From Macrostomum lignano (taxonomy: Eukaryota): a DNA stretch of 64,000 bases. Every line of letters starts with the position of its first letter. Positions within the stretch are counted from its first letter, which is position 1. Location: positions 62,001 through 126,000 of the forward strand of contig NIVC01001861.1 in assembly GCA_002269645.1 (NCBI GenBank). The letters run 5' to 3'. Below are positions 1 to 64,000 of this stretch, one piece after another. The translations under genes were made by a program, and so were the position numbers. The notes beneath the pieces were generated by a model. It did not search any database, was not told the DNA's origin, and was given only the letters and a program-made list of their open reading frames with translations.

Positions 1-185
1 GCTTCAACCTCCTTATCTCTCCAACCCTCATTCCGTGGCTTCAACCTCCTTATCTCTCCAACCCTCATTCCGTGGCTTCAACCTCCTTATCTCTCCGACC
101 CCCATTCCGTGGCTTCAACCTCCTTATCTCTCCGACCCCCATTCCGTGGCTTCAACCTCCTTATCTCTCCGACCCCCATTCCGTG
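1..185. repeat. 37-bp minisatellite (~5 copies, truncated by window edge)
   Basis: Unit GCTTCAACCTCCTTATCTCTCC(A/G)ACCC(T/C)CATTCCGTG repeated head-to-tail. Confidence 0.95.
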
Positions 186-192
186 GCTTTAC

Positions 193-647
193 CAAGGACG
201 ACTTAAGTAGAAGGACGGGAAACCTCGTTTCTTAGAAAATTTTAGAAGGCAGTTTTTTCCCGAAAAAATACACCACGGAGATAGGAAGTCTTCATTTTTA
301 AGCACAAAAATTGTTATTGCTTTTGATAGGAACGGCGCCCTCTGATTTTTCCATTAACGCCCTTAAATCATGGGTATTAATGTACTAATGTACGTACAAT
401 AAAAATAACATAGAATCCTAATTTTCTGAACGAAAAGCTTTACGAGTATGAATATCAATAGAGCAATAAGAAAGGCACAAAATAGCAAAAGATGAACATT
501 GGATCTGCCTCCTATCAAAAGCAATAACAATTTTTGTGCTGAAAGAATGAAAATTTCTTATCTCCGTGGTGTATTTTTCGGAAAAACATGCCTTCAAAAA
601 CTTTCTAAGAAACGAGGTTTCCCGTCCTTCTACTTAAGTCGTCCTTG
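193..647. mobile_element. MITE with ~150-bp imperfect TIRs and 8-bp TSD (P-superfamily-like termini)
   Basis: Starts CAAGGACGACTTAAGTAGAAGGACGGGAAACCTCGTTTCTTAG and ends with its reverse complement (...CTACTTAAGTCGTCCTTG). GGCTTTAC flanks both sides (185-192, 648-655). Confidence 0.88.
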
Positions 648-847
648 GGCTTTACACTGTTTAGTCGTAAAAGCAGATTTCTGTACTTCCGTAGCACAAT
701 GTAAGCGTCCAATACTGCATAATACAGAAGCCTTACAAGAATCAGTTTGCTTTTATCTGCTGCATCAGGCAAAGTACCCGTACCTAAAGTACACCTACAG
801 AGATATAGAAAAAACAAAAGTACAACTAAGTCCTAAACTAAGATTAC

Positions 848-2670
848 CTTTAGCTCTGGCGGCGGCGGCTGTCGTCCGTCAAAGGCGGTGCCGGACGCGT
901 CTAGGAAGCTCAGGCGGCCGAGGCCCTTCAGCGAGGCGAAGTCTTCATTAGCAAGGCCGGCGCAGTCGGGCAGGTCGAGTCGGCGAAGCTCCGGCAGGCG
1001 GGCGGCGAGGCGGCGAAGGCAGCCGCCGGTCAGGTCGGCCCTGCCGAGATGGAGCGCCTGGAGGCTGGAGCCATTCAGCTGCCAGGTGTCCCAGGCCGGT
1101 GAACTGGCTTCGCCGCTTGCAGGATTCACAGGCCAGTGATCCCAGACTTCGTAGTTCTCAACCTCTTTTGACTGCAGGAAAAAGAGAAGCAGCGAGCTGG
1201 AAAAAATGAGCTGGACAAAAATGACTAAAATTGCAAAACTACTAACAGCTCAGCTGCTCTAACAAATCAAGAATAACAGCAAACTGATAAGAATAAATAA
1301 ATTGGTTAGTAAACTACTTAGCAATGAAAGCCTCTTCAGTGACACCCTCAGCTCAGCTACCCGTTCGATGCGCAGCTCCTCCAGCTTCTCCAGCTTCTCC
1401 CATCCGACTCGGTCGCCGAGCCGCTCAAGCTGCCTCGCCAGCGTCAGCCGAAGCGACACCAGGCCGGAGCCGCAGGCCTCAGCTGCGGCCGTCACAACAG
1501 TCTCGTTCGCCACGTTGGTCAGCGTTAGCTGGCGAAGTCGGCAGTCGGCGATGAAGCAGAAGGCCTCGGCTTTGCGCAGCTGCTGGGCTGGCAGGCTGAG
1601 CTGCTCCAGGTGGCGGCCGCAGCCCCGCATGAGCAGCCAGAGGGCCTGGGGTGGGTAACGAGAAAGGCCACTAGCATTGACAATGACACATTTACATCTA
1701 ACTGCCTTTCTACTTGGCCAATCCGATAGATTGTCCACTTCTGGGCATGACAGGCTACGTTGTTACGGACTGATGTACAATGTTCTGTAATTCCACCCAA
1801 AAAACTCTAATCCAAAAGCCCCTCACAGTTCACCTGGTCGTTGAACCGCTTGACGGCCTGCCGCGAGCTTCTCCGCCAGCCCCTGGGCAGCCGGCTGTCG
1901 GGGTCAGCCAAGTGCAGCACCGTCAGGCACCGCAGACTGTCGCCAGCCAGCAGGCAGTCGAGAGGTGACGGACACACCGGCAGGCGCAGCTCCGTCAGCG
2001 CTGGCAGGCAGCGGGCGATGCGCGACAGCGCCAGGCTCAGGCCGGGCGGCGTTGCCTTGGTAACTGACAGGCTGCGGAGGTCAGACGCAGAGCCCAGACA
2101 GCGCAGGAACTGCTGCAGCTCGTCTTCCTCCTGCTGCCGCTCGCCGCTGTCGTCAAGGGAGTCGCCGCTGTCGGCAAAGTCCAGCTGGCGAAGTCGCAGG
2201 CCGAGCCGCGGTCGCCAGGAGACGAGCCGGCGAAAGCAGACGCAGGAGCGGCTCAGCCGCAGCCAGTCGGACGGCGCCAGGCGGTCGAGGACGCCGTCTT
2301 GGAATGCGCCGGGCGGCAGGCGGCGGACCGGACAGTCCGGCCGGCAGGAGGTGGGCGGGCCGGCCGGCGGCTCCGGGAAAATCTCGGCGCCCGGCAGGAC
2401 GAAACGGCAGCGGACGCGGAAGCTCCAGTCCTGCTCGGCGTGGAACAAGTCGTCCAGGTTGCTCAGCTGCAGCACGAACCGCGCCGTGCCGTCTCCGCTG
2501 TCGCTGGCAGCTGGCCGCGTTATTAAAATTCGGCCAAACTGACGGAGCTTCTCTTCTACTTCGTTTTCAAAGTTTTTGTTGTTAGTGTCGTCGCACTGGA
2601 TAGGAGGTTGTTGGAAAGGCTCACGTACTCCATGCATTTGCTCAATTGTCTTGATATTGTTGCAAAACAT
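848..2670 (-). CDS. F-box/leucine-rich-repeat protein (FBXL-like); 3' exons lie beyond the window start
   Basis: Phase-0 compatible exons 2670-1834, 1645-1346 and 1171-848 with GT-AG boundaries. F-box-like LPPGAFQDGVLDRLAPSDWLRLSRSCVCFRRLV is followed by Cys-containing LRRs (LRSLSV, LTELRLPVC, LEQLSL, LRRLDLPDCAGL, LSFLDASGT). Confidence 0.8.
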
Positions 2671-3034
2671 CGCATTGTTCTGACAATCTGGCTATAAGAT
2701 TGGCAACTTACCGGGTCAATTAGCAGTACGCAAATGCCGCAGTTCGACTGTTGACTCCGGAATTCATGTCTTATAGAATTCTCGCAGTTGAATGGCTGCA
2801 TACTGAAGTGTGCGAACAAACTCTTCTTGGCACTTTTAATTGAACAGTGTAATAACTGCCTAGGTGTATCGATACAGGACACTTTGACCGACCCGTAGTT
2901 AGCTTATAGCTAAGTTAGAATTCTTTGCTGTTGATTGATATCTCGGGGTATCTATCTATATCGATGCTAGCCACCAGAGAAAAAGAATAAAGTGGACAAG
3001 CAATTCGAAAAAACTGTACACTAAGATTCAAATG

Positions 3035-3590
<556 letters not shown>

Positions 3591-3721
3591 TCTGTCTACC
3601 CGCGTTTTTTGCCCGCTCTCTGCTTTTTAATGCTTGCAACTGATAAAAGCTTTACAAAAATCGGTCCCTGGGAATCGAACCCGGGCCCACACCTCTATCA
3701 AGCTCCAAAAGCAACAGCAGC

Positions 3722-6700
3722 TCACATTTCCTCCGGATTGATCCACTTATCGAAGAACTCGGACGGGAAAAACTCGCCGCCGCAGAACGGCACCAGCAGT
3801 TGGCGCGCCTGCCGCCAGCCAGCCGGGCCCAGGAAGCCGAGCCCCAGCAGCAGGCGGGCCACCAGACGGTCGAACTGGCGAATCGTCAGGCCGTCGGGTG
3901 GACTGCCGGCCAGCTCCTCGGCCGGGGCTCTGGCCGGCCCGGGCAGGCAGGGCCAATCGGACAAGCGCCGGGAGAACTGGCGCCAGAGCCGGTGGCGGGC
4001 CAGCCTGTGAGAGCGGGGGCGGGCAGGGGACAATGAAGGTCAACGACTCAACGGCATATTTTCAAACTTTCGTAGCGTAAATACGAGCCATGACAGTCAC
4101 AGCTGTCATAAGTTTAAGCCTCTAACTCATTTTCATTGTAATCCTTATTGCTTTAGGAAAAAACTGCTAGCTGAGCACTACTTACTAAGTAGCTGCATTT
4201 CATAGGCCCAAAATTTCATACGGCCGACGTCTTGAAGTCTTGAACTAGCGGAAGTGACTAGCAAGGACTATTAGACGAATATGAAATTTCGAGCTTTAAG
4301 CGACCGACAAAATTTATATAGCTTATAATAATAATAATAACTGATTACAGCTGCCTCAATCAGGCCAAGTGTACAACCGACAGCTCAGCCGCAGCTATTG
4401 CGCGGCGCATCTGAAGGCTGCGTACGGCTGTTCAGTCCAAGGACTGGGGGGTCGCCACACACACCCTCAATTACCCCAGCTAATGCTGCACCAATTTTAC
4501 AGCTGGCAGAACTGAAGCAATGCAGAGTTAAGTGTCTTGCTCAAGGACACAAATTTTGTTACAGTGGGATCGGGAATCGAACCCCCGACCATCAAGTCGT
4601 GAGCCCGACGCTCTAGTCACTAGGCTACGATCCCTTTGAACTCCCTTTGACTGTCAGTAATTTATACGGTCAATATCTTTTACTTACGGAGCGATTCCTC
4701 ATCCCTAAATTTCCAATTAGAAAGCCCGCACTACTAATTTCCATTCCGATCAACAACTGCATTCAACGCTAGCAGCGACCCTACCGAGCCAGCAGATGCG
4801 GCGTTAGCGACGTCTTCAGCGCCAGGCGGCAAAGGCGGACCTCCTCGACAGCGGCCGACCAGTTGTACTCGGCGGCGAGAGCCTCGGCGCAGATTTCGGC
4901 CGCGGCGTCACCGGAGCTGCCGCTGTCGCAGTTGGCGCTTAGGCGAGCGTCGACTAATTCTTAGCGACAGCAATAGAAAGGGTTAGTGGCGAAAACGGTT
5001 GATAGATTCAATATCACCCGGTCTTTAACACAAATAACTTGAAGAATTTTGGCTCGTGTTTATGTTTCTATCAACGTTCGAGTGTAGCAATAGATGCCAG
5101 GAATTGAATTACTTAGTTATCTATCCTTGTATGCCTGTTCTAGAGTGGAAGGGATACCTGTTCCAGAGTGGAAGGGATGCCTGTTCCAGAGTGGAAGGGT
5201 GCCTGTTCCAGAGTGGAAGGGATGCCTGTTCCAGAGTGGAAGGGTGCCTGTTCCAGAGTGGAAGGGATGCCTGTTCCAGAGTGGAAGGGTGCCTGTTCCA
5301 GAGTGGAAGGGATGCCTGTTCCAGAGTGGAAGGGATGCCTGTTCCAGAGTGGAAGGGATTCCTGTGCATGAGTGGAAGGGATGCCTGTTCCAGAGTGGAA
5401 GGGTGCCTGTTCCAGAGTGGAAGGGATGCCTGTTCCAGAGTGGAAGGGATGCCTGTTCCAGAGTGGAAGGGATGCCTGTTCCAGAGTGGAAGGGATACCT
5501 GTTCCAGAGTGGAAGGGATGCCTGTTCTAGAGTGGAAGGGATGCCTGTTCCAGAGTGGAAGGGGTGCCTGTTCTAGAGAGGAAAGGATGCCTGTTCCAGA
5601 GTGGAACGGATGCCTGTTCCAGAGTGGAAGGGATACCTGTTCCAGAGTGGAAGGGATGCCTGTTCCAGAGAGGAAGGGATGCCTGTTCCAGAGTGCAAGG
5701 GATGCCTGTTCCAGAGTGGAAGGGATGCCTGTTCCAGAGTGGAAGGGATGCCTGTTTCAGAGTGCAAGGGATGCCTGTTCCAGAGTGCAAGGGATGCCTG
5801 TTCCAGAGTGCAAGGGATACCTGTTCCAGAGTGGAAGGGATGCCTGTTCCAGAGTGGAAGGGATGCCTGTTCCAGAGTGCAAGGGATGCCTGTTCCAGAG
5901 TGGAAGGGATGCCTGTTCCAGAGTGGAAGGGATGCCTGTTCCAGAGTGGAAGGGATGCCTGTTCCAGAGTGGAAGGGATGCCTGTTCCAGAGTGGAAGGG
6001 ATGCCTGTTCCAGAGTGGAAGGGATGCCTGTTCCAGAGTGGAAGGGATGCCTGTTCCAGAGTGGAAGGGATGCCTGTTCCAGAGTGGAAGGGATGCCTGT
6101 TCCAGAGAGGAAGGGATGCCTGTTCCAGAGTGGAAGGGATCAGCGAAACTCACTAGTCCGGAAGCTTCCGACGGCAGGGCCCAGAGTCACTACCATGTGT
6201 TTACTAGACAAGCGCTGCTAACAAGTGGAAGGATTCTAAGGAATGTAGCTATGATTTTAGTTTAGCCCCAAATTATTGCGACTGCACTTGGCATCGAGCC
6301 TGCAGTGCTGGCACCTCAGAGCGCCGTGCCAGACCCACAAATCCTACAGATTCCTCTCAATATCTTACCGGCTCCAAAAGTGGCCTGGAAGTCTCGCAGA
6401 GCTCGGGTGAGAAGACCGAGAAGTCCGCCGCCGCAGCCGTCGCTGCCCACCTGCCGCAGCTGTCGCCTGGCAACAGCAAAGAACAGACGCGAGGCCAGAA
6501 GATGCTTCAAGCCGTCTGGCAGAGGCTGGCCAGTCACAGCCTCGGACAGGCTGAAGCTGCACAGCTCTCCAAGGACCACTCTCGGCCGGGAGTTCAGCCA
6601 GCCGTCCAGGGCTGCCTGCAGGTCCCAGTCGCCGCCGCGGTCGCCAGCCACCGGCCACCGAGGCTCGAAGGCGAGTCGCCGCAGCAACCGGCAGGCGGCC

Positions 6701-9306
6701 TCGTCCTCGGCCAGTCGGTCGGACACCAGCGCGTCCAGCTGTCCGATTCTGTCCGATGCGTCGGCAGGCAGCGGCTTGGAGCGGCAGGCAAAGAAGGACA
6801 GCAGGCGGCACAGCTCCAGCCAGCTGCGGCCACTCAGGCTGTCCCGCAGTTGCCAGAACTCGGCGAGGCTCAGCGTCCGCTCCAGGAGTCCATCGGCGAG
6901 ACGGCGAGAGAACTCGGCCAGCAGATCCACGTATTCGGCTCCGAGCTGGTCGCGGAAGTGAAGACAGTCGTCCAGCGGCTGCCACAGCTCGGACAGAGAC
7001 AGCAGACGGGGCAGAAGCTGCATTGGGGACCCGCCTTGACGCCACAGATCCGGGAAGTGGCGGGCGAACACTTGCGAGAGCAGCGAGGCGCGCAGAAGGT
7101 TGCGGTAGCTGAGAATTGAAGGCAGTTGGGTAAAAATTACGAAACTGGGGAGTAAGATTGCTTTAAATAGAAACACTGCATGCTCAGGTCTGAACGAAAG
7201 GATGTTACGAGTAGTTCAGACTAACGAAATCATCATTTGAAGCCCTCGATAGGCTTCCGACCCCTTCACTAAGGGACCCTTTCTTCTTTTAGAAGAACAG
7301 CTACTTCTTGAGTGACGATCTCTGATTTAGACTGTAGAGAATGTCTGTTCCAGAGTGGAAGGGATGCCGGTTTTAGAGTGGGGGAAGGGATGCCTGTTCT
7401 AGAATCCAGAGTGGAAGGGATGCCTGTGCATGAGTGGAAGGGATGCCTGTTCCAGAGTGGAAGGGATGCCTGTGCATGAGTGGAAGGGATGCCTGTTCCA
7501 GAGTGGAAGGGATGCCTGTGCCAGAGTGGAAGGGATGCCGGTTCCAGAGTGGGAGGGATGCCTGTTCCAGAGTGGAAGGGATGCCTGTTCCAGAGTGGAA
7601 GGGTGCCTGTTCCAGAGTGGAAGGGATGCCGGTTCCAGAGTGGGAGGGATGCCTGTTCCAGAGTGGAAGGGATGCCTGTTCCAGAGTGGAAGGGATGCCT
7701 GTTCCAGAGTGGAAGGGATGCCTGTTCCAGAGTGGAAGGGATGCCGGTTCCAGAGTGGAAGGGATGCCTGTTCCAGAGTGGAAGGGATGCCTGTTCCAGA
7801 GTGGAAGGGATGCCTGTTCCAGAGTGGAAGGGATGCCTGTTCCAGAGTGGAAGGGATGCCTGTTCCAGAGTGGAAGGGATGCCTGTGCCAGAGTGGAAGG
7901 GATGCCTGTTCCAGAGTGGAAGGGATGCCTGTGCCAGAGTGGAAGGGATGCCGGTTCCAGAGTGGGAGGGATGCCTGTTCCAGAGTGGAAGGGATGCCTG
8001 TTCCAGAGTGGAAGGGATGCCTGTTCCAGAGTGGAAGGGATGCCTGTTCCAGAGTGGAAGGGATGCCGGTTCCAGAGTGGAAGGGATGCCTGTTCCAGAG
8101 TGGAAGGGATGCCTGTTCCAGAGTGGAAGGGATGCCTGTTCCAGAGTGGAAGGGATGCCTGTTCCAGAGTGGAAGGGATGCCTGTTCCAGAGTGGAAGGG
8201 ATGCCTGTGCCAGAGTGGAAGGGATGCCTGTGCCAGAGTGGAAGGGATGCCTGTTCCAGAGTGGAAGGGATGCCTGTGCCAGAGTGGAAGGGATGCCTTT
8301 ACAAGAGAGGGTGTTTCGTTAGCAAAACTTACTGATCGGGCTTCAGACTTCGGATGACATGCGTCAGCGTGCCAGTGACCAGAGAACCTCTAGGCCGGCT
8401 ACCCTGGGCACTGGTAGATACAGTCTCCTCAGCGAGCCTGGCGCCCCATCTCATAGACAAACGTGACACCAGACGAGATAACAATGCAGCGGGGCTGTTT
8501 CTCGAAACAGCAGTCTCAGGCGCAATAGAGGCCTCGGCCTCAGCCAGCGCGGGCGCAGCTCTGGCAGCGAAGTCAGCCAGGCCAGAATCAGCATCGGGCC
8601 CATCGTTCCAGTCAAGAAATTCGAGGCCGAATTGCACCAATAGGAAACGGGCAGGGCCCCTGGCATTCCTATGAACAGACAGGATTTGAATTGCAGAGAC
8701 CAGGTGACGAGCTTCGAACACCAAAACAACATTAGCCTGCTTGGCGAGGCGCCAGACGATATCGGAAAAGACGCAGAGAACTTCTGGCTGCGCGTTCGCC
8801 TGTTGGAAAAAGAAGTCGATTAAGGCTGGCTGCTGATCTTTTAGGCGAATATACAGCGTTGGGGAGGTCCGTGGAAGATTAAGCGCAAGGCGAACAAGCG
8901 CCTGGGCGAAGGCGCCGTCATTGACAGACAGTTCGCATACGGCAAAGAGCTGGCAGCAGAAGTCGGACCAGCCATCTTGGCTATTCGAGGTAGTCAGCAG
9001 GTGAAAACCTGGCAGCAGTGTCAACGGTCTGACCCGATTAATGACAGTGCGGAATGGATACCTGGGCTGGTGGTAGCGCACAGAATAAAAGACTTGGCCC
9101 TGTGGTAGCACCAGGCGTGTCTGAAAACCAAATAAGTTTCTCGAAAATTCGCTAGGTTGAACTGAAGCGCGAAAAGCGTCACAGGTGACAGTGAGCTCCA
9201 GCTCTAGGTTTCTGTAATAATCATGCACATTCCCAATGCTTGAACTCCTCGAGGTGGCAGTTAGGCCAGAGAAGGGCAAGTAGAACTTTTGCACCTGGGA
9301 ATCAGC
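3722..9306 (-). CDS. Multi-exon gene (>=723 aa) with a degenerate NACHT/STAND-like domain; 5' exon not located
   Basis: Exons 9306-8333, 7108-6369, 4959-4785 and 4004-3722 join in matching phases (2, 1, 2) with GT-AG sites and end in TGA. NACHT-like order: HLLTTSNSQDGWSDFCCQL (Walker A position), LYIRLKD, LIDFFFQQ, NVVLVFEA (Walker B position), GSPMQL (GxP-like). Gene structure is well supported; the domain call is tentative. Confidence 0.7.
4325..4634 (-). mobile_element. tRNA-derived CORE-type SINE, copy 1
   Basis: On the minus strand: A-box-like TAGCCTAGTGA, B-box GGTTCGATTCC, CORE-like TGTGTCCTTGAGCAAGACACTTAACTC...CTGTAAAA, and a (TTA)n tail. Near-identical copies lie at ~40.7 kb and ~61.3 kb. 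Confidence 0.85.
5133..6140. repeat. 23-bp minisatellite (intronic)
   Basis: Unit GATGCCTGTTCCAGAGTGGAAGG, roughly 40+ copies. Confidence 0.97.
7343..8297. repeat. 23-bp minisatellite, same family as 5133-6140 (intronic)
   Basis: Same unit GATGCCTGTTCCAGAGTGGAAGG in the same orientation. Confidence 0.97.
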
Positions 9307-9376
9307 CTGCAATTTGTATGTTTGTTTGTAAATTTAACAGTACAAAGCCCTAAAATATAGGCACAAATTCCTAATA

Positions 9377-9984
9377 TACTGTCCGTCAAAAGCCCCGGAA
9401 CCCTTGCTACGATGTCTTCTAGCGGACATAATTTCAGTCCATTTCAATTGTAACTTGATTCAAATGAAAGCTGTGGATCTCAGCTCCATGATGTGGTCAA
9501 GAAAAAGTTTATTCGAAGGAGCGCGTGTGAACAGGCCAGTGTTATGTACATAAAGGTTAGAGAAAAAAAAGTGAGAAAAAGACAAACAAGCAATTGTTTT
9601 TTACTCTTTTTTACTCTCCCATAAAAGCTGACTGCACAAGAATCCATAAGAGCCTGTTGATTTCAACACAAGTTTTGGCCATAGACTAATGTTAGCCAGG
9701 CTGAACACTGCGCGCAAACCGATTCCTTCCCATGTGTGTTTGCTCCATATACTCAGCAACCATAGACAATTGCTTGTTTGTCTTTTCCTCACTTTTTTCT
9801 CTAACCTTTATGTACATAACACTGGCCTGTTCACACGCGCTCCTTCGAATAAACTTTTTCTTGACCACATCATGGAGCTGAGATCCACAGCTTTCATTTG
9901 AATCAAGTTACAATTGAAATGGACTGAAATTATGTCCGCTAGAAGACATCGTAGCAAGGGTTCCGGAACTTTTGATGGACAGTA
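9377..9984. mobile_element. MITE with ~225-bp near-perfect TIRs and TA target (Tc1/mariner-like)
   Basis: TATACTGTCCGTCAAAAG...AAGCAATTG at left is mirrored by CAATTGCTT...CTTTTGATGGACAGTATA at right. TA/TATA lies at both ends. Confidence 0.88.
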
Positions 9985-10399
9985 TAGTACATTGATGTCA
10001 TATAGTAAAGTCTTTGCCTTGCTTTATTTATAAGGCAATAAATTGTTTTGTATTTGTTTAATTTCCCAATGAAAACGATACCTAGGCCAAGAAGCGTCAC
10101 TTGTGTCACCCCAGAGTCATTGCATGTAACACAAGTAAAATAGGAAAGAAGTGACTCTTATATGTAAGATGCTACTCAACATTTGGAACTGCAATAGCTA
10201 GAGTTGATTATATTAATTTAGTAGGCAAGATATACAGAATAAAAAGGAGGCTCAAGCTGGTTGTATCCAGGCCAAGCAGGAAGTTCAAAGAGCCCTAGAC
10301 AAGCTGCAACAAGCTCAGCAAGAAGAGAAAGATGTTGCCATCAAAGCCTCTAGATTTGAAGCAAAACCTCCAAAAAAATCAGAGCAAGATCAACTACTA

Positions 10400-12100
10400 T
10401 TAAGTGAGCAATAAAACAGTAAAATAAGTGCTATTGAGTTTATACAAAGTTAAACATTATAAAGTTTGACAATTTTATTACTAGTATAAACCACTATTTT
10501 TATTGTGCCAAGCATGTGCCTATGACTAGAAAGTGAAGAAAAGTGAAGTGAAGAAAAAATCTTTTGAGCCTTTCAAAGCTGCAATCCAGGAAATTCTGGC
10601 TGCCTGCGGAAACACTGTTGTCCATGTACCAATTCTCTGGGATGCTGCCCATTTTGTCACCGTGACCAATGTATAAGATAGTGCAGGTATGTTGCTGCAT
10701 GTATTTATTAAGCAAGCAAATCACTTTGCTCATCTTTTCTGGCATATCCATGGATTTGCTGCATTGGAGATAGATAGGGTTTACTACCATTTTCAATTTA
10801 GTTTGCTCATAAGTGTGTTAGATTTAAGCAGTCATTGTCTACCACTCTACAGAAAGCGTCAGAAGATTCCAGTGCAATGCGAGTTATACCTAACTTTGCA
10901 ATGCAGCGCTTTTTAAGTTTGAGCATCAAGCAGTGGGATGCCATTGCTGCCTCTTATGGAAAGCTGCACACTGCATTCTGTGCAGAAAACCCACAATGCA
11001 GTGTGAACGAGACCTTGCAATATAAGCTATTTGGTAACAATTTTGTCATGGAGCTTCTGTGCCTGCTGGACCTGTTTGCACGTCTACATGCCTTTATGAC
11101 CCTCATGCAAGATAGCAATCTGCCACATTGGAAGGTTTCCACTCACTGTGAAACAGTTGCTGAAAATTTGCACATTTGAGGCAAATGTTTTGAAGGTAGG
11201 ATTGATAACAAATGGGAAGAATAGAGAATAATGCAACTTTATAATATGAAATCAACTGGTAATCTTTTTCCACTTATTAAAAAATATTAGGTCAGACTAC
11301 CCACGGTACAACAAATGTGCTGATGACATCAAACTGGATGGTGAATACAATGGCATCACCTTGTTGGAGGGTTGGCTAATTAATGTTGCTCCTAACAGTA
11401 AGGCTTTGGCAGCTGCTGCTGGCAGATAGTGTTGTCCTGGCAGTCTAGTGCATTGGCACTGTCGTAAACAGCAGGTAGGTGGCAAGCTATGCCTCTTACA
11501 GTATTGCATAAAAAATACTGTAAGTTTGAATTAATAACTATTCCCTTAACCAATCCCATATAGGATATTGAGGTGGATATCTGCAATCTCGCCAATGAAC
11601 TGCATTGTAGCTTCATCTCGCGAGTCACGCATTGCCTAAGTGAGTACAAGGTGGACTGCGTGACAATGGATGCCACTAATGCTATCAGCATCTTGGCATC
11701 CAATGATGTTGATGTCAATGTTGAGGAGCTGACTTCATCAGCTGCATCACTCCAACTTGTTGAACAGGCTTCCTGTTTTGAGCACCTGCATGACCGTGTG
11801 CATGTAGCTTTGTTTTGACTCCAGTTCACAAGACCATCCTATCAGGAAAAGGCTACAAGGGTTGGCTAAGTCCAGATGTCTATAGTGAGATCATTAGTTT
11901 GAAGTGCACTCCTTTGCAGCATCTAGCCAATCTCAATCTGCGCCTAGCAGGCAAAACTTGAGACAGCAAGTAGTTTGTTGCCATTGTAGATGAAGCTGCC
12001 ATCTACCAATCATTTTATAATGATCTACACGTCTATAGCTTGGCTAGGCAGAAGGCCTATGCACTGTGCACTGTGTTGATTTTGTGCTACATTGGGTTGG
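10400..12100 (+). pseudogene. Decayed hAT-superfamily transposase remnant
   Basis: Broken ORFs 10835-11179 and 11573-11818 contain FAMQRFLS (tRW-like) and KLFGNNFVMELLCLLDLFARLHAFMTLMQDSNLP, resembling hAT catalytic-domain helices. Multiple stops; CpG-poor. Confidence 0.5.
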
Positions 12101-12435
12101 CTTGGGTAGGAATACTTTTTATGAAAAAATTGTTAAACAAATTTTAATCTCATTTTATCTCTCCTAATCTTTTCTAATCTCGTTTTAGCTGAAATTGATG
12201 CTGCCACCATTAGGCAGCAGCTTGTGCAAGTGCTTCCTGGATAAAGCAGCAAAAATATATTATAGCAGGGATAGTGACAAGGGTGTCTAAAAGCATTAAA
12301 AACCTTTTTTTTCCAATCCACAGCAAAGAGCTCAACACTAGCAAGGTTGTTGAAAAGCGGAAGCAAGCATTCTCTCTCTGCCCATATATCAACAATTTTT
12401 ATTTGATTTTTTACTTTCATATATATAAGCATCGC

Positions 12436-13137
12436 CATGGGTCGGCAAACTTTTTACTTCAAGGGCCAGTTAAGGAATCTTGATTATTGCTACAGGCCAG
12501 AAGAGAATAGAAAAAAAGTTAATATGGGAGGAGAGAAGAAAGAGATAACAGAAAAGATAAGAGATAAAAGACATGATGAGAGAAGATATAAGAGGGGAAA
12601 AGATAGGTAAGGAGATGAGATCAGAGAAAAGAGAGGAGAGAACTTAAAAGAGATGCCAAGCTTGCGTAGGCCAGATTGCCCATAGTCTGGATCATGGCAG
12701 GTGTATGCCAGAAAGAAAATTCATGTTTTTCAATTTTATACCAATATAAAATTAAAAGAAATTCATGCCAAGGTCAGAGTTGTTTGTATACCAATTTTTA
12801 AAAATATATATTTTTTAGAAATAAAAGAGTTTTACTAAACCTTAGCATGGCTGTTTTTTGCTGAAAACTAATATTATTTGTTTTAACTTTGCTTTTCCCA
12901 TAAATTGCATTAATATTTTTTATTTTAGTTTCCGATTATTTTTAAAAGAGCTTTTGTTTGTTGATATTTAATTATATAATTACATTAGCCTTGAACTTTG
13001 CTATTTTTGTATGCCAACCATGTTATATCAGAATTTTCTAGCATAAAGGCCACCTTCCGGACTATGGCAAATTGCTATTATGAAGTTTCAGAGGGCCAGA
13101 TAGAGAGACTTTGTAGGCCAAAGTTTGCCAACCCTTG
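12436..13137. mobile_element. hAT/Charlie-like MITE
   Basis: Ends CATGGGTCGGCAAACT ... AGTTTGCCAACCCTTG, with subterminal GGGCCAG motifs. ATATAAGC occurs just outside both ends but is offset by 5 nt on the left. Confidence 0.65.
12683..13064. mobile_element. TA-flanked MITE nested in the hAT-like MITE
   Basis: TAGTCTGGATCATGGC...ATGCCAGAAA at left versus TTCTAGCATAAAGGCCACCTTCCGGACTA at right (imperfect TIRs). Confidence 0.6.
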
Positions 13138-14489
13138 ATATAAGCATAGGCTGGAATATGTAAAAGTCTTATTATTTCTTATTTTAAAACTATCTACTAA
13201 AAATACTCTCTCTCTCAACTTCCTTTGGTATACTTATGTATAAAACTGGAAGCATTATTAACATTAGGCAAGAATATTGTAAAAGATATTTTTAATATTA
13301 GCTAGCATGCATGCAAAACTTTTTTGGCATGCATTTGTATTTGTTTAATTTTTGTTTGGTCATGCACCCAGCATGACCTAGACTATGGGAACTATGCAGC
13401 TATTTCAGTATTTGTCATAAAAATAAATAGAAAAAACTGCCTATTTCTATCTCTTAGCAAATGATGACTAGAATATAAATAACAATCAATTTGCCTGCAA
13501 ATTTTTCTGAAAGCTGCGAAAAAAATAAATTCCATCCCATGGTGCTAAAGCAAAGGCAATAGGCTAAAAGCTAAAGACTAAAGGCAAGACTTCAAGAATA
13601 AAGTTAAATTGGTTTGTATATATTAGCATAGTGCTGCTAGTCAGTTTTTAGGCCTTTAGCTCAATATGTTAATACAATGAACCAACCGATAATAAAAATG
13701 TTATTAAAAAGATCGATACAGTGGGTGCCACTGCCAGTAAAGTTGGTCACTACTCACCTCACCGTGGTGCCACATTAAAAATTAGTTAAAAGGATAAACT
13801 GGTTAAAGGAAGAGATTAAGTAACGTTAACTTTATAAAAAGCTGGTGAAATATTTACAAAAAAATATGGGATCATTTAATTTACCTATTTATACGTCTTA
13901 CTCTTACTCAATACTCAGTCACATTAGTCGTTGCCTTGTATTAAGGAACCATCATGTGTTTCTTGGAATTTCTACAATTCAAATACGAGCGTCTTGCGGT
14001 TCAATTGTTGCAAATTGATGCTTGTATTTTATTATGAATCATACGAATTGGCTTCATACGTATGCCAAGATTGGCTTTAATTGGCTTCATTAGGCTTCTT
14101 GTGGCTTGGTTTAGTTTTAGGAAGTTACATACTTTTTATTGGAAGAGATGATGCCTCATGATAAATTATAATTACATTCAATTATGCTAGGCTTCTGCCA
14201 TGCATCGGAAGCCTTATCAAGGGGACAATACCATGCAATACCAACATCTATATAACTAAACTTCGGTTTATGAATTTAGACTAACACCATGTAAATAAAT
14301 AACGTTCAATTCAATAAACTCAGTAAACCGTGCCATCAGAAACAAGATCAAAATGTACATGTAACTATACTGTGATATTATTGTGAAACCCACCAGAGGA
14401 GAAAGTATATTACACGAACGTCCTTCTTCAACAGAATTTTGCTGCTTGCAGAGATTTAGGATCAGAAATTCATCAGAAATTTTAAATCA

Positions 14490-15269
14490 GAATTTTAAAT
14501 CCAGTGTCTCTGTGCATGCAGCTGGACACAAGATTACACAAGTCTGTTGCAAAAGCTGGTTCAAGACGACCCGCAGGAACGCATGCAACCACTTCGGTCG
14601 GGTATGGTCCACAGAGATTTCACGCGGACACAACTCCGCCTGGTTTGCGGGGCAGCTGAACAGGTGGGTAACTTTATCGGGTTCCAACAGCAGTCTGGAG
14701 TCCGGAGTCGATCCGTGCCGACGCCCTAGCTGGATTGTCGACTCTGGCTTGAAAATCATGGAGCAGTTGGCATAAGCTGGATCAGCGCAACTGCGCCTGC
14801 AGGATGCACAGATGGATCTCAGGCCGCGGTCGCCAATGACACAGTTAATTGTGGGGCAGGCCGTCCAAAGTGTCCTAAACATCCTCAGCACGATCCCAGC
14901 AGCCGCGTCTCAAGGATGTCCCTAGCCGGAATCAGAATCCAGTTCACGTTGAAGCACACCGCCCGTGAAAATGAAGGTCTTCAAGAGCCTGTGCAGAAGC
15001 AGTGACAGGTGGTTGTTGTAGATGAAACCAGTGTAGGACACCTAACTCGTTCGGAGCTTGAACTGGAGCGACAGAGAGGAGATTGCGCTGGCGATTGAGC
15101 AGCCAGCCGTACTTCACAGTGGGGATCAGCTTTGGAAGTTAGAGCAATGCAGCCGGTGATGCAGCGGATGGCCGGCGTTCTGGGACGGTCTGCAGTTGAG
15201 TCCAGAAGGTCTGGGAGATGAAGGGCCTCAGACAGACACGGCGTAGTCTAGCAGACTTCTGTGAAGCGC
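14490..15269 (-). mobile_element. Decayed non-LTR retrotransposon (I-group-like LINE), 3' part, interrupted by the Gypsy element
   Basis: Frameshifted motifs RSLLDYAVSV*GPFISQTFWTQLQTV, QNA-AIRCITGC...HCE and C-terminal HLFSCPAN. It continues beyond the LTR element as ADKVQKRTSILRYLAGTT (28175-28255). Confidence 0.72.
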
Positions 15270-15924
15270 TGAAGTGACACATTTTGGCTCTAGAAAGTTC
15301 CCATCCAGATGGAATGTATTTTAACCAACGAATGCGCTCCAACTAGCAAAAGCTGAGGACACGACCCCAACCTCAACCAATGAAAAACAGTTATGTACCA
15401 TCCAATGCGATCAAGACTGAAAAGTACTATAAAAGCTCATGTTAACCAACCAAGAAGCTCGCGCCTCCCTGGCCTTTTCTCTCTTCCGCCTCTCTTTCGC
15501 CCTTCTCCTATCTTACCTCTTTGACTACTTTTGATTGACACTGCCAGGGTCTCGACCCAAACACTAAAACTGATAAATTGACTCACTAAAACTAAAACAA
15601 CAACCAACCCACGTTCCACAATAGACTGAACCTTCGGTTCCCCCGAACACTTAGAAACCCCTTGGAACTCGAACAAAACGAGCTTCTTATTTGGAATTCC
15701 ATCTTAGACATTATATTTTGTAAGATAACATCTCGAGATTGTGACCATCAAATACAACGGTCTGTAAGTTAACATCAAGTGTTTGCATCATCAGGAAAAG
15801 TCAGTTGAATCCGCCGCCTCAGTTATTTGGCTCTCACATTGATATTTGAAGTAGAACAAGAGCCATAGAAGTGAGAGACCAGAAGAAGAACAATAAAACC
15901 CACATATTATTTTAAAATATTTCA
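15270..15924 (+). repeat. 5' LTR
   Basis: TG...CA termini, TATA-like CTATAAAA (~15427) and AATAAA (~15893). It differs from the 3' LTR by 8 substitutions and 1 indel by manual comparison. Confidence 0.95.
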
Positions 15925-15925
15925 C

Positions 15926-15939
15926 TGGTTCCCTGACCG
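15926..15939 (+). promoter_or_regulatory. Primer-binding site complementary to the tRNA-Glu 3' end
   Basis: TGGTTCCCTGACCG lies 1 nt after the LTR end and is complementary to ...CGGUCAGGGAACCA of tRNA-Glu (recalled consensus). Confidence 0.85.
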
Positions 15940-18405
15940 TACTTTTCCTCCGATGCGTTTCACCACAATAGCCGCCATGCCCTACATGGGGTAGACAGCT
16001 ATAGGCGTGGCTGATGGGTGCGAACGGTTGGACTGGCTTCTCCCCCCCTGATCCCCTTTGAGCATTCGAGACTGTCAATAATACATATTCGAAGAATGAA
16101 TCGTAAATCACGAGCTCTTAAATTTAAATTCAGAATTCAAATCGGTTCTAAGTTTTGTCCAGTGCACTGAGACCTGATTCACGTCATTTCAAATTCAAAG
16201 GATCCATGAAAGTCAATACATTATCGTTCCGGAACAATTACAATTTCAATTCAATTCAAGAAACGTCGTCGAACGTCTGATATCGAGTTCTTATTCTCAA
16301 GCCTCAGAGCTTCAATGCAGAAATTCAATTCAGTTATTCTGATCCTCAATTGTTCAAGCTTCAAAGCTTCGATTTTTCTAAGACCGCGGCATCATCAATT
16401 GTTCAAGTTTATTTAATGTTGGACGCCTCTTTCTTCACTGCTTTTCCACAGAATAGCAACGTTTGCTCTGGACTTCCTCATACAAGTATGAGACTCTCCA
16501 AAGCGACTGCGCCATTCGTTTTTCCTCCTCGGTTTTTCCCAGTGTGGCCACATCCAGAAAACTGGCTTATCTCAGATTCTCTGCCCAGTTAAGCGCCCGA
16601 AAGAAAGAACAAAAACGCAAAAAACTTGACGAGCTATTCAAACGAAGTCACTACAGCAAATATTAATCAAACTCTGGAGCCACCAATTTCTTGCTGTCAG
16701 AAAACTTCTTCGCTTATCAGACAGGCTGCTTGCCTGACCATTCATTATCTTCCTTGATTAAAGCCCACGATTCGCTGGTTGCCGAGCCTGCGTGCTCCAT
16801 CCGGAAAACCTTTTTGCTTATTTTTGCAGACCGCTTGTCTAGCCTTCCATCATTTTTTCTTGATTAAAGCCAAAAAACTTACTGTTTGCAGACTCCATGA
16901 GCCCCATCCATCAAATCCTTATCCACCCAAGTTTTTTTTCGGATTGTTGATTCTGGTGGTTGCCCTTTATAGATCATTTTGATGTAGAGATTAGGATGCT
17001 TGGGAATTTTCTTGTGTGTTTAATCAACTTCAGTGCCCTCCAACAAATCCTTATCTTAAACAAGCTGCCCAAGTCAGACTTCGCGCGCATACTTAATCTC
17101 CCAGAGAGACCTCTTTTCTTGATTAGAACCATCACTCAACTTCATCTCCCACGAGAAAAATCTTTTTCTTAATCAAACTGTCCAGGCCAGCCTTATCATG
17201 CCACTTCATCACCGGCCCAGCGATGTTTTTTCCGCAATCTCTGACAACCGACTTCCCCTGGGATCTGTCCCTAGCCCCCTCCCGTTTCGCATGATGGATT
17301 AAGACCAAAATAACCTTAACTTTTCTTCCATCTCCCTATTGCCAGTGGCCAGAGCCGTTTGATACCCCACAGAGCTTGTATTCTAGTTATTTTGCCAGTT
17401 ATTCTGCTCTCGGCTTTACAAAAAACTACATTAACGCTATCTATTACCTACCTTATTAAAATAGAACTTTGCCCATATTTTCCACCTTTTCTTAAAAGCA
17501 GCCTGCGTTGATTTAAATAGTTAAACAGGTTGGTTTGGTCGTGTATTTTGCAAGCATCTACACACAGAGAGGGTGGTCGCGGCACCAACAGTATGTAAAT
17601 ATATGTACACTAATAAGTAATTCAATTATCGCTAGTATATCTACAAAAAACTATACCAAAAATTACAAAAACATGAAAATTAAAATTAAAGATACATCAA
17701 CCTAAAGTCAGTTATTCCCCAAATTAAATTACACCAGAATAAAGTTACCCTAGCGTCGTCCCGCTACAATCTCCTCCTCGACTTGCCGGAGTTCCTGCCA
17801 CCATTCGAGGCGGCGCTCACACCACTTGCGGACGGGTGTGACTAGCCGCCTGAACGCTGACAGGAGCCGTGAACCCCGCCGAGCACCCCGCTTCGTGTCG
17901 CGGGGCCAGCCGTCCTCCAGCAGCAATGCGAGTTCCCACAACCGCCGACAGAGCCACCACCATTGATCCGCCGTCTTCTTCGTCCTTTCGAGTTGGGCTT
18001 CCATAGCCATAATGGGTTGTCGAGCAGTCGCGGTTCGGGAATGGTTGAATTGACAGAGTCGCGTAGGAGTAGCAAACCTTATCCGTTCCCCTTCAGTTTA
18101 ACCAATATATGCGCCCCGCCTCCCAGGCATAGCTTGGAATTCCCCCAACCAACCAATGAGGACGCCGCAAACTCTGTTCCCAACTCCCTTCAGAATTTGC
18201 CATCAACAGCACTATTCTGCTAGCACTTTTTGCAATACTATAAATCGACAGGATCCCGCACTTTTGGGTTAATCGCCTCTCCAGTACCACCGAAACTGAC
18301 TGCAAGATCGACATTTCGCATTTACAGCCTCTACCGACTCAGCAAACACCGTAAATACTCTCAATTGTGTATTCTTACTTCAATATGGCCGGATTTCAGC
18401 ATATC

Positions 18406-19042
18406 CATGCCCTCATCAAGGTCGATCCTCACCGCTTCTGATGATGTCCCGCTCTTTGACTGTATGTGTGAAATGTACTATTGCCAACATCGCCGCAATT
18501 TTTTTTATTACCACCCCTCCTATCTTTCGCCCTTCCCGTTTCCTCGCACTGTTAAGCCTGCTATTCCTGATTCCCTACATCATAATCTCTTCAATTGTAA
18601 CGGACGCTTCGATCTGGTAGCCGACTTCGCCTTTACCATTGCCGACTCCTACCTATCCCGGATCCACGACCACTGCCAATGTTCTATTCCGGGACAGATA
18701 GACAATATTCTGTTCCACCTCGAGGGCCTCCATACCCCACCCCTGCGAGGAACCTTTAAGTCTGCCATCGTCGAGCTAGCCATCCACCGCCAGGAGTTCG
18801 AGGTGCTCTTCCGCACCCTGCGTTGTGTCAATTTCCACACCGCTAATCCTCTCAACTACGAATATCTCCGCCGAATGTACCGTGACAAAATCGATGGCAT
18901 GGAATGCGAACGTTATGATCAACTGCTCCAGAGCTTTGTTCCCCCCGTTTCCGACTCACCCTCGAGCCTGTTTAACCTTGCCTCACACCAAACTCCGCCA
19001 CCACTTCTGGTCGACCTGGACGCGCCATCGCGGCAGTTCTAG
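18406..19042 (+). CDS. Accessory ORF upstream of gag, unknown function (~211 aa from first ATG)
   Basis: Open frame 18230-19042 with ATG at 18406 and Cys/His clusters (CMCEMYYCQH, HDHCQC). An overlapping frame continues to 19265. No family recognised. Confidence 0.5.
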
Positions 19043-19828
19043 AGGTCAGGCCATTGAAGCTCACTTCCTCACCCTCCCTCGGTTCCACCGGGAACACATA
19101 GTTGGCCATCCCGAGTTCACCGACGACCCCTGTTTTGAAGTTAGCGACTCTCCTTGCCCCACACTCGAGGACACATCACTTGTGCCGAAGAAAACGGTTC
19201 ACCACCGCGACTACCGCTGGCAGGTCCTACGCTTGGATTGCCTCCGCATACGGTGGTCGCCTTAATTACCTTATTCCCTCCCCCTAAGCCGCAATTTCTA
19301 TGGCCTCAGCACCAACCCCCCTCGGGCCCTGTAAATATACTATACTCTCTCATTGTCTTTTGAGCACAGTTTCATTTCCAACTCACTTTCTGTTACCTTC
19401 TCAACTGTATTGTGTAAACACTATTTTGAAAATGATCCTTTGATCGACAAAAATTATAAAATTCAAAACCTCAAAAAGCACGTCTCCATTTATTTTTCTT
19501 CGCTTCATCTATGCTAGACTATTCACATAGTGTTTTCGTAGCCTGCGACAAACTCAAAATGATCATTAGATCGCAAAAAAACAATAAAACCAGGAAAACA
19601 CAAAAAACAATACAATTGTTTATAGTTCATTTCGTATAACCCGTAGTGCTCTTATCATGTTAAATTTGCAAAATGATCAGTCCGATCAATAAAAATTATA
19701 AAATTTAAAAAATTAAAAATAGAAAATTTACAAAACTACGTTTGCTTAAATTATGAAATTAACCCCCTAGCTGAAACTGTCAGAAAATTCAAAATTCAAA
19801 TGCGAAATTCAAAAGCCAGAACAATTTC

Positions 19829-19902
19829 TCAGAAGAAAAAACTGCCGACTTCAAGAAAAAGAAAACTGCCGACTTCAAGAAAAAGAAAACTGCCGACTTC
19901 AA
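19829..19902. repeat. Short tandem repeat (3 x ~24 bp) in the retroelement leader
   Basis: AAGAAAAAGAAAACTGCCGACTTC-type unit x3. Confidence 0.85.
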
Positions 19903-20444
19903 TGATACAAATTCGATTTTATTGGCCACCACTGATGTCCGTCTAGTCCAACATTCAGGAGCTCTTTTATCAAATTCAGTTTCATAAAAGTTTCAGAACC
20001 GATTAAAAAGACAGTTCAATTCAAAATTTCAGAGTTCAAAACTTCCAAATTCAAGGTTTCAGAACCGATCAAAAGGCAGTTTAATTCAAAATTACTTCGA
20101 TTTTCAAAGCTCGTTGCAGATCACAGTTAAAAAAATCACACAGTCTCTCTTTTTCTCCCTTCCCCAGCCAGTCCGCCAACCGCAACCCTGAAAGCCATTG
20201 CCGTTTGCTCACTTTGAACTTGACACTCTCTCTTTATTTTGCTATCAGTTACATTTCTGTGATATCGTTCCCCCGAAATTATTGATCGTATTCTTGTTGA
20301 TGACCTCACCTGTCCGAGATTTACGTTCCGGACCAGTATTCCAAAGCTCAAATCTTAACAGACCTCCTGAACAAAATTTAGAAATTTCCGACCGTAGTAG
20401 GCGAACAGCCTCCACGAAATAGTTCACCAGTTCCTAATCTGTTT

Positions 20445-23400
20445 GTGCCAGATAACGTTGAGTTTACTAACCCTCTTGCGGATCATTTTGAACAAAACCG
20501 TACACACTCGCCAGCACCCAGTTCCATTCTAACAGACGTGGACGAAACAGTTCAACAAGTCCCAAACGCTATTGCTGAAGAATCTACTCTAGACATAGCT
20601 GATCAGGAAGCCGCTCCCCATGTTGATGCTGCAGCCACAAATGCTGTCCGCGAACTCACTGATGTTATGAATCGCAGTCTACAATTGCAATCGAATCATC
20701 CCGTCTCAGCTACTGCTCTTGCTAAAATTCGTCAATCCCTGAAAGGAATCGACCAAATGCATGACTTCCGTTCCTTCACTGAAGAGTTCGACTTGATCAC
20801 ATGCTCCTTTGGACTATCGGAGAACGCAAAGATTCGGCTCTTCCCGCGACTACTGAATGACCTTCTTAAACTCGAATACAGTCGCCTTTCTGCCGTGGTC
20901 CAAGCCTCTTATCCAGCCACCATTGAGGCACTATCTCAACGCCTTCGGGAAGTAACCATTGGTTCGGCTCTAACGCTGCATAATGCAACAACCCGGAAGC
21001 AACAGTACGGCGAACCGTTCCTGTCCTATTTCACCGACATTCGTCGAAAGCTCCGGTCAGCTATGCCGGAAATACCGGAAGAATTTCCGGAAGATGCCGG
21101 TCCGGAAACACTACCCGCGAACCAAGCTGTCATCGACCAGCGAAACCGAGACTTTCTCGCTACCCTGATGGCTACGACTATCAACAATGCTCTACCCTAC
21201 ATCAAACGAGAACTCTTGAAGCAAAATATCACCACGGAAAGTACGCTAATCAACAAGGCCATCCGCGCTGAACAAATCCGCGACTCCACCATGGACTCTG
21301 ATGGCACTGACTTGAAGGCTCTGACTGAGCGCCTAACAACCCTAGAGAAAACAACGAAGGAAGCCAATCAACAGGTAGTTGCCTCTCTGCAAACACAAAC
21401 CAAGCCACTCACTGCTAATGTGCAACAAAAGCCGACTTGTTTTCATTGCGGTCGACCTGGACATTATGCCGCCGACTGTCGTCGAAGGAATGACGAACAG
21501 CCTCGTCCCTTCCGACCTAACTCTGACGATCGAAGAAACGCAGCTCACTACGGCTCGGACGCCCCGCGAAATCGCTACCAGCAGGTGCCGCCACGGTTGA
21601 CCTGTAACTATTGCCGGAAACCAGGACACTCTATTAACCAGTGCCGACTACGAGCCCAACGTACACAAGGCTACGGTCCACCGGCGACACAACAATCACG
21701 ATTCCCACCTCGTCAAGACTACAGAAATCGGCCTCAGCAACGCTATCCGCCTCGATACAACGACACCAACAATCAACGACAAGCTCTGAGATTCGCGCAA
21801 CAACAATATCCTCCAATACGCGCCATCACTGCTCAGGATCCTAAAACGTCCCACCCAGGATGGAATCAACAGCCGCAGATTGGATGGACGACTCACGACG
21901 CTCCCGAGTCTGCCCAACTGATGCACATCGCTACAGTTGATGAACGCCCACCGACTTTTGGAAACGAAATTCGCTACTCTGGAGACGCTAAGCAGCTGAA
22001 ATCTTTACTCAAAAAACCGACTACTGCCGCTGCGACTATCAACTCTATTCGCCTTTGTACGGTTGAAAGAGTGACTAACGCCTACACTCCACCGAACAAC
22101 AACAACAACCGCAAGAATACCGTGAAAGCTTCCGTTGGAATTCGCCAATCACTACTGGCACTTTTTCTCCTTTGCCTAGTAACTTCACTCTTCTCACTAG
22201 CCAACGCTACTCCGGTAACGACGTCAACTCCACCATCGATCGAGAGACAATCTCACGAGGGCTTCATTGACACGCCAATGGTCTGTCCGTACATCCAGAT
22301 CCCACGAATCTTTACGATACCACACGAAATCCGTTGTGAACAGCTCAAACACCAAACCACACCGACACTTCCGTTAAAACTAGAACTCTACACAACTAAT
22401 TTCTACAGAACGCACATTGCTGGCTACTCACGAGTAGTACAACCACTTCTGAGTATTATCAAAAATACTTCGAAGCCTAACAAATTCGTCTGGACGAACG
22501 CTGCCCAAACAGCCTTTGAAAAACTGAAACAACTTCTCTCTACGGACATACTACTGGTTCATCCAAATCCGCGAAAACCGTACTTCCTGCACACTGACGC
22601 CTCGGATACCGCCATTGGAGCAGTACTCTCACAGCTAGATGACAACAACCATCAACGCCCGGTTGCCTACATCTCTAAGACGTTAAGCTCAACTGAACAA
22701 CGCTATTCACCGATTGAACGCGAAGCATACGCCATCTATTGGGCAATAAAGAAGCTACACGTGTTCCTCTACGCTTCTTACCAACAGTTCCACGTCTTCA
22801 CTGATCACCAGCCACTTAAGAGACTATTCAGCGACAAGCAGCCAATTTCAAAACGACTTCAGAAGTGGATTCTAGCGATACAAGATTACAACTTCACCCT
22901 TAACTACGTGAATGGCAAATCAAATGTAGTAGCAGACTGCCTTTCACGCATCTTCAAAGTCTGTCAGATACAATCGCTGTCAACATTCAACGGACTGCAG
23001 GCTGCTATTGATCAAGATCCACTATTGTCTACAATCAAAGCGCTTCTATCGGAACAGTCACCCACACACGAGCTGTCCAAGAAAGATCAACAATATGTTC
23101 GCCGACACCTGGCACGTTATTTCCTGGACGGAAACACCCTGTACTTTGAAGATGACGAAGGACGAAGCCGCCTCGTGATACTAACACGCTATCGTGAAGC
23201 TCTTTTGACAAGCAACCACTCGACAGCCCTTGGTGGTCATCTAGGTCACCAAAAGACAGCAGACAAAATCAGTCACTTCTATTACTGGCCTACACTACGA
23301 CAAGATGTCTACAATTTCGTTAACAACTGCAAAGTCTGCCACAAAGCGAAAACAGCACCTCGACTGCGACCACTGCACAAAGCCGTAAAATTCAACGAGT

Positions 23401-24425
23401 TTTTCTCTCCTTTGGCTATTGACCTTGTAGGTCCACTGCCACCAGCTTCACACGGCCGCGACGTCTTCAAGTACATACTCACGGCCCAATGCGGCGTTAG
23501 CAAATTCCTGTTCACTATCCCGCTAACTGAGACAACTTCTGCAACTATCTGCAACAACCTCTTCAACCGTGTGTTCGCTTTCGCAGGACTACCAGCACAC
23601 ATCATCTCAGACAATGGACCCCAATTCATCTCGCAAGAATTTCGAGAGTTTATGGGTGCCCTTGGAATACACCTGATCTACACCTCGGTGTACCAACCAT
23701 CCAGCAACTTCGTCGAACGCGGACACAAGACACTGAAGCAAACTCTTACGGCCTTCGTCCATGACAAACCAGATCTCTGGATTTACTTCCTACCTGCGGT
23801 GACACTAGCAATCAATACCGCCGCCCACTCAACGATAAACGAATCACCATTCTACTTGTTCTTCGCTCGAGACTTTCTGCCACCCAACGCACGTATCATG
23901 GAACACCAGACAACTGCATACACGGACGTTATTAAACCAGTCAATTTGACCTGTTCAGCTATTTTGCTTGCCAGAGAAGTCGCCAAGGAACTTCTGCACA
24001 ACTCAGCTGAACAGCGCGCTGAAAACTCTGATAAGAAGACCAACAGCCGCTACATACGCCCAGGTACACGATGCTATTTGGATGTCTCAGCAACGAAGGA
24101 GACAAAATTCTCCAATCCTTATCGTGGCCCAATGCGTCTACTAGCATGGCTCTCCGATCAGAACGCACTAATTTCTGACGTCAACCGGCCAAGCGAACGA
24201 CCAATCGTGATACATGCCTCCAAGCTGAAACCATGGCCTGGAGATGGACTCAGCGCTGGACCTAGTCACCTACCTGAGTTCACAACTGATGACATTCAGG
24301 TCCACCACAACCATCGGCCGCCATTGAGCAAGTCCATCGCGCTGCAAACCACGTCCACTGATGAGCCACCAGTCCAGCCACAGACGCATGGCTACAACCT
24401 AAGATCGAAGAACAAGAAGTTGTGA
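20445..24425 (+). CDS. gag-pol: Gag / env-like fragment / RT thumb / RNase H / integrase polyprotein (1326 aa)
   Basis: Two CCHC knuckles (CFHCGRPGHYAADC, CNYCRKPGHSINQC), hydrophobic LLALFLLCLVTSLFSLANA, TNFYRTHIAGYS (RT thumb), LHTDASDTAIGAVLSQ and VFTDHQPL (RNase H), HLGHQKT...YYW...CKVC, AIDLVGP / SDNG / FVER (integrase) and PYRGP. No D[ST]G protease or YxDD motif. Confidence 0.93.
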   Translation: MPDNVEFTNPLADHFEQNRTHSPAPSSILTDVDETVQQVPNAIAEESTLDIADQEAAPHVDAAATNAVRELTDVMNRSLQLQSNHPVSATALAKIRQSLKGIDQMHDFRSFTEEFDLITCSFGLSENAKIRLFPRLLNDLLKLEYSRLSAVVQASYPATIEALSQRLREVTIGSALTLHNATTRKQQYGEPFLSYFTDIRRKLRSAMPEIPEEFPEDAGPETLPANQAVIDQRNRDFLATLMATTINNALPYIKRELLKQNITTESTLINKAIRAEQIRDSTMDSDGTDLKALTERLTTLEKTTKEANQQVVASLQTQTKPLTANVQQKPTCFHCGRPGHYAADCRRRNDEQPRPFRPNSDDRRNAAHYGSDAPRNRYQQVPPRLTCNYCRKPGHSINQCRLRAQRTQGYGPPATQQSRFPPRQDYRNRPQQRYPPRYNDTNNQRQALRFAQQQYPPIRAITAQDPKTSHPGWNQQPQIGWTTHDAPESAQLMHIATVDERPPTFGNEIRYSGDAKQLKSLLKKPTTAAATINSIRLCTVERVTNAYTPPNNNNNRKNTVKASVGIRQSLLALFLLCLVTSLFSLANATPVTTSTPPSIERQSHEGFIDTPMVCPYIQIPRIFTIPHEIRCEQLKHQTTPTLPLKLELYTTNFYRTHIAGYSRVVQPLLSIIKNTSKPNKFVWTNAAQTAFEKLKQLLSTDILLVHPNPRKPYFLHTDASDTAIGAVLSQLDDNNHQRPVAYISKTLSSTEQRYSPIEREAYAIYWAIKKLHVFLYASYQQFHVFTDHQPLKRLFSDKQPISKRLQKWILAIQDYNFTLNYVNGKSNVVADCLSRIFKVCQIQSLSTFNGLQAAIDQDPLLSTIKALLSEQSPTHELSKKDQQYVRRHLARYFLDGNTLYFEDDEGRSRLVILTRYREALLTSNHSTALGGHLGHQKTADKISHFYYWPTLRQDVYNFVNNCKVCHKAKTAPRLRPLHKAVKFNEFFSPLAIDLVGPLPPASHGRDVFKYILTAQCGVSKFLFTIPLTETTSATICNNLFNRVFAFAGLPAHIISDNGPQFISQEFREFMGALGIHLIYTSVYQPSSNFVERGHKTLKQTLTAFVHDKPDLWIYFLPAVTLAINTAAHSTINESPFYLFFARDFLPPNARIMEHQTTAYTDVIKPVNLTCSAILLAREVAKELLHNSAEQRAENSDKKTNSRYIRPGTRCYLDVSATKETKFSNPYRGPMRLLAWLSDQNALISDVNRPSERPIVIHASKLKPWPGDGLSAGPSHLPEFTTDDIQVHHNHRPPLSKSIALQTTSTDEPPVQPQTHGYNLRSKNKKL

Positions 24426-24729
24426 ATGATCAAAAATCTTCTAAATTTCTTTTCTCCTTTCTTTTCCTTAACTGACAATATTGCTTTCTCTTCCTTTCTT
24501 TCTCTTCTTCTTTTCTTTCCTTCTTTTCTAACAATTTTGCTCTCTCTCCCTGCATTGCGACACTTTACGTGACTATATTGACGAACTGACACAAATGAAC
24601 TTTTATTTTCTGTTTTATCAACAAAAAGCTACAAAAATTTTCTTTCTTTTCCCTCTTTACATTGCAGAGCTCACACGCTAAAACAACATTTTGTGTATCT
24701 ATTGCTTTTCTCCCTTTTTCCTTTCTCTT

Positions 24730-25659
24730 ATGGATCCATTTTCGCAACCAGTGGATATCCGACCACAGTTAAATCATGATCTTATTTGCCTCGCAACCGT
24801 TGTTGCTTGGTTCACTGAAGCAATATTTTATTCTGAAACTATTGGTGAATCCCAACGGCTACGCATGGCCTCCGCTTTCTTCTCTCGTTTTTATGTTATC
24901 CGCCATCATCGCTTTTATCCTAAGATGCTCCGCGTCCTGCGAATTAGTCTATTTGGTGTGCTGCGTCGTACTCACTCACGACCACGTATACAGAACTTTT
25001 CTCCCACTATGACTGGCGTTCTACGCCGCAGCTTCGTACCAATTATACATTTTCTTTTCTCTCCTAATATGTCTATCGACGATTTCTTTCAACTCTCTGC
25101 TTCTACTCTCCCTCAATCATGCCTGCGCTTTAACCAAGACACTTGGCCTTTGTTGCTTTCCTCTCTGCGCTACCCATGGCAACAATTCCGCCATGATGCT
25201 GCTAATCTTTCGGCGCAAAAGTTAACATCTACGCTCCAAAATTATTTAACCTCCTTCGATTATCTCGCCCCTTATGTTTATCAAATTTTTGCTCCGTTTT
25301 TTCCCCGTCCTACTAAGAGCGCTATCATACGCACGCTAAATCGTCTGTATCCGCACAATTTTTTCTTCACCCACGCTGTTTTCATTCTCTCAACGCGTTC
25401 AAGAAGCTTTGCTTTTATAATTATCGATTTTTATTCTCGCTCGGTAGTTGCCCATACTATCTTCCCTTTCTCTTGTCCTCCGCTTCGTCGATATTTATAC
25501 AATATTCACCGTATACGAAATGCTCATGTTGGCTACCCTAACACCTTGCCAGAGTATGCCGCTCTTCATACCTTCTCCATCAAGCGTATTAAGCATTCTC
25601 CTCCTTCTGATCTTAATATTAATTTTGCTCGACTGGCATACGTTTTTTATATGATTTGA
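24730..25659 (+). CDS. Accessory ORF downstream of pol (~309 aa), weak integrase-fold resemblance
   Basis: Uninterrupted ORF from ATG 24730 (MDPFSQP...) containing THAVFILSTRSRSFAFIIIDFYSRSVVAHTI. Confidence 0.6.
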   Translation: MDPFSQPVDIRPQLNHDLICLATVVAWFTEAIFYSETIGESQRLRMASAFFSRFYVIRHHRFYPKMLRVLRISLFGVLRRTHSRPRIQNFSPTMTGVLRRSFVPIIHFLFSPNMSIDDFFQLSASTLPQSCLRFNQDTWPLLLSSLRYPWQQFRHDAANLSAQKLTSTLQNYLTSFDYLAPYVYQIFAPFFPRPTKSAIIRTLNRLYPHNFFFTHAVFILSTRSRSFAFIIIDFYSRSVVAHTIFPFSCPPLRRYLYNIHRIRNAHVGYPNTLPEYAALHTFSIKRIKHSPPSDLNINFARLAYVFYMI

Positions 25660-25867
25660 TTCACCATCATCGCTCACTATTTTAATCCGCTTTTTCTCCA
25701 ATATTGAGCGTTGAAACGCCACACATTTTTTCCCAAAAAATACTCACAAATATTTTCCGTTTCTCTGCCTATTACTCCTCCGTTATTTTGCGCTAACCTT
25801 TGTAAAGCCTATGCTATTTTTTTCTCTGTTATTCTGTCAACTGCTTTTTCGAACGTCATCACGCACT

Positions 25868-26130
25868 AACCTGCCCAACCCTGCTCAACCCTGCTCAACC
25901 CTGCTCAACCCTGACCTACACGACTGCTGCTCTGTGCCTGGTCTTTGCCAATTGCTGCCCCTGGCGCTGCTGTAACCAACTTCAAACAACAACCTTGCTC
26001 TACACAACTGCCGCTCTATGCCTGGTCTCTGCCTACTGCTGTCTCTGGCGCTGCCTCAGCCAAAGTCGAACAACAACTTTGCTCTACCCAGCTGCCGCTC
26101 TATTTTATGCCTGGTTTTTGCAAGTCGCTC
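25868..26130. repeat. 10-bp (ACCCTGCTCA) x4 followed by a degenerate ~87-bp tandem duplication
   Basis: CTGCCGCTCTATGCCTGGTC...CAACAAC(C/T)TTGCTCTAC recurs about 2.3 times. Confidence 0.8.
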
Positions 26131-26699
26131 GACCTCTGGTGCTGCTTCCACCTAAGTCAACCAACTAGCACTAAGGCATATGGCTCAACAACGTCTGTTC
26201 TTTCATGACTGCTCAGTCTGCTCATCTGACAACTTCGGCATCACATCATGTGGTGGCCCTGAAAAAGGCCGTTGTAACGTTCAAAGGACGGCAGAGCCGG
26301 CAGAGCAGCCAGGGCGCTAACACGGCCGCTTCTACCGACTCCACCGAAGGCGCTTCCGCGTCGGCCGCGGCGGCCGGTGTTTCTGATGGGCCCGCGCGAC
26401 AGCAACAGCGACGGCAACAACGATAGCACTGTTGGCAGACCGAGCACTGGCCCAACAGTGACAGTAACACTAGTGCCCCAGCACCACCAGGACCACGATA
26501 GTGCAAGTCCAGCGGACGTCAGCTTTATCACAATGCTCCTGCGACTGTCGTGCTAGATCTCCTAGCAGAAAGCGCAAGTTCTTCATGGTACTCATGATGC
26601 TAATTAGAGTGGGAATTAATTTGACCAAAAACACTTTCGGTTAAAAAAATCACCTAACTCTCCTCGTTCTGTTTTAGTTTGGTGTTATATACCCCTTTT

Positions 26700-26959
26700 G
26701 GGCCTTTTCATATTACCAATTCCAGAACCAGAATCGGTTCGGAATTCCAAGAAAAACAGCAGTATAACTATTAAACTCTGTTAATATTTGACTGCCTTAA
26801 CAACCTAAATTAGCACAATTTTTCACTTTCTTCTTGGCGATTGTCATTCAATAATAAAAACTGTATAGCACGTATCTCCCTCTAGTTATGGAGACAAAAA
26901 GTTATACTTCACAAATTGGTTCTGGTTCTGGAACCAGAGCAAGCAATATGAAAAGGCCC
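26700..26959. mobile_element. PIF/Harbinger-like MITE inside the Gypsy 3' region
   Basis: TIRs GGGCCTTTTCATATT / AATATGAAAAGGCCC, internal inverted CCAGAACCAGAA, and a 3-bp TTT flank on both sides. Confidence 0.75.
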
Positions 26960-27518
26960 TTTGACTGTACAATTTTTCCTGGAATTTTCACTATTTCATG
27001 CTCCCTATTTAAAAGATTTTAACCTCATAGCTTGTACATATGATTTATTAACTGCGCGGCTCCTTGCTACAACCACCCCAACTTTCACTGTATAACGATT
27101 TTTATTACCTTCCTTCTAACTCAAACGCGTTTTCATTTTAAGCTTGTGTCGCTAAACCCCCGTTTTGCTCTGTACACCTATTTTATCGATTTTTTTGGTT
27201 AACCCTCGCTACGTTTTATTCCATCCTTGCTTAACTAGTTTAGCTTCGCCTAACTAAAGGCCCTCTGCGCTATCCCTTCTTTTGCTATTTAGACTGATGT
27301 TGTACTTTAACCTATGTTACCTTGCTTAAATTGGTTCCCTTTTACTCAAACATTTTTGCTAACATTATTCACTGCGCACTATTTTTTTCTGCAACAACTT
27401 TTCTCGTTTAATACAATGCGTTATCTTTTTCTGCAATTTTATCAATTTTAGCCCCCTGCTATACTTTTTCTGTTGTTATGCGCTCGGAGGGCCTCGCTTC
27501 CCCAAAAAATAGAGCGAA

Positions 27519-28174
27519 TTAAGTGACACATTTTGGCTCTAGAAACTTCCCATCCAGATTGAATGTATTTTAACCAACGAATGCGCTCCAACTAGCAAAA
27601 GCTGAGGACACGACCCCAACCTCAACCAATGAAAAACAGTTATGTACCATCCAATGCGATCAAGACTGAAAAGTACTATAAAAGCTCATGTTAACCAACC
27701 AAGAAGCTCGCGCCTCCCTGGCCTTTTCTCTCTTCCGCCTCTCTTTTGCCCTTCTCCTATCTTACCTCCTTTGACTACTTTTGATTGACACTGCCAGGGT
27801 CTCGGCCCAAACACTAAAACTGATAAATTGACTCACTAAAACTAAAACAACAACCAACCCACGTTCCACAATAGACTGAACCTTCGGTTCCCCCGAACAC
27901 TTAGAAACCCCTTTGAACTCGAACAAAACGAGCTTCTTATTTGGAATTCCATCTTAGACCTTATATTTTGTAAGATAACATCTCGAGATTGTGACCATCA
28001 AATACAACGGTCTGTAAGTTACCATCAAGTGTTTGCATCATCAGGAAAAGTCAGTTGAATCCGCCGCCTCAGTTATTTGGCTCTCACATTGATATTTGAA
28101 GTAGAACAAGAGCCATAGAAGTGAGAGACCAGAAGAAGAACAATAAAACCCACATATTATTTTAAAATATTTCA
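27519..28174 (+). repeat. 3' LTR
   Basis: Direct repeat of 15270-15924 with the terminal TG mutated to TT. Preceded by purine-rich AAAAAATAGAGCGAA. Confidence 0.95.
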
Positions 28175-28399
28175 GCGCCTCATGTAAGTGGTGCCGGCCA
28201 GGTAGCGCAGAATGCTTGTTCTCTTCTGGACTTTGTCCGCTAGGGTGAAGACGTCTCAAAAAAGACAGCTAAATTGGGGTCGAAAATGATCCTCATAATT
28301 TTCAGGTACAGCGCTTGCGGAAGTGGCGCACCGTTTGATATAAACACGCAGTTAACGCGGGTTAGAAAGGTGGCCGTAAATTTTAAAGTTGAGAAAACT

Positions 28400-30400
28400 G
28401 CATCCACTCCTACGAGGCCGACCCTCCCCGTGGCAGTAAGCATGCAGGGTGGGTGGGACGCTGACGCTTCTTCCCGGGCCGCCAAAGCGAACCGTCCCTC
28501 CCGGCAGCATGACCCCGCGGGCAAGGGTGAGCACGTTACTGAGGGCGGAGCCGACCGACGCCCAACGCGCAGCACCAGACGGCGTGGCCTGTTCCAGCGA
28601 GCAGCTGCAGTGGTCCGCACCGCCAAAATCAGTTAGCTGAAGCGAAAGGTCGCCGGGACGCTCAGGCGCACCAGTTCGTCCAGGGACGGTGAGGACGTCC
28701 CAGCTAACTGGGCCCAACCCCTTGGGGCAGGGCTGACTGGAGACGATCCGCCTGCCAAGACGGCTGGCTGTTCCAGGGCATTGGGCCACTCCGAGGTGGA
28801 AGACCCTGTCGCCGGTGGGCGAAGGGCGGCGAATGTCGCCTACTCCCTTCCGACTGGTCAGGGGTCGATCCTCTGTTGAAGGCACTCACGAACGACCGCG
28901 TTTTTCTAAACTTTCCCAGCTGTAGTAAAGAGACCTGATCGCTCGGTCACAGAGAGCTCTGAAGAGACTCTAGAGCTCATGCTCAGCAGTTTTTCCCTAA
29001 ATCCCCGACCTAGCAGGGCCCGCCTGACAACACCGTGAGAAGGCATGGCCTAGCAAAGCCTTTTATCACCAAAGACCACATTACTATAGAGCGGCAAGGT
29101 CCTTTAACTTGCTCAAGGCGCCTGGGCCCGATGGCATCTACCCAGCGTTCTTGCACGTGGCGGTAAAAAACCAACGCTTTTTTATTAAACCTCCTTTGTC
29201 GTCTCCTCCGAGCTTTGTGGAACTGGGAAATGTAACATTTGCATGGAGAGAGGCCCGGGTGGTCTTTAATTTATCCCAAGCCTGGGAAGAGCGACTACCA
29301 ATCGCGTATGGCCTTCAAGCCTATCTGCAGTCTCCCCTCTTTCTGATTTAAGCTCCTCGAAAGGCTGGTGCTTTGTCGCCTGCTCTCGGTCGAGCTGAAG
29401 CGCTTCCCACTCCACAGAACCAGCACACCTTCCGTGCGGGCAGGTCTACTGAGAGTGCCCTCCGTCATCGTTTACTTGGCGAGGGCCGTTCTTGGCAGCG
29501 GCTTTGCCCGTTCGCTTTTCCTGGACATTGAGGGGCCTTCGAAAATGTCATCTTCGAGGTCTTGGTAGAGCCCTGGAATCCAGGGCCACCCACCCTCACC
29601 TTGTCCGGTGGATCATGCTCATGATCCGAAACCGCACTGTTGGGGCCCACCTGAACGGCAGCTCAAACGGCGCATGTCCAGAAAGGGATCCTCAGGGCGG
29701 GTTACCCCTGTTCTCTAGAACAATGTCATGGATGAGTTGCTTTGCAGTGCTCTTCATGACCCTATTCTCAAGGTGGGCTATGCCGATGACGTGGGACCGC
29801 ATATGTCGACCCTCGATTTCTCGGTCGACACAACCAGAAATTTGCTGGAGCGTTAGGCAAACCAGATTCAGAAACTACAGCGGTTATATTTACCAACAAA
29901 CTGCTCTGGACCATGAAGCCCTCGCCCTCTGCCCTCTATATGGAAAGAGCATTTCTCTGCCGGCGCCCTTCTGCGGGCCACCGGGCCCCCATCCCTACCT
30001 CGGTGGTCAACTCCCGCGTTAAGCGCTGGGCTGACTCCGAGCACCTCCGCAGGTGGCACGACACTCGGAATTGCAGGAAATACCATGCTGCCATCCCCTG
30101 TTCCCTCCCCCTCCTGCGTAGAGCCCTCCTCAGGCTCAACCACAGAGACCTCAGGGCTCAGAGCAGTCAGCATGGCCCTCTCCGGGCATGGCTACTTCTC
30201 TCACCACCGCTTCCTTCAGGGCCAGGTACCCGAGAGCGGTGCCCCTTCTGCCGCTCAGGCAGTGAAAACGCTGAGCACTTTGGCATTGCCCGGTCTTCAC
30301 CAGAGACCAGGCTCATTCAACTCGGATCAAACCCGTTAAGTTCTCCCTGACGTTTGCAGGCCCGCGAGAGCATCCTGCTGCTCGCCCAGTAACTTCAGGG
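28400..30400 (+). mobile_element. Decayed non-LTR retrotransposon (R1/LOA/Tad-like) ORF2 remnant
   Basis: Frameshifted motifs in order: GWDADA (APE end), VRTAKIS*, KAPGPDGI (29115), FLDIEG[A]FEN (~29520), PQGG (~29690), GYADD (~29778), SGHG and CPFCRSGSENAEHF (CCHC, ~30241). Confidence 0.85.
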
Positions 30401-30559
30401 ATACGGGACGAGCTAAGTTCTTTCCCACCGCCAGGAGGACAGGCAAGACGGACGGATCCCTCTGAGCGACATCACTTCGACGGAAGCTTTTTATCGCCAG
30501 GGGCTCGCGGAATAGCCACGGTCTCCTCCATCTTCTCGCTGCCGGCCTGACGATGTTCC

Positions 30560-30760
30560 CCTGCAGCTACATGTAAGTCGTAGTCAAGCCTAACGACGAA
30601 AGGGCAGATGCCGTCTGGCCAAATCGCTTTAGATGGCTTGGACAGCCTAGCTCATGGCCCACTTGACGTCGTCGGCAGAGAAGAGGGGGACACATCCCGA
30701 GTAACGCGCGGAGGGCCTTAAAGCGACAGCGGACGAGGCGTTCGAACAATGCAGGCGGGG
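30560..30760 (-). mobile_element. LINE RT N-terminal fragment, probably the upstream part of the minus-strand LINE at 14.5-15.3 kb
   Basis: FSADDVKWAM, then frameshifted PSKAIWPDGICP (KAxGPDGI-like). Confidence 0.55.
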
Positions 30761-33700
30761 TTTCGTGAATAGGCAGTTGAGCCAGTCTATCGTCTCAGCT
30801 ATAGCGTCAGATGAGGCTGGTAATTTTTCGTTGAATTTGATGATGACGTTTTTAGCCGCGCTAGGCAGTCAGACAGATTTTTTGAGGGTAGACAGAGCCT
30901 GGAAGTAAGGGCAGGTTGATGACTTTGAGGACATTGTAAAGGAAATTAACTCGTTCCAACGACCCGGTCTTCTCTGCGATTGGTTGTGATTGAACATCTG
31001 CGATTCTCAGGTCCGACGGGTTGCTAGCGCGAAGCGCGTCACGTTTGGATAAGCTGGTGGATTTTACGGTTGGGCAAGGGAACGGATTCTGCAGATTGAA
31101 ATTTGAATCGGCTCTTCAGAATCGCGGTTTTCATGGCTTGCAGGATAAAAGTTTGCAGAAAGCGATTTCTTGGGCATTTAGTGGAGCCTTCGTCTGCGAA
31201 GTTGTCTAGAGGTCTCTCGAGTGTTTTCGTGAAGAGACTGCAGGTGCCCGTCTGAAGTTGATAAAACACATGCAAGCTGATTTTACTTGTTTACGGGTAA
31301 TATTTTTCCACCATCTTTGCCCAACCATTGCAGCTGAATAAACGGTATGCTACATACTTTCATATTGTAAAGGAAAGATGGTGGATTCAGATTAAAGCGC
31401 GGAGGGTAAGCAATAAAGAGGCTCTCAAATGCTGGGAATGCTAAGGGAATGAAAAAGGAGTTTATCACGTGAATTCAGAGTGTCATTAAAATTAAAATTA
31501 TTCTTTTCTATGAATCACATATGTAGTGCGTATTGAACTGGAAGCAACGCAGTCTGGCGCCGTTTTGAAATAGAGAAAATGCCAGTTTCGTTCCAAGTTT
31601 TTTTCGAGTGTAAAACCGGGGGGGGGCATAGAAAATCCCGTTCCCGCGGTTCCCGCATAGAAAATGAAAGCCATATTCTTAGTTTAAAATCACTCTATTC
31701 TTCCACGTTATATTTATTGCTGAACCTATTATTTCTTTTTCTGTTATCCGCATGTGGTACGAAATTAATAATAATAGTAATACTACTACTAGCCTAAACT
31801 ATTGTGTAGTCTCTCACAGAGCCTATTCTTTCGGTAGGCACAGTTTGCTTTAGTAGGCCTTGCTCTTAGGCTCTAGTCTTAGCTTAGTCTTACCTTATTT
31901 TTATGCCAATTTTGGATTTTATACAATATGATCGTTTAAACGACCGTCGGCATAGTTTATGCTCTGCTATGTGTTCTAGGCCTAGTTGTTTTAGAATTCA
32001 AAAGCAGCTCTGTGAAAAATATAGAACTAGAAGTTTAACACAGATTGCTTTTTGCAGCTTTGTTCTAGGCCTATCTATGGCTCAAAAGTTACAAATGTGC
32101 TTTTATTTTAAAGTTCAAAAACATGATGGAACCCTCTTGTGGAATTACCCATTTATAGTTTTTTAACAATTCTAAATGATGATATAGAAAATTCTAGTCA
32201 CTTTTGTCCATTCAAAGAGACAATTCTTTGTCCATAATTAGGCCTAGGGCCTAGAGAATCTCAGAAATCTTTTAGCATTGAAATTAGATTCAAAACACCA
32301 GGCCCTATTTCAATAGCTAGGGGCCTATTTGAATCGTTAGATTTTGAATCATGTATATATAGTAGCATTTAGAATATACATTCATGAAGTCATGAAGTCT
32401 TGTCCTGTTATTGACAAATTTGCTTAGCTTGTTTTAACTGTTGACAAATTTGATTTCCTCCAATTTCTTAAATTTTAGATCTGTTGACAAATTAGATAGG
32501 TTGTTCGCAAATCTTGGGTGGAGCAAAAATTTTAACAATTTTCCGAACATTTAGGCCTACTATTGTTACTGCCATATTGAAAATAATAGGACACTTTCAT
32601 CTGTGAATAAAGATAATTTTTGGGTTGAAATTTATGTTACAAAAATGTTTTAAGTTATCTTGCAGTATTAGGCGATGAAAAAAATTCAAATTCAATCACT
32701 TCACCTATGTCCTAATTTTTGACACTATGATACAGTCTGTAACTTAAAAAAGTTGTTGTGTTGAAAACTTGCTATATTACATAGAAACAAAAGCTTTTAT
32801 AAATTTAATTTTAGAAAATGTTAAAAGACATAAACTGCACTATAAACAATTTTATAGACACTTAACTAAATGCCTAGCATTCCTGGTGGTACAGCCACTT
32901 AGCGTCTCACAAAATGTATTTTTTAGCTGATGCCTAGAATGAGTGCTTAAAATGATACATTTTGATACAGATAATTACAAAAATATGTCTTATTATCTTT
33001 TTTAAAAAAAACTTTTGTGAAGTAGAACATTAATTAGTGATAAAAATAATTAAAAACAAACATGTGTCGTATAAAACCATACTTTGAAGCACAAGATAAA
33101 TTTCCTATAACCACATTAGCATTCTTCATAGAGCACCTTTTTGAGCTGAAATTTTACATAGATATCCACTAAAGTGAAATGAGCAAATGATTTTTTTTTA
33201 TTTTTGAAAATATTTCAATTTGGCTATATATTAGTAGTTTATTTGACAAATTTATTATATTTTTTTTGAAAATCCTTGTAACCAAGCTATAGAGGTACAT
33301 GTTCAAAACTGGACCTTGAAATTTGATTTGAATGATCAGCTAATGTGTATCTTGAAATGATTTTTTGTTTTTATCAAGTCATTCTATGCTACTCTTTATT
33401 TGACTAGAAAGATACAATATATTTAGAGTCAATTAGAGAAGCATTTAGGCTTATTTAAGAGTCATTATAGTTCTAATTAGTCATCATAATATTTGTCAAC
33501 TTGACAAAAATTAACTTCTAAAAGCCCTTATATATTTAAATTAAAACAACAGTGTGTTAATTTCTGGACCAATATTTTGAAGTAACTGACCTTATAAACC
33601 TTTATTCAAATAGGCCCCAAGCTAAAAAATGAATCAAGAGCTTATTGTGTGCTATGTCTAAAAATTTTTTGACTCTCAAATTATACTAAATTAGTTAAAT

Positions 33701-36700
33701 TAGTTGTTAAATTAAATTAAATCAACTTATTATTTATTAAATTAAATTAGTTTCACTTTCTACTGCATTTAAATAGAGTACCTCTTCTATAATTATAGAA
33801 GTATTGTAAAAAGTTTTTTTGGTTTAATTCTGGCTTGCGTCCATTTTTTAGTTTTGATAGATAGTAAGTGTTGATTAATTGCTTTGTCACCTTTTGCCAC
33901 TGGAAATAGCACATGTCGGACATGCAATACTCTTACTTCCCTGCATCCAAAGACTGCTTCTGCTTCTTCAATACTCAAAAACTGAGCTCATGGAGCTTCA
34001 GGTTATGCCATCAGAGTGCTGCTGCCAGTCTTGTATGTGTGTCTTTGGTGGGTAGGATCCCCTTCAGTTTTAGCTACTATGGTGGGCTAACTAGAGGAAC
34101 TGTTGTTGTTGGTGCTGCAGGTGGCACTGCATAGTAGTATTGACACTTTCAGTGATACTGGCAAGGCTTGGACAAAGCTTGTCATTGTCAGAAGGACATG
34201 CGTATGCTGCTAACCAGTGCACTCATTTGACTGGACATGTATCTAGTGCAGTCCAGTGGATTCACTGAGATTGTATGGATTCACTATGATTGTGTAGATC
34301 TGCCTCCTTGCATCACCTCAACCAGGCTCAATTTATTTTGTAGAATTTTTGTGCGCTGCTTAACTGCATCTTGTGCCTGCTGCCAAGTGATGCCAAGAAT
34401 TGTGCCACACAATACATGTACATGTATTTGACTCATAGACCATATATGTATACATATAATATATGTGCACAGCACATGCACTATAAGTTCATTCATTATT
34501 ATATGTCATTGATAGAATTCCTATCACATGAGCTTTTGGTCAATGGACAAACTTGAAATTACTAGAAAAGCTCCAGCCTTCTTTGAGCAGTGCGCTGCAA
34601 ACAAAATATGATTCCTTAGTGCAACCAATTATAAAAGTGTAGTACAGGCTATAGCCTGAAGTAGCCACATGTGTATAAGATGCTAAGGGATGATTTTTGC
34701 ATAGGAGCTACTAATGTTGATAGAACTAGGGGAGGTGAGAGATTCAAAGCAAGGGACGGAAACCATGCATAGTTTGATCATAAGTTTGATTATTGCATGG
34801 GTTCTGGGGACGCAATGAGAGGCAGACGAGAGCTCACTTTTGATCATCAAAGGCTTGGGTGCCATTGCTACTGGTGTTTTAGTGTGCGCATTATGTCTCC
34901 TTATCATATTAAATGTGCATTTGCAGTGTCTTTCTTCATTTAATGTGAAATATTTTCACAAATTTTGCCTACATTTTTGTTTGTCTCTGTTTCTGCATGC
35001 TCATTTGCATTTTTACATCTCATACAACCTCATTTTTCTCAATTAACAAGTGGAATTTTCTTAAAGACTAATTGTTGTTTTAGTTAAGCCAGTAGATTTT
35101 TAGTAATTAATAGAGATTTAGTATATTGTACAGTAATATTTAATATTGTCTAATTTTTCCAAAAAAATCCAATTTATTGAATTAATTGAAATCAATTTGA
35201 ATTATTTCAATTTAATTTGATTCAAATTTATAATAAGTAACTATAATTTTCAATTTTAAGTACTTATAGCCTTATTATAAGTATTAATGTAATAAGTAAC
35301 TTAATTAAAATAAAATCAAGCAAGTTATAGTTTTCAAAAGTTATTGCAAATCAAATATTTATACTAGTGTCCAAATTCCTCTATAAAAGAGTATTTAGTC
35401 GATATGAAGTCTATAATGTGCATTTTTGTTGTTGAAGGATAGTTCTTGATTTATTCTATTATTAGTTACATTTTATTCTATTGTATTCAATGTAAAAATG
35501 AAGAATTCTATTCAACATAAAAATGAACATTATTTTATTGGTTAAATCATCTTGACTTTCAAAAGATATGTATTGTAAACTGTATTTCTAAATTCAACCT
35601 TTTTAAGACGTAAGACTTCTTAATTCAGTGAGTAAGTTAAATTGATCAAAGTCCATTCGAGTGAATGCTAAATAATTTCACACTTTGATTTCTTGCACAT
35701 GATAAATTTAAATGTCTGGGATTTAGAGCAGAGAAACGAAATATTGTGCTCAAAAACATATCCTTTGTCGATTTCTTGTTCTTTTATTATTACAAAAGAA
35801 ATGAAAATGCATATTTTAAATAGAAAATTAATAGAAATTTAAAAAAATATTTTTGTCATTTATCCTCTGTAACAAAGATTAACAAATCAATTGATTTCTT
35901 CTCATAATTAAGTTTTCTTGTGGTTTTAGTAGCAGATACTTATAGAAATTGTCAAAAGAACAATTATTTTTTGTACGATTATTGGTCTATGTACAAACTT
36001 TTTTTTCAATAACAAAAAGTTGTGACCTAGCTTTGAGAATGACCCAGATGTTGACAAATTTGGTTTAACCCATTGCAACATATCAAGCAACTGGAACGAA
36101 TAAGGCTAATTTAGGCCATATGCTATAATTTAAAAATTTTATAAATGACCTTGGTTTTATAGTTTTTTGGAATACTTAGCATGTTTTTTATCCTAGGCCT
36201 AATGCTTTTGTACCAAATGCTAAATTAGAAATAGATCAATGAAGATCAAGAAAAATAGTTTATTGTCAATAAAAGCTACTAGACTTACTTTTATAAAACT
36301 TGCAAAGTTGTCTCAAAATTGAAAGTCAATATATAAAAATATAGAAAGTATAAATACTTGCATATTTCACACTTAAAGCAATCATCATCTAAAATTATAG
36401 TGCCTAATAGCAATCTAATACCCCTTTGGGATGCCTAATAAGCAAAAAACAAATGTTTATGAGAATCCTTTGAAATGAAAACATATTTTCTTAAAGGAAT
36501 TCCTATTTTAGTTTAATAAATCAGCTTATTCAAGTAAAATTATTCAAAAAGTAAAAAATAAATAAACTACATATAGCTTCTAATCTCTTACCTATAACAT
36601 CTTAGTGATTCTTCCCCTTTATAAACCTTAATATCTTAGTAATTCCCTTAGTAAACCTAGACAACTTAGCAATTCCTTCAGTAAACCTAGAAAACTAAGC

Positions 36701-38504
36701 AATTCCCTCAATAAGCCTTCTCAGCTAGATTCTAGAGGGTTACATGTAAGCCAGCATTTTTTAGTATACTATTTAAGAGTTTTGCTATTTTGGCATACTA
36801 TTTTGGTATACCACTTTAAGCTCAAGAATTTTTTGGTATACCATTTTGAGCTCAAATATTTTTTGACATACCACTTTAAGCTTAAGAATTTTTAGGCACA
36901 CAAACTACAATAATTTGTTTTTAAAACTGCTTGCACATGTTAACAACAATGAGAGTTTTTTAAAATGCTATTTTTTATATATAATACTAACAGTACTTTT
37001 GAGGATAAAATGTAAAAAAATGGTTAATCTACATAAATCTTATTGTTAATAATATTTTAACATATAAGACATTACAGAAAAGATTTAGTTTAAATGATAT
37101 TTTGTCACAAAATTGAAAACATATTTCTTTAATAGTTCCTTAGTACAATAAGGTCCTTTATTGTTGCAACTGCAAAAAAGGTGGCATACCATTGGGGTAT
37201 GTTTTTTCCCATAGACAAGAGGCATTTTTTCCAGTGTACCATGCTATACTATCCAAACACTAGCTTCTCAGTACCTTGAAATAATTTATACAAATCAAAT
37301 AAAAAAGCACATTATCTTAAGAACTAATTTCTTCTGTTTTATAAATCACCTTATTCAAGTAAAATTTTCATAGACAAAGATGTTCCTTATAAATCCCTTT
37401 TTTCTTAAAGTAACATAAGGACAAAACAAAATAAAGCCTTCACAAAAATAATAGGCATTCCTCTAAATAGAAAGCATCTCTTAGATACCAAATGTCCTCC
37501 AAATAGCAAGCATTTCCAGATGGCAAGCAAACCTATATAGCAAACATCCCTTAGATAGCAAGTATCCCACAGATAGCAAGTGGCTAATGCAACAATTTTC
37601 TGAGCTAGTGCAATAATCATTTTTGCATATAGTGCAATAATTATTTTTTATCAAGTGCTTCATTTGATATTGCACTATCACTATGCAATATAAAAAACAA
37701 TGTTGCACCCTAAGAGTTATGGCAATGGTTGTGGCTATTATATTATACTTTAAAATTTTTGGCTATGGCCCTTTGCTTAAGTCCCGTCCCCATTTTCATA
37801 AAATTTGCCTAAAAATAAGATATACCATCCAATAATTTTGAATTAAAAAATGGGGCTTCACCTTGGCTAATGAATGCCTAGACCTAAGTATCTAGATTAC
37901 AAATGCAAATGTTAGTGTTGCATCAATAGGATCTTAAATATAGTTATAGCCAATGTTAAGGTTGCAGAAGTCATAGACTTCTATGTATAGTAGCTATTTA
38001 GGATTTTTAGTTTGAAAAATTCACCAAAGTTTGTGTTTATCTAGTTCAGTCATAATATTTTATAATGCTATCAACCAGGAAATTTATAATTTAAATAGCA
38101 AACTCAACTATCTAAGTTAGAAAAATATTAAATTGCAGACACATCAAGTTATTTTAGATATCTGTTATCTTGGTATATAGACCTATAGTATATAGCTAAA
38201 TAAGAGTCTTTGGAAAAAGCTATCACAAGCTAATATATCTTCATAGTTGTAGCTAAGGGAGCGCATATCTGTAGCTGTGGATGTAGTTCTGATAATGCAC
38301 TAGTTTTTAGTGTATTTGTGTCTAGTGATAGACATCAATAGAGACAGCATAGGACCTACACCAAGCAAGCTAGAGGCAATCACCCCCAAAGGTATAGAAA
38401 ATCTCACTGATTAATCATTGATCATCATGATAAAAACAGCACTAAAACCAACATCCTATAATCTATGCAACTTCAAGCCTGCAATAACAATTATTCCCCA
38501 GCAA

Positions 38505-39191
38505 ATGTCGGCACTCATTGACAAGTCAGTCTGTGTGCGGCTAACTCCAGCTTTGCTGGCCTTCCTGCGCAATGCCGCCACAGCACCGGATGGCCAGCTG
38601 ACCGCAGACTGTCTCAGCAGTATTAGACGCATCCTAGATAGTGTCGAAAGCAACAATGAAGCCAGCAGCTGCGGCGTCAGTTTCGCACTGATTAAATCGG
38701 TGCGCGACTGTCTGGCGTCGAATGCCAAACAGTCGCCGCCGCCGCCTCCACTGTGGCGCCTGCTAGTCGGCAGCGAATTGCTGCTGCCTAAGCCGCCTGA
38801 TCGGCCGCCGAATCCGGAGCTGGCAGCCCGGCTGGAGCGACTGCGAGCTGAGCAGGCGCAACGCGAATACGATCGAATGACCGCCGATGTTCGCTCGACG
38901 CCGCTGGGCAGTTCGTATCGTAATCGACAATTCCATGATGCTGACGACAGTCTTGGCAGCCAGTTGCGCATGGTGAACAGGCAGCTGGCTACTGTGGTTA
39001 ATTTTCTATTGACAGTTGGGGCGGCGTTCGCTTTCGGTTACAAGGCCTGCGAATTGGCTAGCAGCGAGCGTTCGGCCCCATTGGTGTACAAAATGGCCGC
39101 AGGCTTGCTGCTGGCCGCCGTTGTGTTCTTTGCCGATTTGTACTTTGTTGTTAAGCTGGACTATTTGTCTGGAAAGAAGAAAGCTGATTGA
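38505..39191 (+). CDS. TMEM199: V-ATPase assembly factor TMEM199/Vma12 (single coding exon)
   Basis: PNPELAARLERLRAEQAQREYDRMTADV, two C-terminal TM segments (VVNFLLTVGAAFAFGY; LLLAAVVFFADLYFVV) and a KKxx-type C-terminus KKAD. A TTCCCCAG acceptor lies 3 nt before the ATG. Confidence 0.92.
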   Translation: MSALIDKSVCVRLTPALLAFLRNAATAPDGQLTADCLSSIRRILDSVESNNEASSCGVSFALIKSVRDCLASNAKQSPPPPPLWRLLVGSELLLPKPPDRPPNPELAARLERLRAEQAQREYDRMTADVRSTPLGSSYRNRQFHDADDSLGSQLRMVNRQLATVVNFLLTVGAAFAFGYKACELASSERSAPLVYKMAAGLLLAAVVFFADLYFVVKLDYLSGKKKAD

Positions 39192-39265
39192 TAGGAGTTT
39201 ACTTGACCGTCACAGCGTGTTTAGCGTTTAGAAGATGCCCATAGCTAAGAGTCTGAGCCATCTTT

Positions 39266-39545
39266 GAGTCTGACCCAATCTGAGAATCACCCCCGTGAGA
39301 GTCTGACCCAATCTGATAATCACCCCCGTGAGAGTCTGACCCAATCTGATAATCACCCCCGTGAGAGTCTGACCCAATCTGAGAATCACCCCGTGAGAGC
39401 CTGACCCAATCTGAGAATCACCCCCGTGAGAGCCTGACCCAATCTGAGAATCACCCCGTGAGAGCCTGACCCAATCTGATAATCACCCCGTGAGAGTCTG
39501 ACCCAATCTGATAATCACCCGTGAGAGTCACACCTAATCTGGGAA
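39266..39545. repeat. 32-33-bp minisatellite
   Basis: GAGTCTGACCCAATCTGA(G/T)AATCACCCCCGTGA, about 8 copies. Confidence 0.93.
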
Positions 39546-40319
39546 TCGCCCATTAGTCTCAACAAATCTAAGAATTTCCACATTGATTCTCATGGTGAGA
39601 GTCTCATCCATCTTAAAAATCACCTTCACCTACTAGAGGTGTATTCTGGTTATCATTTTGACATTTATATATATTTATATTCTGGTGTAATTGCTTGCCT
39701 GTAAATTATATAAAACAGTTATACAAGCTCCCTGGAAAACTTGTTGTTCGCTCTTTTTGTACTAGGTATCGTTTTTTCTGGTGTGATAATTGTTGTAATT
39801 ATGCATAATAAACCTTCTAGTTTGATTTATTTACTGTCTGTCATTATCTTTTGTTTTATTTCAATCGCAAAAATTAAAAAAGAAAGCTTTTATACAAGGG
39901 TCTTCACCTGCAATCGGCGATGCGGGAATTGACTTTTGGGAACAGCCAAAAATGTTTGCCGGTGCAAAATCAGGCGAGTATTATGGTTACCTGGTTGCCG
40001 CATCTGGCTAGGTTGTCCTTGTAGGGAATCCACATAGCTGCAGATCATAGGCCATGACGTCATCAATGTTGGTCTTGGATTATTCCCCGTGTCTTTTACA
40101 AGCTTTCTTTCACCATAAGACGTCTGTGCTCTCGTCTGCTCTCTCCTTCAAGTGCTACAGTGAAAAACAGTGAACAGTTTTTACAAGAGCTGGTATATAT
40201 GTTCGGAGTATGAGTGTGAATCCCCGCTATGAATAATAATTATCAGTATCATATGGAATTGCACCAGCTGTAGGGGCAATAACCATGGAAACCAATTGCT
40301 ATTTGCAGCCAGGCCAGCA

Positions 40320-43300
40320 ATGGACGGCGGTCTGGACATTGACCCGGCGCTTGTCCGGCCGTCGAGGCACACTCTCTACCTGCGCGGCTTTCGGCCAAAC
40401 GTCCGACCGGACGATATTCGTCGATACTTTGTCGATCGCGGCCACGCCTGCAGCCTGGTGTTTCAGGTCAATAAGCGAGGCGTGCTGAACGTAGCGCTGC
40501 GTTTCGACTCGCACGAGGAAGCTGATCAGGTGCGCAAAACCTAACATTGTGATTTATTACTTTTCTGTTGATTTTTGCGGCCTCCTAAAACTGCTTAAAA
40601 GTTGTCTTTTTTGAAACAAAATAGTCAAATGAGACAAAATAGTCTCAAAAATCGATTCGTTTCAAAAATAAATTTCACCTTGTCCCCTAATGGCCAGATG
40701 TGCAACCGACAGCTCAGCCGCAGCTATTGCGCGGCGCATCTGAAGGCTGCGTACGGCTGTTCAGTCCAAGGAGTGGGGGGTCGCCACACACACCCTCAAT
40801 TACCCCAGCTAATGCTGGCACCCATTTTACAGCTGGGTGAACTGAAGCGATGCAGAGTTAAGTGTCTTGCTCAAGGCCACAAATTGTTCCAGTGGGATCG
40901 GGAATCGAACCCGCGACCTTCAAGTCATGAGTCCGACGCTCTGACCACTAGGCTGAAACCCTAAAATAAACAAAACTTCCAATTGTGACAAACAAATTTG
41001 TAGATTTGAAGGAGATGAACGAAAGCACATTGAACGTGTCAGAGGAAACAAATGATATTTCATTCTGAGTCTGAGGGAATATCCCTTCTGAGTCTTTAGT
41101 CGTCAGAAGACATGTACACTCTGAGGCTTGGGGGCTGGCCCTCATGAGTGTCAATCGCTAGGCAACCCCTGAGGCTTGGGGGCTGGCCCTCATGAGTGTC
41201 AATCGCACGGCAACCCCTGAGGCTTGGGGGCTGGCCCTCATGAGTGTCAATCGCACGGCAACCCCTGAGGCTTGGGGGCTGGCCCTCATGAGTGTCAATC
41301 GCACGGCAACCCCTGATCATTTTTGTACACAAGTCTCAAATTAATCTGGCCGCGCAACGAATCGAACCAACCGGGTGTCGTGGTGCGAGAGTCCGACAGG
41401 TTTCCCTAGTTACTATATACGTACAATGTCTTTTTCCCAAGGACTACTAAAGTACATAGAAGATTCTCGTTTCTTGGAAACTTTTGAAGATAGAAGATGA
41501 GCTTTTGATCTGCTGCTAATGTAGCGACAGAGATGCTTATATTGATAGAGAGCTATCACTCATTTTAGTATATACGATGCTTTTTCTTATCTCTCATCGT
41601 AGTATCCCGTCCATCTACTTGTGTTTGTTGTCCTTGCCTTTCCCTCTGAATTCTCTCAATCGGCACTTTTATTCACTCATTAAAAATTCCATCAAAACCG
41701 TAATCCCTGCCAGTTGTTGAAACGCTACGGCGACGGTCGCTTCAATATTCTCGGCTCTCGGCCTAGCATAGTTTGGTTCAAGGACTTGCAGGCGGCTAGG
41801 GAACGGGTGCGCAACGATCCCAATCTTCGGCGTCGCCTAGAACAGCGCGGCGTCTTGCCGCCTTCTTCGTCGAACTATTCGTCGGCTGTTCACTCGCTAT
41901 CGTCAAACCTGGCAAACCGACTCGGCAGCGGCGCCGGTAGACAGCGGCGCGCCGGAGGCGGCGACTACGACAGCGGCTATCAGCGCGACGAGCATCGGGA
42001 CGAGTCGCCGCCGCCAGCTTCGCCAAAGTCTTCGCACTCTTCGCGTTCGCGATCTGTTCTCAGTGCCGGTGGCGGAAGCGAATCTAGGTAAGTCCATAAG
42101 CTCCTGCCCCTCACTGTACACTGGCCCCAGCCAACTTCTGCCCTCAATGTACACTGGCCCCAGCCAACTCCTGCCCTCAATGTACACTGGCCCCAGCCAA
42201 CTTCTGCCCTCAATGTACACTGGCCCCAGCCAACTCCTGCACCTCACTGTACACTGGCCCCAGCCAACTTCTGCCCTCAATGTACACTGGCCCCAGCCAA
42301 CTCCTGCCCTCAATGTACACTGGCCCCAGCCAACTTCTGCCCTCAATGTACACTGGCCCCAGCCAACTCCTGCACCTCACTGTACACTGGCCCCAGCCAA
42401 CTCCTGCCCCTCACTGTACACTGGCCCCAGCCAACTTCTGCCCCTCACTGTACACTGTTCCCAGCAACTTCTGCCCCTCACTGTACACTGGCCCCAGCCA
42501 ACTCCTGCCCCTCACTGTACACTGGCCCCAGCCAACTTCTGCCCCTCACTGTACACTGGCCCCAGCCAACTTCTGCCCCTCACTGTACACTGGTCTCAGC
42601 CAACTTCTGCCCCTCACTGTACACTGGCCCCAGCCAACTTCTGCCCCTCACTGTACACTGGCCCCAGCCAGCTTCTGCCCCTCACTGTACACTGGCCCCA
42701 GCCAACTTCTGCCCCTCACTGTACACTGGCCCCAGCCAACTTCTGCCCCTCACTGTACACTGGTCCCAGCCAACTTCTGCCCCTCACTGTACACTGGCCC
42801 CAGCCAACTTCTGCCCCTCACTGTACACTGGCCCCAGCCAACTTCTGCCCCTCACTGTACACTGGCCCCAGCCAACTTCTGCCCCTCACTGTACACTGGC
42901 CCCAGCCAACTTCTGCCCCTCACTGTACACTGGCCCCAGCCAACTTCTGCCCCTCACTGTACACTGGCCCCAGCCAACTTCTGCCCCTCACTGTACACTG
43001 GCCCCAGCCAACTCCTGCCCCTCCGCAATGTGCACTAACGCAGATCGAAACATCGTCCAGTGCCGCCGTCAGCTCCCCTGCATAGGCGAGAGTCGCCGCC
43101 GTCGCCTATTTCGCCCTCGGCAAACGCTCGATCTCGTTCCCGTTCGCCGTTGCCTGAGCCGGAGGCGACAACAGCTACCGCCGCTGAACTGGTTCGACGT
43201 CGGAAAGCCGACATTGAAGCGATGTATCGAAAGGATTGTGAGACATTCGCCACCGTAGTGAAGATGCTGCTGCGTCACGACCCCAGTCTGGACGGTCCCA

Positions 43301-43449
43301 TTCAATTAGCGTTAAAAGCCGCCCTGAGAGACATTGGAAATCAAAGTGTAGACGAATTGCGTGACTATATTCAAAGTATTCAAGCTGCCAGCGCGCAGGC
43401 TAGCAATAGCGCTAATGATCGTCAGCTGTCTGGCTCAGCTGATGGCTGA
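40320..43449 (+). CDS. PPHLN1: Periphilin-like protein with N-terminal RRM (~315 aa)
   Basis: Exons 40320-40529, 41714-42087 and 43086-43449 (phases 0, 2). The C-terminus RKADIEAMYRKDCETFATVVKMLLRHDPSLDGPIQLALKAALRDIGNQSVDELRDYI matches the periphilin C-terminal domain. The N-terminus is RRM-like (TLYLRGFRPNVRPDDIRRYF...VALRFDSHEEA), followed by an R/S-rich linker. Confidence 0.88.
40685..40961 (-). mobile_element. tRNA-derived CORE-type SINE, copy 2 (intron 1 of the periphilin gene)
   Basis: Aligns with 4325-4634. Confidence 0.87.
41120..41316. repeat. 48-bp minisatellite x4 (intronic)
   Basis: CTGAGGCTTGGGGGCTGGCCCTCATGAGTGTCAATCGCACGGCAACCC unit. Confidence 0.93.
41438..41490. mobile_element. 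Diverged solo end related to the P-like MITE at 193-647
   Basis: CAAGGACTACTAAAGTA...CTCGTTTCTTGGAAACTTTTGAAG resembles the TIR CAAGGACGACTTAAGTA...CTCGTTTCTTAGAAAATTTTAGAAG. Confidence 0.5.
42104..43022. repeat. 34-bp minisatellite filling intron 2 of the periphilin gene
   Basis: CTCACTGTACACTGGCCCCAGCCAACTTCTGCCC, about 27 copies. Confidence 0.97.
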
Positions 43450-43519
43450 CGCAACGATTTTAGCTGTTATTATTACTGTGTACGGCAGGCAATGAGCCCT
43501 GCTTTTGTGGAGTTGAAGC

Positions 43520-44750
43520 GTGGAATTACTGCAGAAACAAGGGGAATTACTGCAGAAACAAGGGAAATTACTGCAGAAACAAGGGGAATTACTGCAGAAA
43601 CAAGGGGAATTACTGCAAAAACAAGGAGAATTACTGCAGAAACAAGGAGAATTACTGCAGAAACAAGGGGAATTACTGAAGGAACAAGGGGAATTACTGC
43701 AGAAACAATGAGAATTACTGAAAGAACAAGGGGAATTACTGCAGAAACAAGGAGAATTACTGCAGAAACAAGGGGAATTACTGAAGGAACAAGGGGAATT
43801 ACTGCAGAAACAAGGGGAATTACTGCAGAAACAAGGGGAATTACTGCAGAAACAAGGGGAATTACTGCAAAAACAAGGAGAATTACTGCAGAAACAAGGA
43901 GAATTACTGCAGAAACAAGGGGAATTACTGAAGGAACAAGGGGAATTACTGCAGAAACAATGAGAATTACTGAAAGAACAAGGGGAATTACTGCAGAAAC
44001 AAGGAGAATTACTGCAGAAACAAGGGGAATTACTGAAGGAACAAGGGGAATTACTGCAGAAACAAGGGGAATTACTGCAGAAACAAGGGGAATTACTGCA
44101 GAAACAAGGGGAATTACTGCAAAAACAAGGAGAATTACTGCAGAAACAAGGAGAATTACTGCAGAAACAAGGGGAATTACTGAAGGAACAAGGGGAATTA
44201 CTGCAGAAACAAGGAGAATTACTGAAAGAACAAGGGGAATTACTGCAGAAACAAAGAGAATTACGGAATAAACAAGGGGAATTACTGCAGAAACAATGAG
44301 AATTACTGCAGAAACAAGGAGAATTACTGCAGAAACAAGGGGAATTACTGCAGAAACAAGGAGAATTACTGCAGAAACAAGGGGAATTACTGCAGAAACA
44401 TGGGGAATTACTGAAAGAACAAGGGGAATTACTTCAGAAACAAGGAGAATTACTGCAAAAACAAGGGGAATTACTGAAGGAACAAGGGGAATTACTGCAT
44501 AAACAAAGAGAATTACTGCAGAAACAAGGAGAATTACTGCAGAAACAAGGGGAGTTACTGCAGAAACAAGGGGAATTACTGCAAAAACAAAGGGAATTAC
44601 TGAAGGAACAAGGGGAATTACTGAAGGAACAAGGGGAATTACGAGTACTGCAGAAACAAGGAGAATTATTGAAGAAACAAGGCTAATTACTGAAGAAACA
44701 AGGCTAATTACTGAAGGAACAAGGAGAATTACTGCAGAAACAAGGGGAAT
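43520..44750. repeat. 21-bp minisatellite
   Basis: GGAATTACTGCAGAAACAAGG with variants arranged in larger duplicated blocks. Confidence 0.97.
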
Positions 44751-45845
44751 TACAAAGTTACTGAAGGCACAACGGAGAGAACTGTGAGGCAGCAGTCTTG
44801 ATTTTTGTATGCATCGCATTACAACAAACAGCGCATATTTTATCAAGCATCTAAATTAATTTTTCGTGTGCATCATTTTTATGCTATATAAACTCCATAC
44901 AGTCTATACTTGCATGCTACTTCTCACTAGTAATAAGTAATATCATTAGTTCTATGACCCATTCAAAGTCTTTTAATTAAATTATTTCTACTCTATTTTG
45001 AGGATAATTTATTGCTTAATAACATCCCAACGCTCTCCCAATAAAATTCATTTGAATAACTATTGTGTGGCATCCCCTAGTGCAAGCGCGATTCTAAATT
45101 TATTCTGGCTTTTGGTGTATATTATTCAACATGTTTGTTTTATAGTACGAGTTATTGCTTAATCTTGCTTGTTGCTTCAGACAACACTACGAGAGATAAT
45201 AGATTAAAGTTACTCGAAAACCTGCATGTGCAGAGACTGCCCTACTTCTTAACATGTTTGCATTGCCAATTTGAAAACTGCACTTAGCTTCGCCAAAAGA
45301 ATTGACTTGACTGTAAAACAATTTTTCTTCACTTTTCTTTTCTTCAATTTTTCTTTCCCCAATTATCAATAATATAACGGTTTAGCAAGCTAAACTAAAT
45401 CGCATTGAAGCGAATTAAGGCTGGTTTTGGTTTGGAATTTGTGTAATTATGTTGATGTTCACGTTTTAGCGAATTCTGCCGCTGTCGCTACAACAATAAG
45501 AAGTTTAAAGGACTCCAGTTTTATCTTTACATTGATAGGAATTTTATTTAGGCTTATGATATGCACTTGTAATGTAAAAGTATCAGCGTATTTTTTAAAG
45601 TACTGCCATACTATAAAAGTACTTAGGTACTTTAAAAAGTTGTGTACTTGAAAATAATTCTAGTGTTACTTTGAAGTACGTGTGTACTTGTGAGTACGTG
45701 TGTACTTGCAAGTACGTCTGTACTCAAAAAGTACTTGCGTACTCTAAAAGTACTTGCGTACTCTAAAAGTACTTACGTACTCGTAAAGTGCTTGTGTACT
45801 TGATCTTCTATTACTTAGTGATACCTTAACCCATCCTGCTTGCAG

Positions 45846-46160
45846 GCAGTCCTAATCACGTGGCTCATCCGAGCTAGCAAGCTCGGCCTTGTCGGCGGCG
45901 CACTCTGGGCCACTCACTCGGCCGGCGTTTGGAGCCTGCAGCCCGGCGTGCCAAATCCGGCCGCATCTAGACTGCGTCGGGACATTCTGCCCGAGGCGGC
46001 CGCGGCGGTGGATTCTGTGCCCAGTGCCGGCCAGCTTGTCGACCAGGCGGCCGGACAGTGGAATGACGGCGTGTCGGCCGCCTGCTCGTGGCTGGCGCGG
46101 GCACCCTCCAGCCTCACCGACGCTTGTCGGGGTCTTTTAGTTTCTCAACGATCGGAATAA
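45846..46160 (+). CDS. MICOS13: MICOS subunit MIC13/QIL1 (main exon; start-codon exon not resolved)
   Basis: KLGLVGGALWATHSAGVW (GxxxG) and WNDGV...LARAP match the QIL1 family. Acceptor CTTGCAG lies at 45845. Confidence 0.8.
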   Translation, partial: AVLITWLIRASKLGLVGGALWATHSAGVWSLQPGVPNPAASRLRRDILPEAAAAVDSVPSAGQLVDQAAGQWNDGVSAACSWLARAPSSLTDACRGLLVSQRSE

Positions 46161-46629
46161 ATAACAGAGACTATTAAGTTCTACCTATTTTCATGTGTTT
46201 AATACGATCCTTCTTTGAAAGCGGCATAAAAGTGCGCAAGTAAAGCACTTTTAAAAACAATTACACTCTCGATAATTGGTTGGAATGGGATTTTTCAGAG
46301 CAAATGAGTCCCACAGGATCTCAGCTCTTTCACAGTTTCACATTATATAATCTGGATCTGGCCCGCTGAACCAACCTAAGAATTTTGCTCATTTTATAAA
46401 CTGTCAAAGAAGTATGCTGCTCGAGAAGCACTGCCTACTATAACATAGTAAATAGATCGACTATATATTATATAAAGCGATTCTTGGCGCTTGGCACCTT
46501 GCTTTTGTTTCGTTTTTTTTCATTTTAGTAGTCCGCACCCTCGGAACTTCAATATGAAGTTTCGGAGTTCTGTCGAAAATGTAAAGTGTCGGAAATTCAG
46601 TGATTTGAAGTGTCGGAATTGTAAAGTTT

Positions 46630-46910
46630 CGGTGATATGAAGTGTCGGAGACATGAAGTGTCGGAGACATGAAGTGTCGGAGACATGAAGTGTCGGAGAC
46701 ATGAAGTGTCGGAGACATGAAGTGTCGGAGACATGAAGTGTCGGAGACATGAAGTGTCGGAGACATGAAGTGTCAGAGACATGAAGTGTCGGAGACATGA
46801 AGTGTCGGAGACATGAAGTGTCGGAGATATGAAGTGTCGGAGTCATGAAGTGTCGGAGACATGAAATGTCGGAAATGTGAAGTGTCAGAGATGTGAAATG
46901 TCGGAAATGC
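46630..46910. repeat. 16-bp minisatellite
   Basis: GAAGTGTCGGAGACAT, about 15 copies. Confidence 0.95.
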
Positions 46911-47157
46911 AAAGTGTAGGAAATGTGAAGTGTCGGGGGGTATCAAGAGTCGTACATATAAGAGGTGCTGTTGTACATATGAAAATTCGGAAATATGAAA
47001 GCAGCCTCCCGTTTAGGCCTATACTCGGTTATATACTTCAATTAATCTTTCGTTTATGCCTTTCGCTACTGGAGATCCGCAGGTCATCTGTCAGAGCAAT
47101 ATAGCACGCTTTCTTTAACGTGTGTGCAGCTCTTCTTGCCGACGTAAAAAATCTATT

Positions 47158-50100
47158 ATGCAACAACAGCAGCTGCGTCTGCCAGTCGACTTGCCGAATT
47201 GGCCAGACTTGCGAAAAATATTATTGATATTGCGTCATAATGATGGCAAAACCTCCACCCTAATGCGATCTCTGGACCTGTTGCAGTCATGCTTTGTTGG
47301 CGGCGGCTGCGGCGGCGACTTAATGGCGGCATCGGTTGGCATCGGCAGGAGTCGGTCGTCCTGCTTTGCCGGTCTCGGCCGTTTCTTAGAAACCTCTCTG
47401 CGGCCGGATGAACGGCGCCAGTTCTTTAGCAGCACCCTGCCGTTTATTGTGGACCGGGTGCTGGCGCTGGAGACGCACAGGGAGACTCTGAATTATTCGC
47501 GCCAGAGTTTGCGTGAGTCGCACTGAAAATAATTATAAGCCTATTGAGTATGATCCTAACCTAAGAATCACCCAAAAAAGACCTATGAATCACCAAAAAC
47601 AGACCTAAAATCACCCTAAACAGATTTTAAGATCACCTAAAAACAGACAAGAATCACCCGAAAAACAGACGTATGAATCAACCAAAGCAGACCTATGAAT
47701 AACCTCAAACAGGCCTTTGAATCACCTTAAACAGACCCATGAATCACCAAAAACAGGCCTATAAATCACCCAAAAACAGACTTATGAATCACCTAAAAAC
47801 AGACCTACGAATCACCCAAAAACAGACTTATGAATCACCTAAAAACAGACCTACGAATCAACCAAAAACAGACCTTAAAATCACCGTAAAACGGACCTAA
47901 TAATCACCTAAGGCTGACTCGCATGAGCCTGTGTACAAGCAAGCCCAATTAGCATTAACGCAAGTATGAATGATCTAATACTGCCTTTAATCCTCTCCCC
48001 GCAGCCGTTGCCGTCCTGCTTAGCCGAAGTTTTATCTCATCTCTAATTGCGTCCGCTTTCCTCTGTTTGATGCCGCCGCATCCGCCTGAACTGTTGGATT
48101 CCATGTCCGACAATAGTTTTGCACCATTCTTTGCCGGCATCCTGTCCACGTGAGTTGCTGGGTGTTACTTTTGTATGAGCAGTGTTTCACAATGGTCATT
48201 AGTGTGTGAGCAGTGTTTCACAATGGTCATTAGTGTGTGAGCAGTGTTTCACAAAGGTCATTAGTGTGTGAGCAGTGTTTCACTGAGGTCATTAGTGTGA
48301 GAGCAGTGTTTCACAATGGTCATTAGTGTGTGAGCAGTGTTTCACGAAGGTCATTAGTGTGTGAGCAGTGTTTCACAATGGTCATTAGTGTGTGAGCAGT
48401 GTTTCACGAAGGTTATTAGTGTGTGAGCAGTGTTTCACGAAGGTCATTAGTGTGTGAGCAGTGTTTCACAATGGTCATTAGTGTGTGAGCAGTGTTTCAC
48501 GAAGGTCATTAGTGTGTGAGCAGTGTTTCACAATGGTCATTAGTGTGTGAGCAGTGTTTCACGAAGGTCATTAGTGTGTGAGCAGTGTTTCACGAAGGTC
48601 ATTAGTGCTGCACAAATCATAAATCATAAAGCTTGAGCAACGCATCCCCACCGCCCCTCAATCCCGCTGCAGCTCCAGCTACCAAGCCGAGAAGCTTCGC
48701 TGCATCCTGGCCTACTTCGAGGAACTCCAGCGTCGGTCCACTGTTGCCAGCCAACTTGAAACTGACGATGAAAAGCTGCTCATTGTTCGATCCGTGCTGG
48801 AACCGGGGCTGCTGCTAGGCTCGGATTACCTGGCCTCCAGCTCCCAGCCCCTGTGCCCGGTGCTGCTTGACCCCGATGCGCCAATCGATCAGGCGGACAC
48901 CGCGCTGCTGCACGTCAACTTCAGCAGCTGCCTGCTCGGGGGCAGCACTCTGCGGACTGGGGTGGCCCAGGTATGCCAGGTCCTCCAAATTTTGTTGCTG
49001 GGCCAGCCTCCCAAGTCCTCAGTTGCTGGGCCAGCCTCCCAAGTTCTCAGTTGCTGGGCCAGCCTCCCAGACCCTCAGTTGCTGGGCCAGCCTCCCAGAC
49101 CCTCAGTTGCTGGGCCAGCCTCCCAGACCCTCAGTTGCTGGGCCAGCCTCCCAGACCCTCAGTTGCTGGGCCAGCCTCCCAGACCCTCAGTTGCTGGGCC
49201 AGCCTCCCAGACCCTCAGTTGCTGGGCCAGCCTCCCAGACCCTCAGTTGCTGGGCCAGCCTCCCAGACCCTCAGTTGCTGGGCCAGCCTCCCAGACCCTC
49301 AGTTGCTGGGCCAGCCTCCCAGACCCTCAGTTGCTGGGCCAGCCTCCCAGACCCTCAGTTGCTGGGCCAGCCTCCCAGACCCTCAGTTGCTGGGCCAGCC
49401 TCCCAGACCCTCAGTTGCTGGGCCAGCCTCCCAGAACCTCAGTTGCTGGGCCAGCCTCCCAAGTCCTCAGTTGCTGGTCCAGCCTCCCAGACCCTCAGTT
49501 GCTGGGCTACCGCCAGCCTCCGAGATCCTCAGTTGCTGGGCCACCGCCAGCCTCCGAGATCCTCAGTTGCTGGGCCACCCTCCCAGATCCTGAGTTGCTA
49601 GGCCACCGCCGCATTCCCAGATTGCAAAAATTAATATATTAACAAACTGCAACTCATTGTCAGGAGGAAGTGAACTTCTGCGTTCACCCCGAGCTGCTGG
49701 TAACGCAGCTGTTCATGGAGGCCATGGAGAGCAACGAGTCCGTATTCGTATTCGGCTACGAGCCATTCAGCTCCTACACCGGCTCGGGCGTGGGCTTCAG
49801 ATTCAGCGGGCGCTTGTCAGAAATGTCTTCGCCTCCTTTTGACCGCTGCCTCGTGTGCATGGACGCTCTGCCGTTCATCTGGTGCCAGCACGAGCAATAC
49901 TACGAATGCAATTTGATGCGAGAACTTAACAAGGCTTTTGTAGGATTCAGGCAGAGCTTCGCTCATGTGAGTGGCTTTTTTCCTGTGTTGCATTTTTTAG
50001 GATATTGCTCTTTGAGTCCCGTCTCATTCTGTTCTCTATTTTCGGGACTGGTTAGAGTCCCGTCTCATTCTGTTCTCTATTTTCGAGACTGGTTTGAGTC

Positions 50101-53100
50101 CCGTCTCATTCTGTTCTTTATTTTCGAGACTGGTTTGAGTCCCGTCTCATTCTGTTCTCTATTTTCGAGACTGGTTTGAGTCCCGTCTCATTCTGTTCTT
50201 TATTTTCGAGACTGGTTTGAGTCCCGTCTCATTCTGTTCTCTATTTTCGGGGACTGGTTTGAGTCCCGTCTTAGTCTGTTCTCCATTCTGCCTTTCTATT
50301 ATGATGCCCCCTTTCAATTTTCTGTTTCAAAAAAGATCCCCTACTCACTGCTTGAACAATATTTCCCATACAATTCGTATTTTTCTAGATCCCCAAGCAG
50401 GCGCCGCAGCCAGCGGACCAGGGCCCCCTGTCCATGTTGGAGCTGGCCGCCGCCCCCTCGCCTCATCCTCATCGGCGGCCTCCTACTCAAGCTCAGCCCC
50501 AGCCTCCTCATCATCATCCTCGAACCCCCGCCTCGGCCTCCGCATCAACTTCCGGTGCTGTCGTCATCGACTGGACTAATCGTAGGCGCAGCAGCGGCGC
50601 CGCCTCGTCGGCGTCGTCCTCGACGCCCTCCTGGCAGCAGCAGCGCGGCAGTCATTCGTCTTCGTCGTCGTCCGCCTCGCGTCGGAGCAGCTCCCGTAAC
50701 TCCAGCCAGGTGAACGCGTCCGAACTGGAAGAATTCCTGCAGCAGGGCGGCCGCAGGACCATCGCCGAGGAGGCCATCATCGAGGCGGATGTGGCGACGG
50801 CTGGGAATGGCGGCGACTATCACAGCCAGGAGCAGCCGGGTAGCAACGGCGTTGGGAACAGCAGCGGCAACAACAAAGTCGAACCGGCAAAGCCTGTCGC
50901 GGACGTCGGCCTGGGCAGCAGCAAGCTGTCCACCATGCTTCAGCGCAGGCGCAACAGCTCGCCGCTGCGTCGGCCGCCTAGCAACGGCGAACAGCGTCGT
51001 CGTAGGCGTCGCCGACTATCGGCTAGGCGCGACAGTTCACCTGCGGCCTCGCCGCCGCTTGTCTTCATTGACGATTGTCGACGACGCAGAGAAGCAGCTA
51101 CGGCGACAGCGGCGGCCGCCCTCTTAGACTCGCTGCTTCGCCAGGCTATGCTGGAGGCCGCAGCCGCTCTGGCCGCCAACGCCGCCACCGAGAAGACCAA
51201 GAGGAATAATCGAACAAAGAAAAAGAAGCCGAAGCACCAATCTAGTTTGTCTTCGACTGCCAGAGCTTATCTGCCTAGCGGCGACCAGCGCCAGCAGCAG
51301 CTGTTCAGCGTCGACGCCTGCGGCAATCTGGCGGAGCCGAGGCTGCACCGGCTGGCTGGCCGGGTGGCCGATCGGGCCGTGGCCTCCGCTTTGCTGGTGC
51401 TGCGCCATCGGGCCCTGTGCCCCAGCCAGGCCTGCTGCCAGCGCCGGCATCGGCAGCAGCTGAGCCATGCCGACCAGCAGGCCGAGCTGGCCTTTGTTGA
51501 CGCTGTCGACGGTCTGGCCAGTCGGATGGCCCACCGGATTGTGGCGCAGGCTGTGCCGGAGGCGGCCCGGACCTACAGCGACTCGTTGCACGTGAGTTTC
51601 TGGCTGGATTGTGCTGTGCTCATTGAGTTCTCTACCAATGGCTTCTCTACCCACTGTGCTCATTGAGTTCTCGACCAATGGCTTCTCTACCCACTGTGCT
51701 CATTGACTTCTCTACCAATGGCTTCTCTACCCACTGTGCTCATTGACTTCTCGACCAATGGCTTCTCTACCCGCTGTGCTCATTGAGTTTTTTACCCACT
51801 GCTTCATTCCAGTGCCATGAACTTGCTTCGCTTGTACCTCGCGGCGTTGCCACCGGCAACTGGGGCTGCGATTCAAGCGGCGGCGACCCCCAGCTAAAAT
51901 CGCTGCTGCAGTGGATGGCGGCTTCGCTAAATCAGCTGCCGGTCTATCAGTACCATTCGCTGGGCAATTCCCGGATGGGACAGGTGTGTGTTACATCTTG
52001 TTATCGAAATCTTATGTATTTATACCTCGTAAATATGAGTTTTCATGTATCAAAAAGGGGAGCCCCGATCCCAGTACTGGAAATCTTGTTCTTTAACATT
52101 GAAAATCCGGATACGGAAATCCCGCTTCTAAACATGGTTCTCGTTCTAAAATCTCGTTCTAAACGACGAAAGTCCTGTTCCTAAAATATCTTCCTTAATG
52201 TGAGAAATCCAGTTTCTAAACGTAAGAAATCGCGTTTTTAAGCATCGGAAATCCCGTTCCTAAACGCAGGAAACCCTATTTCTAAGGAAATCCCTTTTAC
52301 AAGAAATAGTAATCCTGTTTCTAAACATGGAAAACCCTGTTTCTAGGCATAGAAAATCCCGTCTATAAGTATGAGAAATCCTGTTTCTAAGCAAGGGAAA
52401 TCTGTTTCTAATCGTGGGAAATCCCATTTCTAAGCTTGAGAAATCACATTTCTAAGCATGGGAAATCCCGTTTCTAAACATGGGAAATCGCATTTCTAAG
52501 CATGGGAAATCCCGTTTCTAAGCATGGGAAATCCCGTTTCTAAGCATGTGAAATCCCGTTTCTAAGCATGGGAAATCCTGTTTCTAAGCATGGGAAATCC
52601 AGTTTCTAAGCATGGGAAATCCAGTTTTTAAGCATGGGAAATCCCATTTCTAAGCTTGAGAAATCACATTTCTAAGCATGGGAAATCCAGTTTTTAAGCA
52701 TGGGAAATCCCATTTCTAAGCTTGAGAAATCGCATTTCTAAGCATGGGAAATCCCGTTTCTAAGAATTGGAAATCGCGTTTCTAAGCATGGGAAATCCTG
52801 TTTCTAAGCTAGGGGAATTCCATTCCACTGAATGTTGGAAAACTCAATTTCTAATTGTCCCATCATCCCAGTACTAATAAAAGAAAATTCTGTCCATTTT
52901 CATGCGGCTCACTGTCTGCCTCTTCCCCCTTCCTCGATCCCCATCCCCCAGTTCGACGAACTCAGCAACCAGCTGCAGGCTCAAGCCTGGTCCGTGGGCC
53001 GACTTTGGCAGCAAGTCCAGGCCTACAGCCAGGTGGCTCTGAAGGAGCAGGAGCGATTAGAGCGGGTTGAGACCAGCCTGTTTGCTTACCTGCTGGCGCA

Positions 53101-53128
53101 GCTGTCTGCACATGCTGCTTCTGAATAA
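47158..53128 (+). CDS. PARG: Divergent poly(ADP-ribose) glycohydrolase (PARG family), 7 exons, apparent 1-nt frameshift in exon 2
   Basis: Exons 47158-47512, 48005-48149, 48673-48970, 49664-49966, 50389-51591, 51813-51983 and 52952-53128. Motifs: ASAFLC, YQAEKLRCILAYF, VNFSSCLLGGS...Q|EEVNFCVHPELL, YTG, MDA, RELNKAFVGF, ATGNWGC, GGDPQLKSLLQWMAAS. Confidence 0.88.
47560..47910. repeat. ~23-bp degenerate minisatellite (PARG intron 1)
   Basis: AATCACC(C/T)AAAAACAGAC(C/T)TATG unit. Confidence 0.9.
48179..48607. repeat. 31-bp minisatellite (PARG intron 2)
   Basis: AGCAGTGTTTCAC(AAT/GAA)GGTCATTAGTGTGTG, about 14 copies. Confidence 0.95.
48993..49590. repeat. 28-bp minisatellite (PARG intron 3)
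   Basis: CCTCAGTTGCTGGGCCAGCCTCCCAGAC, about 20 copies. Confidence 0.96.
50012..50272. repeat. 41-bp minisatellite (PARG intron 4)
   Basis: GAGTCCCGTCTCATTCTGTTCTCTATTTTCGAGACTGGTTT, about 6 copies. Confidence 0.94.
51617..51800. repeat. 40-bp minisatellite (PARG intron 5)
   Basis: CATTGAGTTCTCTACCAATGGCTTCTCTACCCACTGTGCT, about 4.5 copies. Confidence 0.93.
52200..52810. repeat. ~22-bp minisatellite (PARG intron 6)
   Basis: TTCTAAGCATGGGAAATCCCGT, degenerate toward the left. Confidence 0.92.
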
Positions 53129-53614
53129 ATCAATTTTTATTGAGATTTACGCACAGTTCTTGAGCAGAGATCAGTAAGGAGTTTGTGCTCTTTTTTCATG
53201 TATTTTGTCATTTTTTCACTTTTTTACTATTTATTTCCCCCATAGCTCCTCACTGTTGAGTATAATCCGGATTCTGTTTGTAAGCAATTAGATTTCTCTT
53301 TTATAAGTTCCTTTTTTATTTCACCATATTATGCATCCTGCTCAACCTACTTGAGTAGGTAAATTAGTGACCGTATTTGAGAGTCAGTCGGTATTTCGTA
53401 GTTATTATTAATTATAGAAACTTTTTGGTCTATTTATCGCGCACTTTGACTACTTTTTGTTTCAGTAGTGTAGTGTGTGTGTGTTTGAGTTGTGCTTGCG
53501 ATAGGGTAGGATGTTTTTGGCGTTTCTTTGTCGCACTGATTGACTTTTTCTATTTCTGTTAATCGGCAATGTTTATCTGGTAGAATTCAAATCAATGCCA
53601 TTTAGCAAGTAATT

Positions 53615-54298
53615 GTAGCACTGTCAGCTAGATCAGAGTGAGTAGTGTGACACTGCCAGCTAGATCAGAGTGAGTAGTGTGACACTGTCAGCTAGATCAG
53701 AGTGAGTAGTGTGACACTGTCAGCTAGATCAGAGTGAGTAGTGTGACACTGTCAGCTAGATCAGAGTGAGTAGTGTGACACTGTCAGCTAGATCAGAGTG
53801 AGTAGTGTGACACTGTCAGCTAGATCAGAGTGAGTAGTGTGACACTGTCAGCTAGATCAGAGTGAGTAGTGTGACACTGTCAGCTAGATCAGAGTGAGTA
53901 GTGTGACACTGTCAGCTAGATCAGAGTGAGTAGTGTGACACTGTCAGCTAGATCAGAGTGAGTAGTGTGACACTGTCAGCTAGATCAGAGTGAGTAGTGT
54001 GACACTGTCAGCTAGATCAGAGTGAGTAGTGTGACACTGTCAGCTAGATCAGAGTGAGTAGTGTGACACTGTCAGCTAGATCAGAGTGAGTAGTGTGACA
54101 CTGTCAGCTAGATCAGAGTGAGTAGTGTGACACTGTCAGCTAGATCAGAGTGAGTAGTGTGACACTGTCAGCTAGATCAGAGTGAGTAGTGTGACACTGT
54201 CAGCTAGATCAGAGTGAGTAGTGTGACACTGTCAGCTAGATCAGAGTGAGTAGTGTGACACTGTCAGCTAGATCAGAGTGAGTAGTGTGACACTGTCA
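53615..54298. repeat. Highly homogeneous 32-bp tandem array
   Basis: GTGACACTGTCAGCTAGATCAGAGTGAGTAGT, about 21 almost identical copies, no spacers. Confidence 0.97.
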
Positions 54299-54694
54299 GT
54301 TAAATTTATATTTCAGTACAATCCTATATACAATCAACTGTTTCCTTATTTTAGTTAAATATTGAAATACTCGTATCGACCTTTTACATAAGGCGCGCTT
54401 TGTTATTAGTTGGCTAAGATTGATACAAAGTATTCATATACGAGCGTGTATTCTTGCTAAAGCTTGCTCTTTCATACTGTTATAGCTATGTAATTAGAAC
54501 GCGTTTTGTGAATGCACGTTTAGCTTAGAGTTTTGCAACACCTTTAGCATTTTGTCGTATTACCATTTTGTGTTTTTTCATATTTTTCCTCATATACTCG
54601 TACGTTAGTAGTCTGTCGCTCATTATATTGCCCTTGGTCACTCACCCCGCACTATCGGTTGCAACAGGCTGTTTATTCAACGGGTGCTAAATCC

Positions 54695-55212
54695 AAGTCA
54701 CCCAGGTGATCAGTCGGTTGGTCACTCAGGTGATCAATCAGTTGGTCACTCAGGTGATCAATCAGTTGGTCACGCAGGTGATCAATCAGTTGGTCACGCA
54801 GGTGATCAATCAGTTGGTCACGCAGGTGATCAATCAGTTGGTCACTCAGGTGATCAGTCAGTTGGTCACTCAGGTGATCAATCAGTTGGTCACTCAGGTG
54901 ATCAATCAGTTGGTCACTCAGGTGATCAGTCAGTCAATTGGTCACTCAGGTGATCAGTCAGTTGGTCACTCAGGTCAGGTGATCAGTCAGTTGGTCACTC
55001 AGGTGATCAATCAGTTGGTCACTCAGGTGATCAGTCAGTCAATTGGTCACTCAGGTGATCAGTCAGTTGGTCACTCAGGCCAGGTGATCAGTCAGTTGGT
55101 CACTCAGGTCAGGTGATCAGTCAGTTGGTCACTCAGGTCAGGTGATCAGTCAGTTGGTCACTCAGGTCAGGTGATCAGTCAGTTGGTCACTCAGGTCAGG
55201 TGATCAGTCAGT
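54695..55212. repeat. 24-bp minisatellite
   Basis: GGTGATCA(A/G)TCAGTTGGTCACTCA, with 29-bp variants at the right. Confidence 0.95.
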
Positions 55213-55857
55213 ACTGGAGGTTTCATCCCCTAACTTTGCAGGCTACCTCAGTCCCAGCTCCAAAGTACTTTGCGCTCTGATCTCAGCCGTTCTTCATTGC
55301 CGCACAGACAAGCTGTTTAATCTGTGCGAATATTTTGTCTTGCCCGATTTCCTGAGCCTAGAAAAATTGAGTTTAAATTATACAATTTTGAGTTGTCCAA
55401 AAAATTCATTGCTGACCCGGCTTTCAAATTGGCAGTTGTGTACAGACACCCGCATCATGGGCCATTGCATCCTGTCATATTGATTATAATCGTGTAGCAT
55501 TCGTACGCCTCCGCTGCCAGTAGTGCGATGCGCGTTTTCTGGGCTTTTCTTCTCTTGTATACTAGGAATTCGTTCTTTAAATAGCCTACGGTTGACAGTC
55601 ATATCTTGGTTTGTAGTTTTTTGTGTATGATGTCATGTTAACTAGTGACCAGTTTGATCCAAAACTGACTGTGTTTCACTTATGCAAAGAATGGAGTGAA
55701 GCAGTTTTAACTTTGTGCCTGTGTGTACTCTGAGTATAATTATATCTATAATTTATGGGTGTTTAATATTGGTTGTTAGTTTCTCTAATGTGACATCATA
55801 TTTCTAATTGATTAAAAAGTATTGGTCTCAGCTGTGTTGTTTAACAGCTAATTATAT

Positions 55858-56312
55858 TATACCTTTTTGCGATCTAGTTTGCCAAAACTGCCACCTAGTT
55901 TGCCCATAGCAAAGAAAACACCACAGACATTTATATCAAGATCAAAGAATGGCCCAGCGTGGACCTTATAACAGGATTTCAGCGAAGGACCGGCAGCGAT
56001 TGATTCAAGCATATCAGGATGGAGAGGACTGGCAAGATTTCGATAGGCTGTTGGGCATCTCACGAAGAACCGTGACTTACATAGTATAGTATAGAGCCTC
56101 TGCATCGCGGAGGTGCCAAGCGGAGGCACCCCTTAACAATGCTATGATTGAGAGCATTTGTGCCTACGTTTACCATTATAAACTCGCTGTTTATTGTTCA
56201 CTGTTACAGTTTATTTCGTCACACTTCCGAATTGATTCTCAATAAAAATGCTTGCTATGGGCAAACTAGGTGGCAGTTTTAGCAAAATTGGTTGCAGTTT
56301 TTAAAGAGTTAT
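55858..56312 (+). mobile_element. Internally deleted Tc1/mariner (IS630-like) element retaining an HTH fragment
   Basis: TIRs ...AAAACTGCCACCTAGTTTGCCCATAGCAA / TTGCTATGGGCAAACTAGGTGGCAGTTTT. The plus frame reads RGPYNRISAKDRQRLIQAYQDGEDWQDFDRLLGISRRTVTYIV*. Confidence 0.75.
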
Positions 56313-56461
56313 CTGTGGCTGAAACTCTGGTCATGACTCAGCAGACTTGGCCGACTAAACGCGTTTGAATGGCAAATCGAATTGTTTATTTATTTAACAG
56401 TTAATTTTCTCAACTGAGAACTGCAGGCATTGGAGTTGTCACCATATTTTTTTAATTGTTA

Positions 56462-56620
56462 GGGGGCTGAGTAGGCTTAGCGGTAAACGCGCCCATGACC
56501 CCTGGTTCGATTCCGTGCGCGTGGCTTCGTTCGCACCCAAGGCACAGAGATGTACATGCCCGACGATTAGAAAGTCAAAGGGCTTGTACACCCTGTGTGA
56601 GCGTGTGAACTAGAAAATGA
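56462..56620 (+). mobile_element. Second tRNA-derived SINE-like sequence (different family)
   Basis: A-box-like TAGGCTTAGCGG and B-box GGTTCGATTCC. It lacks a complete cloverleaf and its body differs from the CORE-SINE. Confidence 0.55.
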
Positions 56621-56861
56621 ACTAAAATATTCCATGGAAATTAAACCAATTCATTTTTGGCAAAACAGTATGTATTTGATGTACTCATAGAAGCTGTCAA
56701 GGTTTGTTCAGTCCGGCATCAATTAAAGAGTTAAAGAGTAAGCCACGAACCATGAGTTGAGTCAGTTGATCTACTTCTCAAGTTTCTCGCGCATTGTTAT
56801 TGTACTCGTGTTACAAGATTACCATGGGGCGAGAGGAGTCCTACTGACTGCACGATTTTGG

Positions 56862-57210
56862 CGCCAAAATAGCGCCATAGTCAATATTTCAGCGCCAAAA
56901 AAGCGCCGTAGTCAATATTTTAGCGCCAAAATAGCGCCATAGTCAATATTTTAGCGCCAACTTAAAGGTGTAGCCAAAATATTAGCGCCAAAATAGCGCC
57001 ATAGTCAATATTTTAGCGCCAAAATAGCGCCATAGTCAACATTTAAGCGCCAAAATATCGCCGTAGTCAATATTTTAGCGCCAAAATAGCGCCATAGTCA
57101 ATATTTTAGCGCCAAAATAGCGCCATAGTCAATCTTTTAGCGCCAAAATATCGCCGTAGTCAATATTTTAGCGCCAAAAAAGCGCCGTAGTCAAGACTTT
57201 AGCGCCAACT
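56862..57210. repeat. 31-bp minisatellite
   Basis: GCCAAAATAGCGCCATAGTCAATATTTTAGC, about 10 copies. Confidence 0.94.
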
Positions 57211-58899
57211 TCATGAATCCAGGGGGTAGCTGCATAATACAGATGACATATATTAAAAGCATTGGATATTTTTGAAAATTTTACTCCTAAGTAATGTGTG
57301 CTCAAAAAGCTGGAATATCACGCTTTTGTATGTTCTCTATAATCCTAAGTGTAGGGAATTTCCCCGAGTTCATCATCATCTGTCGCGCCATATGCCTCCC
57401 TCACGCTGAAAGGAAGCTGAGACGCCCCATCCCCGAGAATAAAGGCTGGGTTAATTCGTTACACTTCCTTGAGGTTTTTTCTCGCTTTTTTCGCTAGCGA
57501 ACTGCGCTAAACTAGCTAAAAGTCGCCGATGAAATTTGAAAGGGTTGGTGTGGTGGGGCAGCGATGCCTCTTGAGCTGGAAGCTGAAGTTCCGGCCACCG
57601 CACCTGCCCCGCAGTCCCGCGCCTGTCTTTTTTTATGCAATAATTGCCTGCATTCAGCAACGCTTTTTTACGCTTCAAGTGGCGCTTCGATTCCTTCGAA
57701 TTCCTTTCTTCATTTGAAGCTTGATACACTCGCTGGAAATCTATAAATCTGTCAGGCTATTCTTCTTCTAGGCCTCTATAAATCTAAAAGTCACACTGTC
57801 GTGTATATCGCTGGGATTTGGTTGTAGTAGTAGTTGTATTTTTTTAATCTAAAATTTCCGTAGCAGATTGCAGACTGACTCTTGAGCCACGACCCCTGCT
57901 TCGAGTGTACATGTGTGACGTATGAGTGCTGCCTGACTGCGTACAGTATTGGCGCGCTTATAATGTGCTCAGAAGTCAGCGGAATGGGCAGAATTGCCCG
58001 GAGGTGCTCATCATCAGGCATGTACAGTTGTACACTCTCATAGGCCTCTCACAAGCCTTTGACGCAGGAGTCGGAAACCATTGAACTGCTCTGCCGGCCC
58101 TCTCTTATCTCTATGATTTTCAAGAGAGAGAGAGACTGATCTCCGCCATCAGTGCGGCAGCTGGATTTCAGAACTGCCCCCCCCCCCACTCCCTTGGCTC
58201 CTCCCAATCTCGTTTCAGCATCATCAGCATCATCATCATCATCCATTTGGTTCTCAGCAGGGGGGAGCGCATTGCGGCGCAGTGGGCTTCGCAATATTCG
58301 GAAAGCAGAGAGAGAGAGAGACGGAACTTGAAGGTGCTCATTATCATAATCCCGCGGCCGCGTCACCCCCCGCCGAGCGGCCGGTCCAACTTTGGGATTA
58401 AAGAGAGCGGGGAGGAGAGTGCCTGTGTTTAGCGTTCGAAAAGCGCGATTACCTGGTGCCGCTAATTGGCCCGGACCCAGTGCGAGATTCGGATAAAAAG
58501 CGGCACAGTTTAAATAATAATTGTTCGACATATTGAGCAGAGCGAGAATTGCCCTGAGGCGGGTGCGGGGGGGCTGCGGCGCTGGCGGCTGTCCGTCTGC
58601 CACCGAAATTGTTTTTCTGTCCACCGGAATTTCGGGAATTTCGTCCATTAACGCGTGTCATATAGGGTTGGGACAATGGGGAATTACGCGTGACTGTCTC
58701 GTCTCTGGTTCCTTTCGTTGCATGGATATTGTCCATGCATTTTGACTGCGCTGGGCGAATATTTACTCTTATGATTTCCAGTTAAGTGCTAGAAATGACA
58801 GAGACTTTGTAATACTTGTCTTTGGAGCAATTAATCAATTAAGAGCGTAATCCCGAAAAAAATATCCCAATATCTCTAATCTCAGTTTTGATCACACAA

Positions 58900-59690
58900 A
58901 ATACGGATAATCCCAATCCTTAACCCCCGTTAATATTCCCAATCCCAATCATCCAAATCCTTTATCCCAGTCTTTGATCCCGATTTCCAATCATCCTAAT
59001 CCCTTATCATAATCTCTGATCCCAATCCCGTATCCAACAGTCTTTGATCCCAATTCCAAGTATCCCAATCCTATCTGATATATCTCAGTCTTTGATCCCG
59101 ACTTCCAATTATCCTAATCCCTTATCCCAGTCTCTGATCCCAATCCCGTATCCAACAGTCTTTGATCCCACTTCCAAGTATTCCAATCCTATCTGATATA
59201 TCTCAGCTTTTGATCCCGACTTCCAATTATCCTAATCCCTTATCCCAGTCTCTGATCCCAATCCCGTATCCAACAGTCTTTGATCCCAATTCCAAGTATC
59301 CCAATCCTATCTGATATATCTCAGTCTTTGATCCCGACTTCCAATTATCCTAATCCCTTATCCCAGTCTCTGATCCCAATCCCGTATCCAACAGTCTTTG
59401 ATCCCAATTCCAAGTATCCCAATCCTATCTGATATATCTCAGTCTTTGATCCCGACTTCCAATTATCCCAATCCCATATCTATCTTTGATCCCAATTATT
59501 CCAATCCCAATTCCCAGTCTTTGATCCCAATCATTTCAATCCCATATCCCAATCTTTGATCCCAATTATCCCATCCCACATCCCAATCTCTGATCCCAAT
59601 TATCTCAATCCCAATTCCCAATCTTTGATCCCAATTATCCCAATCCAATACGAGCATCCTAGTCTCTGATCCCGATCCTCGATCCCATTC
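58900..59690. repeat. ATCCC-rich satellite with a 118-bp higher-order period
   Basis: TCTTTGATCCCGACTTCC recurs at about 59089, 59207, 59325 and 59443. Flanks are degenerate. Confidence 0.92.
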
Positions 59691-61195
59691 CAATCGCGTG
59701 TATCTCCCATCTCATTAAAATCCACGATCCGAATTCCTCATCTCACTCAATTATGCATGCAAGCAACGCCATGAAGTGTCTCGTGGCTGGTGAATTCAGG
59801 CAGATGGCAGCAAGGCAGATCATGCAAGTTTCTGAGAGGCAACTGCTGCAGCAGCAGCAGCCGAAGCAGGACCCCTCCCTACCCTCCCCCAGGGCAGATC
59901 TCGAGCCAACTTATCTCGTCGAGCAGGGCTAATATAGATGTTCGGCTGCGAGAAGTTTCCCCAACCGAAGCCACTCGACAGAGCGGAGGAGCTGACTGTA
60001 TACGGGAGAGCCCAGATCTCCAGCCCGTCTCATTTATTTACTCATTCTGGCTAATGAAACAAATAATTGTCTCATTATCCTGTTTCGGTAGGGAGTCGAG
60101 TCGTTTCGGGGATCGAATTTGCTCCGCCCGACTTCGAATAGCTGCGGGAAATCTCTTCGGCCAATTTCGAAGCCCGGAGGCAATTTTGGAGTCTCGGCTT
60201 GGTGCGGCGCAGGAGGCTGGGACGGAGGCTGTTGCTGGGCCTGCAGCTCCGCTCCATCTCCCGCTATCCTGTGATTGGAGTGGTTTGCCCGAAACCTAAC
60301 CCGATTACCTTGGGCCGAGCTCCCATCATCCTCATCAGCTCCGCAGCCTCCCCCTCCCCAGCCTCCCCGCCTCCGAGTTGAGGCGAAAAAGAAATCAAGA
60401 TTATTCGACCATAAAAACATTCGCTCGGCCCGGGCCAGAGCTGTCCATCGGCAATCCCCAATTTCGCTCTCAGTCTCAATCTCTCCAACGCGCTGCTCCT
60501 TCGACTCTGCCAGGCCAGGAGGTCGTCGCCGAGGCTCACCTGGACGACGCGAGTTCAAAGTTTGATAGCCGCAAGGTAGCTCAGCTCCTGCCGTCTCCGC
60601 GTCCTGTCCTGTCAAAGTTGCTGGCGCCAGGCCGCTGAGTGCCCCGGTAATAGTATCAGGTAAGCTGAGACAATTGCATTTGCGGGCATTACGGCCCGGG
60701 CGACCGACTGCCCCGGCCCACTTCTGCGGGCCTTGCTTAAACAAATACATGTATGATCAGCTTAGACTGCCAGCGCACGCGAGGGGGTCCGCCGCCCCAC
60801 CACCACCTAATAACTTCCTTCTCTATCCTGAATCCCACTCTTTGCGTTTCGCCTTCGGAGCGCTGGCGGTTCGACTCAGTGACTCTCTGTAGGTGCAAGG
60901 GGATTGGGGTGCTGTTTAGCCACAGATTTCCTTTACTTATAAATATTCGTTTAGTTAGCTGCCCTACATGTGCGTGTAAAGAAATCGTACTATACTCAAG
61001 CGAAAATGCGAGACCAAAGAGCCCCTTTGAGAGAACAGAACCTGCATAAAGTGCCATCCAATGTGTGCGGTAAAAAGTGAAGTTCACATTCTTTATTTGC
61101 TTTAATTACTTTAATAGTTTTACGCTACGATCTAATTAAAAAATGAAATAATTGCGGTGGCAGTGTAGTGTGCAGCTCATAATCCTAGTGTTTCA

Positions 61196-61710
61196 CTGAT
61201 AAAACTTCTGGGATAAGCGCAGATTTCACTAATAATAACAATAATAATAATAATTGATTATACCTGCCCTAATGGCCAGATGTGCAACCGACAGCTCAGC
61301 CGCAGCTATTGCGCGGCGCATCTGAAGGCTGCGTACGGCTGTTCAGTCCAAGGACTGGGGGTCGCCACACACAGCCTCAATGACCCCAGCTAATGCTGGC
61401 ACCCATTTTACAGCTGGGTGAACTGAAGCAATGCAGAGTTAAGTGTCTTGCTCAAGGACACAAATTGTTTCGAGTGAGTCAAGAATCGAACCCGCGACCT
61501 TCAAGTCGTGAGTCCGACGCTCTGACCACTAGGCTACAACCCCACTAGGCTGATAAAACTTCTGGGGTGAGCGCAGATTTTACTGATAAAACTTCTGGGT
61601 TAAGCGCAGATTTTACTGATAAAACTTCTGGGTTAAGCGCAGATTTTACTGATAAAACTTCTGGGTTAAGCGCAGATTTTACTGATAAAACTTCTGGGTT
61701 AAGCGCAGAT
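61196..61710. repeat. 33-bp minisatellite split by a SINE insertion
   Basis: CTGATAAAACTTCTGGGTTAAGCGCAGATTTTA occurs once before 61230 and about 5 times after 61550. Confidence 0.9.
61230..61543 (-). mobile_element. tRNA-derived CORE-type SINE, copy 3
   Basis: Aligns with copies 1 and 2 and has a (TTA)n tail. Confidence 0.88.
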
Positions 61711-61861
61711 CTGGGTCAAACTCAATTAAACCTTACGTATTATTCATTTCGTGAAAATCATCAGTTAAACAAAATCCGATTTAGGAACTGGCTATTGTAC
61801 TCTATAATATGCACAATACACCATGCACAGACATTGTCATGCAGCTTGGTTAGAGCTCGTT

Positions 61862-62962
61862 AAATCATGGGCGCTTAAGTTATGGGCGCTTAAGTCATGG
61901 GCGCTTAAGTCATGGGCGCTTACGTCATGGGCGCTTAAGTCATGGGCGCTTAAGTCATGGGCACTTAAGTCATGGGCGCTTTAAGTCATGGGCGCTTAAG
62001 TCATACACGCTTACGTCATGGGCGCTAAGTCATGGGCGCTTAAGTCATGGGCACTTAAGTCATGGGCGCTTAAGTCATGGGCACTTAAGTCATACACGCT
62101 TACGTCATGGGCGCTTAAGTCATGGGCGCTTGAGTCATGGGCACTTAAGTCATACACGCTTACGTCATGGGCGCTTAAGTCATGGGCGCTTGAGTCATGG
62201 GCACTTAAGTCATGGGCACTTAAGTCATGGGCACTTAAGTCATGGGCACTTAAGTCATGGGCACTTAAGTCATGGGCACTTAAGTCATGGGCGCTTAAGT
62301 CATGGGCGCTTAAGTCATGGGCACTTAAGTCATACACGCTTACGTCATGGGCGCTTAAGTCATGGGCGCTTGAGTCATGGGCACTTAAGTCATGGGCACT
62401 TAAGTCATGGGCACTTAAGTCATACACGCTTACGTCATGGGCGCTTAAGTCATGGGCGCTTGAGTCATGGGCACTTAAGTCATGGGCACTTAAGTCATAC
62501 ACGCTTACGTCATGGGCGCTTAAGTCATGGGCACTTAAGTCATACACGCTTACGTCATGGGCGCTTAAGTCATGGGCACTTAAGTCATGGGCACTTAAGT
62601 CATACACGCTTACGTCATGGGCACTAAGTCATGGGCACTTAAGTCATGGGCACTTAAGTCATGGGCACTTAAGTCATGGGCGCTTAAGTCATGGGCACTT
62701 AAGTCATACACGCTTACGTCATGGGCGCTTAAGTCATGGGCGCTTGAGTCATGGGCACTTAAGTCATGGGCACTTAAGTCATGGGCACTTAAGTCATACA
62801 CGCTTACGTCATGGGCGCTTAAGTCATGGGCACTTAAGTCATACACGCTTACGTCATGGGCGCTTAAGTCATGGGCACTTAAGTCATACACGCTTACGTC
62901 ATGGGCACTAAGTCATGGGCACTTAAGTCATGGGCACTTAAGTCATGGGCACTTAAGTCATG
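61862..62962. repeat. 15-bp satellite with higher-order variant pattern
   Basis: TAAGTCATGGGC(G/A)CT plus recurring variants TAAGTCATACACGCT-TACGTCATGGGCGCT and TGAGTCATGGGCACT. Confidence 0.97.
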
Positions 62963-64000
62963 CGCTGCTTTGGCTAAAAAAAACTCAATATTTTTGCAAC
63001 TATTTTTCGTCAACTTTCGTCAACTTTTCGTCAAAGTAATATTGCTTTTTAAAAAATTGCTGTTCGAATTCATGAAATTGTAAATAAAATCGACTTTTCT
63101 TTCTTGGAAAATCACTAGTTATCGTTCTTCCTGTTGACAAAAAATTGAAATTGAAATACTTGAACTTCCTGTGCCCAAGCATTTCGGAGTGGCTACTTAA
63201 AGTAGCTTCGGACCCTAGACCTTGTCTGTTCAAGAGCAATAAAGGAGTTTATTCGTTATTCGCTGGAACACTGCCATAAATAACCTATACAGATCACTCC
63301 GTAAAGAACAAATAAGGTTATTCTATAGCTATAGTCTATTCAGGCGTGTTTTCACCCTAGCCTACACAATAGACTGCTGCGTACGTGGCTTCGCTTAAAA
63401 AAGGTGCGAAAAACTCGTCACTTTTCCAGCCTCGGGGCGCTTAAGGAGGGGGATTGGGAAGGCGTGGCCTAAAAAGTCATTAGTGGGCGCGATGGACAAT
63501 GGGAGCATTGGAATTCTGGTCCAACTGGTGGCGGATTGCAGATCCCCGCGTATCCCATGCACCCCGCCGTGCATGGTCTCGCATTTGTGGCATTATTAGC
63601 CTTGATAAGGGTCCATAATGGCCTTAGGGGGGTATAACAATTCAAGTTTTTACAGGGGTAATTTAGAACTATATATAATAGTATTGCGGTAAACGTTACC
63701 TCCACAAAATTATTGAACACAATGTTGATTGCAAATGCAAAGAAAAAGCTAATGATTGGCTTGACACGTCTGTGGTTGTAAACGGTTTAATATTCTATTT
63801 AATAATAGATAGTAAATTTTAATCATACTGAATTTACTACTGTGTCCAGTTACTTCACAGGCACACAAAGTTGGATCACAATTCAAAAGAGCTTCGCTTT
63901 TGAACCGCAGACAGAAAGAAGCCTTCAAGCTAGATTGAGCAAAATCCCAGCCACTGAGTAATCTGCCTCACCCCTGAACCTCACTTCTGAAACTCAATCC

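Follow-up and report, generated by a model that had tools for sequence, protein, structure and literature searches.

We report here that an insert in a 64,000-nucleotide stretch of Macrostomum lignano DNA (the window) is probably a recent, defective copy of a Ty3/gypsy errantivirus-type family of about 17 kb with the gene order GAG-ENV-POL, most likely the result of a single event (rough probability of this reading, 0.7). "Errantivirus" is used in the broad sense of PMC13524379. Comparison with related proteins shows that the copy has lost roughly 4.3 kb, in frame, between Env and the RT thumb, and indicates that one deletion took the protease and the RT core along with the greater part of Env. 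That the event was single is the most likely course given indirect signs and base rates, and in all likelihood we are dealing with a common defective copy, belonging to a kind of element that has been described before.

The insert is bounded on the forward strand by a 5' LTR of 655 bp (15270..15924; TG...CA ends, TATAAA at 15428, AATAAA at 15892) and a 3' LTR (27519..28174) that starts with TT instead of TG and ends with CA. The LTRs are identical at 647 of 655 aligned sites (98.8%; about 98.6% in the preliminary description) and differ by one indel and eight substitutions, six of them transversions. Dating of the insertion from these differences was rejected, there being no host rate and consensus errors being possible. 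A scan of the 5' LTR for a heat-shock element found no full three-unit one. The 4-bp TSD GCGC is present on the left (15266..15269) and, matching, on the right (28175..28178). One base past the 5' LTR lies a PBS-like 14-mer starting with TGG (15926..15939, forward strand), a putative match to tRNA-Glu. A tRNA gene search found none within the 64-kb window, and a query of the errantivirus table to confirm the PBS returned 0 rows. A weak PPT-like stretch with 13 purines in 15 positions (27504..27518, forward strand) precedes the 3' LTR. The TSD and PBS described earlier as intact were thus both recovered, and the copy has the Metaviridae (Ty3/gypsy) layout of paired LTRs around an internal region, a PBS after the 5' LTR and a PPT, here weak, before the 3' LTR (PMC7879559).

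Internal DNA outside gag-pol amounts to 7,468 bp on recount rather than about 7.6 kb. The extra ORFs ascribed to this DNA are indeed there, in the form of two long forward-strand frames, and none of 300 shuffles gave a frame as long as either. ORF-A (18407..19042) encodes 211 amino acids from its ATG and spans 272 codons stop to stop from 18224. It matches a piece of the gene model of a sibling, P0003 (63/98 residues identical, 78/98 similar), had no Pfam match and one PHROG match at E 0.43, and gave a single-sequence structure model with a pLDDT of 38, which is unusable. ORF-B (24730..25659) encodes 309 amino acids from its ATG and matched nothing in Pfam, PHROG, or Atlas.

The long ORF (20382-24425, forward strand) comprises 1347 codons stop to stop without an internal stop; the 1326 amino acids given previously are counted from a GTG. 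Pfam matched zf-CCHC, RT_RNaseH, Integrase_H2C2, and rve in this ORF, and detected neither a protease nor RVT_1. The protease motif D[ST]G is absent from it, and its sole [YF]xDD match is FEDD in the linker between RNase H and integrase, so the absence of protease and RT core noted earlier holds. The Gag part (20382..22151) contains two CCHC knuckles at 21438-21479 and 21603-21644, and its capsid region is homologous to that of relatives, with no Pfam capsid match in the window copy. Beyond the junction, the RT thumb/connection and RNase H (22401..22889; PF17919 at amino acids 704-804, PF17917 at 729-836) are followed by an integrase (23190..24425) with an HHCC finger, a D-D-E core, and a C-terminal tail ending in YNLRSK, all on the forward strand. 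The catalytic motifs of RNase H and integrase are retained.

It is doubtful that Gag is intact, as the preliminary description had it. A forward-strand frame (20300..20422) starts with an ATG at 20300 and begins MTSPVRDLRSG, which resembles the MKLRSG start of the relatives P0004 and P0011. This frame differs from that of the long ORF and ends at a stop at 20420-20422. Judged by this resemblance, the ATG at 20300 is probably the real Gag start, although the long ORF is here read in another frame; the 5' frame break could be an assembly error.

Immediately after Gag, the long ORF encodes a putative signal-peptide-like hydrophobic segment (22152..22208, forward strand; amino acids 591-609) with a basic N-side and an A-N-A end. 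Segment and topology were assigned by a Kyte-Doolittle hydropathy scan only; the segment is the only one of its kind in the long ORF, and beyond amino acid 620 no hydropathy value of the scan exceeds 1.2. The next approximately 64 residues (PMVCP...LYTTN; 22209..22400, forward strand) are an Env remnant, the N terminus of a gB-like class III ectodomain, and align with the Env start of P0004 (32/72 identical, E 1.6e-12). An 89-amino acid piece preceding the junction aligns with 10 of 60 proteins compared, and four sequons lie downstream of the signal-peptide-like segment in the long ORF.

The jump from LELYTTN to the RT thumb sequence FYRTHIAGYS reported previously was located at the Asn codon at 22398..22400 (forward strand; LYTTN|FYRTHIAG). 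This Asn fits both Env (LYxxN) and the RT thumb (NFYR), the support for a codon shared by the two sides being protein homology only. Of the ACTAAT(TT) microhomology suggested previously, this Asn codon is the supported part. The long ORF aligns with P0004 residues 158-741 and then with residues 2127-2851; nothing in the window matches P0004 738-2158, and about 1422 amino acids are missing as measured on P0004 (roughly 4.3 kb). A deletion would stay in frame in one of three cases by chance. A splice origin of the junction was rejected, since the CAG and the branch-point-like CTAAT that overlap it belong to the side that was kept. The in-frame deletion suggested earlier is thus upheld by relatives and a close sibling that carry the missing part, with its left end inside Env, a location not recognized before.

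P0004 (PAA86625.1; 2852 amino acids), P0010, and P0011 are single M. lignano ORFs of 2852-2859 amino acids. P0004 has the order Gag-SP-Env-TM-PR-RT-RH-IN in one ORF, to which the sequence left and right of the junction is colinear, with hydrophobic segments at 659 and 1483, DSG at 1632, and YLDD at 2073, followed by RNase H and integrase. The order PR-RT-RH-IN is thus complete in P0004; of it, the window copy has only the RT thumb, RNase H, and integrase, and P0003 the protease and integrase. Identity of the window copy to P0004 is 33% in Gag-Env and 58-61% in RNase H-integrase, which marks P0004, at the level of sequence, as a sister family and not the direct parent. P0003 is far closer, with 188/193 (window Gag amino acids 108-300), 144/151, 105/108, and 85/86 identical residues in four Gag and integrase blocks (95-99%). 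Its gene model is chimeric, taking in laminin as well and leaving out the RT core. P0003 retains the Env transmembrane segment, the protease, and the beginning of RT; the window has no match to any of these, and the in-frame deletion is read from this difference. Full-length relatives of the sister family were recovered, and no fully intact member of the exact family was seen. Searches by pattern for the loci of distant relatives gave none, from 442 matches in one case and 103 in the other.

The Env of P0004 matched herpesvirus gB chains in a profile search (E 1.7e-14), and its predicted structure (mean pLDDT 66.8) matched gB at E 1.2e-13 and nyamivirus G at 6.3e-21. The direct Pfam match was weak (E 0.069), and an Atlas assignment to class III fusogens (0.88) falls below the reliable range and serves as a lead only. 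The profile and structure matches assign P0004 Env to the gB-like class III fold; the window copy keeps only the first approximately 64 residues of such an Env.

In the parent family, as in P0004, all products would be made as one polyprotein. A signal peptide after Gag would send the gB-like Env ectodomain into the ER, and a transmembrane helix would stop transfer, so that PR-RT-RH-IN remain cytosolic. In the window copy, homology shows that one deletion fused the Env N terminus in frame to the RT thumb, likely either by a template switch in reverse transcription or by microhomology repair afterwards. The resulting copy is unable to copy itself. If it is translated, the signal peptide would lead RNase H-integrase into the ER lumen, there being neither a stop-transfer helix nor a protease, and for these reasons no usable integrase would be supplied. 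With LTRs, PBS, and PPT-like tract kept, passive copying by a full-length sibling would be possible.

Such copying could have made the insert one of a multi-copy non-autonomous subfamily, mobilized in trans by full-length siblings through its cis signals, its own proteins being irrelevant. The signals and TSD are present, the insertion is young, a sibling with a protease exists, and related full-length ORFs occur in several copies, and still we consider this unlikely. Among 8000 scored proteins, 0 of 740-2358 amino acids match the Gag-Env part, and the five short matches among 671 candidates are all generic RNase H, with 0/5 spanning the junction; both counts are weak evidence, the window's own ORF being absent from the collection. 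An insensitive search with a 27-nt junction pattern gave 0 matches in both the metagenome and the viral contigs. Since singleton junctions can also arise when the template is switched in reverse transcription, a unique junction would be no proof of deletion after insertion. Five LTR, PBS, and junction motifs had 0 matches in five supplementary files of PMC12801592, and family consensus sequences may lie elsewhere. Between 0.44 and 0.69 of the words of 20300-24400 are contained in 20 of 24 listed sequencing runs (eight studies, one organism), a result silent on the junction; no RNA run was among the matches listed. Also unlikely is that the junction defines a defective-interfering sub-lineage that replicates and derives from a complex errantivirus of 17 kb with ORF-A and ORF-B. 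It would have lost Env, PR, and RT in a single step, would ride on full-length helpers with RNase H-integrase diverted to the secretory pathway, and may still give Gag or accessory proteins.

An assembly artefact, by collapse or mis-join of distant repeat parts, is improbable. The 5' frame break, the TT start of the 3' LTR, and the transversions may be consensus errors, and the published assembly is described as redundant (PMC12801592). The genome is a hidden allotetraploid (PMC12801592). Against an artefact, the join is in frame, colinear, at a residue common to both sides, and between matching TSDs, and self-comparison finds no duplication near it. The preliminary description had also proposed a semi-autonomous lineage that provides Gag and integrase and relies on a helper for PR and RT, considered here as a lineage under selection. 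The 1347-codon frame and the retained catalytic motifs speak for it, but we consider it highly improbable: the ATG that probably starts Gag lies in another frame, and a signal peptide kept without its stop-transfer anchor would part RNase H-integrase from Gag and the cytosol. Moreover, a neutral ORF of this size would be free of stops with a probability of 0.38 at the LTR-derived substitution rate, so the open frame can be reconciled with neutral decay, and we rejected it as proof of selection. The probability of a frameshift-free 4 kb, with a rate from one LTR indel, is 0.046 (range <0.001 to 0.93), which mildly favours constraint or younger age. A literature search for a non-autonomous, RT-lacking, Gag-encoding precedent found none.

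Loss of the enzymes with retention of LTRs, PBS, and PPT is seen in defective proviruses and in non-autonomous LTR elements with internal deletions. The window copy likewise keeps its LTRs and its PBS-like and PPT-like sequences, while replication of its deleted form is hypothetical; the deleted copy itself is probably ordinary. Only by position is it comparable to Cer1 of C. elegans with the accessory protein CERV (PMC10309623). In the ICTV genus Errantivirus, a monophyletic clade, env lies downstream of the integrase gene (PMC7879559), whereas the window env lies upstream of pol and the RT core needed for a tree is missing.

GAG-ENV-POL Ty3/gypsy errantiviruses with an HSV/gB-type Env have been described from Platyhelminthes, Nematoda, and Bryozoa (Chary and Hayashi, PMC13524379), with 93 POL and 51 ENV hits tabulated for this order in M. 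lignano (PMC13524379). The window copy shares with them the gene order, the gB-like Env, and a flatworm host; its Env remnant lies between Gag and the RT thumb, as in the full order of P0004. An intact element of this type has full-length RT and IN and an Env ectodomain with a transmembrane segment. The window copy lacks the protease, the RT core, and all but the start of Env, the transmembrane segment included, and is thus a defective derivative of a kind that the paper removed as truncated. The main text of that paper does not contain the words "polyprotein" and "fused", and the topology argument belongs to the present analysis. The entry mechanism of gB-carrying errantiviruses is stated there to be unknown. 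With a gB-like fusogen embedded in a Gag-Pol polyprotein, membrane topology must govern maturation. Should the junction prove to be multi-copy, it would mark a defective-interfering form that arose naturally from an enveloped retroelement of an invertebrate.

Literature searches showed nothing on the family of the window copy among the papers listed. Mlig_errantivirus_2 is of the same species and Env type (ENV_HSV; 16 copies, LTRs of about 864 bp, element of about 10.6 kb; PMC13524379, supplementary file 1). It has another PBS, and the family of the window copy differs from it, with LTRs of 655 bp, an inferred length of about 17 kb, and two extra ORFs. The deleted copy thus points to a parent that is an oversized Gag-Env-Pol element with two long ORFs in a tractable model flatworm, unlike the sole M. 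lignano element listed in PMC13524379.

The element at 15270-28174 has a real LTR structure. Across 655 aligned sites its repeats (15270-15924 and 27519-28174) share 647, differing by eight substitutions and one indel. GCGC is present at both element ends, and one base after the 5' LTR comes a 14-mer starting with TGG, a putative match to tRNA-Glu. These observations bear out the highly similar LTRs, target site duplication and primer-binding site of the preliminary description. The 3' LTR starts with TT instead of TG, and upstream of it lies a 15-nt stretch containing 13 purines. Six of the eight LTR differences are transversions, which is unusual under neutral decay and possibly reflects consensus error. 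Overall, we consider the element a real, defective copy, and probably an ordinary one.

The long frame (20382-24425; 1347 codons) contains two CCHC knuckles, RNase H (RH) and integrase (IN), and no match to a protease or reverse transcriptase (RT) core was found anywhere within it, as the stop-free ORF had been described. The accompanying statement that Gag is intact has to be softened. An ATG at 20300 opens MTSPVRDLRSG, which resembles the MKLRSG start in two M. lignano relatives, P0004 (PAA86625.1) and P0011. The frame of this ATG differs from the long frame and ends at 20422; Gag thus appears to be broken near its start in the window sequence, by mutation or assembly error. The large amount of internal DNA outside gag-pol was noted correctly, but it computes to 7,468 bp instead of about 7.6 kb.

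Of 4156 candidates in a search for longer proteins, two matched, and both are Macrostomum lignano sequences. P0004, from a sister family, is a single ORF of 2852 aa in a cluster of five members (three full-length sequences), and it displays the parental gene order: Gag, a hydrophobic segment at 659, ~820 residues more, a hydrophobic segment at 1483, protease (DSG 1632), RT (YLDD 2073), RH and IN. The window ORF aligns to P0004 158-741 (33%) and 2127-2851 (58%), and P0004 738-2158 had no match in the window. Measured on this sister family, the gap is 1422 residues, or about 4.3 kb, which would place the parent element near 17 kb. The sibling P0003 (UniRef A0A1I8HYC8), a chimeric gene model, is identical to the window at 188/193 Gag residues and at 144/151, 105/108 and 85/86 residues of the integrase blocks. 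It keeps the Env transmembrane (TM) segment, protease (DSG 1526) and RT start, none of which has a match in the window. Because P0003 is near-identical in Gag and IN yet keeps the middle, the family has less-deleted members, and the host would be M. lignano or a species very close to it; the P0003 model skips the RT core, and no fully intact member of the exact family was seen.

Following Gag, the window ORF has a basic stretch and then a hydrophobic segment of 19 residues (aa 591-609) that ends A-N-A; PMVCP...LYTTN comes next. Of 60 proteins compared, 10 aligned with the 89 pre-junction residues, and the P0004 Env start was the best match outside P0003 (32/72 identical), so that by alignment the junction fuses Env to the RT thumb, with loss of the TM segment, protease and RT core. 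On the Env side, the junction Asn (codon 22398-22400) is kept in all eight alignments reaching that position; on the RT side it occurs only in four P0004-family sequences, with other residues in six other RT matches. Judged from these protein alignments, a short microhomology is plausible.

On profile and model evidence, the P0004 insert between Gag and protease is a gB-like envelope. Searching with P0004 660-1505 gave 50 proteins at E<=0.001, and a domain scan took in 28 of the 48 new ones. Monjiviricetes_fusion or Glycoprotein_B matched 19 of these 28 at E<=0.01 (five above the curated cut-off), and in nine of the 28 a protease match followed within one chain. A 31-sequence Env profile matched herpesvirus gB chains (E 1.7e-14); the direct Pfam match of the P0004 Env alone was weak (E 0.069). 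The P0004 Env model (mean pLDDT 66.8, Thr-rich middle unmodelled) matched gB in the PDB at E 1.2e-13, where TM-scores were modest (about 0.33), and also matched a nyamivirus glycoprotein at E 6.3e-21. At about 1001-1150, this Env has a Ser/Thr-rich, mucin-like insert that is not folded in the model, and RxxR sites lie at 1022 and 1192. A further Gag-Env retroelement protein, P0017 (MEE4246962.1), is catalogued in a bacterial metagenome bin (Kangiellaceae) and probably derives from eukaryotic DNA within it.

We favor a single deletion event as the origin of this copy, with a probability of about 0.7. Deletion was one of two readings proposed earlier, and it gains from the relatives and P0003, which hold the missing middle. 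Template switching could have produced it, or repair at a later stage; either yields a singleton deletion. That the junction instead marks a passively copied subfamily seems unlikely; the junction was not found elsewhere in searches by protein or by pattern, and these are insensitive, the window's own ORF being likewise absent from the protein collection. A misassembled junction is more doubtful still.

The other earlier reading, a semi-autonomous lineage that gives Gag and IN while a helper lends protease and RT, did not hold up and is very improbable. In the parent, an internal signal peptide would start ER translocation and the TM helix would end it, leaving Pol cytosolic. No window of the ORF after aa 620 exceeds a hydropathy of 1.2, so RH-IN of this copy would enter the lumen behind the Env stump and, the protease being lost, would not be cut free. 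This predicted location and the out-of-frame Gag start argue against a lineage supplying integrase. The open frame itself says little for selection. With substitutions at the rate derived from the LTRs, about 25 would be expected, and the frame would stay free of stops with a chance of 0.38. For frameshifts, the nominal chance of none is 0.046, but it spans <0.001 to 0.93, because it is based on one indel.

Two extra ORFs, ORF-A (18407-19042; 211 aa) and ORF-B (24730-25659; 309 aa), were compared with dinucleotide shuffles, both regional and local; in 300/300 of these, each ORF was longer than any shuffled frame. The parent family probably carries both as genes. P0003 contains a counterpart of ORF-A (63/98 identical, 78 similar) that is more divergent than Gag. 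Domain and profile searches placed neither ORF in a family, and neither has a usable structure model. In the ORF-A frame, a second stretch (17738-17836), with stops between it and ORF-A, matches P0003 at 21/33 residues; the family's version of ORF-A may extend further or be spliced. The 3' region of the element also contains, just after ORF-B at 25870-26103, short tandem arrays (10-bp x 4.4 and 84-bp x 2.2).

In the right flank, 28590-28685 and 30217-30432 match those parts of gene model P0015 that resemble a non-LTR retrotransposon, so an older repeat may surround or adjoin the element; flank ORFs had no Pfam match. A host gene lies at 38415-39191, where an uninterrupted 258-codon frame matches Vma12, a V-ATPase assembly factor domain, at E 2.7e-23. 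Many minisatellite arrays (period 4-118 bp) at 3035-8298 and 39266-62962 explain many long open frames outside the element.

This copy matters mostly as a pointer to its parent family, an undescribed one of about 17 kb that has two extra ORFs, and to a single-polyprotein topology. PMC7879559, which defines Metaviridae, places env after integrase. RT-based mining underlies the classification of 137 M. lignano LTR families in PMC12801592, and the word 'envelope' is absent from its available excerpts. By position only, ORF-B recalls CERV, the RNA-export factor of Cer1 (PMC10309623). The Gag-Env-Pol architecture is already known from PMC13524379, which reports GAG-ENV-POL elements whose Env is of HSV/gB type in Nematoda, Bryozoa and Platyhelminthes, nine listed flatworm elements including one from M. 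lignano, and 93 POL and 51 ENV matches for this order in the M. lignano genome. The listed M. lignano element (16 copies) is not the window family: its LTR is about 864 bp compared with 655 bp here, its length about 10.6 kb compared with ~17 kb estimated for the parent, and its PBS differs.

Follow-up and report, generated by a model that had tools for sequence, protein, structure and literature searches.

The window, a stretch of 64,000 nucleotides from Macrostomum lignano (contig NIVC01001861.1, positions 62,001 to 126,000), carries at 15,270-28,174 a Ty3/Gypsy LTR element with an internal deletion. The hallmarks of such an element are present: LTRs with TG...CA ends, a short target-site duplication, a primer-binding site (PBS) and a polypurine tract. 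The features, all on the forward strand, are as follows.

15,266-15,269 (+): target-site duplication, 4-bp GCGC, with its second copy at 28,175-28,178
15,270-15,924 (+): 5' LTR, 655 nt, TG...CA
15,926-15,939 (+): PBS, starting TGG
18,407-19,042 (+): accessory ORF of ~210 aa in the 4.4-kb leader, no Pfam match
20,300-22,142 (+): gag, with the capsid region and two CCHC knuckles (21,438-21,479 and 21,603-21,644)
22,143-22,208 (+): internal signal sequence from hydropathy (basic residue, hydrophobic core, ANA), with a putative signal-peptidase site after 22,208
22,209-22,400 (+): first 64 residues of a gB-type ectodomain, with two invariant cysteines and LxLY
22,399-22,400 (+): deletion junction, with ~4,424-4,425 nt gone, a 2-nt microhomology and the frame kept
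22,401-22,889 (+): remnant of the RT thumb/connection, and RNase H (PF17919, E 2.8e-35; PF17917, E 4.2e-35)
23,190-24,425 (+): integrase (H2C2 zinc finger, DDE core and C-terminal region) up to the stop codon (PF17921, E 1.6e-16; PF00665, E 4.1e-12)
24,730-25,659 (+): second accessory ORF, 3' of pol, ~310 aa, no Pfam match
27,504-27,518 (+): polypurine tract
27,519-28,174 (+): 3' LTR, 656 nt, its second base differing from the TG...CA pattern

The two LTRs differ at nine positions (eight substitutions and one gap). The PBS, which we take to be of tRNA-Glu type, has the same TGG start in sister family C. The first accessory ORF is 70% identical over 188 aa to that of L074, a copy of a second subfamily, and the second gave dN/dS values of 0.30-0.44 in three pairwise comparisons; neither has a counterpart in the sister-family stretches searched. 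The leader also carries a 22-nt unit in roughly three tandem copies 5' of gag (~19,830-19,900). Next to the 3' LTR, at ~28,900-30,400, are broken frames with a YADD-like motif, by eye probably a decayed non-LTR retroelement, and the window is rich in minisatellite arrays, with a unit length of 15-34 nt (5,100-8,300; 42,300-44,900; 48,900-49,600; 52,300-54,400; 61,800-62,900).

A single open frame at 20,382-24,425 (1,347 aa) contains the segment 22,000-22,405, which an earlier note, made from the letters alone, had read as an envelope-like piece between gag and pol. In the window copy a small indel near 20,395 shifts the reading frame, so that the gag start codon at 20,300 is not in phase with this long frame. 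All the peptides quoted in that note lie in this frame where it had placed them, the CCHC knuckles being followed by RQSLLALFLLCLVTSLFSLANA (22,143-22,208), FIDTPMVCPY (22,263-22,292), LKLELYTTN (22,374-22,400) and the RT thumb, which starts with FYRTHIAGY at 22,401 and has RNase H and integrase downstream. Pfam places a zinc knuckle 5' of the segment and RNase H and integrase 3' of it, and finds neither a protease nor an RT core in the window frame. The AxA site is a putative one, assessed by eye and from hydropathy; a similar hydrophobic stretch precedes the env in each sister family. When scored against profile A2, which was built from the envelopes of five other families and three library proteins with the window's own family left out, the env segment reached 33.6 bits. 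As none of 1,000 shuffles reached this value (747 were scored, the best at 6.1 bits), the match is real rather than due to chance.

The direct step from env to the RT thumb, on the other hand, which the same note had described, is a deletion junction and not natural anatomy. A search of the genome DNA gave 24 matches from 24 scored candidates at 91-100% identity, three of them being the same locus on different contigs, and the 23 matches besides the window all stop at query position 400-404. Downstream DNA was fetched for 16 of these 23, and every one aligns with the window up to 22,399, then has 4.28-4.42 kb of additional DNA, and aligns again from the same point, the junction 22,399/22,400 being found once in the genome, in the window. 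The deleted part comprises the rest of env, an insert described below, the TM helix, the protease and most of the RT. An origin of the junction as a spliced copy was rejected, there being no AG acceptor.

The natural frames of four undeleted copies run from a signal sequence through ~335 residues of cysteine-containing ectodomain, RQKRR, a Thr/Ser/Pro-rich insert and RNKR to ~285 more ectodomain residues, one TM helix and a tail of ~110 residues, followed by the protease (DSG), a spacer, the RT (YLDD) and RNase H. In this family, which we call family A, the longest natural frames measure 2,086 aa in L060, from gag to RT, and 1,753 aa in L035, from env to RNase H. Of the 16 copies, 12 read openly from gag into env, 11 from the TM helix into the protease and six from the protease to YLDD, and nine keep the insert in one frame with both basic (furin-type) motifs; the misses include motif changes. 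None of the 16 has the whole polyprotein unbroken; the interruptions lie at scattered places and could reflect either indels of the assembly or decay. In protein P0001 two hydrophobic segments only rise above the hydropathy threshold, and these flank the ectodomain at either end. The proposal of a gag-env-(pro)-pol order in one frame is supported for the family: the undeleted copies read Gag, class III ectodomain, TM, protease, RT and RNase H/integrase, with the ectodomain and its TM anchor in frame before the protease and RT of the full-length relatives.

The pol order protease-RT-RNase H-integrase holds in the undeleted copies and in the sister families, the protease and RT core being those parts deleted in the window. 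The nearest solved structure to the RT is that of yeast Ty3 (E 1.7e-70, the next solved RT having E 1.7e-43), and a Ty3-type element, as against BEL/Pao, copia or a retrovirus, is also supported by PF17917, PF17919 and PF17921. Gag has its CCHC knuckles and a capsid region that is conserved across families, which gave no significant match to solved capsids. The spacer between protease and RT (L035:5596-6123 and its equivalents in five other copies) gave weak matches to dUTPases, the best with E 0.16; five of the eight listed sequences matched were dUTPases, and Pfam gave no dUTPase match. From its sequence this spacer is perhaps a decayed dUTPase fold, and a dUTPase at this position has been described in rotifer elements (PMC5408684).

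A genome search with the C-terminal env piece gave 142 matches among 149 scored candidates, with identities down to 23%. At least seven related groups with the gag-env-pol layout are present in this genome. Their RTs are 33-77% identical to that of family A, and seven of 15 sister-family stretches have an unbroken gag-to-integrase frame of 2,458-2,866 aa with the same layout. The sister-family LTR pairs are 99-100% identical; for family G no LTR pair was found. With at least seven groups, several with unbroken frames and with LTRs this similar, the natural products (the cut sites, the Gag:Pol ratio and the tissue of expression) should be measurable in the host. Downstream of pol in sister family E (L049/L051, C2112) are two frames, 235 and 188 aa long from stop to stop, each with a cysteine pattern resembling that of a RING finger. 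A 298-aa frame 5' of a family B copy (L042, C1672) has motifs resembling those of a tyrosine recombinase. The 12-nt PBS and the 864-nt LTR length of family E are identical to those given for Platyhelminthes_Rhabditophora_Mlig_errantivirus_2 (PMC13524379), and family E is likely to be the same as, or near, this published element.

That the envelope might be a class III fusogen had been suggested from a short N-terminal pattern, and both profile and structure comparisons agree with this. Profile A2 matched EBV gB with E 8.5e-15, 21 of the 22 listed matches being herpes gB (E 8.5e-15 to 7.2e-5), and the N-terminal stretch retained in the window aligned weakly (12.3 bits) with the N-terminus of EBV gB. 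PF24664 was found in seven of the 11 envelopes of alignment A1, with E up to 0.1. The env of family A alone had no Pfam match and as a single sequence matched a solved gB (CMV gB) non-significantly, with E 0.35. Word-indexed protein searches with residues 765-1075 of P0001 and with alignment A2 found none among 3,664 and 7,593 candidates respectively; a full HMMER scan of the protein library gave 36 relatives. PF24664 is present in eight of the 15 library relatives scanned and a retroviral protease after the env match in seven, and two library proteins from other sources, P0032 and P0033, carry gag or a knuckle, env and protease in one chain. Two others, P0007 and P0008, have pieces of the element joined to laminin or glycosidase domains and are probably gene-model artefacts.

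An AlphaFold monomer model from a 40-sequence alignment had pLDDT of at least 70 in 477 of 866 residues and a pTM of 0.52, with a 49-residue central helix and the insert disordered; from a single sequence the model was unusable (pLDDT 35.8). With Foldseek the top match in the PDB was HSV-1 gB (E 5.2e-14), 31 of the 32 listed rows being gB and the remaining one a VZV glycoprotein, and amongst viral models it was the G of Nyavirus midwayense (E 8.3e-19). The TM-scores against gB in the PDB list are only 0.28-0.44, as would be expected from a 270-residue disordered stretch and domain movements. In the Atlas, the C-terminal env half fell with PF24664 clusters (0.91-0.93). A baculovirus F identity for the N-terminal half (0.85, below 0.9) was rejected, as it is contradicted by the predicted fold. 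A class III fusogen of gB/nyamivirus-G type is supported by these predictions as a statement of fold family.

By pairwise counts between natural copies, the env codons are under purifying selection, with dN/dS of about 0.1. Between the two subfamilies both env halves give 0.10, the insert 0.29 and the TM and tail 0.14, against 0.01 for the protease and 0.03 for the RT; for the window's own signal-plus-env segment the value is 0.09. Two rows in which the frames were out of register at the start or end, envN of L035 v L030 (0.37) and RT of L035 v L060 (0.24), were left out, as were the rows for family A v B, where dS was saturated.

In family A the insert is 204-250 aa long with 65-68% T+S+P, lies between the furin-type motifs RQKRR and RNKR, and varies in length with repeat number. 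It is also present in sister families B and B2, and is absent from the five other groups aligned. Families A, B and B2 form one clade in the env tree (100/100), in which the deeper forks are unsure and the branches long, and their envelopes are 43-46% identical. The motif 5' of the insert is a full R-X-K-R in family A only and a minimal R-X-X-R in B and B2, in which the motif after the insert is RIRR. The Thr/Ser/Pro-rich insert between two furin-type motifs is possibly a new trait of this clade. Inserts at this position of the env are not unique to it, given that P0030, a library gB-type protein from another source, contains a stretch rich in Thr/Ser as well as a long insert that follows RKKR.

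It is quite possible, if not the case that we favour, that the insert arose by neutral expansion of repeats in a loop that tolerates them, and is neither excised nor needed. The spread in length from 204 to 250 aa with repeat number and the absence from five sister groups would both fit with this, as would the known tolerance of gB for variable loops near its furin site. Against it, the insert has been kept in frame in three families of one clade whose envelopes have diverged to such low identity, there is a basic motif at either end, and its dN/dS is 0.29, a value that depends on an uncertain alignment of the repeats.

We consider it very probable that the undeleted copies encode, in one frame, Gag, a signal, a gB-type fusogen with its TM helix, protease, RT, RNase H and integrase, and that the polyprotein is likely threaded into the ER and processed into the parts of an enveloped particle by its own protease together with signal peptidase and furin. 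The gene order, the common frame, the fold family and the purifying selection on env have been shown above; from this layout we infer the processing steps as follows. Gag would be made in the cytosol, and the internal signal would then send the ectodomain into the ER, where signal peptidase would free it; Gag would thereby keep a membrane anchor until trimmed by the element's protease or by an intramembrane protease. The single TM helix would stop transfer, such that protease-RT-RNase H-integrase would remain on the cytosolic side, hung from the Env tail, and Pol would be packaged through Env and not as a Gag-Pol fusion. By clustering at the budding site, Env trimers would bring protease monomers into contact and take Pol along into the particle. 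Furin cleavage on either side of the Thr/Ser/Pro-rich insert, which is probably O-glycosylated, would prime the fusogen.

Searches of the linkers for a programmed -1 frameshift after Gag or Env found no stop and no shared slippery heptamer, one of the seven families having one. It follows that either the parts are made one to one, or extra Gag is supplied by a route at the RNA level. Retroelements usually produce far more Gag than Pol. Equal amounts of Gag, Env and Pol would be unusual for such an element, and there may be a spliced or truncated Gag message that has escaped notice. One alternative is that some of the parts are made from messages other than the one covering the single frame, with a spliced or early-terminated RNA giving extra Gag or Pol having its own message, so that Pol need not ride on Env. 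The usual excess of Gag and the very variable length of the linker from the nucleocapsid to the signal between families speak for this, yet the linkers have neither a stop nor a shared slippery heptamer, and the junction in the window is not such a spliced product, having no AG acceptor and having removed protease and RT. We regard this alternative as somewhat unlikely, and favour the single precursor.

Compared with its two closest copies, C1325 and C3269, the window has lost 4,424-4,425 nt across the 2-nt microhomology. Both share the flank downstream of the window element (98-99.6% identity over 6-10 kb) and so represent the same insertion on other contigs, undeleted and ~17.3 kb long. The region 9,300-34,900 of the window is present on both contigs with 89-98% identity upstream, as haplotypes or duplicated segments. 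That two contigs carry the same insertion undeleted, that the junction was seen one time and that many scattered indels are found among the copies might suggest that the deletion is an assembly error and the true locus is full length, but the clean junction with a 2-nt microhomology is typical of real deletions, and we think an error the less probable case. The reading of the family is the same whether the deletion is biological or an error of assembly. Taken as a real deletion, the window copy is an ordinary dead deletion derivative, unable to replicate alone as it is without protease, RT active site and Env anchor. The idea that the env segment was captured from the host, or came from an RNA virus by endogenisation and is decaying in one element, although its nearest predicted folds include nyamivirus and chuvirus-like glycoproteins, is refuted by its presence beyond this copy, at the identical place and in the identical frame in every sister family fetched, by a dN/dS of about 0.1, and by P0032 and P0033.

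The gene order gag-env-pol with a gB-type env is already published, since GAG-ENV-POL Ty3/gypsy 'errantiviruses' with an HSV/gB-type ENV have been described from Nematoda, Bryozoa and Platyhelminthes (Chary and Hayashi, eLife 2026, PMC13524379), a paper in which nematode elements with ENV before POL are credited to Sacco et al. 2022 and ectodomains flanked by two TM segments are noted. The gene order, gB-type env, Ty3/gypsy pol, LTRs and many near-identical copies are common to those elements and to family A, as, from hydropathy and the predicted fold, are an ectodomain between signal/TM and TM segments and conserved cysteines. By eye, the bryozoan domain I-II sequences of supplementary file 2 of that paper also have a pattern like that of the family A env. 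Family A itself appears to be unlisted. At ~17.3 kb it exceeds the 14-kb LTR-spacing filter used there; a search of the seven supplementary files of PMC13524379, with long cells truncated, turned up neither its PBS, which is a different one, nor two of its env motifs, and eight of the nine flatworm rows there give no PBS at all. The words 'mucin', 'polyprotein', 'single ORF' and 'in-frame' are absent from the main text, and processing of a one-frame gag-env-pol precursor does not appear to be addressed there; the figures may show inserts or a single frame. A literature search found no paper linking 'mucin-like' with errantivirus. The endogenous retroviruses described from nematodes by Sacco et al. 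2022 reportedly have a continuous gag-env-pro-pol frame, an env likened to nyamivirus glycoproteins and extra accessory ORFs, and we know of no double-flanked Thr-rich insert in them; their host phylum, Nematoda, would differ from that of family A.

Insect errantiviruses have an F-type env ORF 3' of integrase, whereas the env of family A is gB-type and upstream of pol, and the ORF 3' of integrase in the window element has no Pfam match, so that there is no F-type env there. With the class III fusogens (herpesvirus gB and nyamivirus/chuvirus G; PF24664, PF00606) the envelope shares the cysteine pattern, long central helix and fold at 7-13% identity in full-length structural alignments, but here it is encoded within a retroelement polyprotein and the insert sits between the fusion/PH domains and the central helix. 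The p27 peptide of RSV F lies between two furin sites, and filovirus and nairovirus glycoproteins have mucin-like domains. The likeness to the family A insert is that of a low-complexity, probably glycosylated stretch with basic cleavage motifs in a fusogen precursor; these glycoproteins belong to other fusogen classes, and the likeness is an analogy only. We would tentatively suggest that in the one clade the gB-type env carries a mucin-like peptide of 150-250 residues between two furin sites that is shed or serves as a glycan shield, as in RSV F and filovirus GP, and that the whole group packages Pol via the Env tail from a membrane-threaded polyprotein in the manner of flaviviruses. If the insert is excised, a retroelement envelope would have converged on a trick of RNA viruses.
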